Shown piece after piece: positions 1-64,000 of a DNA stretch of 64,000 nt; the first letter of the stretch is position 1, and the number at the start of each line of letters is the position of its first letter. The stretch spans positions 1 through 64,000 of the IMG/VR virus record IMGVR_UViG_3300012204_000008; one strand, 5' to 3'. Both the position numbers and the translations under genes were made by a program. The notes below the pieces were generated by a model. That model was not told the origin of the DNA and made no database searches. It saw only the letters and a program-made list of their open reading frames with translations. The DNA comes from a virus.

Positions 1-136
<136 letters not shown>

Positions 137-820
137 GAACCAACCTGATTATCAAGCGCGCTCAAACCCTACCCTCACCAGTTTTCCGTCACTAGGCTGC
201 CTGTAGGCCAACCGGCCAGCTCACCACCCAAAGGGGCAACCAATGCAGCACACAACCGTGCACGAAAACTGGGTACTAGCGAAACTCCCATTGGAACAAG
301 CAAGAGCCCTCATGGCGCTCGGGACCCTCTCTTCCCTGCCCGTCACAGGCCAAACCCCGCCGCCGCCGTCCAAGCGCCAGGCCAAGGATCGCTCAGGCCG
401 GGCGGCTAGGAGGTCGAGTAATTCCAACAAAACGGTGAAAGCGGTTGGGGGCCGCAAGAACCCAATCGTTGCTATCTACACCGCAGACCTCGGAACCGTA
501 GCCCGCGACCCAGAGCAAGACTTAGGTTTCTACACCCGTTCCCCACAAAATCCAGGCGGAAATCGCGCAGGAAAAGGAGCGTAAGAAACCAATGCCGTTT
601 ACAATCTACGTAATCCTGCATGAGGACGTCAGCGAGAAAGAAGCAATGCGGATCTCAGCAGTAATATACAACGACTACGAAGAAGTCACAGACGTTGAGA
701 CGCGAGAAGAGTGACAATGAGATTCGTACTAGCAAATGCCGATAAGCCGCATCGCTGCCCTAAGTGCCACGCAATTTGCGCGCCGGTAGCGCGATGGTGG
801 CGAACTCACTCGTGCCATAA

Positions 821-1276
821 GTGCGGCGTAAGATGGTGGAGGGGATTGGGCTCATGGAAATGAACAGAGAAGAAATCCGCCGGGCAGTTCTCGAAGCCCT
901 AACCTTGCTGTGGAAAGACGAGCTCAATGAGGACGAACTCTACCTCCTGGAAGATATCCAAGACAAGTCGGAAGTTACAGAAGTCGTCCACGAGCCAACC
1001 GGCCAGATTTTCCACTTGTTCTACGTTGCCGATGGTGACTGCCCATTCAACGTTTGGGCAACGGAATCGCCAACCGAAGAATTCGGCGTTGAACTTGAAG
1101 AGGCTCCTTGGTTCGGTTTACCGCCGGGTTTAGCCCATACTGGAAACTTTAACGCTGACCCGGATTACGTGTGGGGCCTTTTCAACCGGCCGGCGGACGG
1201 CACTGAAACTCCCCATCCAATGATGACTTTCAGGAACGGCACTCCGCTCCCTTACAACCCGCCGACGCCAAACTAG
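821..1276 (+). CDS. Hypothetical acidic early protein
   Basis: 151-aa ORF with natural protein composition; the true start is probably a slightly downstream ATG. Confidence 0.6.
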   Translation: MRRKMVEGIGLMEMNREEIRRAVLEALTLLWKDELNEDELYLLEDIQDKSEVTEVVHEPTGQIFHLFYVADGDCPFNVWATESPTEEFGVELEEAPWFGLPPGLAHTGNFNADPDYVWGLFNRPADGTETPHPMMTFRNGTPLPYNPPTPN

Positions 1277-1316
1277 AACCCCTCCCCCTCCTCTAACTCT
1301 CTAAAGGACATTTCCA

Positions 1317-1839
1317 ATGTGGAAAATAAAGAAGAAGCCAGCCGTCACCAACGCCCCCATACTAGGCAATGAGATAGTTGCCATGAGTTGCGTCACGTTC
1401 GTGAAAAAGCACAAACACCTTCTCATGGACATGCGCTGTGACTGGTACAACAAAGATCTCAGGGTCGAGTTCGGAGAACTAGCAGCGCAAGAGGGCTTCA
1501 TTTTTGTTGGTATGGGGAGTACAAGAGTCGCTTTGAAAATTGACAACGTAGTCTATAAGGTCAACTACAACGGTGACCGCTACCAGGTCAGCAACGAGAA
1601 CAATCTCTTCTCCAGAATCAAGGATGAGGGTAGACCTTGGACCCCAGACTTCTATTACTTCGCCAAACTTGGTGTAATGGCTATGCACCACTACGAGTTA
1701 GTAGACTCCAATATACGGTAGGAGTCCAGAACAAAAGCGCCAGCTTCGGGAGATGCAAGAATTCTCAGGTGATCTCCACGAAAAGAACGTGAGTCTGAAA
1801 GGCGACGGGAACCTTGTTCTGATAGACGGAGGCTGCTAA
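1317..1839 (+). pseudogene. Protein kinase-like gene (APH/RIO/ePK fold) split by a +1 frameshift near 1705-1719
   Basis: Frame 0 carries a GMGSTRVA glycine loop, VVYKV lysine and downstream E. The +1 frame continues GDLHEKNV...LVLIDGGC* (catalytic loop and DFG-like motif) and ends at TAA 1839, directly before the next ATG. Confidence 0.7.
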
Positions 1840-2022
1840 ATGAATAAACCACCGCCAACAGTCGTAATAGCTATTATGATCTTGCTACTGATGGCCGCCA
1901 CAATTTCCTACCAGATCGGTAGGAGTTACTATAAAAAATCAATTCCCGTATGTCACAGCGAGCAAGAAGATTCCAAGATCTTAGACTGTGACTATCATGA
2001 TGGAGGTTGGTATCAGAAGTGA
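1840..2022 (+). CDS. Small membrane-anchored protein
   Basis: N-terminal hydrophobic helix and a C-terminal Cys pair; abuts the upstream stop. Confidence 0.6.
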   Translation: MNKPPPTVVIAIMILLLMAATISYQIGRSYYKKSIPVCHSEQEDSKILDCDYHDGGWYQK

Positions 2023-2315
2023 AAAAGATCAAGGAGGAAGTAAGAAGGATTCAAGAGCTACGCCGTAGTTCTGCCGCCTCCCCGGTCGTAAGAACAAAGA
2101 ACCGTGCAAAAGAAAAGTTACTAGCCATCAAGGAGAGCAAGAACTCATGAAATTTGAAGTCACGGAAGAAGAGTTTCAAATGATCATGTGGGCAATTGAC
2201 GATGAGGAAGAGTCTCTGACTGACATCGAGGATTGGGAGGGAAGTAAACAATTCAGAGATCTTTTCCTCAAGTTACACTCACAAAGCATAGAAAAGTAAT
2301 CCAACCGTTTCTACC

Positions 2316-2324
2316 TGCTATAAT
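2316..2324 (+). promoter_or_regulatory. Extended -10 promoter (TGcTATAAT)
   Basis: Consensus match in an intergenic gap upstream of a TAGGAG RBS. Confidence 0.55.
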
Positions 2325-2798
2325 TAGCTAGCCGCCTCTTATAGGAGTAAAGAAATGAGCAATCAGGACAAACGACTCACTACCCATCCCTACCGCCAGG
2401 CCAGAAGGGAAGCCGCTAGACTTCGCTTGAAGCAACAGAATAACCTGGAACAAACCCATAAGGTTTACCGTGCGGTTGATCTCCGCGATCCGAAGCTAAG
2501 GGAAAAGAAGTGATAAACAAGAAACCGAGACCAGTCCCGCCTTGCCCTTGTGAATGTAATCGCGGTGGTTTCTGTGGTGGCTGCTCTCACGCAGGCTGTG
2601 GAGGTAGAAATAGGCGTATTTCTACCAGGCCCTAGACCGCCTGGTACGCCCACAGAACGTAAACCCCTAACCCGCCTAGCCAAAAGCTATTCAGTACGGT
2701 CTGAGCGCTGTCTAGCCACCAAAGCGGGCCACACCGCAACACAACGCAAGCCGCCCAAGCGCCCAACGCACAGCGCAACGCCAAAAGAAGGAGGAATA

Positions 2799-3136
2799 AT
2801 GGAGTTCCTGATGCACATAGACGTTGCGGACCTTCTCATCCGACAGGAAATGGCACTGGCCGACGAGGGAATCGGGGCCAAAGATTCTAAGTCCAGTGAT
2901 GCAGAGCTTCTTCAACAAGCAGTCGCTGTCGCTCGTGACCGATTCGATGATCACGACCTATGGGAGATAGCTCTACTATCGGACGAACTCCATCAAGACT
3001 GTCATCGCTGGCCGTGCAAAAAGCGCTTGACCAATTTGTTTGGGACGATGATCCAGACACTGAAGGCTGGCAAGAGCAGCAGCGCCTTGCTAGGGAAACA
3101 GTTACGAACTGGCTCCATAGCACAGGAAACGTCTAA
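2799..3136 (+). CDS. Hypothetical protein with an apparent frameshift near 2990
   Basis: GGAGG RBS plus ATG 2799. A protein-like continuation (PSRLSSLAVQKALDQFVWDD...NV*) lies in the -1 frame. Confidence 0.5.
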
Positions 3137-3152
3137 CAAAAGGAGTAAAATA

Positions 3153-3311
3153 ATGAGCGTTGAATTAACAGAAGTAGAGCTTCAAATACTGATAGAGGCT
3201 CTTGACGACTCAATAGAACTCTTCGAGGATTGCGGTGATGTAGTCAATTCCGAAAAGTTCGCCTCACTTCAGGAAAAGCTTAGTGCCCAGTTGGATCTCA
3301 TTTCAAAGTAA
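3153..3311 (+). CDS. Small hypothetical protein
   Basis: AAGGAG RBS plus ATG; this is the C-terminal part of the artefactual ORF 2550-3311. Confidence 0.6.
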   Translation: MSVELTEVELQILIEALDDSIELFEDCGDVVNSEKFASLQEKLSAQLDLISK

Positions 3312-3320
3312 GGAGTAAGA

Positions 3321-3485
3321 ATGTCAGAAACAAAGATAGAGTTCACCAGGCTTCGCGAAACCAAGAATACCGTTGTATTTGAAGAAGTAAACAACTCCGA
3401 TGAACGCGATGTCATCGGTAAGCTTTACATCAAGAAAAGCATAGCTGGAAACGCAGAAAAGGTCATAGTTACACTAGAGCTCTAA
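3321..3485 (+). CDS. Small hypothetical protein (54 aa)
   Basis: AAGGAG RBS; MSETKIEFTRLRETKNTVVFEE...; below the ORF-track cut-off. Confidence 0.6.
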   Translation: MSETKIEFTRLRETKNTVVFEEVNNSDERDVIGKLYIKKSIAGNAEKVIVTLEL

Positions 3486-3877
3486 AAGAAAAGGAAAAGA
3501 GAAAATGGAACCCGGATGGGCAGCAAGGGAACAAACGCGAGAGCCAGGATTTTTCTACGACATGGCTCGTAATATCCATGAGCAAACCGATCAACCTCTA
3601 CTTATCTTGCTAGACGCTTTGTTGTTTGGTAACGAGCAAGCAAGAGCAGAGGTTGACCAATACGTTGATGACGTAGACAAATGAAGATACGAATTACAGT
3701 TGAAGCGGAAATAGGTGGTCTATTTCCTGAAGAAACAGCGGGGGGAAATTGTAGGTCTAGTGGAAACGCTCTTTGGTCTACTGGACTACAACCACTTGGT
3801 TACAAGCGAGGTTCTTCCTAGTAATGTAAATTATTCATCTGAATGGAAGGGAAACTAGAAGGAGCGATGGGAAACTA

Positions 3878-4153
3878 ATGACCTCCATCTCAAAGAAAAT
3901 GTGTAGGAAATGTCTGGAGCGCAAACCAGTCTCAGACTTTTACACATTAGAAACCATAAACGATGGTTTAGACTGCTACTGCAAGGAATGTAGGCGTATC
4001 CTGCTTATTGAATGGAGGAGGAATAACAGGAATTTGATAAATGCCTACCAAAGAAATTGGGCCGAAAAGAACAAAGAAAAGATAGCTGCAATCAATAAGA
4101 GATATCATCAAAAGAAAAAGAGGGAAAAGGAGGAGAAAGAGAGAAACAAATGA
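3878..4153 (+). CDS. Zn-finger protein resembling the N-terminus of HNH/EndoVII endonucleases
   Basis: CRKC...DGLDCYCKEC followed by a basic helix; no nuclease core. Confidence 0.6.
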   Translation: MTSISKKMCRKCLERKPVSDFYTLETINDGLDCYCKECRRILLIEWRRNNRNLINAYQRNWAEKNKEKIAAINKRYHQKKKREKEEKERNK

Positions 4154-4509
4154 ACGAGGATCTTATTTACTGTGATGACAGATGCCTTTTCGCAAAAAAT
4201 AACGACTGCGATTGTACCATTTGCAACGGTCTCTCTCACCGAAAAGGCTGGGAAATCGCCGATCTTCCTCCTGCCATTAGGACGGCCGCGGGGCGTAGAG
4301 TTCCCCTTCTTAGGGCTGGAACCCGCGAATTCCAAGACGCCGAGAAAGTTTATAAAATGACGCAAGACGGTTTCACCAGGCGCGAGGTTGCAGAGATCTA
4401 CTTCGTCTCCATTTCAACAATTCGCAGGATGATCCGTAGCTACCTAGCATCAATAGAGACAAAGAAAACCGAATCCGTAGTCGCAATAAGAGTATCAGCT
4501 GCCAATTGA
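4150..4509 (+). CDS. Cys-rich plus helix-turn-helix DNA-binding protein
   Basis: CDDRC...CDCTICNGLSH, then GFTRREVAEIYFVSISTIRRMI (HTH). Confidence 0.6.
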   Translation: MNEDLIYCDDRCLFAKNNDCDCTICNGLSHRKGWEIADLPPAIRTAAGRRVPLLRAGTREFQDAEKVYKMTQDGFTRREVAEIYFVSISTIRRMIRSYLASIETKKTESVVAIRVSAAN

Positions 4510-4910
4510 GGAAAGGAAAACAAGCCATGGTCAACAAAGAAAGAGTTGAGCTATTGTGCCAGGCACTAGAAAGTGGGAAATTTGAGCAGTGTAAGGGCTT
4601 TATGCATCGGAAAGTGGAAGGCAGAAATTATTATTGCTGTCTGGGAGTAGCTTGTGAAGTCGCAATACGAAACGGTGTGAGTCTTGAAGTAGGAGAATCC
4701 GATAAACTATTCGGAGAGACATCAGTAACATACGACGATGCGGAGTACTCACTGCCATTGAGAGTTATGAAATGGTATGGCTTCTCTCATCAAAATCCAT
4801 ATCTATCTTCAAGTAAGCCTGATGCATCAGCAGCCGATATGAACGATCGCGGTATTCCTTTCCTAAAGATCTCAAAAGCTTTCAGAGAGACCTATCTAAA
4901 TAGGGACTAG
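4506..4910 (+). CDS. Conserved phage hypothetical protein (YCCLGVAC family)
   Basis: ALESGKFEQ...YCCLGVAC...MND motif pattern typical of a phage early-gene family. Confidence 0.65.
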   Translation: MRKGKQAMVNKERVELLCQALESGKFEQCKGFMHRKVEGRNYYCCLGVACEVAIRNGVSLEVGESDKLFGETSVTYDDAEYSLPLRVMKWYGFSHQNPYLSSSKPDASAADMNDRGIPFLKISKAFRETYLNRD

Positions 4911-5066
4911 AATGACAACTAAGCCGCGGAAGAATCCAGATTGGAAAACAAAACAGGAAAGGAAATTAGCGAGAAGGTTAAAGAGTTTCCAAGAGATGGC
5001 AAATAGCACGAGGCGTGAGAGTGGTTTCTTTTTCCATAAGCCCGGAAGCCTCAACCCTAGAAAGTA

Positions 5067-5375
5067 ATGGAGAAAGTAATGGAGAAAAAAATGCACAATG
5101 AAAGTTCAGATTTAGCCGGAAAAACAGTTAGGATCAAAGAAGGCGTTAGGGATCCGATGCAGGCAATGGTATTGCCTGGCGAACTATACCGAATAGAAGA
5201 TTGGTGGGATAAGCTAACAGGGAAATCGTGGCAGGAAGCAACTGGAAATATAGCGGCATTGCAGTATGCAATTCGTGCCGCCTATAATTTCCTCTCTCCA
5301 GACGATGAAGTCTTGTACGGCCATATAGGTGCATTTGGGCATCTAGTTCACATCTCAGAGATAGAGGAAGTGTAG
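5067..5375 (+). CDS. Hypothetical protein
   Basis: Protein-like ORF in a tightly packed operon. Confidence 0.6.
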   Translation: MEKVMEKKMHNESSDLAGKTVRIKEGVRDPMQAMVLPGELYRIEDWWDKLTGKSWQEATGNIAALQYAIRAAYNFLSPDDEVLYGHIGAFGHLVHISEIEEV

Positions 5376-5689
5376 TGAAAATTACAGCAACTGACCTCCG
5401 TATCTTACTAGATACGCTTTCGGACAAAAGTCCAGAGGAGATCTCTAACTGGTTGTGTGCTAACGAAATAAAGGGAATGCGATATTCTTTTTCCAATTGT
5501 CCGGTTGCTAATTGGATCAGAAAAGAGTTTAGTCTTAGTGATTCGGATCGATCTTTGGTAGTTCATAGTAGAAATGTGTTGATCGGAACCGAGGGAAGAC
5601 GTACTGTTAGTATAGATGTACCATCGAATCTCACGAAATTTATCAGTAATTTCGACAATGGCGTTTATCCGGAGTTGGTCAAGAAATGA
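5375..5689 (+). CDS. Hypothetical protein
   Basis: CPVANW...FDNGVYPEL; stop/start overlap with neighbours. Confidence 0.6.
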   Translation: MKITATDLRILLDTLSDKSPEEISNWLCANEIKGMRYSFSNCPVANWIRKEFSLSDSDRSLVVHSRNVLIGTEGRRTVSIDVPSNLTKFISNFDNGVYPELVKK

Positions 5690-5967
5690 AAAAGAAATTA
5701 GCAATCATCGTTATCCCCGCCTCTCTCCTCTCACTTATTTCCGTGGCGGGATGCGAGCAGTACAAAGACGAAAGAGGTAGAGGTGATGCGCCGGTAGCGG
5801 CTGGTCGTGACGACACGCCAGCACACGTAATCAATTTCCCAGATAACTTCGGTAACGTTGCGTGGAAGTGCGTTGGACCAGACAAAGTATTCGTTTCTTC
5901 AAGATCTGGTACCGACAACTCTTCCTCGCTTGTCGTGACTCCAAACCGCAAGGACTGCGAGAAATAG
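5686..5967 (+). CDS. Putative lipoprotein
   Basis: MKKK, hydrophobic stretch and lipobox-like VAGC. Confidence 0.6.
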   Translation: MKKKLAIIVIPASLLSLISVAGCEQYKDERGRGDAPVAAGRDDTPAHVINFPDNFGNVAWKCVGPDKVFVSSRSGTDNSSSLVVTPNRKDCEK

Positions 5968-6075
5968 AGAAGCGCATGAACGTCTTTGAGATCTTTGGGG
6001 TTATAGGAATTGGGATACTAGTGATCCTGTTTCTTGATTTCTTTATTCGTGAATATCTAGCAGAAAGGAAGAAAA

Positions 6076-6417
6076 ATGGAAGAAACGGAAGAGACGATGA
6101 AGATTCTCCCGAGTGATGCAGGAACTTGGCTAGACGGTAGTATGGGCTGGCATAATATCTACAGAGTGGTTGACCTAGCTAGAGACTATGGATTTCAGCT
6201 TACGGAAGAGGAATTTAGAATTCTAAAGTTCTTCCGAGGGCTTAAAAGTCTCACGGCTGTTTCACTCAATAAGTGGAAGGAGAATTGGGACCTCGTTGAG
6301 GAAATGGACCAAATCTCTACCAAGGCTTACGAGCATTTAAATAGCCTAGCCCCAGATGGTTTTCAGTTTGAATGGGACGGATACGAACTATTTCTAGTTC
6401 CAATTGACGAGGAGTAA
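6076..6417 (+). CDS. Hypothetical protein
   Basis: 113-aa protein-like ORF. Confidence 0.6.
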   Translation: MEETEETMKILPSDAGTWLDGSMGWHNIYRVVDLARDYGFQLTEEEFRILKFFRGLKSLTAVSLNKWKENWDLVEEMDQISTKAYEHLNSLAPDGFQFEWDGYELFLVPIDEE

Positions 6418-6447
6418 ACTACCCGTTTCTCAGATTGGAGAAATTTT

Positions 6448-6615
6448 ATGACAGACTTCAAGGTCGGCGACCGAGTGTTCTATGTAACCAACGGCCCTTC
6501 AGACACTGGAACAATTATTAGAATTGACCTAGACGGGTTTTACGGAGTTAATTGGGATAAAGATCCAGATACGGATGCCTATGACTCTGACCAACTAAGA
6601 CATGTAACTGAATAA
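6448..6615 (+). CDS. Small SH3/KOW-like protein (55 aa)
   Basis: GGAG RBS; MTDFKVGDRV...GTI...GVNWD pattern. Confidence 0.55.
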   Translation: MTDFKVGDRVFYVTNGPSDTGTIIRIDLDGFYGVNWDKDPDTDAYDSDQLRHVTE

Positions 6616-6652
6616 AACCGATAAAACCAGAACAAGTTTCTGGTGTTTCCAA

Positions 6653-6661
6653 TGCTATACT
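6653..6661 (+). promoter_or_regulatory. Extended -10 promoter (TGcTATACT)
   Basis: Intergenic, upstream of a structured segment. Confidence 0.5.
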
Positions 6662-6694
6662 TGCAGTAGCAAGCCAATAGTTCAAAAAAAACTT

Positions 6695-6789
6695 GGTTGG
6701 GAGAAAGCACCCGGACGGTAGGTCTGGCAGCCTGCTAAGGGTCCGCTTGTGCCAGCAGGAGGCGGGAAATTAAGGGACCGCTCCCAACC
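6695..6789 (+). ncRNA. Putative structured ncRNA
   Basis: GGTTGGGAG/CTCCCAACC closing stem, with internal hairpins CCGGAC/GTCTGG and CCTGCT/AGCAGG. Confidence 0.45.
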
Positions 6790-6857
6790 TTTTAGCCTCC
6801 GTAGCATAACGGTAATGCTTTCAGACAAACTATAAGGGAAATCACGGAGAGGAAGCA

Positions 6858-7100
6858 ATGACCCACATTCAAGGTGGAGTTTACTACGCCACCACTAAGA
6901 AAGCTCTGAAAGAGCAAGTGAGCAACGACCCTGAGAGTGTTGGTTTCTTCAACACTAGCCCCATGGGACCACAATGGAGCGGTCCTATTAGTGAGCTCCC
7001 AGACGGTGTAACTCTAACCATAGTTGGCCCTGACCCTGACAAGAGTCGGAAGTGGTATGCCAATATCAGGAGGGTAAACGGAAAATTCAAAGTTACTTAG
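6858..7100 (+). CDS. Hypothetical protein
   Basis: GAGG RBS; TKKALKE...VGPDP..RKWYANI motif. Confidence 0.65.
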   Translation: MTHIQGGVYYATTKKALKEQVSNDPESVGFFNTSPMGPQWSGPISELPDGVTLTIVGPDPDKSRKWYANIRRVNGKFKVT

Positions 7101-7118
7101 GGCGATCAAAACAATTAG

Positions 7119-7191
7119 CCCCGCGTAATTCAACGGATAGAAATCCGGTCCTCTAAACCGGAAGTTGCAGGTTCGATTCCTGTCGCGGGGA
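7119..7191 (+). tRNA. tRNA-Arg(UCU)
   Basis: Acceptor CCCCGCG/CGCGGGG; anticodon stem CCGGT/ACCGG with loop CC-TCT-AA; T arm GCAGG-TTCGATT-CCTGT. CCA is not encoded. Confidence 0.9.
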
Positions 7192-7229
7192 CGAGAAATA
7201 AAAAAAAGGAGAAAGGAAAGGAGAGGAAA

Positions 7230-7610
7230 ATGAACCTAATAGAATACGGCGCAATTGCAACACACTTAGGGATCGGACTTGTCTCTGGCCGTGTGGTAGG
7301 TAGAGCAGCCTATCATGATCATAGAGGGGAAGAATGTTGCCAATTTCATGCTCATTGTTTTCCATATAAGAAAGATGGTTCTGAGTGTAAGTTCTATTAT
7401 CCCAAAAATGAGGAGGCTCATCTTTTCGGGCTTCTTGCTGGGTTACTAACAATGGTCTTTTGGCCAATTATTTTGATTGTAGCGGCAAGTATAGCTTTCT
7501 TTACTTACGAGATCCCAAAACTTCCAACGCGCGGCCGGAGAAAAGAACTCGCGAAGGCAAAACGAGTCAAAGAAATTGAGCGACTAGAGAAGGAGTTGGG
7601 AATTAAATAA
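7230..7610 (+). CDS. Membrane protein
   Basis: Hydrophobic helices with FWPI; C-terminal IERLEKELG. Confidence 0.65.
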   Translation: MNLIEYGAIATHLGIGLVSGRVVGRAAYHDHRGEECCQFHAHCFPYKKDGSECKFYYPKNEEAHLFGLLAGLLTMVFWPIILIVAASIAFFTYEIPKLPTRGRRKELAKAKRVKEIERLEKELGIK

Positions 7611-7799
7611 ATGGACGAGATAACACAAAAGATCTTGGAAATTAACGAAGAAGAGGACGAGATAGAAATTATTCTCTTAAAAGAGTGGTTCGTATGGTGG
7701 TTTACAGATAACTCCCTACCGGGAAAGCTCCCAAACTACTTACACACCAGAACCTTAGTCCACTTAGCTGAAGTCTTTTTTGAGAAAGACAAGAAGTAA
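7611..7799 (+). CDS. Hypothetical protein
   Basis: Abuts the upstream stop. Confidence 0.5.
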   Translation: MDEITQKILEINEEEDEIEIILLKEWFVWWFTDNSLPGKLPNYLHTRTLVHLAEVFFEKDKK

Positions 7800-7805
7800 T
7801 CTCTA

Positions 7806-7878
7806 CCGGGTAGGTCGGAATGGTTTTCCGAACCACTCTTATAAGGTGGTAAAGCTGGTCCAATTCCAGATACCCGGA
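7806..7878 (+). tRNA. Atypical tRNA-Ile(UAU)
   Basis: Acceptor CCGGGTA/TACCCGG; D arm TCGGA/TCCGA; anticodon stem CCACT/GGTGG with loop CT-TAT-AA; T arm CTGG-TCCAATT-CCAG (non-canonical loop; G at positions 8-9). Confidence 0.7.
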
Positions 7879-7904
7879 CTCCATAATCGAAGGGAGAGAA
7901 TAGA

Positions 7905-8594
7905 ATGGAAATACTTGACGTCGGAGTGGTAGAGTATGGCCGAATGGGTTACGATAACGCCAACGCTAGGCTTCAACTCTTAATTGACCAAGAACCAGTT
8001 TGGCTTCCTTACGAGTTCTACTCAGAGTATATAGGGAGAGAGATTGTCTGGGCAGTACAGAGAGACGAAACAGGTCTATTCGTTAGATACTGTATGGCTT
8101 ATATAAAGGATCAGAAGGTTAGGCATCGCCAAGGAATGGGAGTAATAAGCGCCTTCAATAATTCGGTTGGTCTAACCAACGCTTGGAGCAGCAACCCTAG
8201 TTCACTTGCGGAGCACTTAGGAATTGAAGTTGCAGGCGGTGCCTATTTTGCCAATGACCGCCACTCTATCGGAATGGCAATTGGAATAGACGTCAGGCAG
8301 ATCAATCCAATTCTTTCAGTGTTTTGCTCAGAATACTGCATGGTTAAGGTTTCCTTCCGCCATGGAAATTTTTGGGAGCCGTTGAAATTTGGTTACCTTA
8401 CTCATAAGACAATGAAATTCAGAGAAAAGTGCAATAGAACTGAATGGGAAAGTTGTAATAATGTGGATCATTATGTCAATATTCTTGAAAGAGACAAGCA
8501 CGCTGAGATAATTCCACTGGGAACAATAGATGCAGAGCCAAAAGGACGATCAGTAAGCGATCAATTTAGCGATCCCCAAAACTCCGTATTGTAA
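7905..8594 (+). CDS. Hypothetical protein
   Basis: 229-aa ORF with a GGGAG RBS. Confidence 0.65.
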   Translation: MEILDVGVVEYGRMGYDNANARLQLLIDQEPVWLPYEFYSEYIGREIVWAVQRDETGLFVRYCMAYIKDQKVRHRQGMGVISAFNNSVGLTNAWSSNPSSLAEHLGIEVAGGAYFANDRHSIGMAIGIDVRQINPILSVFCSEYCMVKVSFRHGNFWEPLKFGYLTHKTMKFREKCNRTEWESCNNVDHYVNILERDKHAEIIPLGTIDAEPKGRSVSDQFSDPQNSVL

Positions 8595-8634
8595 ACTGTA
8601 GTTGTAGCCACCAAACAATAGGAGTAAGATCCCA

Positions 8635-9099
8635 ATGTCGATCAGGTGCGGTAAAGGCCACTACCACGATACAGTGGCAGAAGTAAGAGACTGCTATGAA
8701 GTAGTACCAGAAGGTACACAGCCAGACATCAAAAACTATAGGGTAGGGATCAAAGAAGAAATCTCACGAGTAGCCGAGAAGTTACCGCTTGTGGACAAGG
8801 CCCATTATGCAGTGGAGATAGACGGGGAGTTGAAATTCTATCAAGTGGATAGGCCGAGGGAAGGAAAGTGGAAAGGTTTTCTCTTCCTCAAGGTACAGGC
8901 AAGTGACGAAACCTTTCCTATCAAAAGCCCGCAACAAAGACTTCGAATCCTGACAGCTATCGCGGAAGATTATCCATCCGCTATGCGGCGATACGTCCAG
9001 GAAATAGGAAGATGCTGCATTTGTAACCGTACTTTGACGAATGAAGACAGTAGGGCATTCGGAATCGGCCCAATTTGCCGTTCAAAAGTAAACTTCTAG
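8635..9099 (+). CDS. DUF6011-like Zn-finger protein
   Basis: C-terminal GRCCICNRTLT.EDSR..GIGPIC signature. Confidence 0.75.
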   Translation: MSIRCGKGHYHDTVAEVRDCYEVVPEGTQPDIKNYRVGIKEEISRVAEKLPLVDKAHYAVEIDGELKFYQVDRPREGKWKGFLFLKVQASDETFPIKSPQQRLRILTAIAEDYPSAMRRYVQEIGRCCICNRTLTNEDSRAFGIGPICRSKVNF

Positions 9100-9251
9100 G
9101 AGAAGAGAAATGAGATTCTTCACTGCAATTCTAATTGGAATTGTTTCCTCAAGCGTTGGCGAGGATATCGCAGAGATCCTTGCTATCAAAGAACCATGGA
9201 AAAAACTCATAATCAATATGACTCTAGTGAGCATTCTGTTCACAATATTTT

Positions 9252-9476
9252 TTGCCATCTCTTAGAAACAAGGAGAAAAAAATGGATCATCAAAATGTAG
9301 TTGTGCAGTATCATGAAGATGGTGAGATCAGTGTAAGCGCTGTCTTCGCGTGTAAAGGTCAGCCAGGCGAAATAGTTGACGCCTTAGAAGATTTCTCACA
9401 GGAATGCAATGAAGCTGCTGATGAACTCTATAAACTTCGAGTAAAGCGCCTAACGAAAATATTTGAAAAGGAATAG
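9252..9476 (+). CDS. Hypothetical protein
   Basis: AAGGAG RBS before the internal ATG (MDHQN). Confidence 0.5.
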   Translation: MPSLRNKEKKMDHQNVVVQYHEDGEISVSAVFACKGQPGEIVDALEDFSQECNEAADELYKLRVKRLTKIFEKE

Positions 9477-9840
9477 GAGAAAAATAATGCCGAGAATTGG
9501 AGGAGTAGTTGGAAGGAAAGCGGTTCAGCCATTTGTTTTAGAGGAACTTCTAAAACATCCAGGTGAAGTAATTTACATAGACGATCTAGCCAAGAATTTA
9601 GGGCTATTGACTCAGTCGGTCCAAAACGTAACGTCTCAGATTTTACAGAAGAGGGATGACATCGAGATAGAAATTCGCGGTCGTGCTTGGCGTTACAATC
9701 CCAACAAGAAGAAGGAAGACGAAACTAAGAAAAAGGAAACTGGTAAGCGCCTCTTTGAAGAAATAGGTTTAACGAAGTCCGGTCACATAGTAATCCAGGA
9801 TGACCACGGCGCCATCTACCTAGCCAATGAGCTACAGTGA
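9463..9840 (+). CDS. Winged-HTH DNA-binding protein
   Basis: IDDLAKNLGL..SVQN helix pair; similar to 39331-39702. Confidence 0.55.
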   Translation: MKRNRRKIMPRIGGVVGRKAVQPFVLEELLKHPGEVIYIDDLAKNLGLLTQSVQNVTSQILQKRDDIEIEIRGRAWRYNPNKKKEDETKKKETGKRLFEEIGLTKSGHIVIQDDHGAIYLANELQ

Positions 9841-10154
9841 AAGAAGAAGCAAGGTATTCCAATTTCATGGACGGTAACAAAATTCCAGTACATGACCCTA
9901 TTAAAAGACGAGATCATATGGAGCCAGCCTACTGGGAATCCTATCCTGGAGTTACTGGAGAGTTGGACAGAACAATTTTGAGATCAACCGGCCAATCAGG
10001 GCCAAAAGAAATCGTTACGGTTTCGTTAGACGGAATCTGGCTGGACGAAAAGAGATTGAATCCGGGTACTGCTAGGTGGATAGCAGTGAGACTAATAGAG
10101 GCTGCTGCTATATATGAGATGAAATGCCACGAAGTAGGAGGAAGGGAAGACTAA
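9837..10154 (+). CDS. Hypothetical protein
   Basis: GTGA overlap with the upstream stop. Confidence 0.55.
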   Translation: MKEEARYSNFMDGNKIPVHDPIKRRDHMEPAYWESYPGVTGELDRTILRSTGQSGPKEIVTVSLDGIWLDEKRLNPGTARWIAVRLIEAAAIYEMKCHEVGGRED

Positions 10155-10347
10155 TGGAGTTTCAATGGTCTGAACCAAATGACAGGAACTGTAATTTCTG
10201 CGATAAGAATTTATATGAGGCTGAGATTCCTAATCTCACGATACTTCAATGGATTCCGACGGACGGGCACACGGAGGGTTATAATCTCTTTAGCGGTGTA
10301 TTCTGCGACGGAGGATGTCTTTATAGCTTTCTAGGAGCTAGAGTCTC

Positions 10348-10785
10348 ATGACAACAATTGGTTTCTCTGGCTCTCGTTTTCCAGAAGACTGCCATAAACT
10401 TCTGATCTCAGAAGTTTTGAACGAACTAGACGCAGATCATTACGTAACTGGCGCTTGCATAGGAGTTGACCATTTCGTTGGTCGCTATCTAGCGTTGAAG
10501 CAACCAACAAAAAAGCATACTGTTATTGTTCCAGCCAACCGATTAAGGATTGCTATCTGGTGGATAATGGAATTCCCATTTATCAACGTAATTGAGATGC
10601 CGTCCGGTACTACTTATCGGGATAGAGACTACGCTATAGTTGAGTTCCCAATAGATCAACTGATAACTTTCCCGCAATATCCTGAAAAGGACCCTCGCTC
10701 CTTCCATTCTGGTACGTGGCTGACCACTAGAATTGCCCGTAGAGCTAATGTGCCCATTAGAACATTCGTATTGAATGCTAGCTAA
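10348..10785 (+). CDS. SLOG-superfamily (DprA/YspA-like) protein
   Basis: IGFSGSR, VTGACIGVD, YRDRD..IV and SGTWLT motifs. Confidence 0.7.
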   Translation: MTTIGFSGSRFPEDCHKLLISEVLNELDADHYVTGACIGVDHFVGRYLALKQPTKKHTVIVPANRLRIAIWWIMEFPFINVIEMPSGTTYRDRDYAIVEFPIDQLITFPQYPEKDPRSFHSGTWLTTRIARRANVPIRTFVLNAS

Positions 10786-11167
10786 GGAGCTAAACAGATA
10801 CGCTGACGTAGGTTGTTGTATCAATGTTAGTATCTGTCACACTAGATGTCTGGTTCTAAGAGAAAGACATGAGCTAATGAGAAAAAGGAAAACAAAAGAA
10901 GAAGAGGAAAGGGAGAGGATTGAATCTAATAAGGGCTCTTGCCAAGGGCGTTCAATCCTTGAAATAATGGAAGACGAGCTTGACTTAGTCGTCATGAAAC
11001 TTATGACGAAAAAGGAAAATGAGGATGGCGGAGACAAATATAGGGCAGAAGGGTTAGGATTGGCAATTGCAATCATCAGGAATCCTTACATTCCTGATCT
11101 AGAAGACGTAAGAGAACGAGCAATGTTTCGATATCGATGGGAAATGGAGCATAGTAATGACATTTAA
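10775..11167 (+). CDS. Hypothetical protein
   Basis: The true start is probably the internal MRKRK. Confidence 0.5.
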   Translation: MLAKELNRYADVGCCINVSICHTRCLVLRERHELMRKRKTKEEEERERIESNKGSCQGRSILEIMEDELDLVVMKLMTKKENEDGGDKYRAEGLGLAIAIIRNPYIPDLEDVRERAMFRYRWEMEHSNDI

Positions 11168-11492
11168 AGAGGAGTATAGGAAAGAGAAAGAACGACGAGA
11201 GCGAATAAAGAACGGAGAGATTGAAGTAGAGAGAAAGTGTAATCACTGTGAAACGGTCTGGTTTCTTTCTATAGAAGAGGCTCATGAGAAAGAGAAACCT
11301 AGTTACTGGGAAAAGACCGCACGAGGCGGTATATATGGTGGTCTTGTTTCTAACACTCGTAGTAAGCAAGCTGCGCTCAACGAGTTTAGAGATAGGCAAC
11401 TAAGAGTTCGTGAGCGTAGGCATTGCCCGCATTGCAGATCGCAAAACTTCACGGAGCGTGAAATCTGTACGACCTGTGAGGAAGCCTCCTGA
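11157..11492 (+). CDS. Zn-ribbon protein
   Basis: CNHC...CPHC motifs. Confidence 0.6.
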   Translation: MTFKEEYRKEKERRERIKNGEIEVERKCNHCETVWFLSIEEAHEKEKPSYWEKTARGGIYGGLVSNTRSKQAALNEFRDRQLRVRERRHCPHCRSQNFTEREICTTCEEAS

Positions 11493-11533
11493 GCCTCCAA
11501 TACAGCTGAAAACTATCAATCCTATTACTCAAT

Positions 11534-11791
11534 TTGTATAATATTGGTAGTGCAAGTAACAAAAAGGAGGAAATAATGGCGTTTGTAGAGTTAGACATAG
11601 TTCTTTTCGAAGGTGAAACTGCTGAAGAAGTAGCCCAGATTGTAGCTGGGAGAGCTAACGTAACTTGGGATATCTATCAAGTAGAATCATGGCCTACAGT
11701 AGTGTACTACGGCGCTGAGGCAGAGATTGGTCGTGTTGCCAGACGTTACAGTAAACTCGGATATAATCCCAAAAGACAAAAGAGAACGTAG
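11534..11791 (+). CDS. Hypothetical protein
   Basis: TATAAT at 11537 and AGGAGG RBS before MAFVEL (11576). Confidence 0.6.
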   Translation: MYNIGSASNKKEEIMAFVELDIVLFEGETAEEVAQIVAGRANVTWDIYQVESWPTVVYYGAEAEIGRVARRYSKLGYNPKRQKRT

Positions 11792-12086
11792 AGAGGAAAC
11801 GAAGCAAATGATAATTCAGTTTGAAGAGCCGCCATACTACGGCAGAAGGATCTATCCCTATCAAGAGTTAGCTGAGGCATGTAAATTAAGACCTATGGAG
11901 TGGGCTTATTTTGCCCTGAACGCAGCGCATTCTGGTAGAGCGGCAAATGTCATCCAACAACTAAAGAAGGGCAAACCTAATTTCTTTTTCCCTCTCTCTG
12001 ACTGGGAGTTTACCTCTCGTAATGTAGATGGGGAGCAAAGAGTGTATGCGAGATTTATAGGAAAGAGTGAGGAGAATAGTGACTAA
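11727..12086 (+). CDS. Hypothetical protein (YARF motif)
   Basis: IQFEEPP...WEFTSR...VYARFIG family seen in actinophages. Confidence 0.55.
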   Translation: MVVLPDVTVNSDIIPKDKRERREETKQMIIQFEEPPYYGRRIYPYQELAEACKLRPMEWAYFALNAAHSGRAANVIQQLKKGKPNFFFPLSDWEFTSRNVDGEQRVYARFIGKSEENSD

Positions 12087-12259
12087 GAGATGGAGGGTAA
12101 ATAATAAGGAAAATCCCGACCTATTTTCTCTTGTGGAGGCAGAGGATCTCTCTGGGGCACAAGAAATTGCCAGTAGATACTGGGGACATGACGTCTATGT
12201 GAATGGTCTTGCCTCCAAAGACGAGATAGACTGGTACGATATAGTAGTGGGAGCGGGCG

Positions 12260-12910
12260 ATGGCCGTTCAAATTAACTCCAAATGGGAAGGGTGGAGAGC
12301 AGAGAGGGTTGAATGTGAGGAAGAGGAATTCATTATAGCTTGTCAAGTGAGGGAGCTTCGTGAATCAGGTAACTCTTGGCTAAAGATCGGAGCCGCCCTT
12401 GCCCTTCAAACAAATGGGAAACCAAAGTCGGGTGCGGCCAGGGCTAGGAAGATCTACGCTATAGGATTCGGTTCTGTCCCTAGGACAAGAGGGGAGAACA
12501 GCGAAGAGGAGAAGGAAGAAAAAGAGGGGCAAGAGGAGGCAAGGCCAAAAGCTAAGAAATCTAAATCAACTATTCTTAATGGAGTTAGAAGGCGTGACAG
12601 TGTAAAGTCATTCGGGGAAGATCTTTTCCAGGATCTCCCAGATGAGAAAATAATAGCAGAAATAAATGACAAAAAGCTAGAGTGGACACAAATTATCCAC
12701 AATGATAGTGGGGAGATACTGGTGGAGCGCCAGGAGTCTGCCTGGGTAAATCCCCGTTCTCAGATTTTTATCTCTGGCATGAAGCATGACCCTCTAATCA
12801 GAGTACTAAATTTTAGGGAGTCAGACAGAGACGCACCGCTTAAATTCAGGCATCTTCTTGGCCCGTTCCGTGCAGTTAGGCTAGACAGAATAACAAGAGT
12901 CTCTAAATAA
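12260..12910 (+). CDS. Hypothetical protein with N-terminal HTH-like region
   Basis: LRESGNSWLKIGAAL helix-turn-helix pattern. Confidence 0.6.
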   Translation: MAVQINSKWEGWRAERVECEEEEFIIACQVRELRESGNSWLKIGAALALQTNGKPKSGAARARKIYAIGFGSVPRTRGENSEEEKEEKEGQEEARPKAKKSKSTILNGVRRRDSVKSFGEDLFQDLPDEKIIAEINDKKLEWTQIIHNDSGEILVERQESAWVNPRSQIFISGMKHDPLIRVLNFRESDRDAPLKFRHLLGPFRAVRLDRITRVSK

Positions 12911-12931
12911 AAAGGAAAGAGGAGGAGAGAA

Positions 12932-13189
12932 ATGACTCATGAATGTATACCAGATCTTAGCGCACTTGAAATTTCACAACTTGATCAACATTGGGCACTG
13001 GCGTCATTTGCGCTTGATAACCTTGTCACCGCGCTGATCGAGCATCGCAAGATTTGTCGTGTCAACGCAGTGCCGTGGTGTTTAGGCGCAGTTGTTGGAG
13101 AAACGATCAATAATTCTGAATGGAATCAGTTAGCAGTCCTGTTGGACACCGCGATAGATCGTTTGGCAAGTAAGGAAATGAATAAATAA
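12932..13189 (+). CDS. Hypothetical protein
   Basis: GGAGGAG RBS. Confidence 0.55.
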   Translation: MTHECIPDLSALEISQLDQHWALASFALDNLVTALIEHRKICRVNAVPWCLGAVVGETINNSEWNQLAVLLDTAIDRLASKEMNK

Positions 13190-13205
13190 TAATAGAAGGA
13201 ACCCC

Positions 13206-15176
13206 ATGCAGGCGATAGCGACATTTCAGGCTGGAAGAATTCTTGTCAGGACGGAAACAGATGGAACCTATGACTTTGAGTTAGCGGTAGAAGCTTGTAG
13301 AAATGTTGGGGCAGGAAGATTCTTAAGAGAGGACAAGGTTTGGTCCTTTCCCTTCTCCCTTGAGAAGTGTAAGGATCTTCGTAGGGAGTTCGGGTCTGAT
13401 CTATCAATCTTACCGCCGTTGGCCGCTGCGTATACCGCAGAAGCGGCCCTAGCTAACGCCCAGGCCGCTACTTCTACTGCGTCTGATGCCCAGCTAGCGC
13501 CGGTATTAGTGGCAAGTGCCCCGGCGTTAGCCGCCACCCTGCGGCCCGATCAGCGGGTAGGTGTCCAGTGGCTCACACAACTATTTCATAACGCTGGTCT
13601 AGTCGCTGACCAGCCCGGGCTCGGGAAAACTTTGATCGTTATTGCTGGTGTCATACAGCAAGATCTCAAGGGCCCTATCCTTGTTACTTGTCCACGGCTA
13701 GCCGTTAAGAGTGTCTGGTTTAACCTTCTAAGGAAGTGGGCGTCAGAGGAAACAGTCTATATGTGTCGGGGAACAAGAGCACAGCGCCAGAAAGCAATCA
13801 ACAGTTTTAAGGAAGACACTTCTTCTCGTAAATGGCTTATTACCGTAGCCGAAACACTAAGAATCAAAGAGGACTTTCCGTGCCTAGAAATTTCAACTGG
13901 TAAGAAAGTATCACCCATCAAGTGTAATGATACCAAGACCCATTTAAAGTATCATCTAAAAGAGGAAGATTCCAAAAAAGAGTTCGCTGGTTATGAATTT
14001 CCCGCGCTCTTTTCTGATCCTTGGGCGTTAGTTGTGGTAGATGAGAGCCACAGGATGTTCGGGTCTATGACCGTCACAAAAGGAAATCTTGCCGGTAAAG
14101 GGCTAAAGAAATTGGGAAAACTAGCCGACCGCCGTCTTGCCGTAACAGGTACGCCATTCGGCCGTGGCGGTAGGGTTCAAGGAATGTTCGGAACCCTACA
14201 TTGGCTATGGCCTGAGGAATACACAAGCTTCTGGCGTTGGGTGGATAAGTTTTTCTTTGTAGAAAATGAAGAGATCTTCCTAAGGGGCGGTAGAGGTAGA
14301 ACGAGGACGGTCAAGAAAGTTGGAAAACTGAAAGGCGGTAAGACCGAGGAGCAATTCTTACATCTCCTAGGGCCTCGTATTCTCCGCCGTACTAAGGCTG
14401 AGGTCATGCCTTGGCTCCCGCCTAAGCGATACGAAGAAGTTATATGCGAGATGGAAGGTGAGCAGCTTAGGCAGTACAGGTCTCTTTCCATGGACGCCGA
14501 GGTCAAGGTACCTGGTGGAATCATCACAGCGGATGGGATCTTGGCTGAAATTACAAGGGCTAAACAGATAGCGAATGGAGCCCTATATAAAGACGAAGAA
14601 GGCAAAGTTCATAGCGCCCATGATTCCTCTTGCAAGATAGAAACTCTTCTAGAGATCTTAGAGGCCCGTGGAATTCTAACCGGCGATAGTACAACTAAGA
14701 TAATCATCGCTAGTCAATATAATGAGTTTCTATTCGCAATAAGGCAAAGACTAGAGGAGCTGAAGGTTGGTTTTCTTCTTCTTACCGGCCAAAACAGCGA
14801 TAAGCAAAGAGATCAAATGATGGAGGAATTTCAGCAAGAAGGAGGAAATCTGATCTTTTTGATCAATAGCAAAGCAGGTGGCGTTAGTGTTACACTTGAT
14901 AAAGCCGACGAAGTGCATTGCCTTGATCGTTTGTGGGATCCTAGCGACCAAGATCAATTAGAGGATCGAGCCGATAGGGCAACGAGAGCATTGACAATTG
15001 AAGACGCTGGTAAGCGTAAAGCTGTTACGGTATACTACTATCTGTCAGAAGGAACGATTGATACTAACATCAAAGAAGATGTTGAGGCGAAACGATTCGA
15101 GCAGTATAGGGCAATTGACTCCGTAAGAGATGTAGAGTATATCAGAGAAATGATCAGATATCGCAAAGGAGAATGA
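13206..15176 (+). CDS. SNF2-family (SF2) DNA helicase
   Basis: ADQPGLGKT, VVVDESH, VTGTP, RRTKAEV..LPPK, AGGVSVTL and QLEDRADR motifs. Confidence 0.9.
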   Translation: MQAIATFQAGRILVRTETDGTYDFELAVEACRNVGAGRFLREDKVWSFPFSLEKCKDLRREFGSDLSILPPLAAAYTAEAALANAQAATSTASDAQLAPVLVASAPALAATLRPDQRVGVQWLTQLFHNAGLVADQPGLGKTLIVIAGVIQQDLKGPILVTCPRLAVKSVWFNLLRKWASEETVYMCRGTRAQRQKAINSFKEDTSSRKWLITVAETLRIKEDFPCLEISTGKKVSPIKCNDTKTHLKYHLKEEDSKKEFAGYEFPALFSDPWALVVVDESHRMFGSMTVTKGNLAGKGLKKLGKLADRRLAVTGTPFGRGGRVQGMFGTLHWLWPEEYTSFWRWVDKFFFVENEEIFLRGGRGRTRTVKKVGKLKGGKTEEQFLHLLGPRILRRTKAEVMPWLPPKRYEEVICEMEGEQLRQYRSLSMDAEVKVPGGIITADGILAEITRAKQIANGALYKDEEGKVHSAHDSSCKIETLLEILEARGILTGDSTTKIIIASQYNEFLFAIRQRLEELKVGFLLLTGQNSDKQRDQMMEEFQQEGGNLIFLINSKAGGVSVTLDKADEVHCLDRLWDPSDQDQLEDRADRATRALTIEDAGKRKAVTVYYYLSEGTIDTNIKEDVEAKRFEQYRAIDSVRDVEYIREMIRYRKGE

Positions 15177-15179
15177 AGA

Positions 15180-15749
15180 ATGTCATTAACTTATGAGCAA
15201 TGTGTAAGGTTAGGACTGGAGGTCAAAGAAAAACAAGAGAATCTGAATTGGGAATATGGAGATTTAGCTTTACAAGTCCCCAAGAAATATGGGGAGAATA
15301 CCCTACAACATTTTGCTGATGATGTTGGTATCGTTTTTGAAACAATGAAATCGTACCGCTCTGTCTCTGCCGCTTTTCCAAAGCAAAACGGTATACGTAT
15401 ACCAGTTTGCTCTTGGGCTGTTCATCAAATTCTAATGGCACAATCGGATAGATTAGAATTAGTAAAAAAGAGAATGACAGTAGAGGAAGCTAGGAAATTA
15501 GTAGAAAAAAGAAAGAAAGCTACAGAGTCTGTTCGTTTGATATACGAGACTCTAGACAGTTTAGCGCAGTCTGCTATTGCAAGGGCAGAAGAGTTTTCTA
15601 ATCATCTTGAAGACTTAAGGTCTAAGGAGCTAGAACTAACTAAAGATCAAATTGAAACGTTGACTTATCAACGTCAAAAGGTTGTCAATCTTTGGACAGA
15701 AATAGAAATAACTGTTCAAGAGCGATCTCATCTAAAGATTGTGGGATAA
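15180..15749 (+). CDS. Putative DNA-binding protein
   Basis: WEYGDLA..YGE..L..FADDVGI...YRSV..AF HTH-like family, then coiled coil. Confidence 0.55.
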   Translation: MSLTYEQCVRLGLEVKEKQENLNWEYGDLALQVPKKYGENTLQHFADDVGIVFETMKSYRSVSAAFPKQNGIRIPVCSWAVHQILMAQSDRLELVKKRMTVEEARKLVEKRKKATESVRLIYETLDSLAQSAIARAEEFSNHLEDLRSKELELTKDQIETLTYQRQKVVNLWTEIEITVQERSHLKIVG

Positions 15750-15751
15750 CA

Positions 15752-16336
15752 GTGAAGGATTATTTGAAACTTGGCAAAGAAAAACCTTGTTGTTCCGGTA
15801 AGAGAAGGCAAATTATAGAAGCAATTCGTTTTTGCCTACCAGCTCCAGACAAACAAGAAATTATTTACAAGCTCTCGGTGAGCTATGGATTTGAAATTTC
15901 AGATACTAAACAGCTAGGGAGATATCTAGGTCATATTCGAAATCCTGAAAACTCAAAAGAGCATGAGTGGTTTATACCTTTAGTTGAAAGGAAAAAGGGT
16001 CTCGGTCATAATAGATATTTTGCAATCCCAACGGATGTAGGAGACATAGTAAAGCTGACTGAAGCTCAACTTGAGGAAATTGAACTTGGAGCAAAATCTA
16101 CATTGAAACATTTTCGCACAGAGGCGAGAAATCATGCCAATATAGAAAGTCTCCTAGCGGAATATAGAATTAAAGATCCATTTCGTAAAACAATTCACGA
16201 GAAATATGCTTATGAGTTCAAGCAATTAGTTGAGGGGTTAGATAAAACTAATGAATATCTATCAAGTGTTGAGGCTTTTCAAGAAGAAAAAAGACAGTTC
16301 AAACTTTTGATGGAAAGTAAAAAAGAGTCTGCATAA
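15752..16336 (+). CDS. Hypothetical protein
   Basis: Long protein-like ORF; GTG start just after the upstream stop. Confidence 0.55.
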   Translation: MKDYLKLGKEKPCCSGKRRQIIEAIRFCLPAPDKQEIIYKLSVSYGFEISDTKQLGRYLGHIRNPENSKEHEWFIPLVERKKGLGHNRYFAIPTDVGDIVKLTEAQLEEIELGAKSTLKHFRTEARNHANIESLLAEYRIKDPFRKTIHEKYAYEFKQLVEGLDKTNEYLSSVEAFQEEKRQFKLLMESKKESA

Positions 16337-16445
16337 AAATAGAAAAGGAGAGGGAAACTAATGTTGTTTTGGATAGGCGATTGGCTTGTTAATCGCAAGA
16401 ACCAATTCTCATATAGGTTAGGTTCTTTTCTTTTGAAAAGATACT

Positions 16446-16784
16446 ATGCGAGAGAGGACAAAAAGGAAAATGAGTGAAGAGCCTATGTCTGATAATCCAT
16501 CAGAAGCATTTGACATAGGGACTCTTGGACCTCATTTTGCTCCTTCGCCAGTAGACTTCGGTGTACTGATAGTACAAAACCAAGATAGAACTAATTATGT
16601 TCTACTGATTATTTCTAGTGTAAACGGAAAATTCGCGTTTATGTTACAATCAGACCTAGCCAGTAGAGCAGGAGATATACTGAAAGGTGCCGCAGTAGAA
16701 GCAGATAGAAGGAATCCACCCAAAATAGTAGTTCCAGGTCTTGACTTGAGAAACTTTAACCCAAATTCTCTTAGAGAAAGATAG
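16446..16784 (+). CDS. Hypothetical protein
   Basis: C-terminal KIVVPG motif. Confidence 0.55.
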   Translation: MRERTKRKMSEEPMSDNPSEAFDIGTLGPHFAPSPVDFGVLIVQNQDRTNYVLLIISSVNGKFAFMLQSDLASRAGDILKGAAVEADRRNPPKIVVPGLDLRNFNPNSLRER

Positions 16785-16978
16785 AGACGGAGAAGGAAAA
16801 TGAACGAAGAAAAAGAGAAAGAGGATCCTGTTTGCCTACACGACCGAGCCAATATGGCGTACGGATGTCAAGAGTGTGGGGCAGTTTGGTCAGAAGTGCG
16901 AGACGACTGGGAAGTGTGGGGCGCTGACGAAGGATATGCGCCACCATACTGGGAACCGAGTTCCTAACTAACTAGCAT

Positions 16979-17077
16979 GGGTCGGTGGGGGTCAAATCCT
17001 GGGAGCATTGGGCCGGGACAAAGAGTGGCCATCAAGGTGTTATCCTTTCGCCCAGTCACATCTGCCTCCATCGATCC
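16979..17077 (+). ncRNA. Putative structured RNA 1 (long GU-containing hairpin)
   Basis: GGGTCGGTGGGGGT pairs with GCCTCCATCGATCC (14 bp including 4 G-U); inner TGGGC/GCCCA stem. Confidence 0.45.
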
Positions 17078-17087
17078 TTCCAAGCCA

Positions 17088-17221
17088 CTCGGGTCAAAGC
17101 TAGTCTTGCGGATAATATCTTCAAGAGGATGGCATGAACGAAAGGGAAATAGATGATCTCTATTTCCAGAGGCTAATTTGATCGTACGTCAGATGGCCCA
17201 ATTCATGCGCTTTGACCCGAG
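17088..17221 (+). ncRNA. Putative multibranched structured RNA 2
   Basis: Perfect 13-bp closing stem CTCGGGTCAAAGC/GCTTTGACCCGAG; GCATGAA/TTCATGC; GGAAATAGA/TCTATTTCC; two further hairpins. Confidence 0.55.
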
Positions 17222-17242
17222 CTTAAACTTAGGAGAAAAAAA

Positions 17243-17452
17243 ATGAAGGAAGATTTACCACCGTTTTCTAAATTTCCAAAATGTATCAAGTGCGGAAATG
17301 AGACAGCTTCTACAAAATACCTAGAGTCTGGAGTTTGTATCCATAATATCGGTAGTTCATACGTTCAAGGATTTGAGCATAACGAGAGGCTTCATAGGTC
17401 ATGTTTTAGATGCGAGTTTGAATGGGATGAGGCAGCGATTAGTGAAAAATAA
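17243..17452 (+). CDS. Zn-ribbon protein
   Basis: CIKCG...RLHRSCFRCEFEW; TAGGAG RBS. Confidence 0.6.
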   Translation: MKEDLPPFSKFPKCIKCGNETASTKYLESGVCIHNIGSSYVQGFEHNERLHRSCFRCEFEWDEAAISEK

Positions 17453-17705
17453 TAAAGAGGATCCGCTAATTGAAATCGTAGTAAAGGAATTACAAAAGAT
17501 CTCACCCTCCTCCTACGATCCTCAGGTTTGGCTGGCTGCGAATAGTATCGTGTCTGCGATACGTCCAGCTATTTACGCAGAAGTATGGAGGGCCAAACAT
17601 ACCCTTAATGGGAAATGTAGATATTGTCTTACTGGTCTAACGAGTCCAGGACCAGAGCACGAGATGAGATGCAAGTTCTACATTGGTGAACTAAGACATC
17701 AATAG
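17373..17705 (+). CDS. Hypothetical protein
   Basis: Protein-like ORF with CRYC; the start is probably the downstream GTG. Confidence 0.45.
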   Translation: MSITRGFIGHVLDASLNGMRQRLVKNNKEDPLIEIVVKELQKISPSSYDPQVWLAANSIVSAIRPAIYAEVWRAKHTLNGKCRYCLTGLTSPGPEHEMRCKFYIGELRHQ

Positions 17706-17902
17706 CTTAGAATCTCATGGAACGAAACATTCGGAAGCATTGACCACTATTGCTCATGCGGTGGTTGGTTTAGGTAAGGTGGCTTAGCTGGACACGGGGA
17801 TCATACGGAAAACGCAGAACCAATTTGTCCGAATATCGATCAAAAATTTCGCGGGAATAGCAAAGTAAGAGCAAGCTGGACGAGAGAAAAACACACAAAG
17901 CA

Positions 17903-17930
17903 TTGCAACCAAAACAAGATCGTGTATAAT
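17903..17930 (+). promoter_or_regulatory. Sigma70/SigA-type promoter TTGCAA-N16-TATAAT
   Basis: Near-consensus hexamers upstream of the AGGAGG RBS. Confidence 0.65.
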
Positions 17931-17970
17931 AGTGTCTAGCAGGCAACCACAACCCATAGGAGGAATATTA

Positions 17971-18537
17971 ATGTCTGTTGATGTTGAGACCGGAACCGAA
18001 GTTAAAGAGACTACGGTGACCCATGAGGATCTGACCGGTAAGCTGGGTCCGCTGCATAGCGCCCACGCGGCCTACATTCTTGAGAATCTTGGCGTGGAGA
18101 TCAGCCCACTTCAGATCTTCGCCGTTTACAAGACCCGTGTGCCTTTCAGGCAGACCTCTGAGTACCGGCTTGGTGTGCGCGGTGCCAAGGAGGCTGAGAA
18201 GGCTGAGCGGGAGGCCGAGAAGGCGGCCGAGCGTGAGCGTAAGGCCGCCGAGCGGGAGGCTAATGCCGCTGCGCGTGCGGTAGAGGCTGAGGCTAAGAAG
18301 GCCACCAAGGAGGCCGAGGCGGCTGAGCGGGCGGCTAAGAAGGCTGAGCGCGAGTCTAAGCGAGTTGCTGAGGAAGAGGCTCGAGCGGCCCAGAAGGCCC
18401 AGAAGGCCCAGAAGGCCCAGAAGGCTCAGAAGGAGACGGCGCAGGAGGCGCTGGCTGAGGCCAACGCCGCGGCTGAATCTGCTGAGGGCACGAGTAACAA
18501 GCGCAAGAGTAAGGCTGCGGAGCAGGCGCCCTTTTAA
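17971..18537 (+). CDS. Ala/Glu/Lys-rich coiled-coil protein, probably highly expressed
   Basis: AGGAGG RBS, GC3-rich codons, (AQK)4 repeat, and its own promoter and terminator. Confidence 0.75.
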   Translation: MSVDVETGTEVKETTVTHEDLTGKLGPLHSAHAAYILENLGVEISPLQIFAVYKTRVPFRQTSEYRLGVRGAKEAEKAEREAEKAAERERKAAEREANAAARAVEAEAKKATKEAEAAERAAKKAERESKRVAEEEARAAQKAQKAQKAQKAQKETAQEALAEANAAAESAEGTSNKRKSKAAEQAPF

Positions 18538-18557
18538 GCCTCTCTAAGGTCGTTAGC

Positions 18558-18605
18558 ACCCCCTCACCTAGCTGCGTAGGCGCCGGGTGAGGGGGTTTCC
18601 ATTTG
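18558..18605 (+). terminator. Intrinsic terminator
   Basis: ACCCCCTCACCT/GGGTGAGGGGGT stem followed by TTCCATTT. Confidence 0.65.
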
Positions 18606-18935
18606 AAACAAAAGGGGAGAGCAATGGCAACAAGAGCCGGAAGTTTAGCAATGAAAGAAAGAATTCGTGTCCTCTCACAGGGGAAAAGATACGAGCGCAA
18701 GATCCGTTTTGACCCTAAGCGTTGGACTGAAATTCGTGGCGAGATTGATTATGGTCTCGATGTAGACAACTTCATAATCATCACGAATGTTGATCTCAAC
18801 GACCGAATTTGGTATGGCAGGATCACCGCCGCTGCATACGATTGGCAGAGGAAGCCAAAGAATAGAGGGCTCAATCTCTTGGTTACTACTGCCATGGACA
18901 AGCAAGCAAGGACGATTTCAATGTGGGCGGGTTGA
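18603..18935 (+). CDS. Hypothetical protein
   Basis: GGGGAG RBS before MATRAG. Confidence 0.55.
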   Translation: MKQKGRAMATRAGSLAMKERIRVLSQGKRYERKIRFDPKRWTEIRGEIDYGLDVDNFIIITNVDLNDRIWYGRITAAAYDWQRKPKNRGLNLLVTTAMDKQARTISMWAG

Positions 18936-19159
18936 TGCCAAATAAGGAAAAGCGTAATATGGGCAATAGGTTCTACTGGACTTCAGTGGCTGTTTACACT
19001 ACGGCTATTATAGCTTACGGACAGTGGCGTTACGAAAGCGTCCCACCATGGAGTTTCTGGATAGTTAGCTGGACAATCGGGATTTTGCTGCTGCTAGCTA
19101 TTGCTATCTGGGCATTACCCAGGAATCAGTATAGAAAAGATGAAGAGAAAGAGAACTGA
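18923..19159 (+). CDS. Small two-TM membrane protein
   Basis: Two hydrophobic helices. Confidence 0.55.
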   Translation: MGGLMPNKEKRNMGNRFYWTSVAVYTTAIIAYGQWRYESVPPWSFWIVSWTIGILLLLAIAIWALPRNQYRKDEEKEN

Positions 19160-19470
19160 TGTCAGGAGAGATACGTAAATTCATAGAAGAATTAGAGAAG
19201 GCTGAGGCCCGTGTCTCCGAACTGGAGGCGCAGCGGGAAAAAGCGCTAAAGCTATGCATTGAAGTCATTGCGGATACTGGTGTCTCTCTGAATTCTATTT
19301 GTGATGCTCTGAGATCTGAAACGCCCCAGACTCCAAAATCTCCTATCTTGAGGGGGTATCGTGACTTATGCCCTCAGCCAGTCTGGGATGGACCGTATAG
19401 GTTCACGTGTGGGAAGTTCTTGGATAAGGGTGTGTGCGGAACTCACGGCCCTCAGCGAGAGAGTCCATAA
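19159..19470 (+). CDS. Hypothetical protein
   Basis: TGATG overlap; coiled coil plus Cys/His-rich tail. Confidence 0.55.
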   Translation: MSGEIRKFIEELEKAEARVSELEAQREKALKLCIEVIADTGVSLNSICDALRSETPQTPKSPILRGYRDLCPQPVWDGPYRFTCGKFLDKGVCGTHGPQRESP

Positions 19471-19471
19471 A

Positions 19472-19780
19472 ATGAATGTAACGCAAGTAATTCTAATAGT
19501 ATTCGCAAGTTCAGTCTACCTCGGAACAGGTTTGTCATTGGGAAGGAAAAGAATCCTGGCAGAAAAGAAAACTAAAAGTCATTACTCTAACGAGGAATAT
19601 ATAGCCAACGGATTATTGATAACTTTTTGTTGGCCCATATTCATGCTACTGAGTTTGTTATTCTGGTTTTTTCTATCGGATCAATTAGTTTCGAAAAAAG
19701 GAAAGCCTGATTATGATAAGATCATCGATATGGAAAAGGAAGCTAAAATGTTCGACTATTATAAGAATGACTACTTGTAA
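19472..19780 (+). CDS. Membrane protein
   Basis: Two TM helices with CWPI; resembles 7230-7610. Confidence 0.55.
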   Translation: MNVTQVILIVFASSVYLGTGLSLGRKRILAEKKTKSHYSNEEYIANGLLITFCWPIFMLLSLLFWFFLSDQLVSKKGKPDYDKIIDMEKEAKMFDYYKNDYL

Positions 19781-19806
19781 AAAGAAAAGGAAAAGGGTGT
19801 GTTATC

Positions 19807-20109
19807 ATGAACTCTATGGGATATCGAGAGGTAACTTCAGGAAAGATCAATATAGCCAAGAAGAGAATTAAGACGCCCTTCTGGCTTGAGGGCCTAGCTC
19901 TAGGATTAGTCATTGGTTCAACATCAATGTTTATACTGTTTGGAGCGCTACCGAAACTTTTGATCTTTGTGTTTGCGGCAGTAATCTTTTTCCTCATCGG
20001 TAAAAAGAGAGGATGCCCGCAAGAGTCAAAGGTCATTGGTATCACACAAACATTCGATGGTCAAAGATATCTTCGCTACGAAGACGGCCGGGAAGAGAGG
20101 ATCCCGTGA
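19807..20109 (+). CDS. Membrane protein
   Basis: Two TM helices. Confidence 0.55.
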   Translation: MNSMGYREVTSGKINIAKKRIKTPFWLEGLALGLVIGSTSMFILFGALPKLLIFVFAAVIFFLIGKKRGCPQESKVIGITQTFDGQRYLRYEDGREERIP

Positions 20110-20414
20110 TTAAGCTACCAGAGATACCGGACTCTATATCTCAGAAGATGATTGATATCTTCGGTTTCAAACATCTTAATTCTAAATCCGGTATCAGAAC
20201 ACAATTGGCTTTATCCGCAGCGTGGTCAGAGATATATGGATTCGTTACAAAAGATCTCTTAGAGCAACTTAAAGAGCGCTGTGAATGCGGAGAAGAATTG
20301 GGCCAACATTCCAGGTGTAAGTTTACCTTGAGCGATATTTTTGAGTTAGCCAGCGAAGCTGAACAATCACCTTTTATTGGACTGAAGAAAATTAGGGAGA
20401 ATGAGAGAAAATGA
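20013..20414 (+). CDS. Hypothetical protein
   Basis: The probable start is a GTG near 20106; CECG...H motif. Confidence 0.45.
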   Translation: MPARVKGHWYHTNIRWSKISSLRRRPGREDPVIKLPEIPDSISQKMIDIFGFKHLNSKSGIRTQLALSAAWSEIYGFVTKDLLEQLKERCECGEELGQHSRCKFTLSDIFELASEAEQSPFIGLKKIRENERK

Positions 20415-20800
20415 ACCTTGAGGAGTATCAGAAGGAAACTAATAGAACTGCTATCTATCCTGGGGCTGGCACTGGCAGCGTAGAAGCGATCAATTATGTA
20501 ATCCACGGTCTAGCAGGAGAAGCTGGGGAGGTCTCAAACAAATGGAAAAAGGTTCTAAGGGACGCACCAAGAAAAGGAAAGTGGAAAGGCTTTCTCTTTT
20601 TCAAGTCTCAAGGAGAGCCAGTTATTTCTGAGGAAGTAAAAATGAATATTCTTTCAGAAACAGGCGACTGCCTGTGGTATCTAGCTCGTCTTAATAAGGA
20701 GCTAAGAGCCAGTCTTGATCAAACCGCTGAAGAGAATCTTAACAAACTAAGAATTCGTATGGAAAATAATAAGATCGGCGGGTCAGGCGATAGCCGCTAA
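20411..20800 (+). CDS. MazG-like nucleoside triphosphate pyrophosphohydrolase
   Basis: EYQ...TAIYP...GLAGEAGEV..K.KK...E.GD.LWY...N..KL..R...I.GSGD.R. Confidence 0.88.
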   Translation: MNLEEYQKETNRTAIYPGAGTGSVEAINYVIHGLAGEAGEVSNKWKKVLRDAPRKGKWKGFLFFKSQGEPVISEEVKMNILSETGDCLWYLARLNKELRASLDQTAEENLNKLRIRMENNKIGGSGDSR

Positions 20801-20869
20801 TTGGATCGCTGATCAGTTTGCTTCTCTGTCATACTGGTCCTAGTAAACCTTTTCTTACTCGGGAGCATA

Positions 20870-21136
20870 ATGAAAGAGATTATTGCGAGCTCTATCCTCG
20901 CAGCAGGTAGCGGTCCAACGATCAACACGACAGGTGTGGTTGCGTGGGTCGTCAAGTACATTATCCCCTTTTTATTCTTGTTTATCGGCGTTTATATCAT
21001 TGCGAACTCACGGCGTGGTAGATTCTCCGATAACATGAGCACGATAACTAATGCTATTATCGGATTGATCGTCATCGCTGGAGCGGCTCTGCTCTTTACG
21101 TTTGCAACGCAATTTGCAACGTTCGTCTTCGGATAA
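20870..21136 (+). CDS. TcpD/VirB2-like small two-TM conjugation protein
   Basis: 88 aa with two TM helices and a basic loop; first gene of the T4SS-like cluster. Confidence 0.6.
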   Translation: MKEIIASSILAAGSGPTINTTGVVAWVVKYIIPFLFLFIGVYIIANSRRGRFSDNMSTITNAIIGLIVIAGAALLFTFATQFATFVFG

Positions 21137-21152
21137 GAAAGAGCGGGAACTA

Positions 21153-24100
21153 GTGCGTATTTCTACCGATGATCAAGTATATAGAATAAACTCTGTTTGG
21201 CTCGGACCTAGGGGACTAACACTCCCTTGGGTGGCACGCTATGCAGCGTATGCCGTTTTTTTCTGTGTTTTCACTTCTATTCTCTTAATAGAAGCAATTG
21301 CCTGGCACGTTTCTATTCCTCCCATATGGGAATTGTGTATCTCTATCTTGGTTGCCAGTTTCGTTATGAGAATGGTTGACCACGACACCACAATCCATGC
21401 AATTTTCACCGTAGGATTTATAGAGACTAAGACCGCTGTCTCTATTTTTCGTAAGAAATTACGCGGAAGGCTTTCATCCGAAACTATCCTCTTTATGGCA
21501 AGGCATAAAAGGGATAGAAGGAAGGTAAAGAGTGCCCAGAGAAAGCAGACCTCTAATCTAAAGAAGCTAGAAGAATTCTCAAAAGGTCATAAGTCCGAGT
21601 TGGCCGTCTCCGAAATAAACAGAAATCTCACTATTTCCAATAACTCTGTTATCTCTTGGTACGTCCTCTCACCGAAAAGATGGTCCTTTAGGTCAAATAT
21701 GCAGCGAGAGGCCTTGCTTTCTTCCTACGCAGATAGGCTAGCTGCATTAGCCGGTCACAACATTACTATAAGAGTTTCTTATCGCCCCTACCCTGTCATC
21801 CAATGGGCTAAGAAACTACATAAGATAACACCTGCTCCCCTCCCTTCTCGCGGAAATGAGTCCTGGGCTTCGTTTCTAATCAACACACAACTCCATCTTC
21901 ACGCTAACTCTCTTTCCGATAAGGTAGTTTTTCTAGGTGTTCACTTAACAAAAAGAAGGGGATTCAACAAGCTCTTTTCAAATGTCTCTGGAAAAGTCAG
22001 CTCTTTTGAGATTGGAAAGCTATCGGAGCACTGCTCAGTCATTGATGAGATCGTGGCGGGGCCAGGTATGGAGGGGCGCCCAGCAACCGTTGGAGAACTA
22101 GAGTGGTTGATGCACCGCTCTGTAGCTGTAGGCGCTCCTTCCCCAGAGAAACTCTCTTCAGTAGAGGAGGATCTTTGGGAAGGTAGTGACTTAGAGGCGT
22201 TCACAGATGCCGTAGCCATTTCCCCTGTCGGGCCACTGGGGGATCTCTTAAAGGTTTCTACTAGGAAACAGGAGGGCTCTCCTACTAGCCATTATGTAGC
22301 AGTTCTAACAATTGGTAGGATGGGGGATCGCAACGTTCCAGAGTCAAGTTGCGACCCTTGGATACAGCATTCTGAAAGACTTCCATTTCCTGTTGAATGG
22401 GTTGCCAATTTTTCTATTATGAAAGGGGCTGATGCAAAGAGAGACGTTCAACAGAAACTTAGAATTGTCAGGGATATGCAGCAACATTATGACGAGCATG
22501 ATGTTGACGAGCCAATCGTTTTAGAGCGTCAAGCTGCCCATGCTAAACAAATAGAAGATGAAATGACACAAGGTGGCAATATCATTGCCTCCAGGGCGCA
22601 TGGATATATACGGCTATGTGTTTCCGGTGCGACGGAAGAGGAATGTAGGAAAAACGCTAGAAGAGCTATTGAGCATTATAGGTCTCTTTCCATAGATATC
22701 GCTTGGCCTAAAGGCCAAGTTTCTTTGGTTAAAGAATTCATTCCACACGAAAACGTTGTTGTTAAGTCCCATATTCGGCGTATGCCTGTTCTCTACCTAG
22801 CTTCTGCATTACCCACCGTAACCGCTTCTGTTGGTGACAGACGCGGACCCTATCTAGGAACTACTACTTCCTCCTCCCGTAGAGCTGTATGTTTTGATAC
22901 ACATTATGCGACAGAGGTCAAAGAGGCCTCTGGTTTGATTCCAATAGTGGGAGCCCTGGGCAGCGGTAAAGCGTTAAGTCTAGATACGCCATTGCCAACG
23001 CCAGATGGTTGGACAACGATGGGGAAAGTTCAAGCAGGGGATCTCTTATTTGGAGAGAATGGTTTACCAACCAAAGTAATTGCCGCAACAGATATCATGT
23101 ATAATCATCAATGTTATGAAATTAAATTTTCAGATGGAACTAGTATCATCGCAGATGCTGGACATCAATGGAAAACAAGAGAAGTAAATAGTAGAAGGCG
23201 CAGTAGGAAATATAAGTCAGCAGTGAAGGAATATGAATCAAAAAATCTTATTTATGGTACTGACTTATGCCTCTGTGGATGTGGAAATAAGGCTGGACTA
23301 AGAACTGCTCATTTTCGCCATGGACAGCCTAGGACTTATATTAAGGGTCATTCTCGTAAAAATAAAGAACCAGAAACTTTTCAGAAAGAGTCGTTAATTA
23401 GAACAACTGAAGATATAACTCACACATTAACTTTTGGTCCGAATGGACAGCACAATCATTCAATCCATGTATGCTCACCATTATCGTTACCAGAAAGAAA
23501 TTTACCGATCCATCCCTACATGCTAGGTGTGTGGCTTGGAGATGGAGATAGTAAACAAGCCAAAGTAACGTCTTACGACGAGGAGATGTTTGGTAATCTA
23601 GAACGCACTGGGCATAGTATTAGACTTCGCTCTAACATTCATCATATTGGATTACTTGGTGTTAAAAAGTTGTTGAAAGAGATAAATGTTTTTGGAAATA
23701 AACATATTCCAATTGAGTATTTACGTGCGAGTGAGCAACAAAGAAGAGAACTTTTGGCTGGATTACTAGACACGGACGGTACAGTTAGCAAAACTGGAAC
23801 GATTATATTTTCATCTACCAGCAGGAACTTGGCTAAAGATGCAACAGAACTAATAAGATCACTTGGATACAAACCAAGTATCAGAATGAGGCAAGTGAAA
23901 GGTAGAACTATAGATAGCTCAACTAGTTATGTTATATCATTCACAACTACTGATAAGGTATTATCTATAACCAGAAAAGCCGATAGAATAAATGAAAATG
24001 ATCGTATTACAAACAAATACAGATACATAGTGGCAGTAGATAAGATCGACTCTGTTCCAGTTAGGTGTATCCAAGTGGATAATTCAGACGGCATGTTTCT

Positions 24101-25310
24101 CGCTGGACGATCGATGATACCAACCCATAATAGCAGCCTTCTCGGTCTTATTACCTACGCCTCTGTTAAGCGTGGGATCCTTACTACTATTCTAGACCCC
24201 TCTGGCCCACTCGCTAGGCTTACTGAATTACCAGACCTCAAGGATTTCTCTAGCCATCTTGATTTAACCAAGGCCCCTAAAGGAACTCTGAATCCTTATT
24301 CCGTAATAGCCATACCGACGAAGAAACAATTTGAGGAGTCTCCAGAGGTCCTTTCCCTTCCCCATACTATTGATCGCAAGGCAAAACTTGAAGAGCTATT
24401 TACTGAGGCAGTTATTGAGGCCGAGAATGACAGAAAGATACTAGCGACGGATGTCGTTAGAATGCTGTTGCCGCCTAAAGTTGATGAGATGCCAGAGACT
24501 CAACTAGTTATTGGCGACGCTGTCAGAGCCGTTGGCGGTTACAGAACTGCTACCTTGAATCAGATAATTGAAAGGCTTGACACTCACGAAGACCGCCATG
24601 GGAAAATCGTAGCCAACTGCCTCAGAGATGTTCGGGAACTACCGAAGGCGCGCCTCTTCTTCCCGCAAGGTGAATTAGGTTCAAGCGAGGAATCCTCACC
24701 GCCTTCTCTACTTGTCATGACGATGGCTGGCCTTACCATTCCGAGCAAGGAAATAGCAAGAGAGCACTGGTCTACAGAAGAACGGCTCGCCGTACCCCTA
24801 CTGCATCTAGCCGCCCACCTTACCGCTAGGAGAATATACGGGTTAGGTATGGCTGAGCGTAAGACAATTGGGCTGGATGAAGTAGGGCAGATGACTGAAT
24901 GGGCTTCGGGGCGTGCCCTTTTTACTCGTATTGGTAGAGACTCTAGAAAATGGAATACGTGTGCCTTGGTGTCCTCACAGAACCCCGCCGACATCCTAGG
25001 CATGGAAGTTGGTAACTTCATTGCTTCCGCATTTGTTGGCAGGATTGAAGATGAACCAACTGCTACCGAGGCGCTAAGACTATTAAGGGTTTCAACTGGA
25101 GTAGGCTACGAGCAAGTATTAGCGAATCTTTCCGCGTATTCTACCAATGAGAAGATAGGCGCTAGAGAATTTATAATGAGGGACGTTGAGAATAGAGTAG
25201 AACGTATCCGCGTAGATATGACCCATCTTCCATTGCTCATGGAGGCTCTGAACACTACAGCAACTACAGTAGAAAGAGCAGATGGTGAGGAAATGAATTG
25301 GGATGCTTAA
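21153..25310 (+). CDS. virB4: VirB3/TcpE-like plus VirB4/TcpF-like conjugation ATPase, intein-containing
   Basis: N-terminal two-TM TDD.VYR..WLGP.G.TLP domain; Walker A GALGSGK|S split by an intein; Walker B IGLDE; RDSRKWN and SSQNP motifs; FIMRD...RV.RIRVD C-terminus. Confidence 0.85.
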   Translation: MRISTDDQVYRINSVWLGPRGLTLPWVARYAAYAVFFCVFTSILLIEAIAWHVSIPPIWELCISILVASFVMRMVDHDTTIHAIFTVGFIETKTAVSIFRKKLRGRLSSETILFMARHKRDRRKVKSAQRKQTSNLKKLEEFSKGHKSELAVSEINRNLTISNNSVISWYVLSPKRWSFRSNMQREALLSSYADRLAALAGHNITIRVSYRPYPVIQWAKKLHKITPAPLPSRGNESWASFLINTQLHLHANSLSDKVVFLGVHLTKRRGFNKLFSNVSGKVSSFEIGKLSEHCSVIDEIVAGPGMEGRPATVGELEWLMHRSVAVGAPSPEKLSSVEEDLWEGSDLEAFTDAVAISPVGPLGDLLKVSTRKQEGSPTSHYVAVLTIGRMGDRNVPESSCDPWIQHSERLPFPVEWVANFSIMKGADAKRDVQQKLRIVRDMQQHYDEHDVDEPIVLERQAAHAKQIEDEMTQGGNIIASRAHGYIRLCVSGATEEECRKNARRAIEHYRSLSIDIAWPKGQVSLVKEFIPHENVVVKSHIRRMPVLYLASALPTVTASVGDRRGPYLGTTTSSSRRAVCFDTHYATEVKEASGLIPIVGALGSGKALSLDTPLPTPDGWTTMGKVQAGDLLFGENGLPTKVIAATDIMYNHQCYEIKFSDGTSIIADAGHQWKTREVNSRRRSRKYKSAVKEYESKNLIYGTDLCLCGCGNKAGLRTAHFRHGQPRTYIKGHSRKNKEPETFQKESLIRTTEDITHTLTFGPNGQHNHSIHVCSPLSLPERNLPIHPYMLGVWLGDGDSKQAKVTSYDEEMFGNLERTGHSIRLRSNIHHIGLLGVKKLLKEINVFGNKHIPIEYLRASEQQRRELLAGLLDTDGTVSKTGTIIFSSTSRNLAKDATELIRSLGYKPSIRMRQVKGRTIDSSTSYVISFTTTDKVLSITRKADRINENDRITNKYRYIVAVDKIDSVPVRCIQVDNSDGMFLAGRSMIPTHNSSLLGLITYASVKRGILTTILDPSGPLARLTELPDLKDFSSHLDLTKAPKGTLNPYSVIAIPTKKQFEESPEVLSLPHTIDRKAKLEELFTEAVIEAENDRKILATDVVRMLLPPKVDEMPETQLVIGDAVRAVGGYRTATLNQIIERLDTHEDRHGKIVANCLRDVRELPKARLFFPQGELGSSEESSPPSLLVMTMAGLTIPSKEIAREHWSTEERLAVPLLHLAAHLTARRIYGLGMAERKTIGLDEVGQMTEWASGRALFTRIGRDSRKWNTCALVSSQNPADILGMEVGNFIASAFVGRIEDEPTATEALRLLRVSTGVGYEQVLANLSAYSTNEKIGAREFIMRDVENRVERIRVDMTHLPLLMEALNTTATTVERADGEEMNWDA
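22971..24131 (+). mobile_element. Class 3 intein with LAGLIDADG endonuclease in the VirB4 Walker A motif (387 aa)
   Basis: K|ALSLDTPLPTPDGW...HQW...LGVWLGDG...LAGLLDTDG...VRCIQV...PTHN|S. Confidence 0.9.
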
Positions 25311-27058
25311 AAAGAATCGTAGTAGTTCTCGTAGCCATACTATGTGTGATCACGGGCTCCCTGCTATTTTCTTCTCCTGCCAACTCAGCAGTCTTACCAA
25401 CCTGCAAGACAGCTCCGACGCCAGAAGTACCTGGTCGTGGAGTTACAAGCTTCGCATATTACAAGCCGATTCCGCTTCCAGCGCCAGCAGACCCTTTTGC
25501 GCCTAACGCAAAGACTTCGATCTACGAGCAGTATGGTGGCGCTGGTATAAGATTCAATACTTATGATCTAGGATGCGGACCTGATGTAGCCAGAGACCCG
25601 GTTGCAGTTATCGGTAATAATATCGCTAATTTTCTACTGACTGTACCAAAAGTCTTAGTAGGAATAACGGCAACTCTTTCTTACTACGCTTTCAACCCTA
25701 GCTATCTTTCAACCTTTGACCCGTTGATCAAGAATACGATTTCAGTATTAAAGGAAAGAGTTTTCGGACCTTGGGTACCAGTATTTCTTATGCTATTAGG
25801 GGTATGGATCATATGGAGAGCACGACGGGCTAGATTCGCTGCTGTCGCTGGCGCTGCTAGTTGGGCACTTCTGGTCATGATAATAGCTGCCGTTCTTTTT
25901 AGGTGGCCGCTTGAAGCAGGTAGAGTTTCTGATCAAACAATTAGCTCAATTCTGAGCACTGTCCATGCCTCCATGAATGGGAAGGAAGCAGGTAAAGATC
26001 CATCGAAATCAGTTGGTGGTTTTCTGCATGAATCTGTATTATATCAACAATGGCTTAGAGGGACCTTTGGCTCTGAGTCTTCGCAGACCGCAGTAAAATA
26101 TGGGCCAGCAATTTTCAAGGCATCAACCTATTCATGGAACGAAGCAGACCAATGTGAGAAAAGTAAGGCGTTATGCAAAACGATAACAGATAGGAAAGGC
26201 CAAGAATTTGTCAAGACTGCGCAGTTAATTGAAACTTCCGATCCCGATGCTTACAGATATCTAACTGGTTCTAGAAGTGATGATAGGATTGGTGCTGTTT
26301 TCGTAGCATGGTTGGCAGCACCTTTCGCAACGTTATTCCTAATGGTTTCATTTCTATTAATGATAGGAGCCTATCTAATAGTAAGGCTAGCGGTAATGCT
26401 TTTCCCTCTCATGGCAACTTTCGCCGTCTTTCCAGCATTTGCCTCTACCGTCAAAGGAATTTTTTCAACAATTATGGCGGCTATCATTAACTCTATCTTA
26501 TTTGGTGTAGGCGCCTCTATAACAGTTCTTGGGATTAGACTTCTATTAGGGCATGGTTCTGGGTTACCATTACTAATATCGGTCTTCCTATTGGGCCTTT
26601 TCACATTGGTTATGTGGATTGCATTGAAACCGTTTAGAAGTCTAACAAAGATGGTGCCGCATGGCTTTGACCCATTTGCAGCGAATCGTGAATTTAAGCA
26701 CGATGTTATGAAGACTGGAAAGGGAATATTTAAGATATGGGCAGGCACACACGGTGTCTCAGCGGCAGCGGCGGTGATTTCTGGAGAAAAGAAGAGAGAG
26801 GAAGGAGAAACTGGAACTGGAACTGGAACAGGGGTCAAGGAGACCAGACTGGAAGCTACCTCCGCCCCAGATCCAGCCACAGGTCCGCCCATGGCTCTTA
26901 GTATGGCCGGGAATGTTCCTCCTCCACCTTCCATTTCTGGGCCGTTGCCCACGGTAGTTGAAAATTCCAATCAGAATATAAAAGAGGCTTCCTATACTGA
27001 GACAGAAACTGGAAGGGTATATAAGATCTTCGATCCTAATGAAGAGGAGGCGGAGTGA
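25298..27058 (+). CDS. VirB6/TcpH-like polytopic membrane channel protein
   Basis: Signal or anchor helix, YDLGC, multiple TM helices, WLRGTFG and a Pro-rich tail; follows VirB4. Confidence 0.75.
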   Translation: MGCLKRIVVVLVAILCVITGSLLFSSPANSAVLPTCKTAPTPEVPGRGVTSFAYYKPIPLPAPADPFAPNAKTSIYEQYGGAGIRFNTYDLGCGPDVARDPVAVIGNNIANFLLTVPKVLVGITATLSYYAFNPSYLSTFDPLIKNTISVLKERVFGPWVPVFLMLLGVWIIWRARRARFAAVAGAASWALLVMIIAAVLFRWPLEAGRVSDQTISSILSTVHASMNGKEAGKDPSKSVGGFLHESVLYQQWLRGTFGSESSQTAVKYGPAIFKASTYSWNEADQCEKSKALCKTITDRKGQEFVKTAQLIETSDPDAYRYLTGSRSDDRIGAVFVAWLAAPFATLFLMVSFLLMIGAYLIVRLAVMLFPLMATFAVFPAFASTVKGIFSTIMAAIINSILFGVGASITVLGIRLLLGHGSGLPLLISVFLLGLFTLVMWIALKPFRSLTKMVPHGFDPFAANREFKHDVMKTGKGIFKIWAGTHGVSAAAAVISGEKKREEGETGTGTGTGVKETRLEATSAPDPATGPPMALSMAGNVPPPPSISGPLPTVVENSNQNIKEASYTETETGRVYKIFDPNEEEAE

Positions 27059-27558
27059 AACCTATTTTTAGAGGACTCATTTATTGGATACTATCTGATT
27101 GGCGACATATAGTTATTACAATTACCGCTCCAATTTTCATCGTTGTCTTCATCATGCTCTCACCAAATATCAATCCAAATACTTCTAGTGTAAAGGAAAC
27201 TTCAATTCCAACTTCAGAGGCTAACGATCCTAGCTATCATAATGACGCCATTGAGACTAACCAAGAAAGTAAGTTTCTCCCGATCTCTAGAAAATTCATT
27301 ATGGATTGGTTGAACACAAGCGGTTCTCAATCACAATGGTTAAAGCGTCTTTCTTATACAACTACTCCAGAATTATTGGAAGAGTTAAGGTTTACTGAGT
27401 TGGATCGCGTTCCTAAAGACAAGCTCTCTTCTTCAAAAGTCTCTTTGACTGGTCAATTCTATGCTGAGGTAACTCACACTTTAGCTTCTGGCAGAATAAT
27501 CGTGACGAGTGTTACATTTGATGGTACCAGTTGGAAGGTTTCGGATCTCAGTGACTAA
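27055..27558 (+). CDS. VirB8/TcpC-like bitopic protein
   Basis: Single TM, S/T/P linker, and NTF2-like C-terminus (F..DW...WL.RL...TPEL...WKVSD). Confidence 0.6.
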   Translation: MKPIFRGLIYWILSDWRHIVITITAPIFIVVFIMLSPNINPNTSSVKETSIPTSEANDPSYHNDAIETNQESKFLPISRKFIMDWLNTSGSQSQWLKRLSYTTTPELLEELRFTELDRVPKDKLSSSKVSLTGQFYAEVTHTLASGRIIVTSVTFDGTSWKVSDLSD

Positions 27559-27808
27559 TATTGGGCCTTCTGGAATTCGTTTAGAAATAGACAAAGCACT
27601 TAGAACGGATCATATAACCAGACGAGACATGGCAGAGGTTCTTGGGATGAGTGAGGAGAATTTTTCTAGATTTCTTTGCGGGCATACAGGAACTAAGACT
27701 TTCGTATTGGAAGAGATCGCTCGGCAGCTTGGCAGGGAGTGGAGATTGATCCCAAAGGGAGTAGAACTATGGGTAAGAGGGGTTGAAGAGCATGAAAGGG
27801 TTTCATAA
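27551..27808 (+). CDS. XRE-family HTH regulator
   Basis: ITRRDMAEVLGMSEENFSRFLCG...LEEIARQLG. Confidence 0.7.
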   Translation: MTNIGPSGIRLEIDKALRTDHITRRDMAEVLGMSEENFSRFLCGHTGTKTFVLEEIARQLGREWRLIPKGVELWVRGVEEHERVS

Positions 27809-27983
27809 TTTGGAAGTTACAATTACTAAAAGTGGTTTTCTATACGAATGTGACGAATGTAGTAGAAAATTCGTTATTGATCGGAAGGGAAAGTTAACTT
27901 TTATTGACAAAGGAGATCCTTTTATTTTCCATCGCGGAAACAGTGAAGAACTTCTTTCATTGGCGGTTGAGACTAAGGAATAA
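27783..27983 (+). CDS. Small Zn-ribbon protein
   Basis: YECDECSRK...IDKGDP..FH. Confidence 0.5.
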   Translation: MKSMKGFHNLEVTITKSGFLYECDECSRKFVIDRKGKLTFIDKGDPFIFHRGNSEELLSLAVETKE

Positions 27984-27985
27984 AA

Positions 27986-29017
27986 GTGAGCGGGAAGTGG
28001 ATTGCTAGAGTTGGTATAACATTTTTCATTGCTTTTATCATCGGTTTGATATTGATGATGTCTCTTTTTATGTATGTGGTTAGCATCAACACTAGTGCAG
28101 CGCCTCCTACTTCCCCACAGATTGCTCCAGTCGCTTGCAACCAACCCATTAGGATTTCTTCCAAAGTAACCAGTGCTCAGAATCTTTCCACTGAGCAGAC
28201 AAGAAATGCAGCTACCATTATCGCAGTTGGAAAACAAAAGAAAATTCCTGCTTACGGTTGGGTTATCGCTATTGCTACTGCTATGCAAGAGTCTAATCTT
28301 AAGAATCTTAACTACGGGGATAGAGATTCTGTTGGATTGTTTCAACAAAGAGCGCCATGGGGTAGTTTCAAGGAACGTACAACTCCTGCTATTTCTGCAG
28401 GAATGTTTTATACCGGTGGTCGGGGTGGGCAACCTGGCCTGTTGGACATAAGTGGCTGGCAAAGTATGTCTGTTACCCAAGCTGCGCAGCGCGTGCAACG
28501 CTCTGCCTTCCCCGGGGCGTATGCAAAGTACGAGGGGTTAGCCAACTCTCTAGTCAAATCATTAAGTGGAACAATTACTATCTCAACCGGTCAGGCTTGC
28601 CGCCCAGTTCCAACGAATAGTGCATGGACTCTACCTGTCACCAAAGGTACCTATCGTTTAACGGCGAGATTCGGGCAGTGTTCAGCCTTATGGTCAAATT
28701 GCCACACGGGTTTGGACTTTGCAGCACCGAATGGGACACCCATTATGGCCGCTGCCAATGGTAGAATAGTCTCAGCGCAAAATGGTGGCGCTTACGGTAA
28801 CTTGACCAAAGTTCAACACAGCAATGGCATCGTCACTTATTACGCGCACCAATCTTCATTCGTCGTTCGCTCTGGGAATGTTAGAGCAGGCCAGGTAATC
28901 GGTAAAATTGGGGCAACTGGAAATACTACTGGTCCCCATCTACATTTTGAAGTTAGAGTAAACGGTAATCCTATCGATCCTGCAAAATGGCTAACCGATC
29001 ATAAGGTCTCTCCTTGA
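27986..29017 (+). CDS. Membrane-anchored peptidoglycan hydrolase (lysozyme-like plus M23 peptidase), VirB1/TcpG/CwlT-like
   Basis: N-terminal TM; AMQES..NL.YGDRDS.GLFQQR domain; M23 motifs HTGLD, YAH and GPHLHFEV. Confidence 0.88.
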   Translation: MSGKWIARVGITFFIAFIIGLILMMSLFMYVVSINTSAAPPTSPQIAPVACNQPIRISSKVTSAQNLSTEQTRNAATIIAVGKQKKIPAYGWVIAIATAMQESNLKNLNYGDRDSVGLFQQRAPWGSFKERTTPAISAGMFYTGGRGGQPGLLDISGWQSMSVTQAAQRVQRSAFPGAYAKYEGLANSLVKSLSGTITISTGQACRPVPTNSAWTLPVTKGTYRLTARFGQCSALWSNCHTGLDFAAPNGTPIMAAANGRIVSAQNGGAYGNLTKVQHSNGIVTYYAHQSSFVVRSGNVRAGQVIGKIGATGNTTGPHLHFEVRVNGNPIDPAKWLTDHKVSP

Positions 29018-29286
29018 ATAATTCTAAGTGCAAGGTAAAAGTTGTAAGACCAAACCATCAGGCAGGAGTTGAATGCGGGCATGAAATAGTTCCCGAAAGC
29101 GATTTCTGTTTATTCCATGCTATATTAATAGAGGACTCTGAGATGAGAGAGAAAGCAAGAGGACGTTGGTCTTCTTCTAGAAGAACAACGGACGGGAAAA
29201 TTAAGATTTCTGATCCAGTTACTTATGAGAGACTTCTTATGAAATTGGTTTCTGCTGCACGTGAAATGCGGTACGAGCTTGACTGA
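29014..29286 (+). CDS. Hypothetical protein
   Basis: TTGA overlap; C/H motif. Confidence 0.45.
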   Translation: MNNSKCKVKVVRPNHQAGVECGHEIVPESDFCLFHAILIEDSEMREKARGRWSSSRRTTDGKIKISDPVTYERLLMKLVSAAREMRYELD

Positions 29287-29451
29287 GATCCTTGCCATTC
29301 TAAATGAGAACGTAGTTCTTCGATGGTTAATTTTCATTGCTGGTTGTGGTGCGCTAGGAACACTCAGTAAAACAAGTTGTGTCTCGTGGATTGGTTTCTG
29401 CCTCATCTGGTTCGTAGTCTATTTCTATATGATCCTCGAGTGGCGATTAAA

Positions 29452-31515
29452 ATGAGCGAGAAAATAGTAGTAACTGTTCCATTACTTAGAACCAGTGAGC
29501 GTAAGACCTTTCGAAGATGCCCCTGGCTTTGGAATCAGTCGTATAACAAAGGATTAACGACTCGTAGAAACCCTACTTGGTCTTGGTTTGGAACCGCGAT
29601 CCATCGAGGCCTTGAGATTCGCTATCCGGTTGGTAAAACTCGTGGTAGCGTCATCGATATGCTTGATGCATTTGACGAGTCTCTTGGTACCGAAGTACGG
29701 AAAGTCTATACACAGGGCCGGGAGATCGAAGATACTGAAATTATTGACGCAAATACTCTAGGCCATGCGATGCTATTAGGATACGTTAATGAATACGGAA
29801 TCGATGAAGGATGGGAGGTAATTCATTCTGAGCAGACTTTCCAGATAGACGTTCCAGATGAAAATGGAAACCTACTAGTTGTATACTGCGGCAGATGGGA
29901 TGGTATTTGGAGAAATATCCGAACCAAGAACTTTTGGATTGTAGATCACAAAGGGCTAAAGTTAAACGAAAAGATTTTAACTCCAAATGGATGGAAAGAG
30001 AATAAAGATTTAGAAGTTGGAGATTTAATAATAGGGAGTAATGGTCAAGAACAAAAGATAGAAGGGGTGTACGATTTAGGAAAGAAAGAATTTTATAGAG
30101 TGATATTCGATGATGGAATTTGGTTAGATACTACGGATGACCATTTGTGGGAAGTCACAAATAAACATTCACACACTAAAGTTATAACAACAATGCAACT
30201 CAAAGAAGAAAGCCAAAAACCTAGACAGGAAGGATATAAGTATGTTAGGCTGGTCAAACCAGTCCAATTTCAAAAAGCAGAGTTACCTATAGATCCATAT
30301 ACTCTTGGAGTGCTTCTTGGAGATGGAGGAATAACTCGTGGAGTGACCCTAACTTGTCACGACAAAGAGATAGTGAATAGAATTTCAAAAACTTATAAAG
30401 TTCAAGAAAGTGAATCAAGATCAAGATACGATTATTGCACTACTTTTTACATTCCAGAGCTGAAACAAAAACTCAAAGAGCTTGGACTTCTAGGACTATA
30501 TTCTGATGAAAAGTTCATACCAAAAGAATATCTATTTTCTTCAATAGATCAACGAATAGATTTATTGAAAGGATTAATGGATACTGACGGAAATGCTCAT
30601 ATTACTTTTAACAAAAAAAAGCAGAAACAAGGATTTAGAGCTAGATACACAACAACTTCCGAAAAATTGGCTGAAGATATAAGAGATTTAGTTTGGTCGT
30701 TAGGAGGTAGAGCCTCCTTAAGTTCTTCCACTCCAAATTATACTAGAGCAGAGGACAGAAAAACTAAATTGGAAGGAAGACAAGCTTATCACCTAAATAT
30801 AAGTATAGAAATTAATCCTTTTTACTTACCAAGGAAAGCTGAAAAATGGCGGCCGCCAAGGCAGATAATGCAACGTAGAATAATTTCTGTTGAGTATATT
30901 GGAGAAGATTCGGCTAGATGTATTAAAGTTTCAAATTCAGATGGACTATATATAGCTGGTGATTTTGTTGTCACTCACAATACTCGAAAAAGCTTTCCCA
31001 AGAATTGGGGTTTCTATAGTATAGACAGTCAGGCAGGAAGTTATTTATTCGCCGCTCCGGAGGTTCTGAAGTTCATGGGAATTTTCACAGGTGAGGAAAT
31101 AATAGATGGTCTGATTTTCAACTGTCTTCGGAAAGCTATGCCGGATGAAAGGCCCCGTAATTCTGAAGGTCGTTGTCTAAACAAAAACGGTAGTGTTTCA
31201 AAAGTTCAACCACCGCCTTTCTTTCATAGAGAGGTTACATTCCGTAGCCCAGAAGAGCGCGTCACTCAATATAATCAAATTGTGGCGGAGTCAATCCACA
31301 TGGAGAAATTTCGTAGCAACGAGCTTCCGATCTATAAGAATCAGACCGAAGAATGCAATCGCTGTATTTTGTTTGAGTTTTGTGAGGCAGATGAGAGAGG
31401 CTATGAGAACGGCCAGGAGTTCGCCAACCATATGCTTGTCCATCGCGACCCTTACGCAGACCACATCTTAGAGATGGCACAAGCTGGCGTTACGGTAAAA
31501 ATGGATCACCGATAA
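29452..31515 (+). CDS. PD-(D/E)XK (RecB/Cas4-like) exonuclease, intein-containing
   Basis: RTSERKTFRRCP, FGTAIH, E..F, GRWDG, IVDHK|T and CNRC.LFEFC motifs. Confidence 0.85.
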   Translation: MSEKIVVTVPLLRTSERKTFRRCPWLWNQSYNKGLTTRRNPTWSWFGTAIHRGLEIRYPVGKTRGSVIDMLDAFDESLGTEVRKVYTQGREIEDTEIIDANTLGHAMLLGYVNEYGIDEGWEVIHSEQTFQIDVPDENGNLLVVYCGRWDGIWRNIRTKNFWIVDHKGLKLNEKILTPNGWKENKDLEVGDLIIGSNGQEQKIEGVYDLGKKEFYRVIFDDGIWLDTTDDHLWEVTNKHSHTKVITTMQLKEESQKPRQEGYKYVRLVKPVQFQKAELPIDPYTLGVLLGDGGITRGVTLTCHDKEIVNRISKTYKVQESESRSRYDYCTTFYIPELKQKLKELGLLGLYSDEKFIPKEYLFSSIDQRIDLLKGLMDTDGNAHITFNKKKQKQGFRARYTTTSEKLAEDIRDLVWSLGGRASLSSSTPNYTRAEDRKTKLEGRQAYHLNISIEINPFYLPRKAEKWRPPRQIMQRRIISVEYIGEDSARCIKVSNSDGLYIAGDFVVTHNTRKSFPKNWGFYSIDSQAGSYLFAAPEVLKFMGIFTGEEIIDGLIFNCLRKAMPDERPRNSEGRCLNKNGSVSKVQPPPFFHREVTFRSPEERVTQYNQIVAESIHMEKFRSNELPIYKNQTEECNRCILFEFCEADERGYENGQEFANHMLVHRDPYADHILEMAQAGVTVKMDHR
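29953..30981 (+). mobile_element. Class 3 intein (Gly at position 1) with LAGLIDADG endonuclease (343 aa)
   Basis: DHK|GLKLNEKILTPNGW...DHLW...LGVLLGDG...LKGLMDTDG...ARCIKV...VTHN|T. Confidence 0.88.
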
Positions 31516-31573
31516 CCTACTCTCGAAACCTTTAAACTGGTAAGATATAGGTATTACAAAGTGGAGGTAAATA

Positions 31574-32434
31574 GTGGCAGGTACTAGACCAACAGCGATT
31601 ACGAAGTTACAAGACGCACCTAGTGTTGGTAAAAGGAACTGGTTGATCTATGGAGCCGCTGGCATCGGTAAAACGAGTCTAGCTGGCACTGCCCCCAATG
31701 CAATCTTCTTAGCCGTGGAGGCTGCTGGTACAGAATCTGCAAAGATGATGGGCTCTTCAGCAGATGAATGGATTATTGATAATTGGTCTGAGCTTCGCAC
31801 AGAAGCCTACGAATATTTCAAGAACGGTTCGGGCTGCAAGGACTACGAATGGGTGCTTATAGACTCCGGATCTGAGATGGAGGAGATTGCTTGGCAGGAC
31901 CAACTAGAAACAGCCCATGCCCGTAATGCCGCTAGGAGTCTCTACAAGCCGGCTTTGGAGGACTATCAGATTATTGGAAATAAGATGAAAAACATGGTAG
32001 ATGCTTTCAATCGTCTACCGATTAACGTTCTCTACACCTTCCAAGACATGCGGGTAACAATTGAAGACCAGGACACAGAGGAAGAGAAGCAGTTGATTAT
32101 GCCGCTGGTTGGTAGTCCCAACAATGGCATAATTTCCACGAAAATATGCGGTAAGACCACTCTAAATGGGTGGCTAACTGTCCGTAGAGTCAAAATTGAT
32201 AGTGAAGGAGAGGGAGTAGAAACTAAGGACGTTAGGCGGCTTTACACTTCGGCAGGAAAGAGGTTTATAGCCAAAGACAGACATGACACATTTGGTCGTT
32301 TCGTTGACAACCCCAATATAACAGAGATGGCAGAAGCTGTTCAAAAAAAGATAGATAAAGCCAAGACAACTGAAGAGAAAATGAAAGCAGCAGGACTATC
32401 ATCAAGCGTTTCTTCTATGACAGGAGCTAAGTAA
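31574..32434 (+). CDS. AAA_24/Sak4-like recombination ATPase
   Basis: IYGAAGIGKT, VLIDSG and AKDR motifs. Confidence 0.8.
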   Translation: MAGTRPTAITKLQDAPSVGKRNWLIYGAAGIGKTSLAGTAPNAIFLAVEAAGTESAKMMGSSADEWIIDNWSELRTEAYEYFKNGSGCKDYEWVLIDSGSEMEEIAWQDQLETAHARNAARSLYKPALEDYQIIGNKMKNMVDAFNRLPINVLYTFQDMRVTIEDQDTEEEKQLIMPLVGSPNNGIISTKICGKTTLNGWLTVRRVKIDSEGEGVETKDVRRLYTSAGKRFIAKDRHDTFGRFVDNPNITEMAEAVQKKIDKAKTTEEKMKAAGLSSSVSSMTGAK

Positions 32435-32925
32435 TGGGTAGTGGCAAACTTTCTAGAAACTATGAGGGTGTAGACCGTTTTGACACTGGCAGAATCTACA
32501 CTGGCGAACTACCGAAGCCTGGTGTGTGGTATGAGGCCAAGCTAGTTAGTGCAGAAGACCACCCGACCAAGGCTAACCCTGACAATGTGCAGTGGCTATT
32601 CCTTATTACAGAACCGCCATATGAAGGTTGCCCCATATATAAGCACACTAACGGGACTACCACTGCCTCAAATGAGATCCAAATTCTTGAGGCGATTGGT
32701 GTGCTAGGCAAAGGGAAGAATTCTATTGATATGACCTTTCCTTCCATTCTCAAGAAGGCCAAGCCTGTTCTGCTTAGCGTTACGCATGAAGAGTATCAAG
32801 GTGTGACTCGGGCTAAGTTCAGGACGGTTCTGCCCGGGCGTGGAGGTTCTTCCGTTTCCTCTCCCTCTTCTGATGAAGACGAAGTATTTAGTAGTGATGC
32901 CGGAGACGACGAAGAGCCCTTCTAG
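32434..32925 (+). CDS. DUF669-like single-stranded DNA-binding protein
   Basis: P.PG.Y.AK OB-fold pattern, EEYQG..R, and acidic tail ending EEPF. Confidence 0.7.
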   Translation: MGSGKLSRNYEGVDRFDTGRIYTGELPKPGVWYEAKLVSAEDHPTKANPDNVQWLFLITEPPYEGCPIYKHTNGTTTASNEIQILEAIGVLGKGKNSIDMTFPSILKKAKPVLLSVTHEEYQGVTRAKFRTVLPGRGGSSVSSPSSDEDEVFSSDAGDDEEPF

Positions 32926-32935
32926 AAAGTGAGCC

Positions 32936-32977
32936 ACCCACGGGCAGTTTGGGGTCTCTGCCCGTGGGTTCTTTCTT
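32936..32977 (+). terminator. Intrinsic terminator
   Basis: ACCCACGGGCAG/CTGCCCGTGGGT 12-bp stem followed by TCTTTCTT. Confidence 0.75.
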
Positions 32978-33077
32978 CACTATAGTTCAAATCTCTCTCT
33001 CTTAATCTGTTTTAGTTTGTTCCCTGGTGGAGATTGCACGAAAAGTAGTAAACATGGTATCTTTAACCTCTACTTAG

Positions 33078-33305
33078 GTGGTTGGCATGGCGCGTAAGTC
33101 TGAAGAGATTATTTTATCTGAAATGAAAGCAAGGGGTAGATTAGTTGCGGCTATTACACATGGGAGGGGTGAGAAAGAGGCTCGTATAGCGTATTACAGA
33201 TTGAAGGCCCAAAACCTAGAGATCCGGGCGCGGGAATTGTATATCGAAGCGGATAGACTTGAAAGTCTTTCCGAAGAAATTTATGAAATTGCTAAAGCGT
33301 TTTAA
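33078..33305 (+). CDS. Hypothetical protein
   Basis: Follows a TTGCAC..TATCTT promoter-like site. Confidence 0.5.
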   Translation: MVGMARKSEEIILSEMKARGRLVAAITHGRGEKEARIAYYRLKAQNLEIRARELYIEADRLESLSEEIYEIAKAF

Positions 33306-33320
33306 GACAAGAGGCGCCTT

Positions 33321-35531
33321 GTGTCTGGGGAACTTATTGCAACAAACGACCCTCAGGTTATTAACCTGAATGGTCTTTCTGAGTATCATTTTGAAATCCT
33401 GAAAGAAAGTGCAATTAATCCAGAAGTCATTCTGGAAAGGCATTATAGAACAGTTTACATGGATGATAATGGCCCTAAGCTTCTCCGATCTCTTGCCATT
33501 CCTAGTTGGGCTAGAGATAATCCCGACTGCTATCCAGGTCTTCTCATTCCACTTTACCGTGCAAGTGGTGAATTAATCTCTTATCAATATCGACCAGATG
33601 TCTTACAAGAAATAGAAGGTAAGAAAAGAAAATATGCGAACCCAAGTGGGAAAGCAAACGTAATTGATGTTCATCCAAGAAATATAGAACGTGTTAGAGA
33701 TCCAACAACTAGATTGTGGATTACAGAGGGTACAAAAAAGGGAGATGCACTTACCTCTTACGGTGAATGCGCTGTCAGTTGCTCTGGTGTTTTCAATTGG
33801 CGTAATCGCATTGGCACATTGGGAGACTGGGAGGATATCCCCCTTAGAGACAGAGAAGTTATCATCTGTTTTGATTCCGATACATATGGTAATGACAAAG
33901 TCTCAAGAGCTATGGCACGCCTAGGTCGTTGGGTAAAATCGAAACTTGCAAAAAGAGTATTGTATATCGTTGTTCCTTATAACGTAAATGGAAATGGAAC
34001 AAAAGGAGTTGATGATTACTTAGCTGCCGGTGGCAGTATACTAGAGCTAGTAGAAATTGGCGAAGACAAGCCTCCAGAAATAAATAAACTCAATCTAGAA
34101 TTTGCAGACACTCAATTATCTGCAACAATTGCAGGGGAAGTTCTCGAGGATAAGTTTTGTTGGGCTAGTGGATTAGGTTGGCTAAAATGGGAGGGGAAAA
34201 AGTGGAAGGGTTGCCAACTTAGCTCAATAAAGGAAGCAATTAGGGATTATGTACTAGATTGGTATAATAAAGAAGTCAAAGTTGGTTGTGATAGTGAGCG
34301 TAGAAAAGAACTTTTCGCCCTTCAATCAGCAAAGAGGGTTGGTGCTCTCACTAGTCTAATGGAGGGATTGCTAGAGGAAGATCCAGAAATCTTTGATGCG
34401 CATCCAGAACTAATGAATACACCTAGTGGTGTTATCCAACTACCAACAATGGAACTTCTTCCTCATGATCCAAATCTTTATATGACAAATATAACGAAGG
34501 TGGCGTATGTTCCTGGTGCCAGTCATCCAGATTGGGAAGCAACACAAAAGGCAATCTCAGAAGAAGCAAGACAATGGGTTCTAGAGCGACTTGGGCAAGC
34601 AATTACTGGTGATACCCCACCGGATGACGTTCTCACTGTTTTCCAAGGAACAGGTGCTAATGGAAAAAGTTCTCTTCTCGCAGGCGTAACGGGGGCTTTA
34701 GGGGATTACGCGGTTAAAGTTAGTGATAAACTCTTACTACCAGATCAAGGTCAGCACCCCACAGAAAAGATGAATCTCCGAGGGGCACGATTCGCTTATA
34801 TTGAGGAAACAGCAGAAGCTCGTTATCTTGATGTGCAGCGCCTCAAAGAGATCGCAGGAACTCCATCGATAACCGCTAGACTCATGCGTCAAAATAATGT
34901 AACGTTTTCAGCTACCCATACCTTCTTCCTAGCCACTAACCACATGCCCATTATTTCTGAAAACACCCATGCTGTTTGGCGTCGTCTTAAACTAGTAAAA
35001 TTTCCGTATACATTCAGGAAAAACAATGAAATACTTAGAGATGAATGGGATAAATACGGAGATTCTGGCCTTAGAGATCGAATGAAGACAGGAGCGAAAC
35101 AACAGGAAGCTGTTTTAGCCACACTAGTTGAATATGCATCTCGTTACTATCAAAACAACAAAATGATGTGCGCAGACAGTGCAAGAGTTGACAAATACAC
35201 AAGAAGGTGGAGGGGGGAAACAGATATCATTATGAGATATATAGATGAAAGACTAATTATGGACAAACAGTCTCATATACTAGTTAATGAATTATATGTG
35301 GATTTTAGTATCTGGCTTGAAAATCATGGCCATCATAGATGGAACGAACAAACAACAACTGGTCGTTTCAAAGATCATGAAGACTTTACTAACTCGCGTG
35401 TTAGAAAAACCCGAACGGATGACTACAACCCACTTTCCCGTAGAACTTTTATTGAATCAGAGAATAGGGCAGTTACAGGAAAACAAAACATCTGGCAAGG
35501 TGTAAGATTTAGAATAATAGAAGACGAGTGA
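33321..35531 (+). CDS. DUF3854 TOPRIM primase fused to a D5/P4-type SF3 helicase
   Basis: ITEG.KK, CFDSD, KGVDDYL; GTGANGKS, IEET, ATNH.P and WRRL motifs. Confidence 0.9.
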   Translation: MSGELIATNDPQVINLNGLSEYHFEILKESAINPEVILERHYRTVYMDDNGPKLLRSLAIPSWARDNPDCYPGLLIPLYRASGELISYQYRPDVLQEIEGKKRKYANPSGKANVIDVHPRNIERVRDPTTRLWITEGTKKGDALTSYGECAVSCSGVFNWRNRIGTLGDWEDIPLRDREVIICFDSDTYGNDKVSRAMARLGRWVKSKLAKRVLYIVVPYNVNGNGTKGVDDYLAAGGSILELVEIGEDKPPEINKLNLEFADTQLSATIAGEVLEDKFCWASGLGWLKWEGKKWKGCQLSSIKEAIRDYVLDWYNKEVKVGCDSERRKELFALQSAKRVGALTSLMEGLLEEDPEIFDAHPELMNTPSGVIQLPTMELLPHDPNLYMTNITKVAYVPGASHPDWEATQKAISEEARQWVLERLGQAITGDTPPDDVLTVFQGTGANGKSSLLAGVTGALGDYAVKVSDKLLLPDQGQHPTEKMNLRGARFAYIEETAEARYLDVQRLKEIAGTPSITARLMRQNNVTFSATHTFFLATNHMPIISENTHAVWRRLKLVKFPYTFRKNNEILRDEWDKYGDSGLRDRMKTGAKQQEAVLATLVEYASRYYQNNKMMCADSARVDKYTRRWRGETDIIMRYIDERLIMDKQSHILVNELYVDFSIWLENHGHHRWNEQTTTGRFKDHEDFTNSRVRKTRTDDYNPLSRRTFIESENRAVTGKQNIWQGVRFRIIEDE

Positions 35532-35569
35532 GATGAGGAAAAATTGAGTCCAATCCCTGGAGATACATA

Positions 35570-36112
35570 ATGAACGTATTCACTAATAACGATGAAACAG
35601 CGACTCCGCTATTATGCCTCGATCTGGATGGCACGGTGCGGCAAGGCAAGGACGACGCCCTCGGACGGTTTGTAAATGGCCCCGAAGATGTGCGGGTGTT
35701 TCCCGAAGCCGTTGAGAGGATGCGACGCTGGAAGGCAGGTGGTGGCCGAATCATCGGCGTCAGCAATCAGGGCGGCATCGCATTGGGAATAGTCACACCA
35801 CAGGCTGTCGCGGCGGCGATGATGGAAACGCATCGGCAGACTGAGGAACTATTCGACAAGATTGCATGGTGTAGTCACCATCCGCGTGCATCTGATCCTG
35901 AGTGGGCGCGTTGCTGGTGCAGAAAGCCTTCGCCAGGACTGCTTATTGAGTCGGCTCTCATCCTCGCCTCAAAGTACAATGAGTTCTACCCACCGTATAT
36001 GGGACTCATGGTCGGCGATAGGTCCGAGGATCAGGAATGCGCTCGATTATCTGGATTTGATTTCCAGCACGCTGTTTTGTGGCGCACTCAAGCACATCAG
36101 GAATTATCGTGA
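35570..36112 (+). CDS. HAD-IIIA phosphatase (GmhB/histidinol-phosphatase-like)
   Basis: DLDGTV, SNQGGI, CWCRKP.PGL and MVGD motifs. Confidence 0.85.
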   Translation: MNVFTNNDETATPLLCLDLDGTVRQGKDDALGRFVNGPEDVRVFPEAVERMRRWKAGGGRIIGVSNQGGIALGIVTPQAVAAAMMETHRQTEELFDKIAWCSHHPRASDPEWARCWCRKPSPGLLIESALILASKYNEFYPPYMGLMVGDRSEDQECARLSGFDFQHAVLWRTQAHQELS

Positions 36113-36257
36113 ATGTTTTATATGGAGAAGGTTACCTACGCGATTGTACTATCAACAAACAACGCCACTTATGTGGATGTGTAACTACTTTTGATATATG
36201 CCGTTGGAAATCCATCATCTTGTTATGTTGTGATGCCCATTCTGAGAATGGCTCCGT

Positions 36258-37052
36258 ATGAGAGTTTTAATTTTAGGTTCTGGTCCAGCCGGGCTTATAG
36301 CTGCACAAGCGGCTAGTCAGCTTGGTATAGAAGACATAGTGATCCTAAGTAAGAAAAGGAAAAGTGAATTATTCGGCGCCCAGTATCTCCACGTCCCAAT
36401 TCCAGAAGCAACACAAACTGCTCCTGTTCAAATACGATACCGCCTCATTGGCTCACCAGAGCAATATCGCAAAAAGGTTTATGGTAATAACTGGAACGGT
36501 TTCGTTTCGCCAGAGGAATTGAATGGTAACCATTTAGCCTGGGACATACGCGAGACATACGACTTCTTGTGGAAGAAATTTGAAGGCGCAATTGAAGACG
36601 TCATTATTGACCCAATAGAAATTAATCATTCTCTATTGAGACTTAGGCCAGCTTTCACCTTTTCAACTATTCCTCTACCTTCTATCTGTATTAGATCATA
36701 TCATAAATTTCAGGCAGAATATATTTGGGCGATGGGTGATGCACCAGCTAGGGATCAAATTGTTCCAGTAAAGATGTTCTCAAATAGTGTTTTATGCAAT
36801 AGCCTTCCATCTCCTTCGTGGTATAGAGTCAGTAGAATTTTTGACCATTCAACTATAGAGTGGCCTTGGGGAGCGAAAGAAATAGGAGATTTACTTGACA
36901 AGGCTAGTCCTGTAACTAAGCCTCTTAAAACAGATTGTCATTGTTGGCCTAGTATCGTTAAAATTGGCAGATACGGTAAGTGGGAAAAAGGAGAATTAAG
37001 TCATACTGCATTTCGCATCGTAACAGAAAAGATAACGAATGGAAACGGATGA
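36258..37052 (+). CDS. FAD-dependent oxidoreductase (short, UDP-galactopyranose-mutase-like)
   Basis: ILGSGPAGL Rossmann motif, FGAQYLH, and C-terminal IGRYGKW. Confidence 0.75.
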   Translation: MRVLILGSGPAGLIAAQAASQLGIEDIVILSKKRKSELFGAQYLHVPIPEATQTAPVQIRYRLIGSPEQYRKKVYGNNWNGFVSPEELNGNHLAWDIRETYDFLWKKFEGAIEDVIIDPIEINHSLLRLRPAFTFSTIPLPSICIRSYHKFQAEYIWAMGDAPARDQIVPVKMFSNSVLCNSLPSPSWYRVSRIFDHSTIEWPWGAKEIGDLLDKASPVTKPLKTDCHCWPSIVKIGRYGKWEKGELSHTAFRIVTEKITNGNG

Positions 37053-37726
37053 ACAGAACTTATCCTCCCCGTAGCTCTACCTCTCATAACGGAATAAGAG
37101 AGATACTGCGGCCAGTATTTGGAATAGATCTAGACGGAACCCTAGGTGATTTTCACTCTCACTTTTTCAATTTTGCAGAGGGTTGGCTTGGCAAGAAGAT
37201 CGAGAGGAGATATCGTGGTGACGTCCCTATGACAAAGCATATAGGAATCAGTAAGGAACGTTATCGTAAGGTTAAGTTAGCTTATCGCCGTGGTGGCCTT
37301 AAACGTTCCATGCCAGTATATCCAGGCGCATGCGAACTTACATGCTCATTGCGAGAGAGGGGTGCCATTGTCATCATTTGTACCACTCGTCCTTATCTTC
37401 AAATTGATAATGTAGAGCCAGATACTATAGAATGGTTGCGTAGAAATCAAATACAATACGACGGCATAATATATGGCGAAAGGAAGTTTAAGGATCTAAA
37501 GAAGAGTTGGAATGGACAAATTGTAGCTGCCGTAGACGATTTACCGGAAATGATACTACAGGCTTATGACTGCGGGTTTCCAGGAATCATGATAGTTCGT
37601 AATCACAATATTCAATTTCACACAAAATGGAGAGAGAACAGCTTATACGAAGTTTCCAAACTATTGCATGAATTGTTAGACGAATGGGAGAAGGAAAATG
37701 AAGCTAATATTAGCACCAAGCGTTGA
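37049..37726 (+). CDS. HAD 5'(3')-deoxyribonucleotidase-like protein
   Basis: IDLDGTL, CTTRP, T.EWL..N, K and VDD motifs. Confidence 0.8.
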   Translation: MNRTYPPRSSTSHNGIREILRPVFGIDLDGTLGDFHSHFFNFAEGWLGKKIERRYRGDVPMTKHIGISKERYRKVKLAYRRGGLKRSMPVYPGACELTCSLRERGAIVIICTTRPYLQIDNVEPDTIEWLRRNQIQYDGIIYGERKFKDLKKSWNGQIVAAVDDLPEMILQAYDCGFPGIMIVRNHNIQFHTKWRENSLYEVSKLLHELLDEWEKENEANISTKR

Positions 37727-38021
37727 AGAACAGACAACCGACAGGCATAAACTTGCGATGCAAATGTTTCCTATCTTAGAAGAAGCTCTTAATCTTGCAA
37801 TGGAGAGACACAAGACGTATGGGAGTTCTTGGAAAAAACGAGGGTATATGGGCTCGATTTCTTGGATGGGAGCGAAAGTTGATAGGCTTCTAGGTATGCT
37901 TTGGACTGGAACTCCAAATCCCGATGAAAAGGTTATGAAAGATTGCGCATTAGATGAGATAAATTATTGCGTCTTTTTCGAGCTAAATCGTAGGGCTGGA
38001 AATAAATGGGGTCCGCAATGA
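37698..38021 (+). CDS. DUF1599-like nucleotide-modification-associated all-alpha protein
   Basis: R..TYG.SW...G......K..RL...D..LD.INY pattern. Confidence 0.65.
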   Translation: MKLILAPSVEEQTTDRHKLAMQMFPILEEALNLAMERHKTYGSSWKKRGYMGSISWMGAKVDRLLGMLWTGTPNPDEKVMKDCALDEINYCVFFELNRRAGNKWGPQ

Positions 38022-38596
38022 TAGAGATAGACAGCCTAGAGAAAATTTGGGAGGACTATCAAGCCGACATCAACTTCACTCATCTAAGCGCTATTAGTAA
38101 TTTCGTTCCGGGAGAAGGGAATAAGAATGCCTCTCTCTTCTTTATTGGTGAGGCTCCAGGTGTATTGGAAAACGAACTTAAGCGTCCGTTCGTTGGTAAA
38201 AGCGGTAAACTTCTAACATCTTGCCTCCTTAGGATTGGCCTTGCAAGATCAGATGTCTGGATCACAAACGTTGTCAAATATAGGCCGCCAGGTAATAGAG
38301 ATCCTCATCCATTTGAGATTGAGGCTTCAACTCCTTTTCTTCGTAGAGAAATTAAGATAATCAAACCCAAAATTCTAGTGCCTCTTGGAAGAATAGCATT
38401 AGACCTTATAGTTCCAGGAGCAAGAATTGGTACTTCTCAAGGTCAATTGACATATACTGCCAACAACTTTCCTGTATTTCCTCTTTTTCATCCGTCATAT
38501 GTACTTCGTGGTGGGGAAAGGACCAAGGAGATGTATTTACAAAGTTTTGAAAGACTGCTACACTTGTTACAAGAGAAGGAAGTAAATGCAAACTAA
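38018..38596 (+). CDS. Uracil-DNA glycosylase, family 4-like
   Basis: IGEAPG..E..RPFVG.SG, TNVVK.RPP.NR.P, LGR.A and HPS motifs. Confidence 0.88.
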   Translation: MIEIDSLEKIWEDYQADINFTHLSAISNFVPGEGNKNASLFFIGEAPGVLENELKRPFVGKSGKLLTSCLLRIGLARSDVWITNVVKYRPPGNRDPHPFEIEASTPFLRREIKIIKPKILVPLGRIALDLIVPGARIGTSQGQLTYTANNFPVFPLFHPSYVLRGGERTKEMYLQSFERLLHLLQEKEVNAN

Positions 38597-39185
38597 TGGG
38601 AAGCATCGTAAGCAGAAGTTCCTAGGTAGACAACTAGATAGAAGCCTTTGGAAAATAATTCTAGACGTTTTTATCCTTCTCGTATTTTTAACATTCGTTG
38701 TAATGACGATCGTAATGATCTCTCGTGATGGCTCTACAAAAAATAAGAACCAAACTCAGAAAGAGGAGAAAACATGGCGGGATTACTCCCCGAACATATC
38801 TACGACGCCGCCCTCAAGTCCGCCTATCGTCTTGGACCAACAAGACTTGCAAGAAGTCAAATGGAAGAGGGAATTGACGCAGCCTACCCATACATCGCAG
38901 AGTTCCTCAAAAAGAAAATTATTGAAAGAATCTACGCAGAAGAATATAACAAAAGAGTCAGTTACTCTAACCAAACCCCTGACAGAATTGAAGCGTATCG
39001 AGCAGGGCTTAGACGTGCCATCCACGTCGTTTCAGACTCCCTCGAGTGTGATTGTATCAGATCAATTGAAGCCACAGGAGGAATTAAATACTCCGGATAT
39101 TGTGGGCTCCATAACTGAAGAGCCAATCGAAGAGTCAAGTTGTCACGATCGCGGCAAGCATCTAGGAAAGGAAAAGAATGGCTAA
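38586..39185 (+). CDS. Membrane-anchored protein with S/T/P-rich extracellular part
   Basis: GKHR motif plus TM helix. Confidence 0.45.
   Translation: MQTNGKHRKQKFLGRQLDRSLWKIILDVFILLVFLTFVVMTIVMISRDGSTKNKNQTQKEEKTWRDYSPNISTTPPSSPPIVLDQQDLQEVKWKRELTQPTHTSQSSSKRKLLKESTQKNITKESVTLTKPLTELKRIEQGLDVPSTSFQTPSSVIVSDQLKPQEELNTPDIVGSITEEPIEESSCHDRGKHLGKEKNG
38774..39118 (+). CDS. Hypothetical protein nested in the previous ORF
   Basis: GAGGAG RBS and globular composition. Confidence 0.5.
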   Translation: MAGLLPEHIYDAALKSAYRLGPTRLARSQMEEGIDAAYPYIAEFLKKKIIERIYAEEYNKRVSYSNQTPDRIEAYRAGLRRAIHVVSDSLECDCIRSIEATGGIKYSGYCGLHN

Positions 39186-39330
39186 AAGTAGACGATCATG
39201 TGATTGGTGTCAAAACAATAGAGCTACATTGACCGTAGTAAGAAAGGAAAGATCGGAGTTCAGGGTTTGCCCGTCTTGCGTTGAAATGGGACTTAAGATT
39301 AAATATCAAATAGTTGGAGAGGAAAGATAA

Positions 39331-39702
39331 ATGAAGAAAGATACACTTGTATTTAAAGTTCTTCAAGCGTTCAAGAGCTCAGAAACTGGTGTAGTTGACA
39401 AGTTAGAGCTAATGGCTGAGTTGGGTCTGAGTTCAACTCAAGTTGAAAATGCAATATATCATCTCAAAAGAAAATGTGTAGAACCAATAACCTATAATAA
39501 AGAAAAAAGAGCTTGGGAATATCATGGAATTGAAAAGTTAGTTCCTACTGCCTCGCCTATCGTAAGTGGTACTGGCGACATGTATGATAAGAAACCTTCT
39601 CGCCAAAAGGTTTTCTTTGTAGGGGAAACTTCACTTGGAGTACCAATTTTTGAGTATCATGGAAATCTATACTTGGGTCACCGCGTTTACGAAGACGATT
39701 AA
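39331..39702 (+). CDS. Winged-HTH DNA-binding protein
   Basis: LMAELGLSSTQVENAIYHL; similar to 9463-9840. Confidence 0.6.
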   Translation: MKKDTLVFKVLQAFKSSETGVVDKLELMAELGLSSTQVENAIYHLKRKCVEPITYNKEKRAWEYHGIEKLVPTASPIVSGTGDMYDKKPSRQKVFFVGETSLGVPIFEYHGNLYLGHRVYEDD

Positions 39703-39711
39703 GCTGGTAAA

Positions 39712-42700
39712 ATGGGAGACTTTGTAAGTCTACATCATCACAGCACATATAGCTACTTAGACGGATATGCGACTCCAGAAGAGCACATCATAGCAGCCGC
39801 CAATTTAGAAATGCCGGCTATGGCCCTTACCGAGCATGGAAATATATCGAGCCATGTCAAATTAGAGCAGGCGGCAAATAAGCACGGTATCAAGCCTCTT
39901 TTTGGAATTGAGGCTTATACAGGAAAGGTGGATGAAGATCGATCAAGATGGAAATGGCATCTAACCATACTTGCAATGAACCAGGAAGGATATCGTAATT
40001 TACTAAGAATAACCTCAAAGGGTTGGGCAGAAGGGTTTTTCTATGAACCTACGATATCAGGGGAAATGCTGGCTGAGCACAACGAAGGGCTCATTGTCCT
40101 TTCGGGTTGCAGCGGGTCCAAAATGGCCTGCGATCTCCTTGGAGGTAAGGGAGTACCTCCCCACGAAGTTGATTATGGATCTGCCATTGCCACGGCCAAT
40201 AAATTCCGCGATTTATTTGGAGATCGATATTACCTTGAGACGCAGGCTTTTCCTGAGTTAGAGAGAACTAGAAGTATTAATCAAGCATGGGAGAGAGTTT
40301 CTGAAGAGACTGGTATTCCGATTGTTGCAACCGGAGATGTTCATTATCCGCGCCCTAAAGATGGGGAAATGCAAGTCATCCTCCATGCAATTGATCGGGG
40401 CGGCCGCAATAACACAGTAGAAAAACAGTTGCAGTCGTGGGGATATGACATAAAGTTAACGAACTTCCGCGACGAAATTGTACTTCAGAAATTAATAGCT
40501 ACTGGTCTTAGTTCTCTTGCGGCAGAACAGGCAATTGCCAATACCGGGCTCATCGCAGACCGCTGTAATGTTACCCTGCCGAAGCTAAAAGAGCTACAGT
40601 TTCCTAGTAAAACACCAAACGAAGAACTTTTTAGGCAGTGGTTACGAAAAGGATGGAATTATCGTGGATTTGATAATCTGATTGGTGAAGAAAGAGGGCG
40701 ATACCTGCGTAGACTTAAGCATGAAATTTCTCTAATTGTAGAAAAGGGATTCATTGATTACTTCCTCGTTATTAGTGACGTCGTACGTTTTGCCAAACGC
40801 GAGGGTATCCCTGTCGGTCCAGCTCGAGGAAGCGCGGCCGGTAGTTTAGCCTGTTTTCTCCTCCGTATCACAGAAGTAAATCCAATGCTATTTTCGAACC
40901 TTTTGTTTGAAAGATTCATTGATAAAAACAGGCACGATATTCCAGATATTGATCTTGATTTCGATGATGAGCAACGTTGGAAGATTCGCCAATATCTCTG
41001 CGATCAGTATGGGGAAGATAGAGTAGGAAACATTGGAACCTTTGTAAAATACAAAGGTCGTAATTCTCTAATTGATGTAGCTCGCGTTCATAAAGTTCCA
41101 GTATGGGCTTTAGAGGGAGTAAAAGAAAAACTAATTGAGAGATCTTCGGGAGATTTGCGGGCTAATGCCACAATTGAAGACACAATTGAGATGTTCCCAG
41201 ACGTAAAAAAGATCTTTGAGCAGTTTCCAGAACTTTATCTCGCTAAACGCCTTGAAGGAAATCTTAGGGGATTCAGTGTTCATGCCGCCGGGCTGGTTGT
41301 AGCCAATGAACCACTTACCAATTCGGTAGCTGTCTATACTCGCATTGATAGTAAAACTGGTAATCGCGGTGAAGTTCTAAGTATTGACAAGTATGATGCC
41401 GAGTATCTTAACGCCCTGAAGATCGACTTTCTTGGTCTCAAAACAATGGGTGTAATTAGAAGATGCCTTGAATTAACTGGTATGAGCCTTGAGGAATTGT
41501 ATAAACTCCCATTAGACGACCCAGAAGTTTACGCAGGTTTCAAACGCAACGAAGTAATCGGTATCTTCCAGTTTGATGGTCGGGCAATGCGTTCAGTTAA
41601 TCGTGAAGTTAAGCCAGATAACTTTTCTGAATTAGCTGACATCAATGCTCTATCTCGTCCCGGTCCCCTCCATTCAGGTGCCGCAGCCGAGTATATAATG
41701 GTCAAACATAGAAAGAAAGAGCAAGAAGATCTCGGCGAAGTAGTAGCTCGTATTACTGAAGACAGCAACGGACAAATTGTTTATCAAGAATCTATATTAC
41801 AAGTAGTTAGGGAATTGGGCGGCTTCAGTTGGGAAGAGGCTGCCAGGATTCGTAAGCTGATTTCTAAGAAGCAAGGTGAACAAGCCTTCCAACAAATGAG
41901 AATGAAATTTATTAAGGGCGCAATAGGAAATGATTTAGAGGAAAGAATTGCAGATAAAGTATGGAAGCAACTTGTTACTGCGGGCGCGTATGCGTTCAAC
42001 AGAGCACATTCGATAAGCTATAGTATCATTGCTTACTGGACAATGTGGATCAAACAACACTTTCCGCTACAATTCTACTGTGCTTCGTTACAAAAGTACG
42101 ACCCAAAGACGAAAGGATTTGACCTCTTAAAGGAAGCTAAGAAGAAGGAAATTCCTGTCCTACCACCCCATCCTATCAGGAGTGAAATCACCTGGTCAAT
42201 TAACAAGGAACTTGGAGGACTTCAAGCTGGTATTACACAAATTCCAGGAATTGGTGAAAAAATCGCAACTGCGATGATAGACTACAGAGAGGCTGGAATT
42301 TCTGAGATAAAAGAATGGAAGGATTATTTACCAGTTCGTGGTATTGGGCCAAAAACAATTGAGTCCTTAGAAGAATTTTCAACAACTGAAGACCCGTTTG
42401 GCCTAGACCTCCTTACCAAAACCCTAGAAAAAGTTCGCGCATGGCTATGGGAAAATGGTGACGCAGAAGGGCTTCCTTTCCCAACTTCTACAGCAGAAGA
42501 TATTCCATATAGTGATATTGCAGGTCAACATGTTTGGCTCGGAACTGTCCGAGAAATTAACCTTAAGGATGTGATAGAATTACATAGATCGCGAACAGGA
42601 GAGGAATTAAATCCAGCCACTATCAAACAACCAGAATATCTCAATTATGCAGTATTAACCTGCGAGGATCAAACTGGTCCATTAGTAATAACTGTCCATA

Positions 42701-42852
42701 GATGGAACGGTCTTTATGAGAAATATAAGAAAGAGATATGGAATATCAAAAAAGATAGAGATTTGATATTGGTAAATGGATATAAGAGAAAGGAATTTCG
42801 CAGAGCCATTTATGCAAATAACATATGGATAATAAATACGGGGGAAATATGA
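39712..42852 (+). CDS. dnaE: DNA polymerase III alpha subunit (DnaE-like)
   Basis: PHP domain (LHHHSTYS.LDG, ALTEHG), GPARGSAAGSL, PDIDLDF, SVHAAG, LKIDFLGL, GIFQF and YAFNRAHS motifs. Confidence 0.95.
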   Translation: MGDFVSLHHHSTYSYLDGYATPEEHIIAAANLEMPAMALTEHGNISSHVKLEQAANKHGIKPLFGIEAYTGKVDEDRSRWKWHLTILAMNQEGYRNLLRITSKGWAEGFFYEPTISGEMLAEHNEGLIVLSGCSGSKMACDLLGGKGVPPHEVDYGSAIATANKFRDLFGDRYYLETQAFPELERTRSINQAWERVSEETGIPIVATGDVHYPRPKDGEMQVILHAIDRGGRNNTVEKQLQSWGYDIKLTNFRDEIVLQKLIATGLSSLAAEQAIANTGLIADRCNVTLPKLKELQFPSKTPNEELFRQWLRKGWNYRGFDNLIGEERGRYLRRLKHEISLIVEKGFIDYFLVISDVVRFAKREGIPVGPARGSAAGSLACFLLRITEVNPMLFSNLLFERFIDKNRHDIPDIDLDFDDEQRWKIRQYLCDQYGEDRVGNIGTFVKYKGRNSLIDVARVHKVPVWALEGVKEKLIERSSGDLRANATIEDTIEMFPDVKKIFEQFPELYLAKRLEGNLRGFSVHAAGLVVANEPLTNSVAVYTRIDSKTGNRGEVLSIDKYDAEYLNALKIDFLGLKTMGVIRRCLELTGMSLEELYKLPLDDPEVYAGFKRNEVIGIFQFDGRAMRSVNREVKPDNFSELADINALSRPGPLHSGAAAEYIMVKHRKKEQEDLGEVVARITEDSNGQIVYQESILQVVRELGGFSWEEAARIRKLISKKQGEQAFQQMRMKFIKGAIGNDLEERIADKVWKQLVTAGAYAFNRAHSISYSIIAYWTMWIKQHFPLQFYCASLQKYDPKTKGFDLLKEAKKKEIPVLPPHPIRSEITWSINKELGGLQAGITQIPGIGEKIATAMIDYREAGISEIKEWKDYLPVRGIGPKTIESLEEFSTTEDPFGLDLLTKTLEKVRAWLWENGDAEGLPFPTSTAEDIPYSDIAGQHVWLGTVREINLKDVIELHRSRTGEELNPATIKQPEYLNYAVLTCEDQTGPLVITVHRWNGLYEKYKKEIWNIKKDRDLILVNGYKRKEFRRAIYANNIWIINTGEI

Positions 42853-43511
42853 AAGTTTGCACTATTTGCAAAGAATTAAAAGAAGATGTGGAATTCTATC
42901 ACACCCCAAGAAATAAAAATGGATTAACAAGTCGATGCAAAAAATGTCACAGTGAGATGGTGAAACAGTGTTCCAAAAATCTTAAGGCCTTTATGGTGAA
43001 CGGATACGGCGGTAAATGTAATTGCTGCTTTGAAGAGAATATTAAATTTCTAACTATAGATCATGTAGACGGTGGAGGAAGGTCTCATAGAAAAGAGTTG
43101 GGAAGAAAAAGAGTTTACTCTATAGCAATTCAAAATAATTTTCCTGAGGAATATCAGATATTGTGTTACAATTGCAACATTGCAAGATCTTACCATGGGC
43201 ATGGAATATGTCCGCATAAGAAAATTCCAGAAACTAGATATAAAAACCACAATTTAATAAAGATATGGGAAAAAGTTTTAGAGGCGTATGGAGGAAAATG
43301 TGAGTGTTGTTCCGAGATAAATGAATTTTTTCTTTCGATTGATCATATTGATCCATCCGATAAAAATAGAAAATTGAAGGGTGGTATACATCTATATAGG
43401 AGACTTATTAGAGAAAATTTTCCTAACGATGTTAGATTGTTATGCTATAACTGTAATTGTGCGAGGTCCAAAAATTATGGAATATGCCCTCATAAATACA
43501 TAGAAGGATAG
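42849..43511 (+). CDS. HNH endonuclease (tandem HNH domains)
   Basis: Two YGGKC.CC...L.IDH...LCYNCN repeats. Confidence 0.85.
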   Translation: MKVCTICKELKEDVEFYHTPRNKNGLTSRCKKCHSEMVKQCSKNLKAFMVNGYGGKCNCCFEENIKFLTIDHVDGGGRSHRKELGRKRVYSIAIQNNFPEEYQILCYNCNIARSYHGHGICPHKKIPETRYKNHNLIKIWEKVLEAYGGKCECCSEINEFFLSIDHIDPSDKNRKLKGGIHLYRRLIRENFPNDVRLLCYNCNCARSKNYGICPHKYIEG

Positions 43512-43519
43512 GAGATTCT

Positions 43520-44089
43520 ATGAAGCTAGAGCTCATTGAAAAAATGGACAATGTATACATGAAGTACAATCGCGCTCTAAGAGGAATTGAGATCAAGGAA
43601 GAGATAGATGAGATAGCGATCCTTTTTGAGAATAGAGAATTACTTGGACAATTTGTTGCTAACGCTGGGGAAGATTGGAACCATTTCGGCTCAGCTAGAG
43701 ATCTAGTATATACACGGCCAATGGATACTTCTTACCGTGTAATGTATGAGTTTTTTAATGTTGGAGGCAGACCATATAGGGTAGAAGCAATGGCGCTTAT
43801 TGATGGGCATTCGCCAGTCCATGCCTCTGCTACAGCCTTATTTCCTTATATGCCAAGTCCAGAATTGAAAATGGAATCACCACTTATCATTCATGCAAGT
43901 TGGAAATCCAAGAGTCGTTCATTGTACGGAGAAACCCTATGGCTTTTAGGGGTCAATCATTTTGAATTAGCGCAACAGTGCAAATCAGATTATGGAGAGT
44001 TCTGTTATTATAACCATCCACATTTAGGTTTCTCACCACCAATATACTTCAAGCCAAGACTAAACATGAGGGATGAAATTTATGGATAA
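43520..44089 (+). CDS. Hypothetical protein, possibly VOC/glyoxalase-like fold
   Basis: IDEIAI, RVEAM, IIHASW and YFKPR pattern; lies within the nucleotide-metabolism cluster. Confidence 0.5.
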   Translation: MKLELIEKMDNVYMKYNRALRGIEIKEEIDEIAILFENRELLGQFVANAGEDWNHFGSARDLVYTRPMDTSYRVMYEFFNVGGRPYRVEAMALIDGHSPVHASATALFPYMPSPELKMESPLIIHASWKSKSRSLYGETLWLLGVNHFELAQQCKSDYGEFCYYNHPHLGFSPPIYFKPRLNMRDEIYG

Positions 44090-44786
44090 AGAAAAAGTTC
44101 TAGTTGTAGGTGCAAGACAAAATTCTCTAGGAGAAGCTGTTGCAAAACTCCTAAAAGAAGGAGACAATTTTTTTGAAGTTGTTACAGCGGGCCTAAATTA
44201 TGGAGGTCTTCAACCTCATGAGGATTATTCGCTAGATATTACCTCTTCTAATTCTTCATTGGCTCTAATTCTGAAAGAAATTCAGCCGAGGATCATCGTT
44301 TGTACGACCGGAATCAACGAACCATTTTCAATCTTAAAAGATGGTTTTATCGGTAACATTTGGAATCAAATGGAAATTAATTATTGTGGTGTCATGAATT
44401 TACTAAGCTGCTGCCTCAAGATAGACCTAGATCTTTCTCAGTTCGTAGCTGTCAGTAGTAATAGCGCCCATATTCCACGTAGTGAAAGTCTCGGATACTG
44501 TGCAAGTAAGGCTGCATTGAGCATGGGAATAAGAGTTGCAGCCAGAGAGGTGGCAAAAAATCTTAATTCACCTCCCTCGATCTATTGTTATGAGTTTGGT
44601 TTGCTTGAGGGTACGCCCATGACCAAAAAATTAGAAGAGAACTACGGATCTAATCTCACGAGAATGGTTGAATTACCAAGAGGGATTCCATTGGAGTTCG
44701 CGGCCATACATATTTACAACAATATTAGATATGGTGCAGAAGAACTTAACGGGGTCTGTCTCAGAATCGACAATGGAGAGATATAA
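44073..44786 (+). CDS. Short-chain dehydrogenase/reductase
   Basis: VVGA...SLG, TTGIN, VSSNS and YCASKAA (YxxxK) motifs. Confidence 0.85.
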   Translation: MKFMDKEKVLVVGARQNSLGEAVAKLLKEGDNFFEVVTAGLNYGGLQPHEDYSLDITSSNSSLALILKEIQPRIIVCTTGINEPFSILKDGFIGNIWNQMEINYCGVMNLLSCCLKIDLDLSQFVAVSSNSAHIPRSESLGYCASKAALSMGIRVAAREVAKNLNSPPSIYCYEFGLLEGTPMTKKLEENYGSNLTRMVELPRGIPLEFAAIHIYNNIRYGAEELNGVCLRIDNGEI

Positions 44787-46796
44787 ATGAAACAAGAAAT
44801 TAGTAAGTTTGCTGATATCGCAATGTACCAGTCAGAAGAGATGCCAGATAATACAAAAAGTGCCCCAAAAGTTTACCTTCTCAACATGACAAGGGATCCC
44901 CTAGGATCAATTGCCGCAGCTTGCCAAATGTATGAGGGGAAGGTTATCAGAGATCTCTCACAAGTAACAGACGAACAAAGAAAGCGATATTTTGAACAAG
45001 TTCAAAAGACACATCTGCAAGCACCATTTGAATTTGTGGACTTCCATTTCATGATCGAGGGAGTAACTCGCGCCTTTACACACCAAATCGTCCGTCAACG
45101 TACGGCCTGTCTCTCTGGAGATACAGAAATTTATACAGAAAGAAAAGATAGACGTAGAACTATTGCTCAATTATATGATCAATGGAACAAAGGGGGGAAT
45201 CTTCGAGGTCCTTTAAGCAGAATAAAAATTAGAACTGTTACAGATGAAGGGATGATTGTTTATAGGACCATAGGGGCAGTATATCAAAATGGAATAAAGG
45301 ATGTTTGGGAAGTTAAAACTCATGATGGGAAAACTATAAAAACAACCGAAGATCATTTGTTATGGAGACCGAATAAAGAGTGGTCTGAGTTGCAAGATCT
45401 AAAAGTGGGAGATGAAATAGTAGCCAATGGCGTAGAGTTAGTCAAAGATGAGAAATGGCTTCACGATAAAATTGAGCAAGGTCTAAATTACGCACAAATC
45501 GCAAGGCTATCAAATTGTTCCAAACCCACCATCAAGAAATACTGCATAAGATATAATTTGTTTCCAAAGTCAAATGTAGATCTCGCAGCAGATGAGACAT
45601 GGTTAAAACAAAAAGTTAGCGAAGGATTTTCAACTAAACAAATAGCTGAGTTAGCTGATTGCTCAACTTCTCATGTGAAAAAATATCGTAGAGTCTACGA
45701 TATCCATGGACAAGGTGGTGTTCCAGTAGGTTTCAAACATTCTGAAGAATCCAAGATGAATATGAGAGGACCTAAGCCGAAATGGTCAGAGGAAGCTAAA
45801 CAAAAATTCAGCAAATGGTGTTTAGAAAATAGGGGAGGGAAAAACCCAGAAAATTATTCTGGAATGGATCCAGGACATAGAGTAGCCCAGGTCTTGTTCA
45901 ATCACCTTAAAGAAAAAGGCTGTGCTTGGTGCGGTGAAAACCATGGAAGAATGCAATTGGCACATTTAGACGGAAATCCAATGAATAATAAGCCAGGAAA
46001 TGTACAAGCTATGTGCAATCCATGCCATCATGCGATGGATACAGGATCTCTGCCAAGAAAAACATATCCGACAAAGATAGTTTCAATCTCTTATATCGGA
46101 AAGGAGATGACTTATGATATAGAAATGAATGGTGAATATCATAGATTTGTTGCTAATGGCTTAGTTGTTCATAATTGCTATGCCCAAGAGAGTCTAAGGT
46201 TTGCCGTTAAGAATAATTTACGTGAAGAGGTTAGGTTGCCACCTTCTCTTGCTAACACCACTTACGATGCAGAAGAACTAGACGAAGACAGCTATACCCT
46301 GGCCAGCAATGAACAGAGAATGAGAATGGATTGGGAACACGCTATTGACCAGATGGAGCAGATGTACCACAAGCTCATTGACAAAGGAATGCCAGCAGAG
46401 GACGCACGTGGCCTGCTGCCACATTCTGTGACCACACGGCTGCACTACAAGACCAACCTACGTGGGCTTCTAGAGCACCTTGGTAATCGTTTATGCACGC
46501 AAGCACAATTCGAATGGCGTTCAGTGGCCTCTGGAATCGTGCAAGCTATTAGAGAGTTTCCTTGCGAGAAAGAGTTTCGTTGGCAGCAAGAAACACTGTC
46601 GGAGATTTTTCGACCAGTCTGTTATCAATTAGGGCATTGTGCCTTCATGGCTGACTTTGATAGATACTGCTCTATTCGAGACCGTGTAGAAGAGCATCAC
46701 AAGAAGGGAGAACCCTCTACTATTTGGCTCGATATCCACCCGTCAGAATGGTTGAATAACCCAACAGGAGCTAGGGAGAAAAGAAATGATCTGTAA
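44787..46796 (+). CDS. thyX: Flavin-dependent thymidylate synthase (ThyX)-like, intein-containing
   Basis: PFEF, VTRAFTHQ.VRQR..|.YAQESLR, AEDARGLLP, NLR and RLC..AQ.EW motifs. Confidence 0.88.
   Translation: MKQEISKFADIAMYQSEEMPDNTKSAPKVYLLNMTRDPLGSIAAACQMYEGKVIRDLSQVTDEQRKRYFEQVQKTHLQAPFEFVDFHFMIEGVTRAFTHQIVRQRTACLSGDTEIYTERKDRRRTIAQLYDQWNKGGNLRGPLSRIKIRTVTDEGMIVYRTIGAVYQNGIKDVWEVKTHDGKTIKTTEDHLLWRPNKEWSELQDLKVGDEIVANGVELVKDEKWLHDKIEQGLNYAQIARLSNCSKPTIKKYCIRYNLFPKSNVDLAADETWLKQKVSEGFSTKQIAELADCSTSHVKKYRRVYDIHGQGGVPVGFKHSEESKMNMRGPKPKWSEEAKQKFSKWCLENRGGKNPENYSGMDPGHRVAQVLFNHLKEKGCAWCGENHGRMQLAHLDGNPMNNKPGNVQAMCNPCHHAMDTGSLPRKTYPTKIVSISYIGKEMTYDIEMNGEYHRFVANGLVVHNCYAQESLRFAVKNNLREEVRLPPSLANTTYDAEELDEDSYTLASNEQRMRMDWEHAIDQMEQMYHKLIDKGMPAEDARGLLPHSVTTRLHYKTNLRGLLEHLGNRLCTQAQFEWRSVASGIVQAIREFPCEKEFRWQQETLSEIFRPVCYQLGHCAFMADFDRYCSIRDRVEEHHKKGEPSTIWLDIHPSEWLNNPTGAREKRNDL
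45108..46175 (+). mobile_element. Class 1 intein with HTH repeats and an HNH endonuclease (356 aa)
   Basis: A|CLSGDT...TEDH...CAWC..AHLDGNPMNN...C..CH...TYDIE...VVHN|C. Confidence 0.88.
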
Positions 46797-46898
46797 AGTT
46801 TGCGGCAAAGAAATACTAATGATGACGTACAAATATACTCCATACTGCTGTGGAGTTTGTTCTAAGAAAGATGGAAATAGTTCGTAGGAGAAGGAGTT

Positions 46899-47483
46899 AT
46901 GTTTAAGTCATGGGAAATTAGAGGGAGCGATCCGTGCTTAGTAATTAACTCATTCGATCCAGGTGTAACTACTGGATGGTCTATACATAGGATACCGATA
47001 AAGGAGTTAGTGTCTGAAGGTTTCAAAGCAAGCATACATTGCGAGTCCTTCTGTTGGAATTCAGGGGAGATATACAAATTCCGCAAAGAGAATCAAACGA
47101 TAGCAGATATGCTAAAGGTGTCTAGATTCGCTTGGTCACTGGCAGAGGAAGAAAATGGAGACGTTTTCGTTATAATACTAGAAGACTTTATACTAGACAC
47201 ATTAGATTCCTCCCGTGACCTACTTTCCCCCGTTAGAATAAATGCTAAGTTTGACTACGCCATGAAAGATTCCGGTATCTGTATCGTTATGCAACTAGCT
47301 AGCGAAGCTATGTGGACAGTGACAGATGCCCGTCTTAAATCGTGGGGACTGTATAAGGCCGGTTTACAACATGCGAGAGACGCCCAACGCCACGCCATCC
47401 TATTTGCACGAAAATACGCCTCAAAAGTTGATCTCAGAAATAAGATAGATGCTTATAATCACAATGGTCATGGTGCTCATTAA
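46899..47483 (+). CDS. RuvC-like Holliday junction resolvase
   Basis: SFDPGVTTG, ILEDF and HARDA.RH motifs. Confidence 0.75.
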   Translation: MFKSWEIRGSDPCLVINSFDPGVTTGWSIHRIPIKELVSEGFKASIHCESFCWNSGEIYKFRKENQTIADMLKVSRFAWSLAEEENGDVFVIILEDFILDTLDSSRDLLSPVRINAKFDYAMKDSGICIVMQLASEAMWTVTDARLKSWGLYKAGLQHARDAQRHAILFARKYASKVDLRNKIDAYNHNGHGAH

Positions 47484-47492
47484 AATTGTCCT

Positions 47493-48188
47493 GTGTTTTG
47501 CTACACTGAAAAAGTGGCAGAACGTAATTACTTTATAGATAAGTATGGAAATGATTCTTGGAAACAAAATGGGCACGGAGAATGGTATTGGGACAACGGT
47601 TATTGGGATAGAGACTACAACAATCCCTTCACCCGTTGTAGGGCTTTCAAAAAAAAGGGTCAAAGTAAAAATAGATGCAAGAAGCTAGCTGGTGCGGGCA
47701 CTGGTCATGACGGATATGGAGTATGCCGTATTCATGGTGGCTCCGATGAGATAGTAGAAAGAGTGTGGAAGATGGCATTTGATATCTCTAAGGAGTTAGA
47801 TATTACTCCTTGGGAGGCACTTCTCCTTGTTGTTAGAAAAACTGCCGGTCGGGCAAACTGGATAGATCATAAGCTAGAAGAGGTTTTACGAGAAACAGAC
47901 GGTAATAATGGTTCTGTAACATTATTCAATTGGATGAAAGAGAGTCGTTATGAAAGAAAGTTAATGATGAGTGCTGCTGTAGCAGCAATACAATCAGGTG
48001 TTGAGGAAAGAATGGTAAGACAAATAGAGATGGAGGGGGAATTAGTTACTGCTGCCGCTATTGCAGCGATAGATGCTCTTGGTCTTACGCCAGATCAAAG
48101 ACTGATTGCATTAGCGGCTGGACTCAATAAATTGAAGTCGATTGAGAGTACGAAACAAGAAAAAACAATCATGGGAGAGCTGGAATAA
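47493..48188 (+). CDS. Terminase small subunit-like (HGG Zn-finger)
   Basis: C...C...AG.GT.H.G.G.C.IHGG, then a helical domain; lies upstream of TerL. Confidence 0.6.
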   Translation: MFCYTEKVAERNYFIDKYGNDSWKQNGHGEWYWDNGYWDRDYNNPFTRCRAFKKKGQSKNRCKKLAGAGTGHDGYGVCRIHGGSDEIVERVWKMAFDISKELDITPWEALLLVVRKTAGRANWIDHKLEEVLRETDGNNGSVTLFNWMKESRYERKLMMSAAVAAIQSGVEERMVRQIEMEGELVTAAAIAAIDALGLTPDQRLIALAAGLNKLKSIESTKQEKTIMGELE

Positions 48189-48665
48189 ATGACTGTCTAT
48201 GAAGTGGAAAATACTATAAAGACGTTGTTGCCTCCTGTAGAGGAGATTAATCAGACTGGAACATGGAGGCTCCCTGTCAAAAACGGTAAAGAGACAGTAG
48301 AATTTTTCGGTAAGTTTCTTGGTATGGCAACAACCCACCAGGAAGAGCATAATGAAAGAGCCCATGAGGATGCTAGTTTCAAATGCTCTGCCTGCAGATG
48401 GTTTGAGCCAAGGATCTTTCTAGACACTGAGGCTGAGCCTAATATGTATATTGTTCATCTTGCCTATATGACTACTGTTCCAGGTGAGATAGAGAAAAGC
48501 AAAATTGAGAAAACTCCTTCGGCGAATGAAGTGATGGAGATTCTAACCTCTAGAAATAGAACAGGGCAGATTTTCCTATCTCAGCCAGCTAGAAGAGTCC
48601 TATCTCAAGCTACTAAGTTTGATCAAGAGATTCTCGATGCCTGGATAAATCGAGCGCTGGCATAA
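48189..48665 (+). CDS. Hypothetical protein
   Basis: CSACRW motif. Confidence 0.6.
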   Translation: MTVYEVENTIKTLLPPVEEINQTGTWRLPVKNGKETVEFFGKFLGMATTHQEEHNERAHEDASFKCSACRWFEPRIFLDTEAEPNMYIVHLAYMTTVPGEIEKSKIEKTPSANEVMEILTSRNRTGQIFLSQPARRVLSQATKFDQEILDAWINRALA

Positions 48666-48860
48666 AGAAGCAATGCAGAGAACCTTAAGAGAAGACTTGT
48701 ATTGTTGGAAGCATCATTTATGGTGGGACCAACATACGCTTAGATGGGAGTGTGATGTAGATATCGCATTTAGATTAGTATTTCAAATGGATGGAGAGAA
48801 TTTTCTGCCAAGGAGATTTTCTGGGCGGCAAATAGTTGACGTGGAAACAGGGGATTATCT

Positions 48861-50408
48861 ATGAATTCTCTAGGCGATATGGAAAAAGAAATCGCTGGTA
48901 AAGCGTCGGCTAGACTGTTGGAAGAATTAACGAAAGCAAGCGGTCAAAGTACAGCACATGCTGGTTCAATTGAGAAAGAAACTTCCTTCTTGATCTCCCT
49001 CATCAAGAAAACTAGCTCAGAAAAAATTGACGAAGAGGAAATCAGTAATGCTATAATTCAAGCAGTCCAAAATAGACCAATCAGTATGCTACCTCATCAG
49101 ATACCACCTAAAGGTGACTGGCTAGGTTGGCTCATGTGCGGTGGGCGCGGCGCGGGCAAAACCCAGGCTCTTTCGCAATATGTTATTGATCATATCAATG
49201 GTCCCGCGTGTCTAACTGGCCCGTCCCCTCACTGGGTAGCAATCATAGCGCCAACATTGGGTGACGCAGCAACTTCAATGTTTTACGGGCCCAGCGGTAT
49301 AAGATCAATGGATCCAACGGCGAAGCTAACCAACGCCGCTGGTGGATTAGTGGTGAAATGGCCTAATGAGAGCCAGGCAAAACTCTTTGGCGCTAGAGAT
49401 CCCGAGGATCAAGAACGTTTACGTTCTGGTGGCAACAGATGTCTTTCGATTCTAGAAGAGCTAGCTGCGTGGAGATACCTTGAGGATTGTTTCAACCACA
49501 TGCGTTTCGGACTGCGTGTCGGTCCCAGACCTCGTTGGATCGGTGCAACAACTCCCAAACCTAGAGACTTAATTAAAAAAATTGTAAAAGGAGAAATGAA
49601 AAATGTCGTAGTCACTAAAGCTACGATGTGGGACAATCCTTATCTACCAGAACACATTATAGAGTCATTTGAAGAAGAGTACGGCAAGGGACAATTAGGT
49701 CGTCAAGAACTTTATGCTGAACTTATTGAGCAAGATGAAAACGCCTTATGGACCCGCTCCGAGATTGATGCCAATCGTGTAGATGAGGCTCCACAACTAC
49801 AACGTATAACAGTTGGAGTCGACCCTTCTGGTGGCCGTGGTGAACAAGGAATTATAGTAGCTGGAAAGAGCATCTCGAGAATTATGGTGAAAGATAGGCC
49901 AAAGATAATAGAAGAAGGTTTCGTATTAGATGATAGAACCTGCCGCCTATCACCGAATGGTTGGGGACGTCGTGCCGTACAAGCTGCTATAGACTGGGAA
50001 GCAGACGATATAGTAGTAGAAACTAACTTCGGTGGGGATATGGCAATGGCTACTATCTCAGGTGCTGCCGAAGATATGGGAATTTTAATACCAGTGCGAA
50101 AAGTAATTGCCTCTAGAGGAAAGCGCCCAAGGGCTGAACCAGTTTCTGCTCTCACCTCTCGCGGCCATTGGCATCATGTCGGCAGATTTGAAACTCTAGA
50201 AGAGCAGATGTGTATTTGGTATCCAGAATTAGATTGGTCACCTGACCGCATGGATGCGATGGTTTGGGACGCATGGCATCTAAAACTAGTTAGACTCACT
50301 GCTCGAGGTAAGGGCCGCTTCCCTGGAAAGGAAATGGGAGAGAAAGTAGATGGGCGAAGCCGAATGGATAATGTAATTGATCTTAATTCTCGTAGGTCGG
50401 TAGGTTAG
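48861..50408 (+). CDS. Terminase large subunit
   Basis: GGRGAGKT, LEELA, ATTP, DNP.L, RQEL.AE, VGVDP, VETNFGG, K..RAEP and SPDRMDA motifs. Confidence 0.93.
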   Translation: MNSLGDMEKEIAGKASARLLEELTKASGQSTAHAGSIEKETSFLISLIKKTSSEKIDEEEISNAIIQAVQNRPISMLPHQIPPKGDWLGWLMCGGRGAGKTQALSQYVIDHINGPACLTGPSPHWVAIIAPTLGDAATSMFYGPSGIRSMDPTAKLTNAAGGLVVKWPNESQAKLFGARDPEDQERLRSGGNRCLSILEELAAWRYLEDCFNHMRFGLRVGPRPRWIGATTPKPRDLIKKIVKGEMKNVVVTKATMWDNPYLPEHIIESFEEEYGKGQLGRQELYAELIEQDENALWTRSEIDANRVDEAPQLQRITVGVDPSGGRGEQGIIVAGKSISRIMVKDRPKIIEEGFVLDDRTCRLSPNGWGRRAVQAAIDWEADDIVVETNFGGDMAMATISGAAEDMGILIPVRKVIASRGKRPRAEPVSALTSRGHWHHVGRFETLEEQMCIWYPELDWSPDRMDAMVWDAWHLKLVRLTARGKGRFPGKEMGEKVDGRSRMDNVIDLNSRRSVG

Positions 50409-50412
50409 AGAA

Positions 50413-50739
50413 ATGAGTGACTGGTTTATACTTCTTCTTATGGTCGGATTTGTCTATAGGGTTACTAGACTTATTACTGTAGATAAATTTCCACCCATTA
50501 AATTCCTACGAGAAAAAATAGCCGGGAAAGAGAACTTACAAGAGTGGGAGAAAGATCCTAAGCTCTCGTGGAGTCCAGAATGGTTAGGAGATTTGGTTTC
50601 CTGCTATTGGTGCGCAAGCGGCTGGGTTTCAATAGGAACAGTTCTGATCACTGATCACTATGGAAATGTTCCAATGCCAGGATTATCACTGTTTGCGATC
50701 TGGGCGGCTGGGGCACTGATGGTAGACAAATTAGGGTAA
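50413..50739 (+). CDS. DUF1360-like membrane protein
   Basis: YR.TRL...D...LR...LV.C.WC..W. Confidence 0.7.
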   Translation: MSDWFILLLMVGFVYRVTRLITVDKFPPIKFLREKIAGKENLQEWEKDPKLSWSPEWLGDLVSCYWCASGWVSIGTVLITDHYGNVPMPGLSLFAIWAAGALMVDKLG

Positions 50740-50746
50740 TAGGAGG

Positions 50747-50971
50747 ATGAAAATGATAGACGAACTAACAGCGGAGGACGTCAATAAAATCTTTGCCATG
50801 ATGGCAGATCTCGAAGAGAAAATAACCTTAGTGCAAGTTGATGAAATGCTAGCTTTCTTTAGCCGAATGCCAAAATTACAAGAGGCTCAACAGGTAGTTG
50901 ATTGTCTTTTGGATTATAGAAAACTTTTAATTGAAGCATCTCGTTTGTGCGAAGATATTAATGACACCTAA
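50747..50971 (+). CDS. Hypothetical protein
   Basis: AGGAGG RBS. Confidence 0.5.
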   Translation: MKMIDELTAEDVNKIFAMMADLEEKITLVQVDEMLAFFSRMPKLQEAQQVVDCLLDYRKLLIEASRLCEDINDT

Positions 50972-51008
50972 CATGGCGTTTGACAACTTCGTCCCTTAGT
51001 ATTACGGC

Positions 51009-52850
51009 ATGGGCCGACTGTGGATGTCTAGAAAGCAGCAGCAGGCTGAAGCTGCGAAACTAGCGTCCAAGATTAAAACTCTTCCCACTCCACGCTCCTC
51101 CCCCTTCTCGCATAATCTTCCGCCTCAGGCGATCTCTGCTGCTGCAACAGCAATGAAAATAAGTAAAGAGAGACTTGTTTTCAACAATGAGAACTGGCAA
51201 GAGCAAGCGTGGCAATATCATCGAACCCTAGGAGAATTTCGCTACGGCGTTGAGTGGTTGTCTGACTCAATCTCTCGCGTTAGGCTTCGGGCTGCAAAAA
51301 TTCATCCGGGGCAGGACGAGCCAGAAATTGTTGACAGCGGTTTAGCCGCCGAGTTAGTCTCTGAACTACGCCACGATGTTGGTGGACGTAGCTCTCTTCT
51401 CAAGAGAATGACTGAACTATGGTCTGTTGTTGGAGAAGGATATCTGATAGGGGAAGAAAAACTCGGCGAGCAAGTTTGGGAGATGCGTTCCAAGGATGAG
51501 ATCAGGCAGCGTTCAGGTCATATAGAAATAATTGATGATGATCACTCCACAGCGGGAAATATTGAGTGGCGTCCGTTATCACCAGAGTCAATGTTTGGGC
51601 GAATTTGGAGCCCAAATGCTCGCTATAAGTATCTAGCTGATTCTCCTGCCCACGCTGCACTACCCGTAATGTACGAGCTAGAGCTGGTCAATCGTAAGAT
51701 TCAGGCCCAGTATCTCAGTCGGTTAGCTTCAGCAGGAATCGTTATCTTCCCAGAGGGCTTAACCTTTCCGGTGCGCGAAGAATTTCAAGACGCACCGGAC
51801 CCTTTTATTAGAGAATGGATTGAAGCGGCTAAGGAAGCAATCAAAGAACCTGGAACAGCAGCTTCTGTTATACCAATCCCAATTAGAGTTCCAGATGAAT
51901 TCGTTGGGAAGATACAGTTCATTGACTTCACATTAATGCTAGACGATAAGATAATTGAGAAGCGCGACTCTATCATTAAAAGGTTAGCGACTGTCTTGGA
52001 CATGCCAGCAGAGGTTCTATTGGGGCTAGGTGGTGTTACCCACTGGAACGCATGGCAGATAGACGAAGGAGGTATTAAACTTCATATTGCTCCTGTGATC
52101 GAGGCTCTTTGCCACGGCCTTACTTCTATCTATCTCGCACCTAGGTTAAAAGCAGCCGGTGAAGACTCACAAAAATGGGTCATGTGGTATGATGCTAGCG
52201 AACTCGTTCTTAGGCCAGACAAAACAACTAATGCCACCAACGCTTATGATAGATTAGAAATCTCTGGTCGGGCTTTACGCCGGGAGACAGGATTTGGGGA
52301 AGATGACAAACCAAACAATGAAGAGCTTCTTGACCAAGTCCTTAAGTTTGTTGCCCGTAACCCTAGAACTGGTGATGCGGTTATTCCGGTCATTCTTAAT
52401 GAGCTTGTTGGAACAAATCTGCCTACGGTACCAGACAGCACAGATCAAAAGGGTGGCGGAGAGCCTGGAGAATTAGAGAAACCAAAGGAAGGAGACTCTG
52501 GTAAAGAATTGCCCCCGTCCAAGGAAAAAACTCCAGAACGTAAAACTACGCCACCTGAGAAAAAAGCGAGGGTAGAGAAAAGAGAGTATTTTCCCGTTCC
52601 GCCAATGACAATGGAAATGGTTAAAGAGCATCTAGTTTCTATAGATCTTGGTAATAAGTGGAGCGTCTTGCATCCTAGCACTTGTGAGAATAAATTCCTT
52701 TGCCCAATTACATGGAGAGTTTATCTCCTCAGAAACATCGCACCTGGAACACATGGAAAATACAAGCTAGATCTTTCTCCAAATAAGGAACTGATCTTTG
52801 GAGAGAGAGTTTTATCAGAAACTTCTCTAACCGCAACTCAAGTTAAGTAG
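51009..52850 (+). CDS. Portal protein
   Basis: WQ.QAW...GE.RY...SR.RL, ADSP, SRL.SAG, RLA..LD.P.E.LLG...HW.AW; located after TerL. Confidence 0.88.
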   Translation: MGRLWMSRKQQQAEAAKLASKIKTLPTPRSSPFSHNLPPQAISAAATAMKISKERLVFNNENWQEQAWQYHRTLGEFRYGVEWLSDSISRVRLRAAKIHPGQDEPEIVDSGLAAELVSELRHDVGGRSSLLKRMTELWSVVGEGYLIGEEKLGEQVWEMRSKDEIRQRSGHIEIIDDDHSTAGNIEWRPLSPESMFGRIWSPNARYKYLADSPAHAALPVMYELELVNRKIQAQYLSRLASAGIVIFPEGLTFPVREEFQDAPDPFIREWIEAAKEAIKEPGTAASVIPIPIRVPDEFVGKIQFIDFTLMLDDKIIEKRDSIIKRLATVLDMPAEVLLGLGGVTHWNAWQIDEGGIKLHIAPVIEALCHGLTSIYLAPRLKAAGEDSQKWVMWYDASELVLRPDKTTNATNAYDRLEISGRALRRETGFGEDDKPNNEELLDQVLKFVARNPRTGDAVIPVILNELVGTNLPTVPDSTDQKGGGEPGELEKPKEGDSGKELPPSKEKTPERKTTPPEKKARVEKREYFPVPPMTMEMVKEHLVSIDLGNKWSVLHPSTCENKFLCPITWRVYLLRNIAPGTHGKYKLDLSPNKELIFGERVLSETSLTATQVK

Positions 52851-52857
52851 GATCAAC

Positions 52858-55644
52858 GTGCCTCATGATGGTGCAATGATAGCGTTAATTCCAACTGAGG
52901 GAGATCTAGAAAACCTCGTCTTAGAAAATTGGGAATCAAAGTCAAAGATTCACTTGACGCTTATTTTTCTTGGGGAAGCAGTTAATTGGAATTCAGAGTC
53001 AAAAGAACAAGTTCTCTCTATAGCGAGACTAGTAGCGCATGGTCATCCCACATTTGAAGGCCGAGGATTCGGAGCAAATTTCTGGAATCCTGATAGCGAG
53101 GAACCATGTTGGGTACTTGGTGTCGGTGGGTATGAGTTAGACTATCTCCGTTCTCATATTTACGGTAGAATGCTTGAACTAGATGAAAACGAAGAAAGAA
53201 TTCCAAATAATCATAGACCTTGGGTTCCACATATTTGTCTTGCCTACACTTCTGAGAATCTTCTTGACCAATTAGTTTCTAAAGTTGGTCCTATAACTTT
53301 TGATCGAATTAGAGTTGCATTCGGCGAAGAAGTCACAGATATTGCCTTGAGCGGCCCTGACAGTGTTACTGTTGCCTCGGCGGACAGACCAGTGGATGGC
53401 CAAGGAGGCACTGTGCCTTGGAAAGTTGAGAAAACCAGCGAGTGCCCAGATTCCAAACCTTGGGGCGTTGTTAATACCGAGACAGGCGATGTCGGTGGCC
53501 GATGCCATGAGTCTAAAGAGTCTGCCAGGCAGCAGCAGAAAGCACTATATGTTCACGCCGATGAAAAAGATTCTGGCGAGACTGTGGGCTTAGAGATAGA
53601 GAACGAAGAGTCCCACTTTGAGAATGCGCCGCAAGCTCTTTCCCCTGTAGAACTTCAGAAGGTTATGCTTGGCTGGAACGGTCCTGCCGCTATGTCTAAG
53701 TGTGCCAACTCTGATAGTCCAGCCTCATGCTATCGCTCAATTTGCGCTGGCCGCCGCGCTGGAGATCCAAGTAAGCAATCTACTTGGGCACTTCCTCATC
53801 ACGCTACTTCAGGCGGCCCGCCAGACGAAGGCGGAGTTAGAAACGCACTAAGCCGTCTACCGCAGACGCAAGGGCTAAGTAATGCCTCGGCTGCCAAAAG
53901 TCACTTGGAGAAGCACATGCGATCCATTAACCCAGACTATGAGGCAGAGGCAGAAGTGGTTTCTCTTCAGAAAGAAGATCAAGGTTGCCCTCCCGGCCAA
54001 CACGAAATGGACGGCAAGTGCATGCCAGATGAAGAAATGGCGATCTCTCAGTCTGGAGCATGGAAGGGACCGCTAGTAGTAGAAGGTATTACTACGGGAG
54101 ACGGTCGAGAATTCGCTCCAGGCGCACTTGACTGGCCAGACCCGTCTGAGACCCTTATTCCTTTAAGGTGGAATAAGGAGGACTCTCATGGTGGAGAAGT
54201 CAGAACAGTAGCAGTAAACGTTGGGCGCATTGATAAAATCTGGCGCGAAGACGACCGGATTATGGGTCAGGGTGTATTCGACCTTGGTCAGCCAGACGGT
54301 GCAGAAGCATTTCGCAGAGTACAAGAGAGATTCCTCCGTGGTATTTCTGTTGATGCAGATGACATCTCTAATGCAGATGTAGAATACGTCTGGCCTGAAA
54401 ATAACAGCGAGGGGGAGGAAGAAGACTCAGACCTTGACATCATGTCCCTTCTTTTCGGGCAGCCAGAGAAGATCGTCTTCCACAAAGGCAGAATTCGCGG
54501 TGCCACACTTTGCGACATACCAGCTTTTGTGGACGCATACATTGAAATCGCAGATGAGGTTGAAGAGCTCATCGCCTCAATTAATGCAGAAGAGGCCGAG
54601 CACTGGAATGTAGACACCAGGAATCTGGCATGGGACCTCAACTTAAACGAGAAGAGGCTTCCTACAAAATTAGAAATTCGCGCTGCTCGGCATATGTATG
54701 CCTATGTTGATCAGAGCGCTGTTGAAGATGGCAAGATTCCGCGTTCTTCCTGTCGTCTACCGCATCACAACGTAGAAAAAGACGGAACAATTAGTGGCGC
54801 AAATATTGATGGAAGCAAGCTTGCTATTGAATCTATAAACAGGCTTCGCGGTGGAGCCAATATGAGCAATAGCGACCGTAGAAAGGCTTATGATCACCTT
54901 GCTAAGCACATGCGAGTTGGCGGTAAGGAACCGCCAGAGTTTGAAATCGACAAGAGCCTTGTTGCTTCAGTCGGAAACGAATGGAAACCATCTAGGGAAT
55001 GGTTTGAGGATCCTAGGCTCAACGTTTTGGTTCCAATCATGGTTACCGATGCCGGTAGGGTCTACGGACACGCCGCACAGTGGGGCCAGTGTCATTTAAG
55101 TTATCAAGACACTTGTATCATCGCCCCAAGAGAAGATGGGTTCCCGTACTTCCTAACAGGTGAACTTACATGTTCAGATGGCAGCTTGGTTGCGGTAGGG
55201 CAGATCACCGTAGACACCGGCCATCCACCGCTCTATGTAGGACCGCACGTCGCAATGGAGCATTACGACAATACTGGAGCAGTTGTAGCCGATGTAGTTG
55301 TGGGAAATGATAGACATGGAATTTGGGTGGCTGGTGCAATTAGACCAGACGCAGAGGTTAGTCGAGTTCATAAACTACGTGCCTCTGGTCAAGTTTCTCC
55401 AGACTGGCGGCGCATAGGTGGGCAATTGCGTATGATAGCGTTACTAACAGTAAATGGTTCTGGCTACCAAGTGCCAAAGATGAGGGCTAGAGTAGCTAGC
55501 GGCCATGTGCAGTCGTTGGTAGCTGCTGGTAGGGTTACTAGTGTTTCACGTGGCCTAAGCGAGGACGAACTTTCGCAGAAAGCACTGAGAGTCTTGGCTA
55601 ATAGAATCGCTAAGCGTGTAGGACTTGACAAGGAGAAATCATGA
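52858..55644 (+). CDS. 2H-phosphoesterase fused to a capsid maturation protease
   Basis: N-terminal HLTL...PHIC 2H motifs; VEG..TGDGR.F, VGRID, GISVD, GATLCDIPAF, GRVYGH and SPDWR motifs. Confidence 0.8.
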   Translation: MPHDGAMIALIPTEGDLENLVLENWESKSKIHLTLIFLGEAVNWNSESKEQVLSIARLVAHGHPTFEGRGFGANFWNPDSEEPCWVLGVGGYELDYLRSHIYGRMLELDENEERIPNNHRPWVPHICLAYTSENLLDQLVSKVGPITFDRIRVAFGEEVTDIALSGPDSVTVASADRPVDGQGGTVPWKVEKTSECPDSKPWGVVNTETGDVGGRCHESKESARQQQKALYVHADEKDSGETVGLEIENEESHFENAPQALSPVELQKVMLGWNGPAAMSKCANSDSPASCYRSICAGRRAGDPSKQSTWALPHHATSGGPPDEGGVRNALSRLPQTQGLSNASAAKSHLEKHMRSINPDYEAEAEVVSLQKEDQGCPPGQHEMDGKCMPDEEMAISQSGAWKGPLVVEGITTGDGREFAPGALDWPDPSETLIPLRWNKEDSHGGEVRTVAVNVGRIDKIWREDDRIMGQGVFDLGQPDGAEAFRRVQERFLRGISVDADDISNADVEYVWPENNSEGEEEDSDLDIMSLLFGQPEKIVFHKGRIRGATLCDIPAFVDAYIEIADEVEELIASINAEEAEHWNVDTRNLAWDLNLNEKRLPTKLEIRAARHMYAYVDQSAVEDGKIPRSSCRLPHHNVEKDGTISGANIDGSKLAIESINRLRGGANMSNSDRRKAYDHLAKHMRVGGKEPPEFEIDKSLVASVGNEWKPSREWFEDPRLNVLVPIMVTDAGRVYGHAAQWGQCHLSYQDTCIIAPREDGFPYFLTGELTCSDGSLVAVGQITVDTGHPPLYVGPHVAMEHYDNTGAVVADVVVGNDRHGIWVAGAIRPDAEVSRVHKLRASGQVSPDWRRIGGQLRMIALLTVNGSGYQVPKMRARVASGHVQSLVAAGRVTSVSRGLSEDELSQKALRVLANRIAKRVGLDKEKS

Positions 55645-55751
55645 TTCGTGACAGAAATTATTTTGTCGCCGGATGCGGATGTCGAGGTAGCGGTAGTAGC
55701 GCTCCGCCGCCTCCGCCTCCACCTCCCGTTGGTGGAAGTGGTGGAACGTAA
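55641..55751 (+). CDS. Small CGC/poly-Pro peptide (36 aa)
   Basis: AAGGAG RBS and ATGA overlap; MIRDRNYFVAGCGCRGSGSSAPPPPPPPPVGGSGGT. Confidence 0.5.
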   Translation: MIRDRNYFVAGCGCRGSGSSAPPPPPPPPVGGSGGT

Positions 55752-55803
55752 ATAGCGGATAAACAAACTCCGCGTTAGTTCTTTGCAGAGTTAGCTTTTG
55801 TTG

Positions 55804-55910
55804 TATAGTACAAACTGAAGGCATCGGTCTAAGCCTTCAAATGCCGTGATGGCAGGTCTACTCTAAGAGTAGCAATCAATTTGCCGTGCGGTATTTGGGA
55901 GGAGACCAAC
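55804..55910 (+). promoter_or_regulatory. Promoter (-10 TATAGT) and structured capsid mRNA leader
   Basis: Hairpin TGAAGGC/GCCTTCA; long stem 55838-55897 abutting the GGAGG RBS. Confidence 0.5.
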
Positions 55911-57665
55911 ATGCCTGATGAGCTGGTCACAGTTCCGCAGGATCTTACGCTGGTCAGTGACGAAGATCTCGCCCAGCTCGAGGCTAAGGTCACTGCCGAG
56001 TTTACAAGGATTAACGAAGGGGACGTTTCCCCTGAGAGCTTGGAGTATATGCTCCAGCTCGCAGAAGACCTAGACCGCATTCGCTCTGAGAATTCGGCTA
56101 GAGACCAGCGGCGTACTGAGGCCGCTAAGCTCGCCGATCTCAAGATGCACGAGCAGAAAAAGGCTCTTGAGGCTAGGGTCAAAGGCGTCTCTGCTGATCC
56201 GGTTACTAGGGACGAATCTGAAGTCTCTAAGGAATACGCCGGAGCTATCGCCAAGGCCGCCGCTGAGGGTGCTACCGCTGCGCTTGTGGCTGCGCTTGGT
56301 GACGACAAACGCGGTGGCCGTGACTTCTCTGCCATTAGTGAAAAAGCAACGAAGTCTCTTTCCGCGGCTCGCCGGCACGCGCCTTCTGTCAATCTTCCGA
56401 AGGCCAAGCTTCAGGTTCAGGCCGGAGTTGACATTCCCGGTATTGCTCGCGGTGGCGAGCTCAGTACTCTTGAGTCCGTTACGGACGCCTTTCACCGTCG
56501 GGCAAAGGGTATGCCGGACAGCCGTGGACAGCTTCGTGAGGAACTGGTTTGTACGATCAAGAACCAGTTTGAGCACACAGTAGATGACCGCACTTCGCCT
56601 GCTCAGGTTGAAGAGCTTTTCAGTTTCTTGCGTTCACGTGACAAGCAGGAAGCTCTCGTCGCTGGTGGTGGTTGGTGTGCGCCTTCAGAAATTCGTTATG
56701 ACTTCTTTAATGTCGCTTGTGAGTCTGGTCTTATTGACCTTCCCACCTTCGGTGTGAGCCGTGGTGGTATTCGTTATCCGGTTAGCCCTAGCATTGCAGA
56801 TGCCTTCGGCTCCAACGCTCTCGCTCCATTCAACGTTTCATTTACCAACACTTCAGTTCCGTGGCTTTGGACAGAAGCTGATGACATTCTGACTATCACC
56901 GGTACTACCAACAAGCCAACGATGCGAGTGCCGTGCCCGACGTTCTCTGAGAACCGGTTGGAATGCTACGGCGTCACGCTCACTGCCGGTAACCTCACGG
57001 ACGACGCCTATCCTGAGGCTACTCAGAACACGCTGCGTTTGCTGATGTCAGCCCACGCACACGCCATGAATGCCCGTATCATTTCTTTGATGGTCACTAA
57101 TAGCACGGCAGCAATCACTGGTATCTCCGGTACGAACCCTGTCTACCAGCAGGTTCTTGACGGTGTGGACATGGCCGCTACTGACTACCGCGCTCGTTAT
57201 GCCATGTGTGACGATGATGTTCTTGAGCTCGTCGTTCCTTATTGGCTCAAGGCCGTTATCCGTGCGGACCTTGCCTGGCGTGCTGGCACTGCAGACCTTC
57301 TCTCTGTCAGTGACGCTCAGATTGTTGGATACTTCGCTGACAGAAACGTTCGTCCGCAGTTTATCAATGACTGGCAGGTTAGAGGTTCTGGCCAGTTCGG
57401 TGGTACTACTGCGGTGGTTGCGTGGCCTACGAGCGTTAACGTCATGCTCTATGCCGCTGGTACCTTCCTGCTTGGTAATGGCCTCAGCCTTGACCTTGGT
57501 GTTATCCGTGACTCAGTGCTAAACGCAGAGAACGACTTTACAGCCGCCTGGTCTGAGGAATGCCATCTCCTCGCGAGGGTTGGTCACGAGTCTCGTCTCT
57601 ACACCATTGGCTTCAACGTTAAGGGTGCGACTTCTGCCACTCTTACTGACAACGCAAAGGTCTAA
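55911..57665 (+). CDS. Major capsid protein with N-terminal scaffold-like region
   Basis: GGAGG RBS; helical N-terminus, then LVAGGGWCAPSE..YD, RGGI and LDLGVIRDS.LN..ND motifs. Confidence 0.9.
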   Translation: MPDELVTVPQDLTLVSDEDLAQLEAKVTAEFTRINEGDVSPESLEYMLQLAEDLDRIRSENSARDQRRTEAAKLADLKMHEQKKALEARVKGVSADPVTRDESEVSKEYAGAIAKAAAEGATAALVAALGDDKRGGRDFSAISEKATKSLSAARRHAPSVNLPKAKLQVQAGVDIPGIARGGELSTLESVTDAFHRRAKGMPDSRGQLREELVCTIKNQFEHTVDDRTSPAQVEELFSFLRSRDKQEALVAGGGWCAPSEIRYDFFNVACESGLIDLPTFGVSRGGIRYPVSPSIADAFGSNALAPFNVSFTNTSVPWLWTEADDILTITGTTNKPTMRVPCPTFSENRLECYGVTLTAGNLTDDAYPEATQNTLRLLMSAHAHAMNARIISLMVTNSTAAITGISGTNPVYQQVLDGVDMAATDYRARYAMCDDDVLELVVPYWLKAVIRADLAWRAGTADLLSVSDAQIVGYFADRNVRPQFINDWQVRGSGQFGGTTAVVAWPTSVNVMLYAAGTFLLGNGLSLDLGVIRDSVLNAENDFTAAWSEECHLLARVGHESRLYTIGFNVKGATSATLTDNAKV

Positions 57666-57718
57666 TTAGTCTCAATCGGGGTGGTAACTGTAATAGTCGG
57701 AAGGGAGTGTGAAGGTCG

Positions 57719-58594
57719 ATGGCCGGTGCGCGGCAGATAGTGGATGGCCCGACCTTCACCCCCTCCAGACTTGGACTACTTGATGTAGTACAGTTTCCAA
57801 CTCCCGCCGGACCGCATTGGCAAAATGGAATTACGTGGGCTTCCACTTGTGTAACTGGCGGTACAACTTACGACGAGTGCATCACCGTTACTGGAACTGG
57901 CAGCCCACCCGCTCCCGCCGCATTTGCGGATAACGTAGATTGGAACAATAGAGGAGCTACCCCGTTCACTATTTACACAGAATTTGACTGCTCCCCGGTT
58001 GGTTTCTTTGAAGATGCACAAAAACTAGCCGAGGAGATGCTAGCTAAGAGCGAAAGCTGGCAAGTAGAGCAAGCGGTATGGACAGGGACGGCAGGGGGTA
58101 CGGCAAACGCCGTCTGGCCGCATCTTGCAGCTTTCACGGCAGCAGTAGATTCTCAGAGCATAACACTACAATCTCCTGCCGTAACAGGTGGGCTCCTCAA
58201 GCCATCTAGGGCACTTGGGGCAGTGGAAGCCATACTAGCTGATTGTTACCACGGACAAGGCGTTATCCACATACCACTGGACATTCTGAATACTTTTATT
58301 CAGAACGGAATGATGTTCCGACAGTCCGATGGATCTTATTTAACTCCCTCGGGAAATCTCGTAGTGGCTGGCTCTGGTTATCCAGGAACTAGTCCTCAGG
58401 GTGCCGCGCCTGCCGCCAATACGATGTGGATTTATGCTACTGGCGCTATTTTTGCTTATCGTAGTGCCGTTAGAATTCATTCTCCACGCGAGTCACTTGA
58501 CCGTGCAGAGAATACAGTAAAAATGATCGCTCAGCGTACATACGTCCTTGGTTGGGACTGCTGTCACGCTGGTGTTTTGGTAGACCTGGCTTAG
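57719..58594 (+). CDS. Capsid-associated structural protein
   Basis: Follows MCP; HWQNG, PF..Y, VE...W, G.IH and T..GN.VV.G.GY pattern. Confidence 0.65.
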   Translation: MAGARQIVDGPTFTPSRLGLLDVVQFPTPAGPHWQNGITWASTCVTGGTTYDECITVTGTGSPPAPAAFADNVDWNNRGATPFTIYTEFDCSPVGFFEDAQKLAEEMLAKSESWQVEQAVWTGTAGGTANAVWPHLAAFTAAVDSQSITLQSPAVTGGLLKPSRALGAVEAILADCYHGQGVIHIPLDILNTFIQNGMMFRQSDGSYLTPSGNLVVAGSGYPGTSPQGAAPAANTMWIYATGAIFAYRSAVRIHSPRESLDRAENTVKMIAQRTYVLGWDCCHAGVLVDLA

Positions 58595-58612
58595 TAACGG
58601 AAAGGTAGAGCT

Positions 58613-59290
58613 ATGGCATCGATATGTGGAGCACCGATCAAAGGCTCGATGCTTCGTGTCACTAAGCTGGACGTTTGTGGAGTGCCAGTTACGGGAGCCT
58701 CTGGTCTCGTCTATACCACTAAGGGTTTTGTCCAGGTGCAGATGGCACCGCAGTATGAGGACGGCGAAGAGTTCTTCGAGCGTACTGCCGACGGTACCCT
58801 CTGCGTGAACCAGAAAGACGACCCGATTCTTAAGCGTTTCCAGCTTACGATCGACATGTGTGAAATTGACCCCGATGGTATTTCATACGTGCTGTCGGCT
58901 CGAGAACTTGCCACTACTGGTCCTGTCAGCGGTTATGGTTTCGCCATGAGCGAAGGAAAACCAACAAACCGCTTTGGATTGGAAGTATGGCAGGAAGTGG
59001 CTGGCTCCGGTGCCTGCGACGCTTCTGGTGTTCAGCGTTACATCTATAACGTCTGGCCGAATGTTGGCGCATCTCGTATTGGTAACTACACGATTGAGAA
59101 CGGTAGATCAACACTTCAGTTCATAGCCGAGACTAAGGCAGCTAGCTCCTTGTGGGGTAATGGCCCAGGAGCGGCTAGCTGGCTACCGGCTACAGGTACG
59201 ACGACTCTCTTGTCCACTGAACACTGGGCTTGGAATATCACGACTGTCGCGCCGCCGACTGCCCAGTGTGGCGCTGGAATAGTTGCGTAA
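58613..59290 (+). CDS. Major tail protein
   Basis: RVT.LD.CG, GFV.V, G.E...ADG..C, .DP and LEVW motifs. Confidence 0.75.
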   Translation: MASICGAPIKGSMLRVTKLDVCGVPVTGASGLVYTTKGFVQVQMAPQYEDGEEFFERTADGTLCVNQKDDPILKRFQLTIDMCEIDPDGISYVLSARELATTGPVSGYGFAMSEGKPTNRFGLEVWQEVAGSGACDASGVQRYIYNVWPNVGASRIGNYTIENGRSTLQFIAETKAASSLWGNGPGAASWLPATGTTTLLSTEHWAWNITTVAPPTAQCGAGIVA

Positions 59291-59309
59291 GGAATGGAGT
59301 TATGGGTAA

Positions 59310-59627
59310 ATGATCCCCATATTGCAAGCCACTAAACATTGGTGGTGTCCAAACTGTAACTTGACCGATGTGACGCATGAAGTTCGACCGCATACTCGTA
59401 TGCACTCTTGCAATGGACTTTATGGATTAACATCGCCAATGGTTCCAGTTGGACAAAAAGCTAAATCCATAATGCATGAGCCGGATGATTACGTGAAACA
59501 TGAAAACGTAACTTACGCAGAAGTGGACAATAAGTCACGTCCTGTTATGAATATCGTCACGACTCGTGACAACGGCGAAGATTGCACGGTGTTTGCACCA
59601 TGCGCAACGATCAGGTCGGAGGGCTGA
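59310..59627 (+). CDS. Hypothetical protein
   Basis: WWCPNC...H.C...G.DC.VFAP. Confidence 0.6.
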   Translation: MIPILQATKHWWCPNCNLTDVTHEVRPHTRMHSCNGLYGLTSPMVPVGQKAKSIMHEPDDYVKHENVTYAEVDNKSRPVMNIVTTRDNGEDCTVFAPCATIRSEG

Positions 59628-60115
59628 TGCCAGGCCAAGATGAAATTAATCAGCTTGTCGCAGAGGTACGCTCTGATCTGCGCACAAGAGCCACTAAGAC
59701 AGCACAGAACGCTGCCTTAGTTTCATTTTTTGAGGAACACAGTAGACCACCTACTATTGAAGAGCTCTCTACTGAGATTTCAATTGTAGAACCAACCGAT
59801 ACGCAAGTAGTATCATTTTTAGATGCTGCCGCTGCACATAGCGTTGGTAGACTTAGAGCTGCTGAGCAACACGTCGTCAATGCAGAACGCAAAGTTGCCA
59901 AAGCCGAAACGCATCTTGTGGCAGCACAGACTGCACTGTCAGAAGCACAAGAAGAGCTTGAGCGCATCCGTGTTGAGTCGGAAACGTGGGAAGCGGCAGC
60001 GGTACAGGCAGCTAGTTCATTTACTAATTCTTCTTCTACAGAGCTTAACGGTAATTTGTCTTCGGGTGGTGGAGTAGCACTTAGCGCGACAGTGCGCACA
60101 GAGGACGGTGTCTGA
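59627..60115 (+). CDS. Coiled-coil hypothetical protein
   Basis: TGATG overlap and GGAGG RBS. Confidence 0.55.
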   Translation: MPGQDEINQLVAEVRSDLRTRATKTAQNAALVSFFEEHSRPPTIEELSTEISIVEPTDTQVVSFLDAAAAHSVGRLRAAEQHVVNAERKVAKAETHLVAAQTALSEAQEELERIRVESETWEAAAVQAASSFTNSSSTELNGNLSSGGGVALSATVRTEDGV

Positions 60116-60594
60116 TGGCATGGGCGGGCAGTTCTATCTTCCGCGCACTGATTTCGGACGTGCTAGAAAACGCGTCAGCATTGGATTTTGGCGCCGACAC
60201 GTTCACATGTGCGCTATATAACAATACACCGACGCCCGACAATGACGTAACCTCTGCAAACACTGCCTATAACGTTGGACAGTGGGCGACAGCACAAGAG
60301 GTTTATCAGGCTGGTCAATGGGCACAAGCTGGAGTGAACATCGCAACAACTGCGATCACAAATCCAGCGGCTGACATCACCATGTTTGATGGTGCCGATA
60401 CCGCGTCTGGTGCAGCAGCGACACTAGCGAGCGTATATGGATGTTTGGTATATGACAACACCATCGCCACCCCTGTTGCAGATCAAGGTGCATCGTTCCA
60501 TTACTTCGGCGGTACTCAGTCAGTAACAAACGGTACATTCACCGTTGTGTGGCACGCAAATGGAATTAACCGCTGGACAACGGCACAGGCATAA
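60115..60594 (+). CDS. Virion structural protein (tail-associated)
   Basis: DTF..AL, EV.., ..VYD and ..NGTFTV.W..GI pattern; A/T/G-rich. Confidence 0.65.
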   Translation: MAWAGSSIFRALISDVLENASALDFGADTFTCALYNNTPTPDNDVTSANTAYNVGQWATAQEVYQAGQWAQAGVNIATTAITNPAADITMFDGADTASGAAATLASVYGCLVYDNTIATPVADQGASFHYFGGTQSVTNGTFTVVWHANGINRWTTAQA

Positions 60595-60608
60595 TCAATA
60601 GGAGTTTC

Positions 60609-63275
<2,667 letters not shown>

Positions 63276-63292
63276 TGCAACGGTGGTAGCCA

Positions 63293-64000
63293 ATGGCGAT
63301 CACCGCTGTCAATAAACTCTCCGAGCACTCGGCCACGTCTGGAACGTCTTTCACGACCTCTGGCTCGGTGACACCCGCGGCCAACAAACTCTACCTCATC
63401 ACCGCGAACGCGCGGGTCAGCACCGGTTCGGTAAATCCACCCGAGCCGACCATTACGGCGTTCGGCTTGACGTGGGTTCTCGTCAATAAGACGGACTACG
63501 ACGCGTCTGGCGCCGACCGCCAGTCTGCACACGTGTTTCGTTCCATGGGTGGGTCGCCTAGCTCGGGAACAATTCAAGCCAACTACGGTTCGTTTACTTG
63601 CAACGTCTTCGAGATCGTATGCGACGAAGTCAGCGGTGTAGATACGTCAGGTACGAACGGTTCAGGCGCGATCGTCCAGTCGAACTTTGTAGTGACGGCT
63701 TCCGGCGTGTTCAGTGCAGATGTGACGCTGAACGCCTTCGCCGACGCGACGAACAACGCGGCGTACGGAATGATCACCCACGCCTCCACCAACTCGGAAG
63801 CACATACCGTTGATGCGAGCGGCGGCTACTCCGCGCTCGCAAACACAGCCGTGACCCTTACCGCGACGCTAACGGAGTACAAGGTCGGCCAGGACCTGAC
63901 GGTGTCCGGATCGTGGGTTACCGGGTCACGTGGTGGCGGCGTAGCAATTGAGCTGAAGGCAGCTTCTACCGGTACATCAGCACCGGCTGGTGCTACCGCT
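63293..64000 (+). CDS. Putative virion (tail fibre/spike-associated) protein, runs off the window
   Basis: Open frame from ATG 63293 to the end of the window (MAITAVNKL...AIELKAAST...); S/T/G-rich. Confidence 0.65.
   Translation, partial: MAITAVNKLSEHSATSGTSFTTSGSVTPAANKLYLITANARVSTGSVNPPEPTITAFGLTWVLVNKTDYDASGADRQSAHVFRSMGGSPSSGTIQANYGSFTCNVFEIVCDEVSGVDTSGTNGSGAIVQSNFVVTASGVFSADVTLNAFADATNNAAYGMITHASTNSEAHTVDASGGYSALANTAVTLTATLTEYKVGQDLTVSGSWVTGSRGGGVAIELKAASTGTSAPAGATA

Follow-up and report, generated by a model that had tools for sequence, protein, structure and literature searches.

A type IV secretion-type channel module as a probable long-standing resident of a tailed actinobacterial phage genome

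The locus described here belongs to a tailed phage of soil actinobacteria, 105 kb in length, in which genes for TerL, portal, MCP, tail, DnaE and primase are recognised; the 64-kb stretch of its genome that we analysed is referred to below as the window. Positions 20870-29017 hold a module of genes that lie on one strand throughout (plus) and are close-packed with the phage genes, with a MazG-like gene on one side and recombination genes on the other. The initial annotation had described these genes as intact, and all of them were found where it placed them, with every frame open. The module begins with orfA (20870..21136), which has a GGGAG RBS and encodes an 88-aa protein with two transmembrane (TM) segments in a TM scan, resembling the VirB2/TcpD-E-like small membrane subunits. 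OrfA shares 45-60% identity with the gene that opens the module in 41 bacterial loci, and retains 7 of 7 invariant positions. At the other end, orfG (29014..29286) is not homologous to the 90-aa gene found after the hydrolase in bacteria, and was therefore left out of the module.

The second gene (21102..25310) encodes a VirB3-like part fused to a VirB4-like ATPase. Translation probably starts at the GTG at 21153, which gives a precursor of ~1385 aa and a protein of ~998 aa after intein splicing. Two TM segments lie at the N terminus, and residues ~17-160 correspond by homology to a 2-TM protein that bacteria encode as a gene of its own. Pfam AAA_10 is recognised at 3.5e-17, and each of the two exteins gives a collinear match to NCBIfam TcpF (1e-9 and 2e-13). 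It retains 146 of 156 invariant positions, with Walker B and RDSRK invariant. A profile search of the PDB gave VirB4 as the top match (4ag5, E value 0.0026, compared with 0.68 for HerA), and fold comparison likewise placed the protein closest to VirB4/TrwK, with TM scores of 0.55-0.61 for VirB4, 0.40-0.44 for HerA and 0.36-0.40 for TrwB. The initial annotation had allowed for an ATPase that clusters with the non-conjugative HerA/FtsK families. This was not seen, and we rejected a HerA/FtsK assignment on the profile and TM scores and place the enzyme in the VirB4 family.

The ATPase gene is interrupted by a 387-aa intein with a LAGLIDADG endonuclease (22971..24131; residues 624-1010 of the ATPase), inserted in the Walker A motif at GALGSGK|S, and splicing is predicted to restore this motif. 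LAGLIDADG_3 and Hom_end domains are recognised by Pfam, and DnaB inteins in the PDB match at 6e-33. The nearest solved relatives are the mycobacterial DnaB inteins, which we take to be class 3; the features of this class are present, as the intein starts with Ala, contains an internal VRCIQ and ends with THN|S. A class 3 intein shared with the neighbouring nuclease had been proposed as a mark of the phage, a view that the comparison does not bear out: the ATPase intein is only 29% identical to the nuclease intein, whereas inteins at the same site in bacterial homologues, Pseudonocardia included, are 46-48% identical to it (~60% in P0006). Because it is allelic with the inteins of bacterial homologues, the intein is no phage mark.

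OrfC (25298..27058) encodes a 586-aa polytopic VirB6/TrbL-like protein with ~7 TM segments, which has homologues in 77 loci and retains 24 of 24 invariant positions. It matches the NCBIfam CD3337/EF1877 mobilome membrane protein at 8.5e-11, under the curated cut-off, and TrbL/VirB6 clusters of the ESM Atlas at 0.97, which we treat as a lead only; we assign it as the VirB6-like polytopic channel protein of a monoderm conjugative type IV secretion system (T4SS). OrfD (27055..27558) encodes a bitopic VirB8/TcpC-like protein with one TM segment and an NTF2-like domain, and is found by a profile of its bacterial counterparts at 1.4e-16. The structural model has pLDDT values >90 within the domain, and its top three fold matches are TraM of pIP501 (Z 12.2), 3ub1 (Z 11.3) and VirB8 (Z 11.1), a small margin given that generic NTF2 proteins follow only ~1-2 Z units behind. 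We presume 3ub1 to be TcpC, and class orfD with the bitopic VirB8/TcpC-like proteins of NTF2 fold. The next frame, orfE (27509..27808), is a small Xre/Cro-type HTH ORF with weak HTH matches. It has no counterpart in the bacterial loci, where the hydrolase directly adjoins orfD, and is a phage-specific insert between these two genes and a possible regulator. The last gene (27986..29017) provides the dedicated peptidoglycan hydrolase, a membrane-anchored cell-wall enzyme analogous to VirB1/TcpG with an N-terminal TM segment, a transglycosylase-like domain and an M23 domain. The M23 domain is recognised by Pfam at 5e-33 and has intact HxxxD and HxH zinc motifs (HTGLD, HLH); residues 63-213 give endolysin-type PHROG matches, and an MQES...GLFQQR motif is present. 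The hydrolase retains 34 of 35 invariant positions.

The Tcp locus of Clostridium perfringens pCW3, pIP501 Tra, pCF10 Prg and Tn916/ICEBs1 comprise the same kinds of part: small membrane proteins, a TcpF/VirB4 ATPase, a VirB6-like protein, an NTF2/VirB8-like protein and a peptidoglycan hydrolase. The structural matches of orfD among these MPF-FATA systems include TraM, 3ub1 and PrgL. Homology, synteny, the TcpF/AAA_10 matches, the VirB8-like fold and the intact hydrolase all agree with the earlier view of the gene set as a monoderm T4SS-type (Tcp-like) channel module. The likeness is at the profile level only, far under curated cut-offs, and the phage module differs from the Tcp/MPF-FATA systems in the fusion of its VirB3-like and VirB4-like parts and in its location in a tailed-phage genome. 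It may also differ in what accompanies it: we found no type IV coupling protein of the FtsK type (the TcpA analogue) in the 64-kb window, no relaxase-like ORF among the larger ORFs of the window, and no oriT in these 64 kb. From homology we infer that the module may have a role akin to conjugation.

The same genes occur in the same order in ~80 actinobacterial loci (nearly all of the 83 related loci), an arrangement that lies far beyond chance. The closest in kind are the chromosomal and island-borne modules of Nocardioidaceae, Kineosporiaceae and Pseudonocardiaceae, with identities to the phage module of 44-57% for the ATPase, up to 60% for orfA, up to 48% for orfC and up to 65% for the M23 protein; they differ from it in having a GC content of 67-74%, the 2-TM protein as a separate gene and no HTH insert. 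This gene order is also found on Rhodococcus, Prescottella and Streptomyces plasmids. In Prescottella equi pVAPN (NZ_AP024188), the linear plasmid of Streptomyces sp. NEAU-S7GS2 (NZ_CP029542) and many Rhodococcus plasmids, homologous genes run from two small proteins through the ATPase, a large membrane protein and a small protein to an M23 or NlpC/P60 hydrolase. These plasmid loci differ from the phage module in their high GC, show only 33-38% identity to it, and have ParA and a divergently oriented FtsK/SpoIIIE gene at their flanks; pVAPN is typed MOBF. An FtsK/SpoIIIE-type gene accompanies the module in the IMG/VR record G126 as well as on the plasmids. A search seeded with the FtsK-like protein of G126 gave 150 matches, none with an IDLKGG motif, and the single low-GC candidate among them (P0256) is on a contig of 29.6 kb. 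A metagenome scan returned one locus (L003), which is high in GC and uninformative.

In Pseudonocardiaceae the module is present in 119 of 121 genomes, mostly as a single chromosomal copy amid housekeeping genes, and outside this family it is patchy; in Kineosporiaceae it is frequent. No transfer genes were seen within 10 kb of the Pseudonocardiaceae core locus, and the family therefore need not move DNA; the earlier picture of purely conjugative machinery does not fit such a near-universal locus. The ATPase tree follows host families, suggesting vertical inheritance, with the phage copy as a deep, long branch outside the sampled families. The near-universal occurrence in Pseudonocardiaceae, the frequency in Kineosporiaceae, the agreement of the tree with host families and the window being free of a T4CP and a relaxase speak for a module that duplicates a host chromosomal envelope machine like the core locus of Pseudonocardiaceae. 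During infection, the phage's own copy would keep or redirect a cellular function such as envelope remodelling or secretion, and phage DNA would not pass from cell to cell. We nevertheless consider this unlikely, as the patchy versions borne on islands form the clades nearest the phage copy, and 8 kb and six genes, one of them for a cell-wall hydrolase, would be a large outlay for a substitute.

Several lines of evidence support the module being an integral and long-resident part of the phage genome. Its GC3 (0.34-0.54) is that of the phage itself, compared with 0.75-0.95 in the bacterial homologues, in agreement with the AT-rich codon style that had been noted before. Family-invariant residues are kept at 94-100% in the phage versus ~20% of variable ones, and bacterial homology stops at the bounds of the module. 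The initial annotation had proposed a check of read continuity at 20.8 kb and 29.0 kb; contigs of 48-49 kb from other assemblies cover 18.5-31.5 kb and cross both edges, which speaks strongly against chimeric assembly there, and pieces of the phage sequence at ≥99% identity also occur in other studies. As had been stated earlier, no integrase, att site, relaxase or FtsK/VirD4 gene was found within the 64-kb window, nor was RepSA-type replication or donor-like composition, which together would mark an integrated ICE/AICE. A ParA-like or plasmid Rep gene, as would be expected of a phage-plasmid, was also not found in these 64 kb.

A recent or decaying ICE/AICE fragment of no use to the phage, or an assembly chimera, would have precedents of a kind. 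In Nocardioides, where it is patchy, the module lies within islands that also carry RepSA, resolvase and NUDIX genes, and ICEs can enter prophages. Streptococcus phage IPP61 (KY065497) is an example: like the phage studied here, this deposited phage record has genes for a hydrolase, a VirB6-like protein and a VirB4-type ATPase, but they are part of a whole recent Tn916 insertion that brought along an integrase, an excisionase and a tet(M)-type gene, runs opposite to the phage genes and has only 25% identity to the present module. In our phage the composition of the module is fully ameliorated, frames and motifs are intact, the genes are packed among phage genes on the same strand, and the nearest homologue is just 53-55% identical. 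Together with the contigs across both edges and a window free of integrase and att, this makes the fragment or chimera reading extremely improbable, and we regard it as already largely refuted. Amelioration, purifying selection, the deep branch, the window without an integrase and contig continuity instead bear out the earlier proposal of a domesticated module. The sequence data show what the module consists of, its homology and integrity, the selection acting on it, its age and its place in the phage genome.

On balance, we think it probable that the phage encodes a working monoderm T4SS (Tcp/MPF-FATA-like) channel module that was captured long ago and has been kept under selection. For the assembly of the channel, its timing and its cargo, we infer the following sequence of events. 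An ancestor of the phage would have taken the module from actinobacteria whose lineage is related to the Nocardioidaceae/Kineosporiaceae versions; its genes would now be transcribed with the early/middle genes. Promoter and terminator scans showed no difference from shuffled sequence, and there were no RNA runs among the sequencing runs listed as holding phage sequence. Splicing of the intein would rebuild the P-loop of the VirB4-like ATPase, which the fused VirB3-like hairpin would tether to the membrane, where it could energise a channel composed of the VirB6-like, VirB8-like and small 2-TM proteins. The anchored transglycosylase/M23 enzyme would open the peptidoglycan locally, and the infected cell would thereby gain a contact-dependent export channel. 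Its likeliest cargo would be phage DNA, given an FtsK/TraB-like translocase, or phage proteins destined for neighbouring cells or hyphal compartments.

In its boldest form, this scheme would have the phage genome spread without virions into neighbouring cells or hyphal compartments through the T4SS-type channel and an FtsK/TraB-like pump, which we regard as possible but doubtful. Actinomycetes offer a precedent in the Streptomyces TraB/Spd system, in which double-stranded replicons are moved from cell to cell and through septa (dsDNA transfer and intramycelial spreading) by an FtsK-like pump and membrane proteins (PMC4447253); it would become relevant if the phage has an FtsK/TraB-like gene. 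TraB systems differ in that they need no VirB4/VirB6/VirB8 channel, and the phage window holds no TraB or Spd homologue. Virion-free spread, if true, would give a virus a second, conjugation-like transmission route.

The channel parts might also poison or occupy the T4SS of the host or of a resident plasmid or ICE or, in an alternative form, keep out superinfecting phages or conjugative DNA entering the cell. Likely hosts commonly carry related modules on their plasmids and islands, and the phage-specific HTH gene within the module suggests separate control, both in keeping with interference of this kind. Interference, however, rarely needs a full set of genes with all catalytic motifs and nearly all invariant residues in place, ATPase and hydrolase included, and we judge it very unlikely.

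The probable presence of a working channel module is of note, since phages are not known to use a type IV secretion-type machine. Horizontal transfer by phages and that by conjugative elements are regarded as separate routes. That a tailed phage has retained a complete mating-channel module under selection suggests that the two may be joined in one element, or that parts of a T4SS can be put to viral use, and either would change how the spread of phages is modelled where hosts are structured or mycelial. A T4SS-like locus without known function, mostly in single copy and near-universal in Pseudonocardiaceae, also comes to light in the comparison, and on this locus the phage copy, which is compact, self-contained and open to expression and deletion, offers a handle.

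In our literature search, we met with no account of an MPF module that is integral to a tailed phage. A tblastn search of 50,697 phage records with the C-extein gave no match, and a search of phage records with the whole ATPase gave intein matches only, among the matches listed. The module appears to be absent from deposited phages, and this would be the only phage known to carry it. Four IMG/VR records (G126, G127, G128 and G129) also carry the module, and none was accepted as a case of phage carriage. G126 and G128 gave no TerL match. The TerL, tail and integrase genes of G127 and G129 are real, yet the module adjoins a canonical-looking ftsK and collinearity runs beyond the integrase, so that it is probably host DNA beside a prophage. 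PF05065 and PF04860 matched 0 of the 4 records. The 'tape measure' PHROG matches in the IMG/VR records with the module may be M23 proteins.

The source genome is that of an actinophage-type tailed phage; its contig is 105,457 bp long, of which the window covers the initial 64 kb. Genes for the large terminase (48861-50408), portal (51009-52850), major capsid (55881-57665) and major tail protein (58613-59290) were assigned, together with replication genes encoding a DnaE-type polymerase (39712-42852), a primase (33321-35531), a Sak4-like protein (31574-32434), an intein-bearing RecB-family exonuclease (29377-31515) and a SNF2 helicase (13206-15176). The capsid and polymerase share 30% and 48% identity, respectively, with proteins of cultured Streptomyces, Microbacterium, Arthrobacter and Gordonia phages; no DNA-level match to the window was found among deposited phages, and the GC content is ∼42-47% across most of its length. 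An 888-aa protein 3′ of the major tail protein (60609-63275), at the expected tape-measure position, carries a calcineurin-like phosphoesterase domain (1.8e-7) and has no PHROG match, and the 928-aa protein after the portal (52858-55644) joins head-morphogenesis or protease-like regions to an RNA-ligase-like N-terminal segment (phrog_2659, residues 4-172). A 39-nt repeat of 85% identity, also flagged as a "goes back" joint, has one copy in an ORF at 8635-9099 (8854-8892) and the other in a MazG-like gene just upstream of the T4SS-type module (20567-20605); the two genes are probably paralogues that share this motif by conservation.

The module itself (20870-29017) belongs integrally to the phage genome and is a complete monoderm T4SS-type channel set maintained by selection. 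Every gene listed in the initial annotation was found in the window. The set begins with orfA (20870-21136), which encodes a small protein with two TM segments and has a good ribosome-binding site, followed by the long ORF of the ATPase (21102-25310), most likely starting at the GTG at 21153, 16 nt past the orfA stop. Two TM segments lie in the N-terminal ∼160 residues of the ATPase, a region whose bacterial homologue is a small gene of its own, so the phage protein is an in-frame VirB3-like/VirB4-like fusion; the VirB3-like part (21153-21590) corresponds to a separate, overlapping gene in the bacterial and plasmid loci checked. A LAGLIDADG intein of 387 residues (22971-24131) splits the Walker A loop of the ATPase at GALGSGK/S. 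Next come the polytopic orfC (25298-27058), the bitopic orfD (27055-27558), a small helix-turn-helix ORF (27509-27808), which lacks a bacterial counterpart, and, as the last module gene, a membrane-anchored hydrolase (27986-29017) that combines an M23 domain, its HxxxD and HxH motifs intact, with a transglycosylase-like domain. The hydrolase stop is overlapped by orfG (29014-29286), which is Cys/His-rich, a possible zinc finger, has an uncertain start (TTG 29014 or ATG 29143) and shows no homology to the 90-aa gene at the equivalent position in bacteria.

The ATPase matched Pfam AAA_10, with both exteins collinear with the TcpF model, and also phrog_24614, a PHROG family of unknown function. 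Compared with solved structures, the C-extein profile gave VirB4 as its best match (4ag5, E 0.0026; HerA 0.68), and the ATPase model (pLDDT 80) superposed best on VirB4 and TrwK (TM 0.55-0.61, versus 0.36-0.44 for TrwB and HerA). Because both profile and fold fit VirB4 better, we rejected an assignment to the HerA/FtsK families, which had been raised as an objection to the module. The orfC product matched the CD3337/EF1877 "mobilome membrane protein" model (8.5e-11), with TrbL/VirB6 as its nearest ESM Atlas clusters. For orfD, the model showed a high-confidence TM helix and an NTF2-like domain, and its three best fold matches were all conjugation proteins (TraM of pIP501, Z 12.2; 3ub1, Z 11.3; VirB8, Z 11.1), with a small lead over generic NTF2 proteins.

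That the module is a resident of the phage genome, as proposed initially, is borne out by composition, selection, phylogeny and assembly. GC3 is 0.34-0.54 in the module genes, matching the 0.29-0.55 of the phage replication and packaging genes; bacterial homologues have GC3 values of 0.75-0.95 and an overall GC of 67-74%, and the phage ATPase is the only member of the family with AT-rich amino-acid usage. The phage ATPase retains 146 of 156 conserved columns (94%; conservation of 98% or more across 119 homologues) versus 42 of 207 variable columns (20%), and conserved columns are likewise retained in orfC (24/24), the hydrolase (34/35), orfA (7/7) and the 2-TM segment (15/15). Such a gradient of retention would not be seen in a decaying insert. 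The phage branch in the ATPase tree is long (0.7) and pairs with P0047, a metagenomic protein of high GC (53% identity, support 87), outside the Nocardioidaceae-Kineosporiaceae clade; on this basis, the module was not recently captured from any sampled lineage, long-branch and compositional artefacts limiting any finer placement. Six studies, with nine soil-metagenome runs between them, contain the stretch. In two of these runs, which may be the source sample, independent Logan contigs of 48-49 kb cover 18.5-31.5 kb with three differences and thus cross both module edges, and fragments of at least 99% identity occur in two further studies, one of the fragments crossing the left edge.

The intein, by contrast, does not serve as the phage mark it was taken for. 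P0006, a high-GC metagenomic homologue, has an intein at exactly the phage site, as do five complete Pseudonocardia loci (46-48% identity; a sixth, incomplete locus, L049, shows an intein start), and the ATPase intein shares only 29% identity with that of the neighbouring nuclease. The shared Walker A site therefore points to intein homing across bacteria and phage within this ATPase family.

Genomes of Nocardioidaceae and Kineosporiaceae, along with metagenomes, supplied the closest ATPase homologues (51-57% identity). Across 83 loci, tblastn matched the ATPase exteins in 82-83, the 2-TM protein in 79, orfC in 77, the hydrolase in 68 and orfA in 41, with constant gene order wherever matched; orfD was too divergent for tblastn, and a profile of the bacterial counterparts matched it at 1.4e-16. 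Homology to these loci is bounded at 20870 and 29017, and the upstream MazG-like gene and downstream exonuclease have no counterpart in them except for intein-to-intein matches. The C-extein also matched genes annotated "ATP-binding protein" (33-38% identity), which lie on 90 plasmids of actinobacteria. In a Streptomyces linear plasmid and Prescottella equi pVAPN the gene order around the ATPase is that of the phage, with a divergent FtsK/SpoIIIE gene and ParA adjoining the module. The ATPase was matched in 22 of 301 genomes class-wide, in 29 of 49 Kineosporiaceae and in only 12 of 121 genomes of the Nocardioides family (11/120 without the unpublished G020), where the flanks hold pSAM2-type RepSA, resolvase, NUDIX proteins, and restriction or defence genes. 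Among Pseudonocardiaceae it was present in 119 of 121 sampled genomes (115/117 without the unpublished G133, G167, G191 and G216), nearly all with one intact copy, amid dnaK, dnaJ, dcd and other housekeeping genes. No FtsK-domain gene was found near the module in the Pseudonocardiaceae genomes examined, and no transfer genes lie near the homologous modules by dnaK/dnaJ/dcd (L059:9422-16000 and the other loci of L052-L083). We found no description of this conserved chromosomal machine. The ATPase tree follows host families, and the module family includes plasmid-borne, island-borne and core chromosomal versions.

The core versions in Pseudonocardiaceae mean that "conjugation-type" describes homology to conjugation channels and not a demonstrated function. 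The reported lack of a coupling protein holds only for the 64-kb window, where none was found; on plasmids and in IMG/VR record G126 an FtsK/SpoIIIE-type gene accompanies the module. In infected cells the module products would form an export channel spanning the envelope. For its use, we give a low probability to conjugation-like spread of phage DNA, an equal one to replacement of a host envelope machine and a lower one to interference; protein delivery or an unforeseen use takes the rest of the probability given to a functional module.

The C-extein had no match in 50,697 phage records, and the module was absent from deposited phages. An intein-less homologue matched only three phage records, from Firmicutes, at 25% identity. 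Among these, the deposited pneumococcal prophage genome of Streptococcus phage IPP61 (KY065497) contains, at 11.0-28.4 kb of the record, a complete inserted conjugative transposon of the Tn916 type, with integrase, excisionase, a tet(M)-type gene and transfer genes, the opposite of the resident module described here. The module does occur in four IMG/VR records, with placement inside a virus genome demonstrable in none of the four. Two of these, G127 (L093-L097) and G129 (L098-L101), classed as "provirus/linear virus", open with the module, together with an ftsK of canonical appearance (IDPKRVEF...GIPHL). In both, the module is at least 30 kb from the TerL and integrase genes and collinearity runs past the integrase; their viral boundaries probably include host chromosome.
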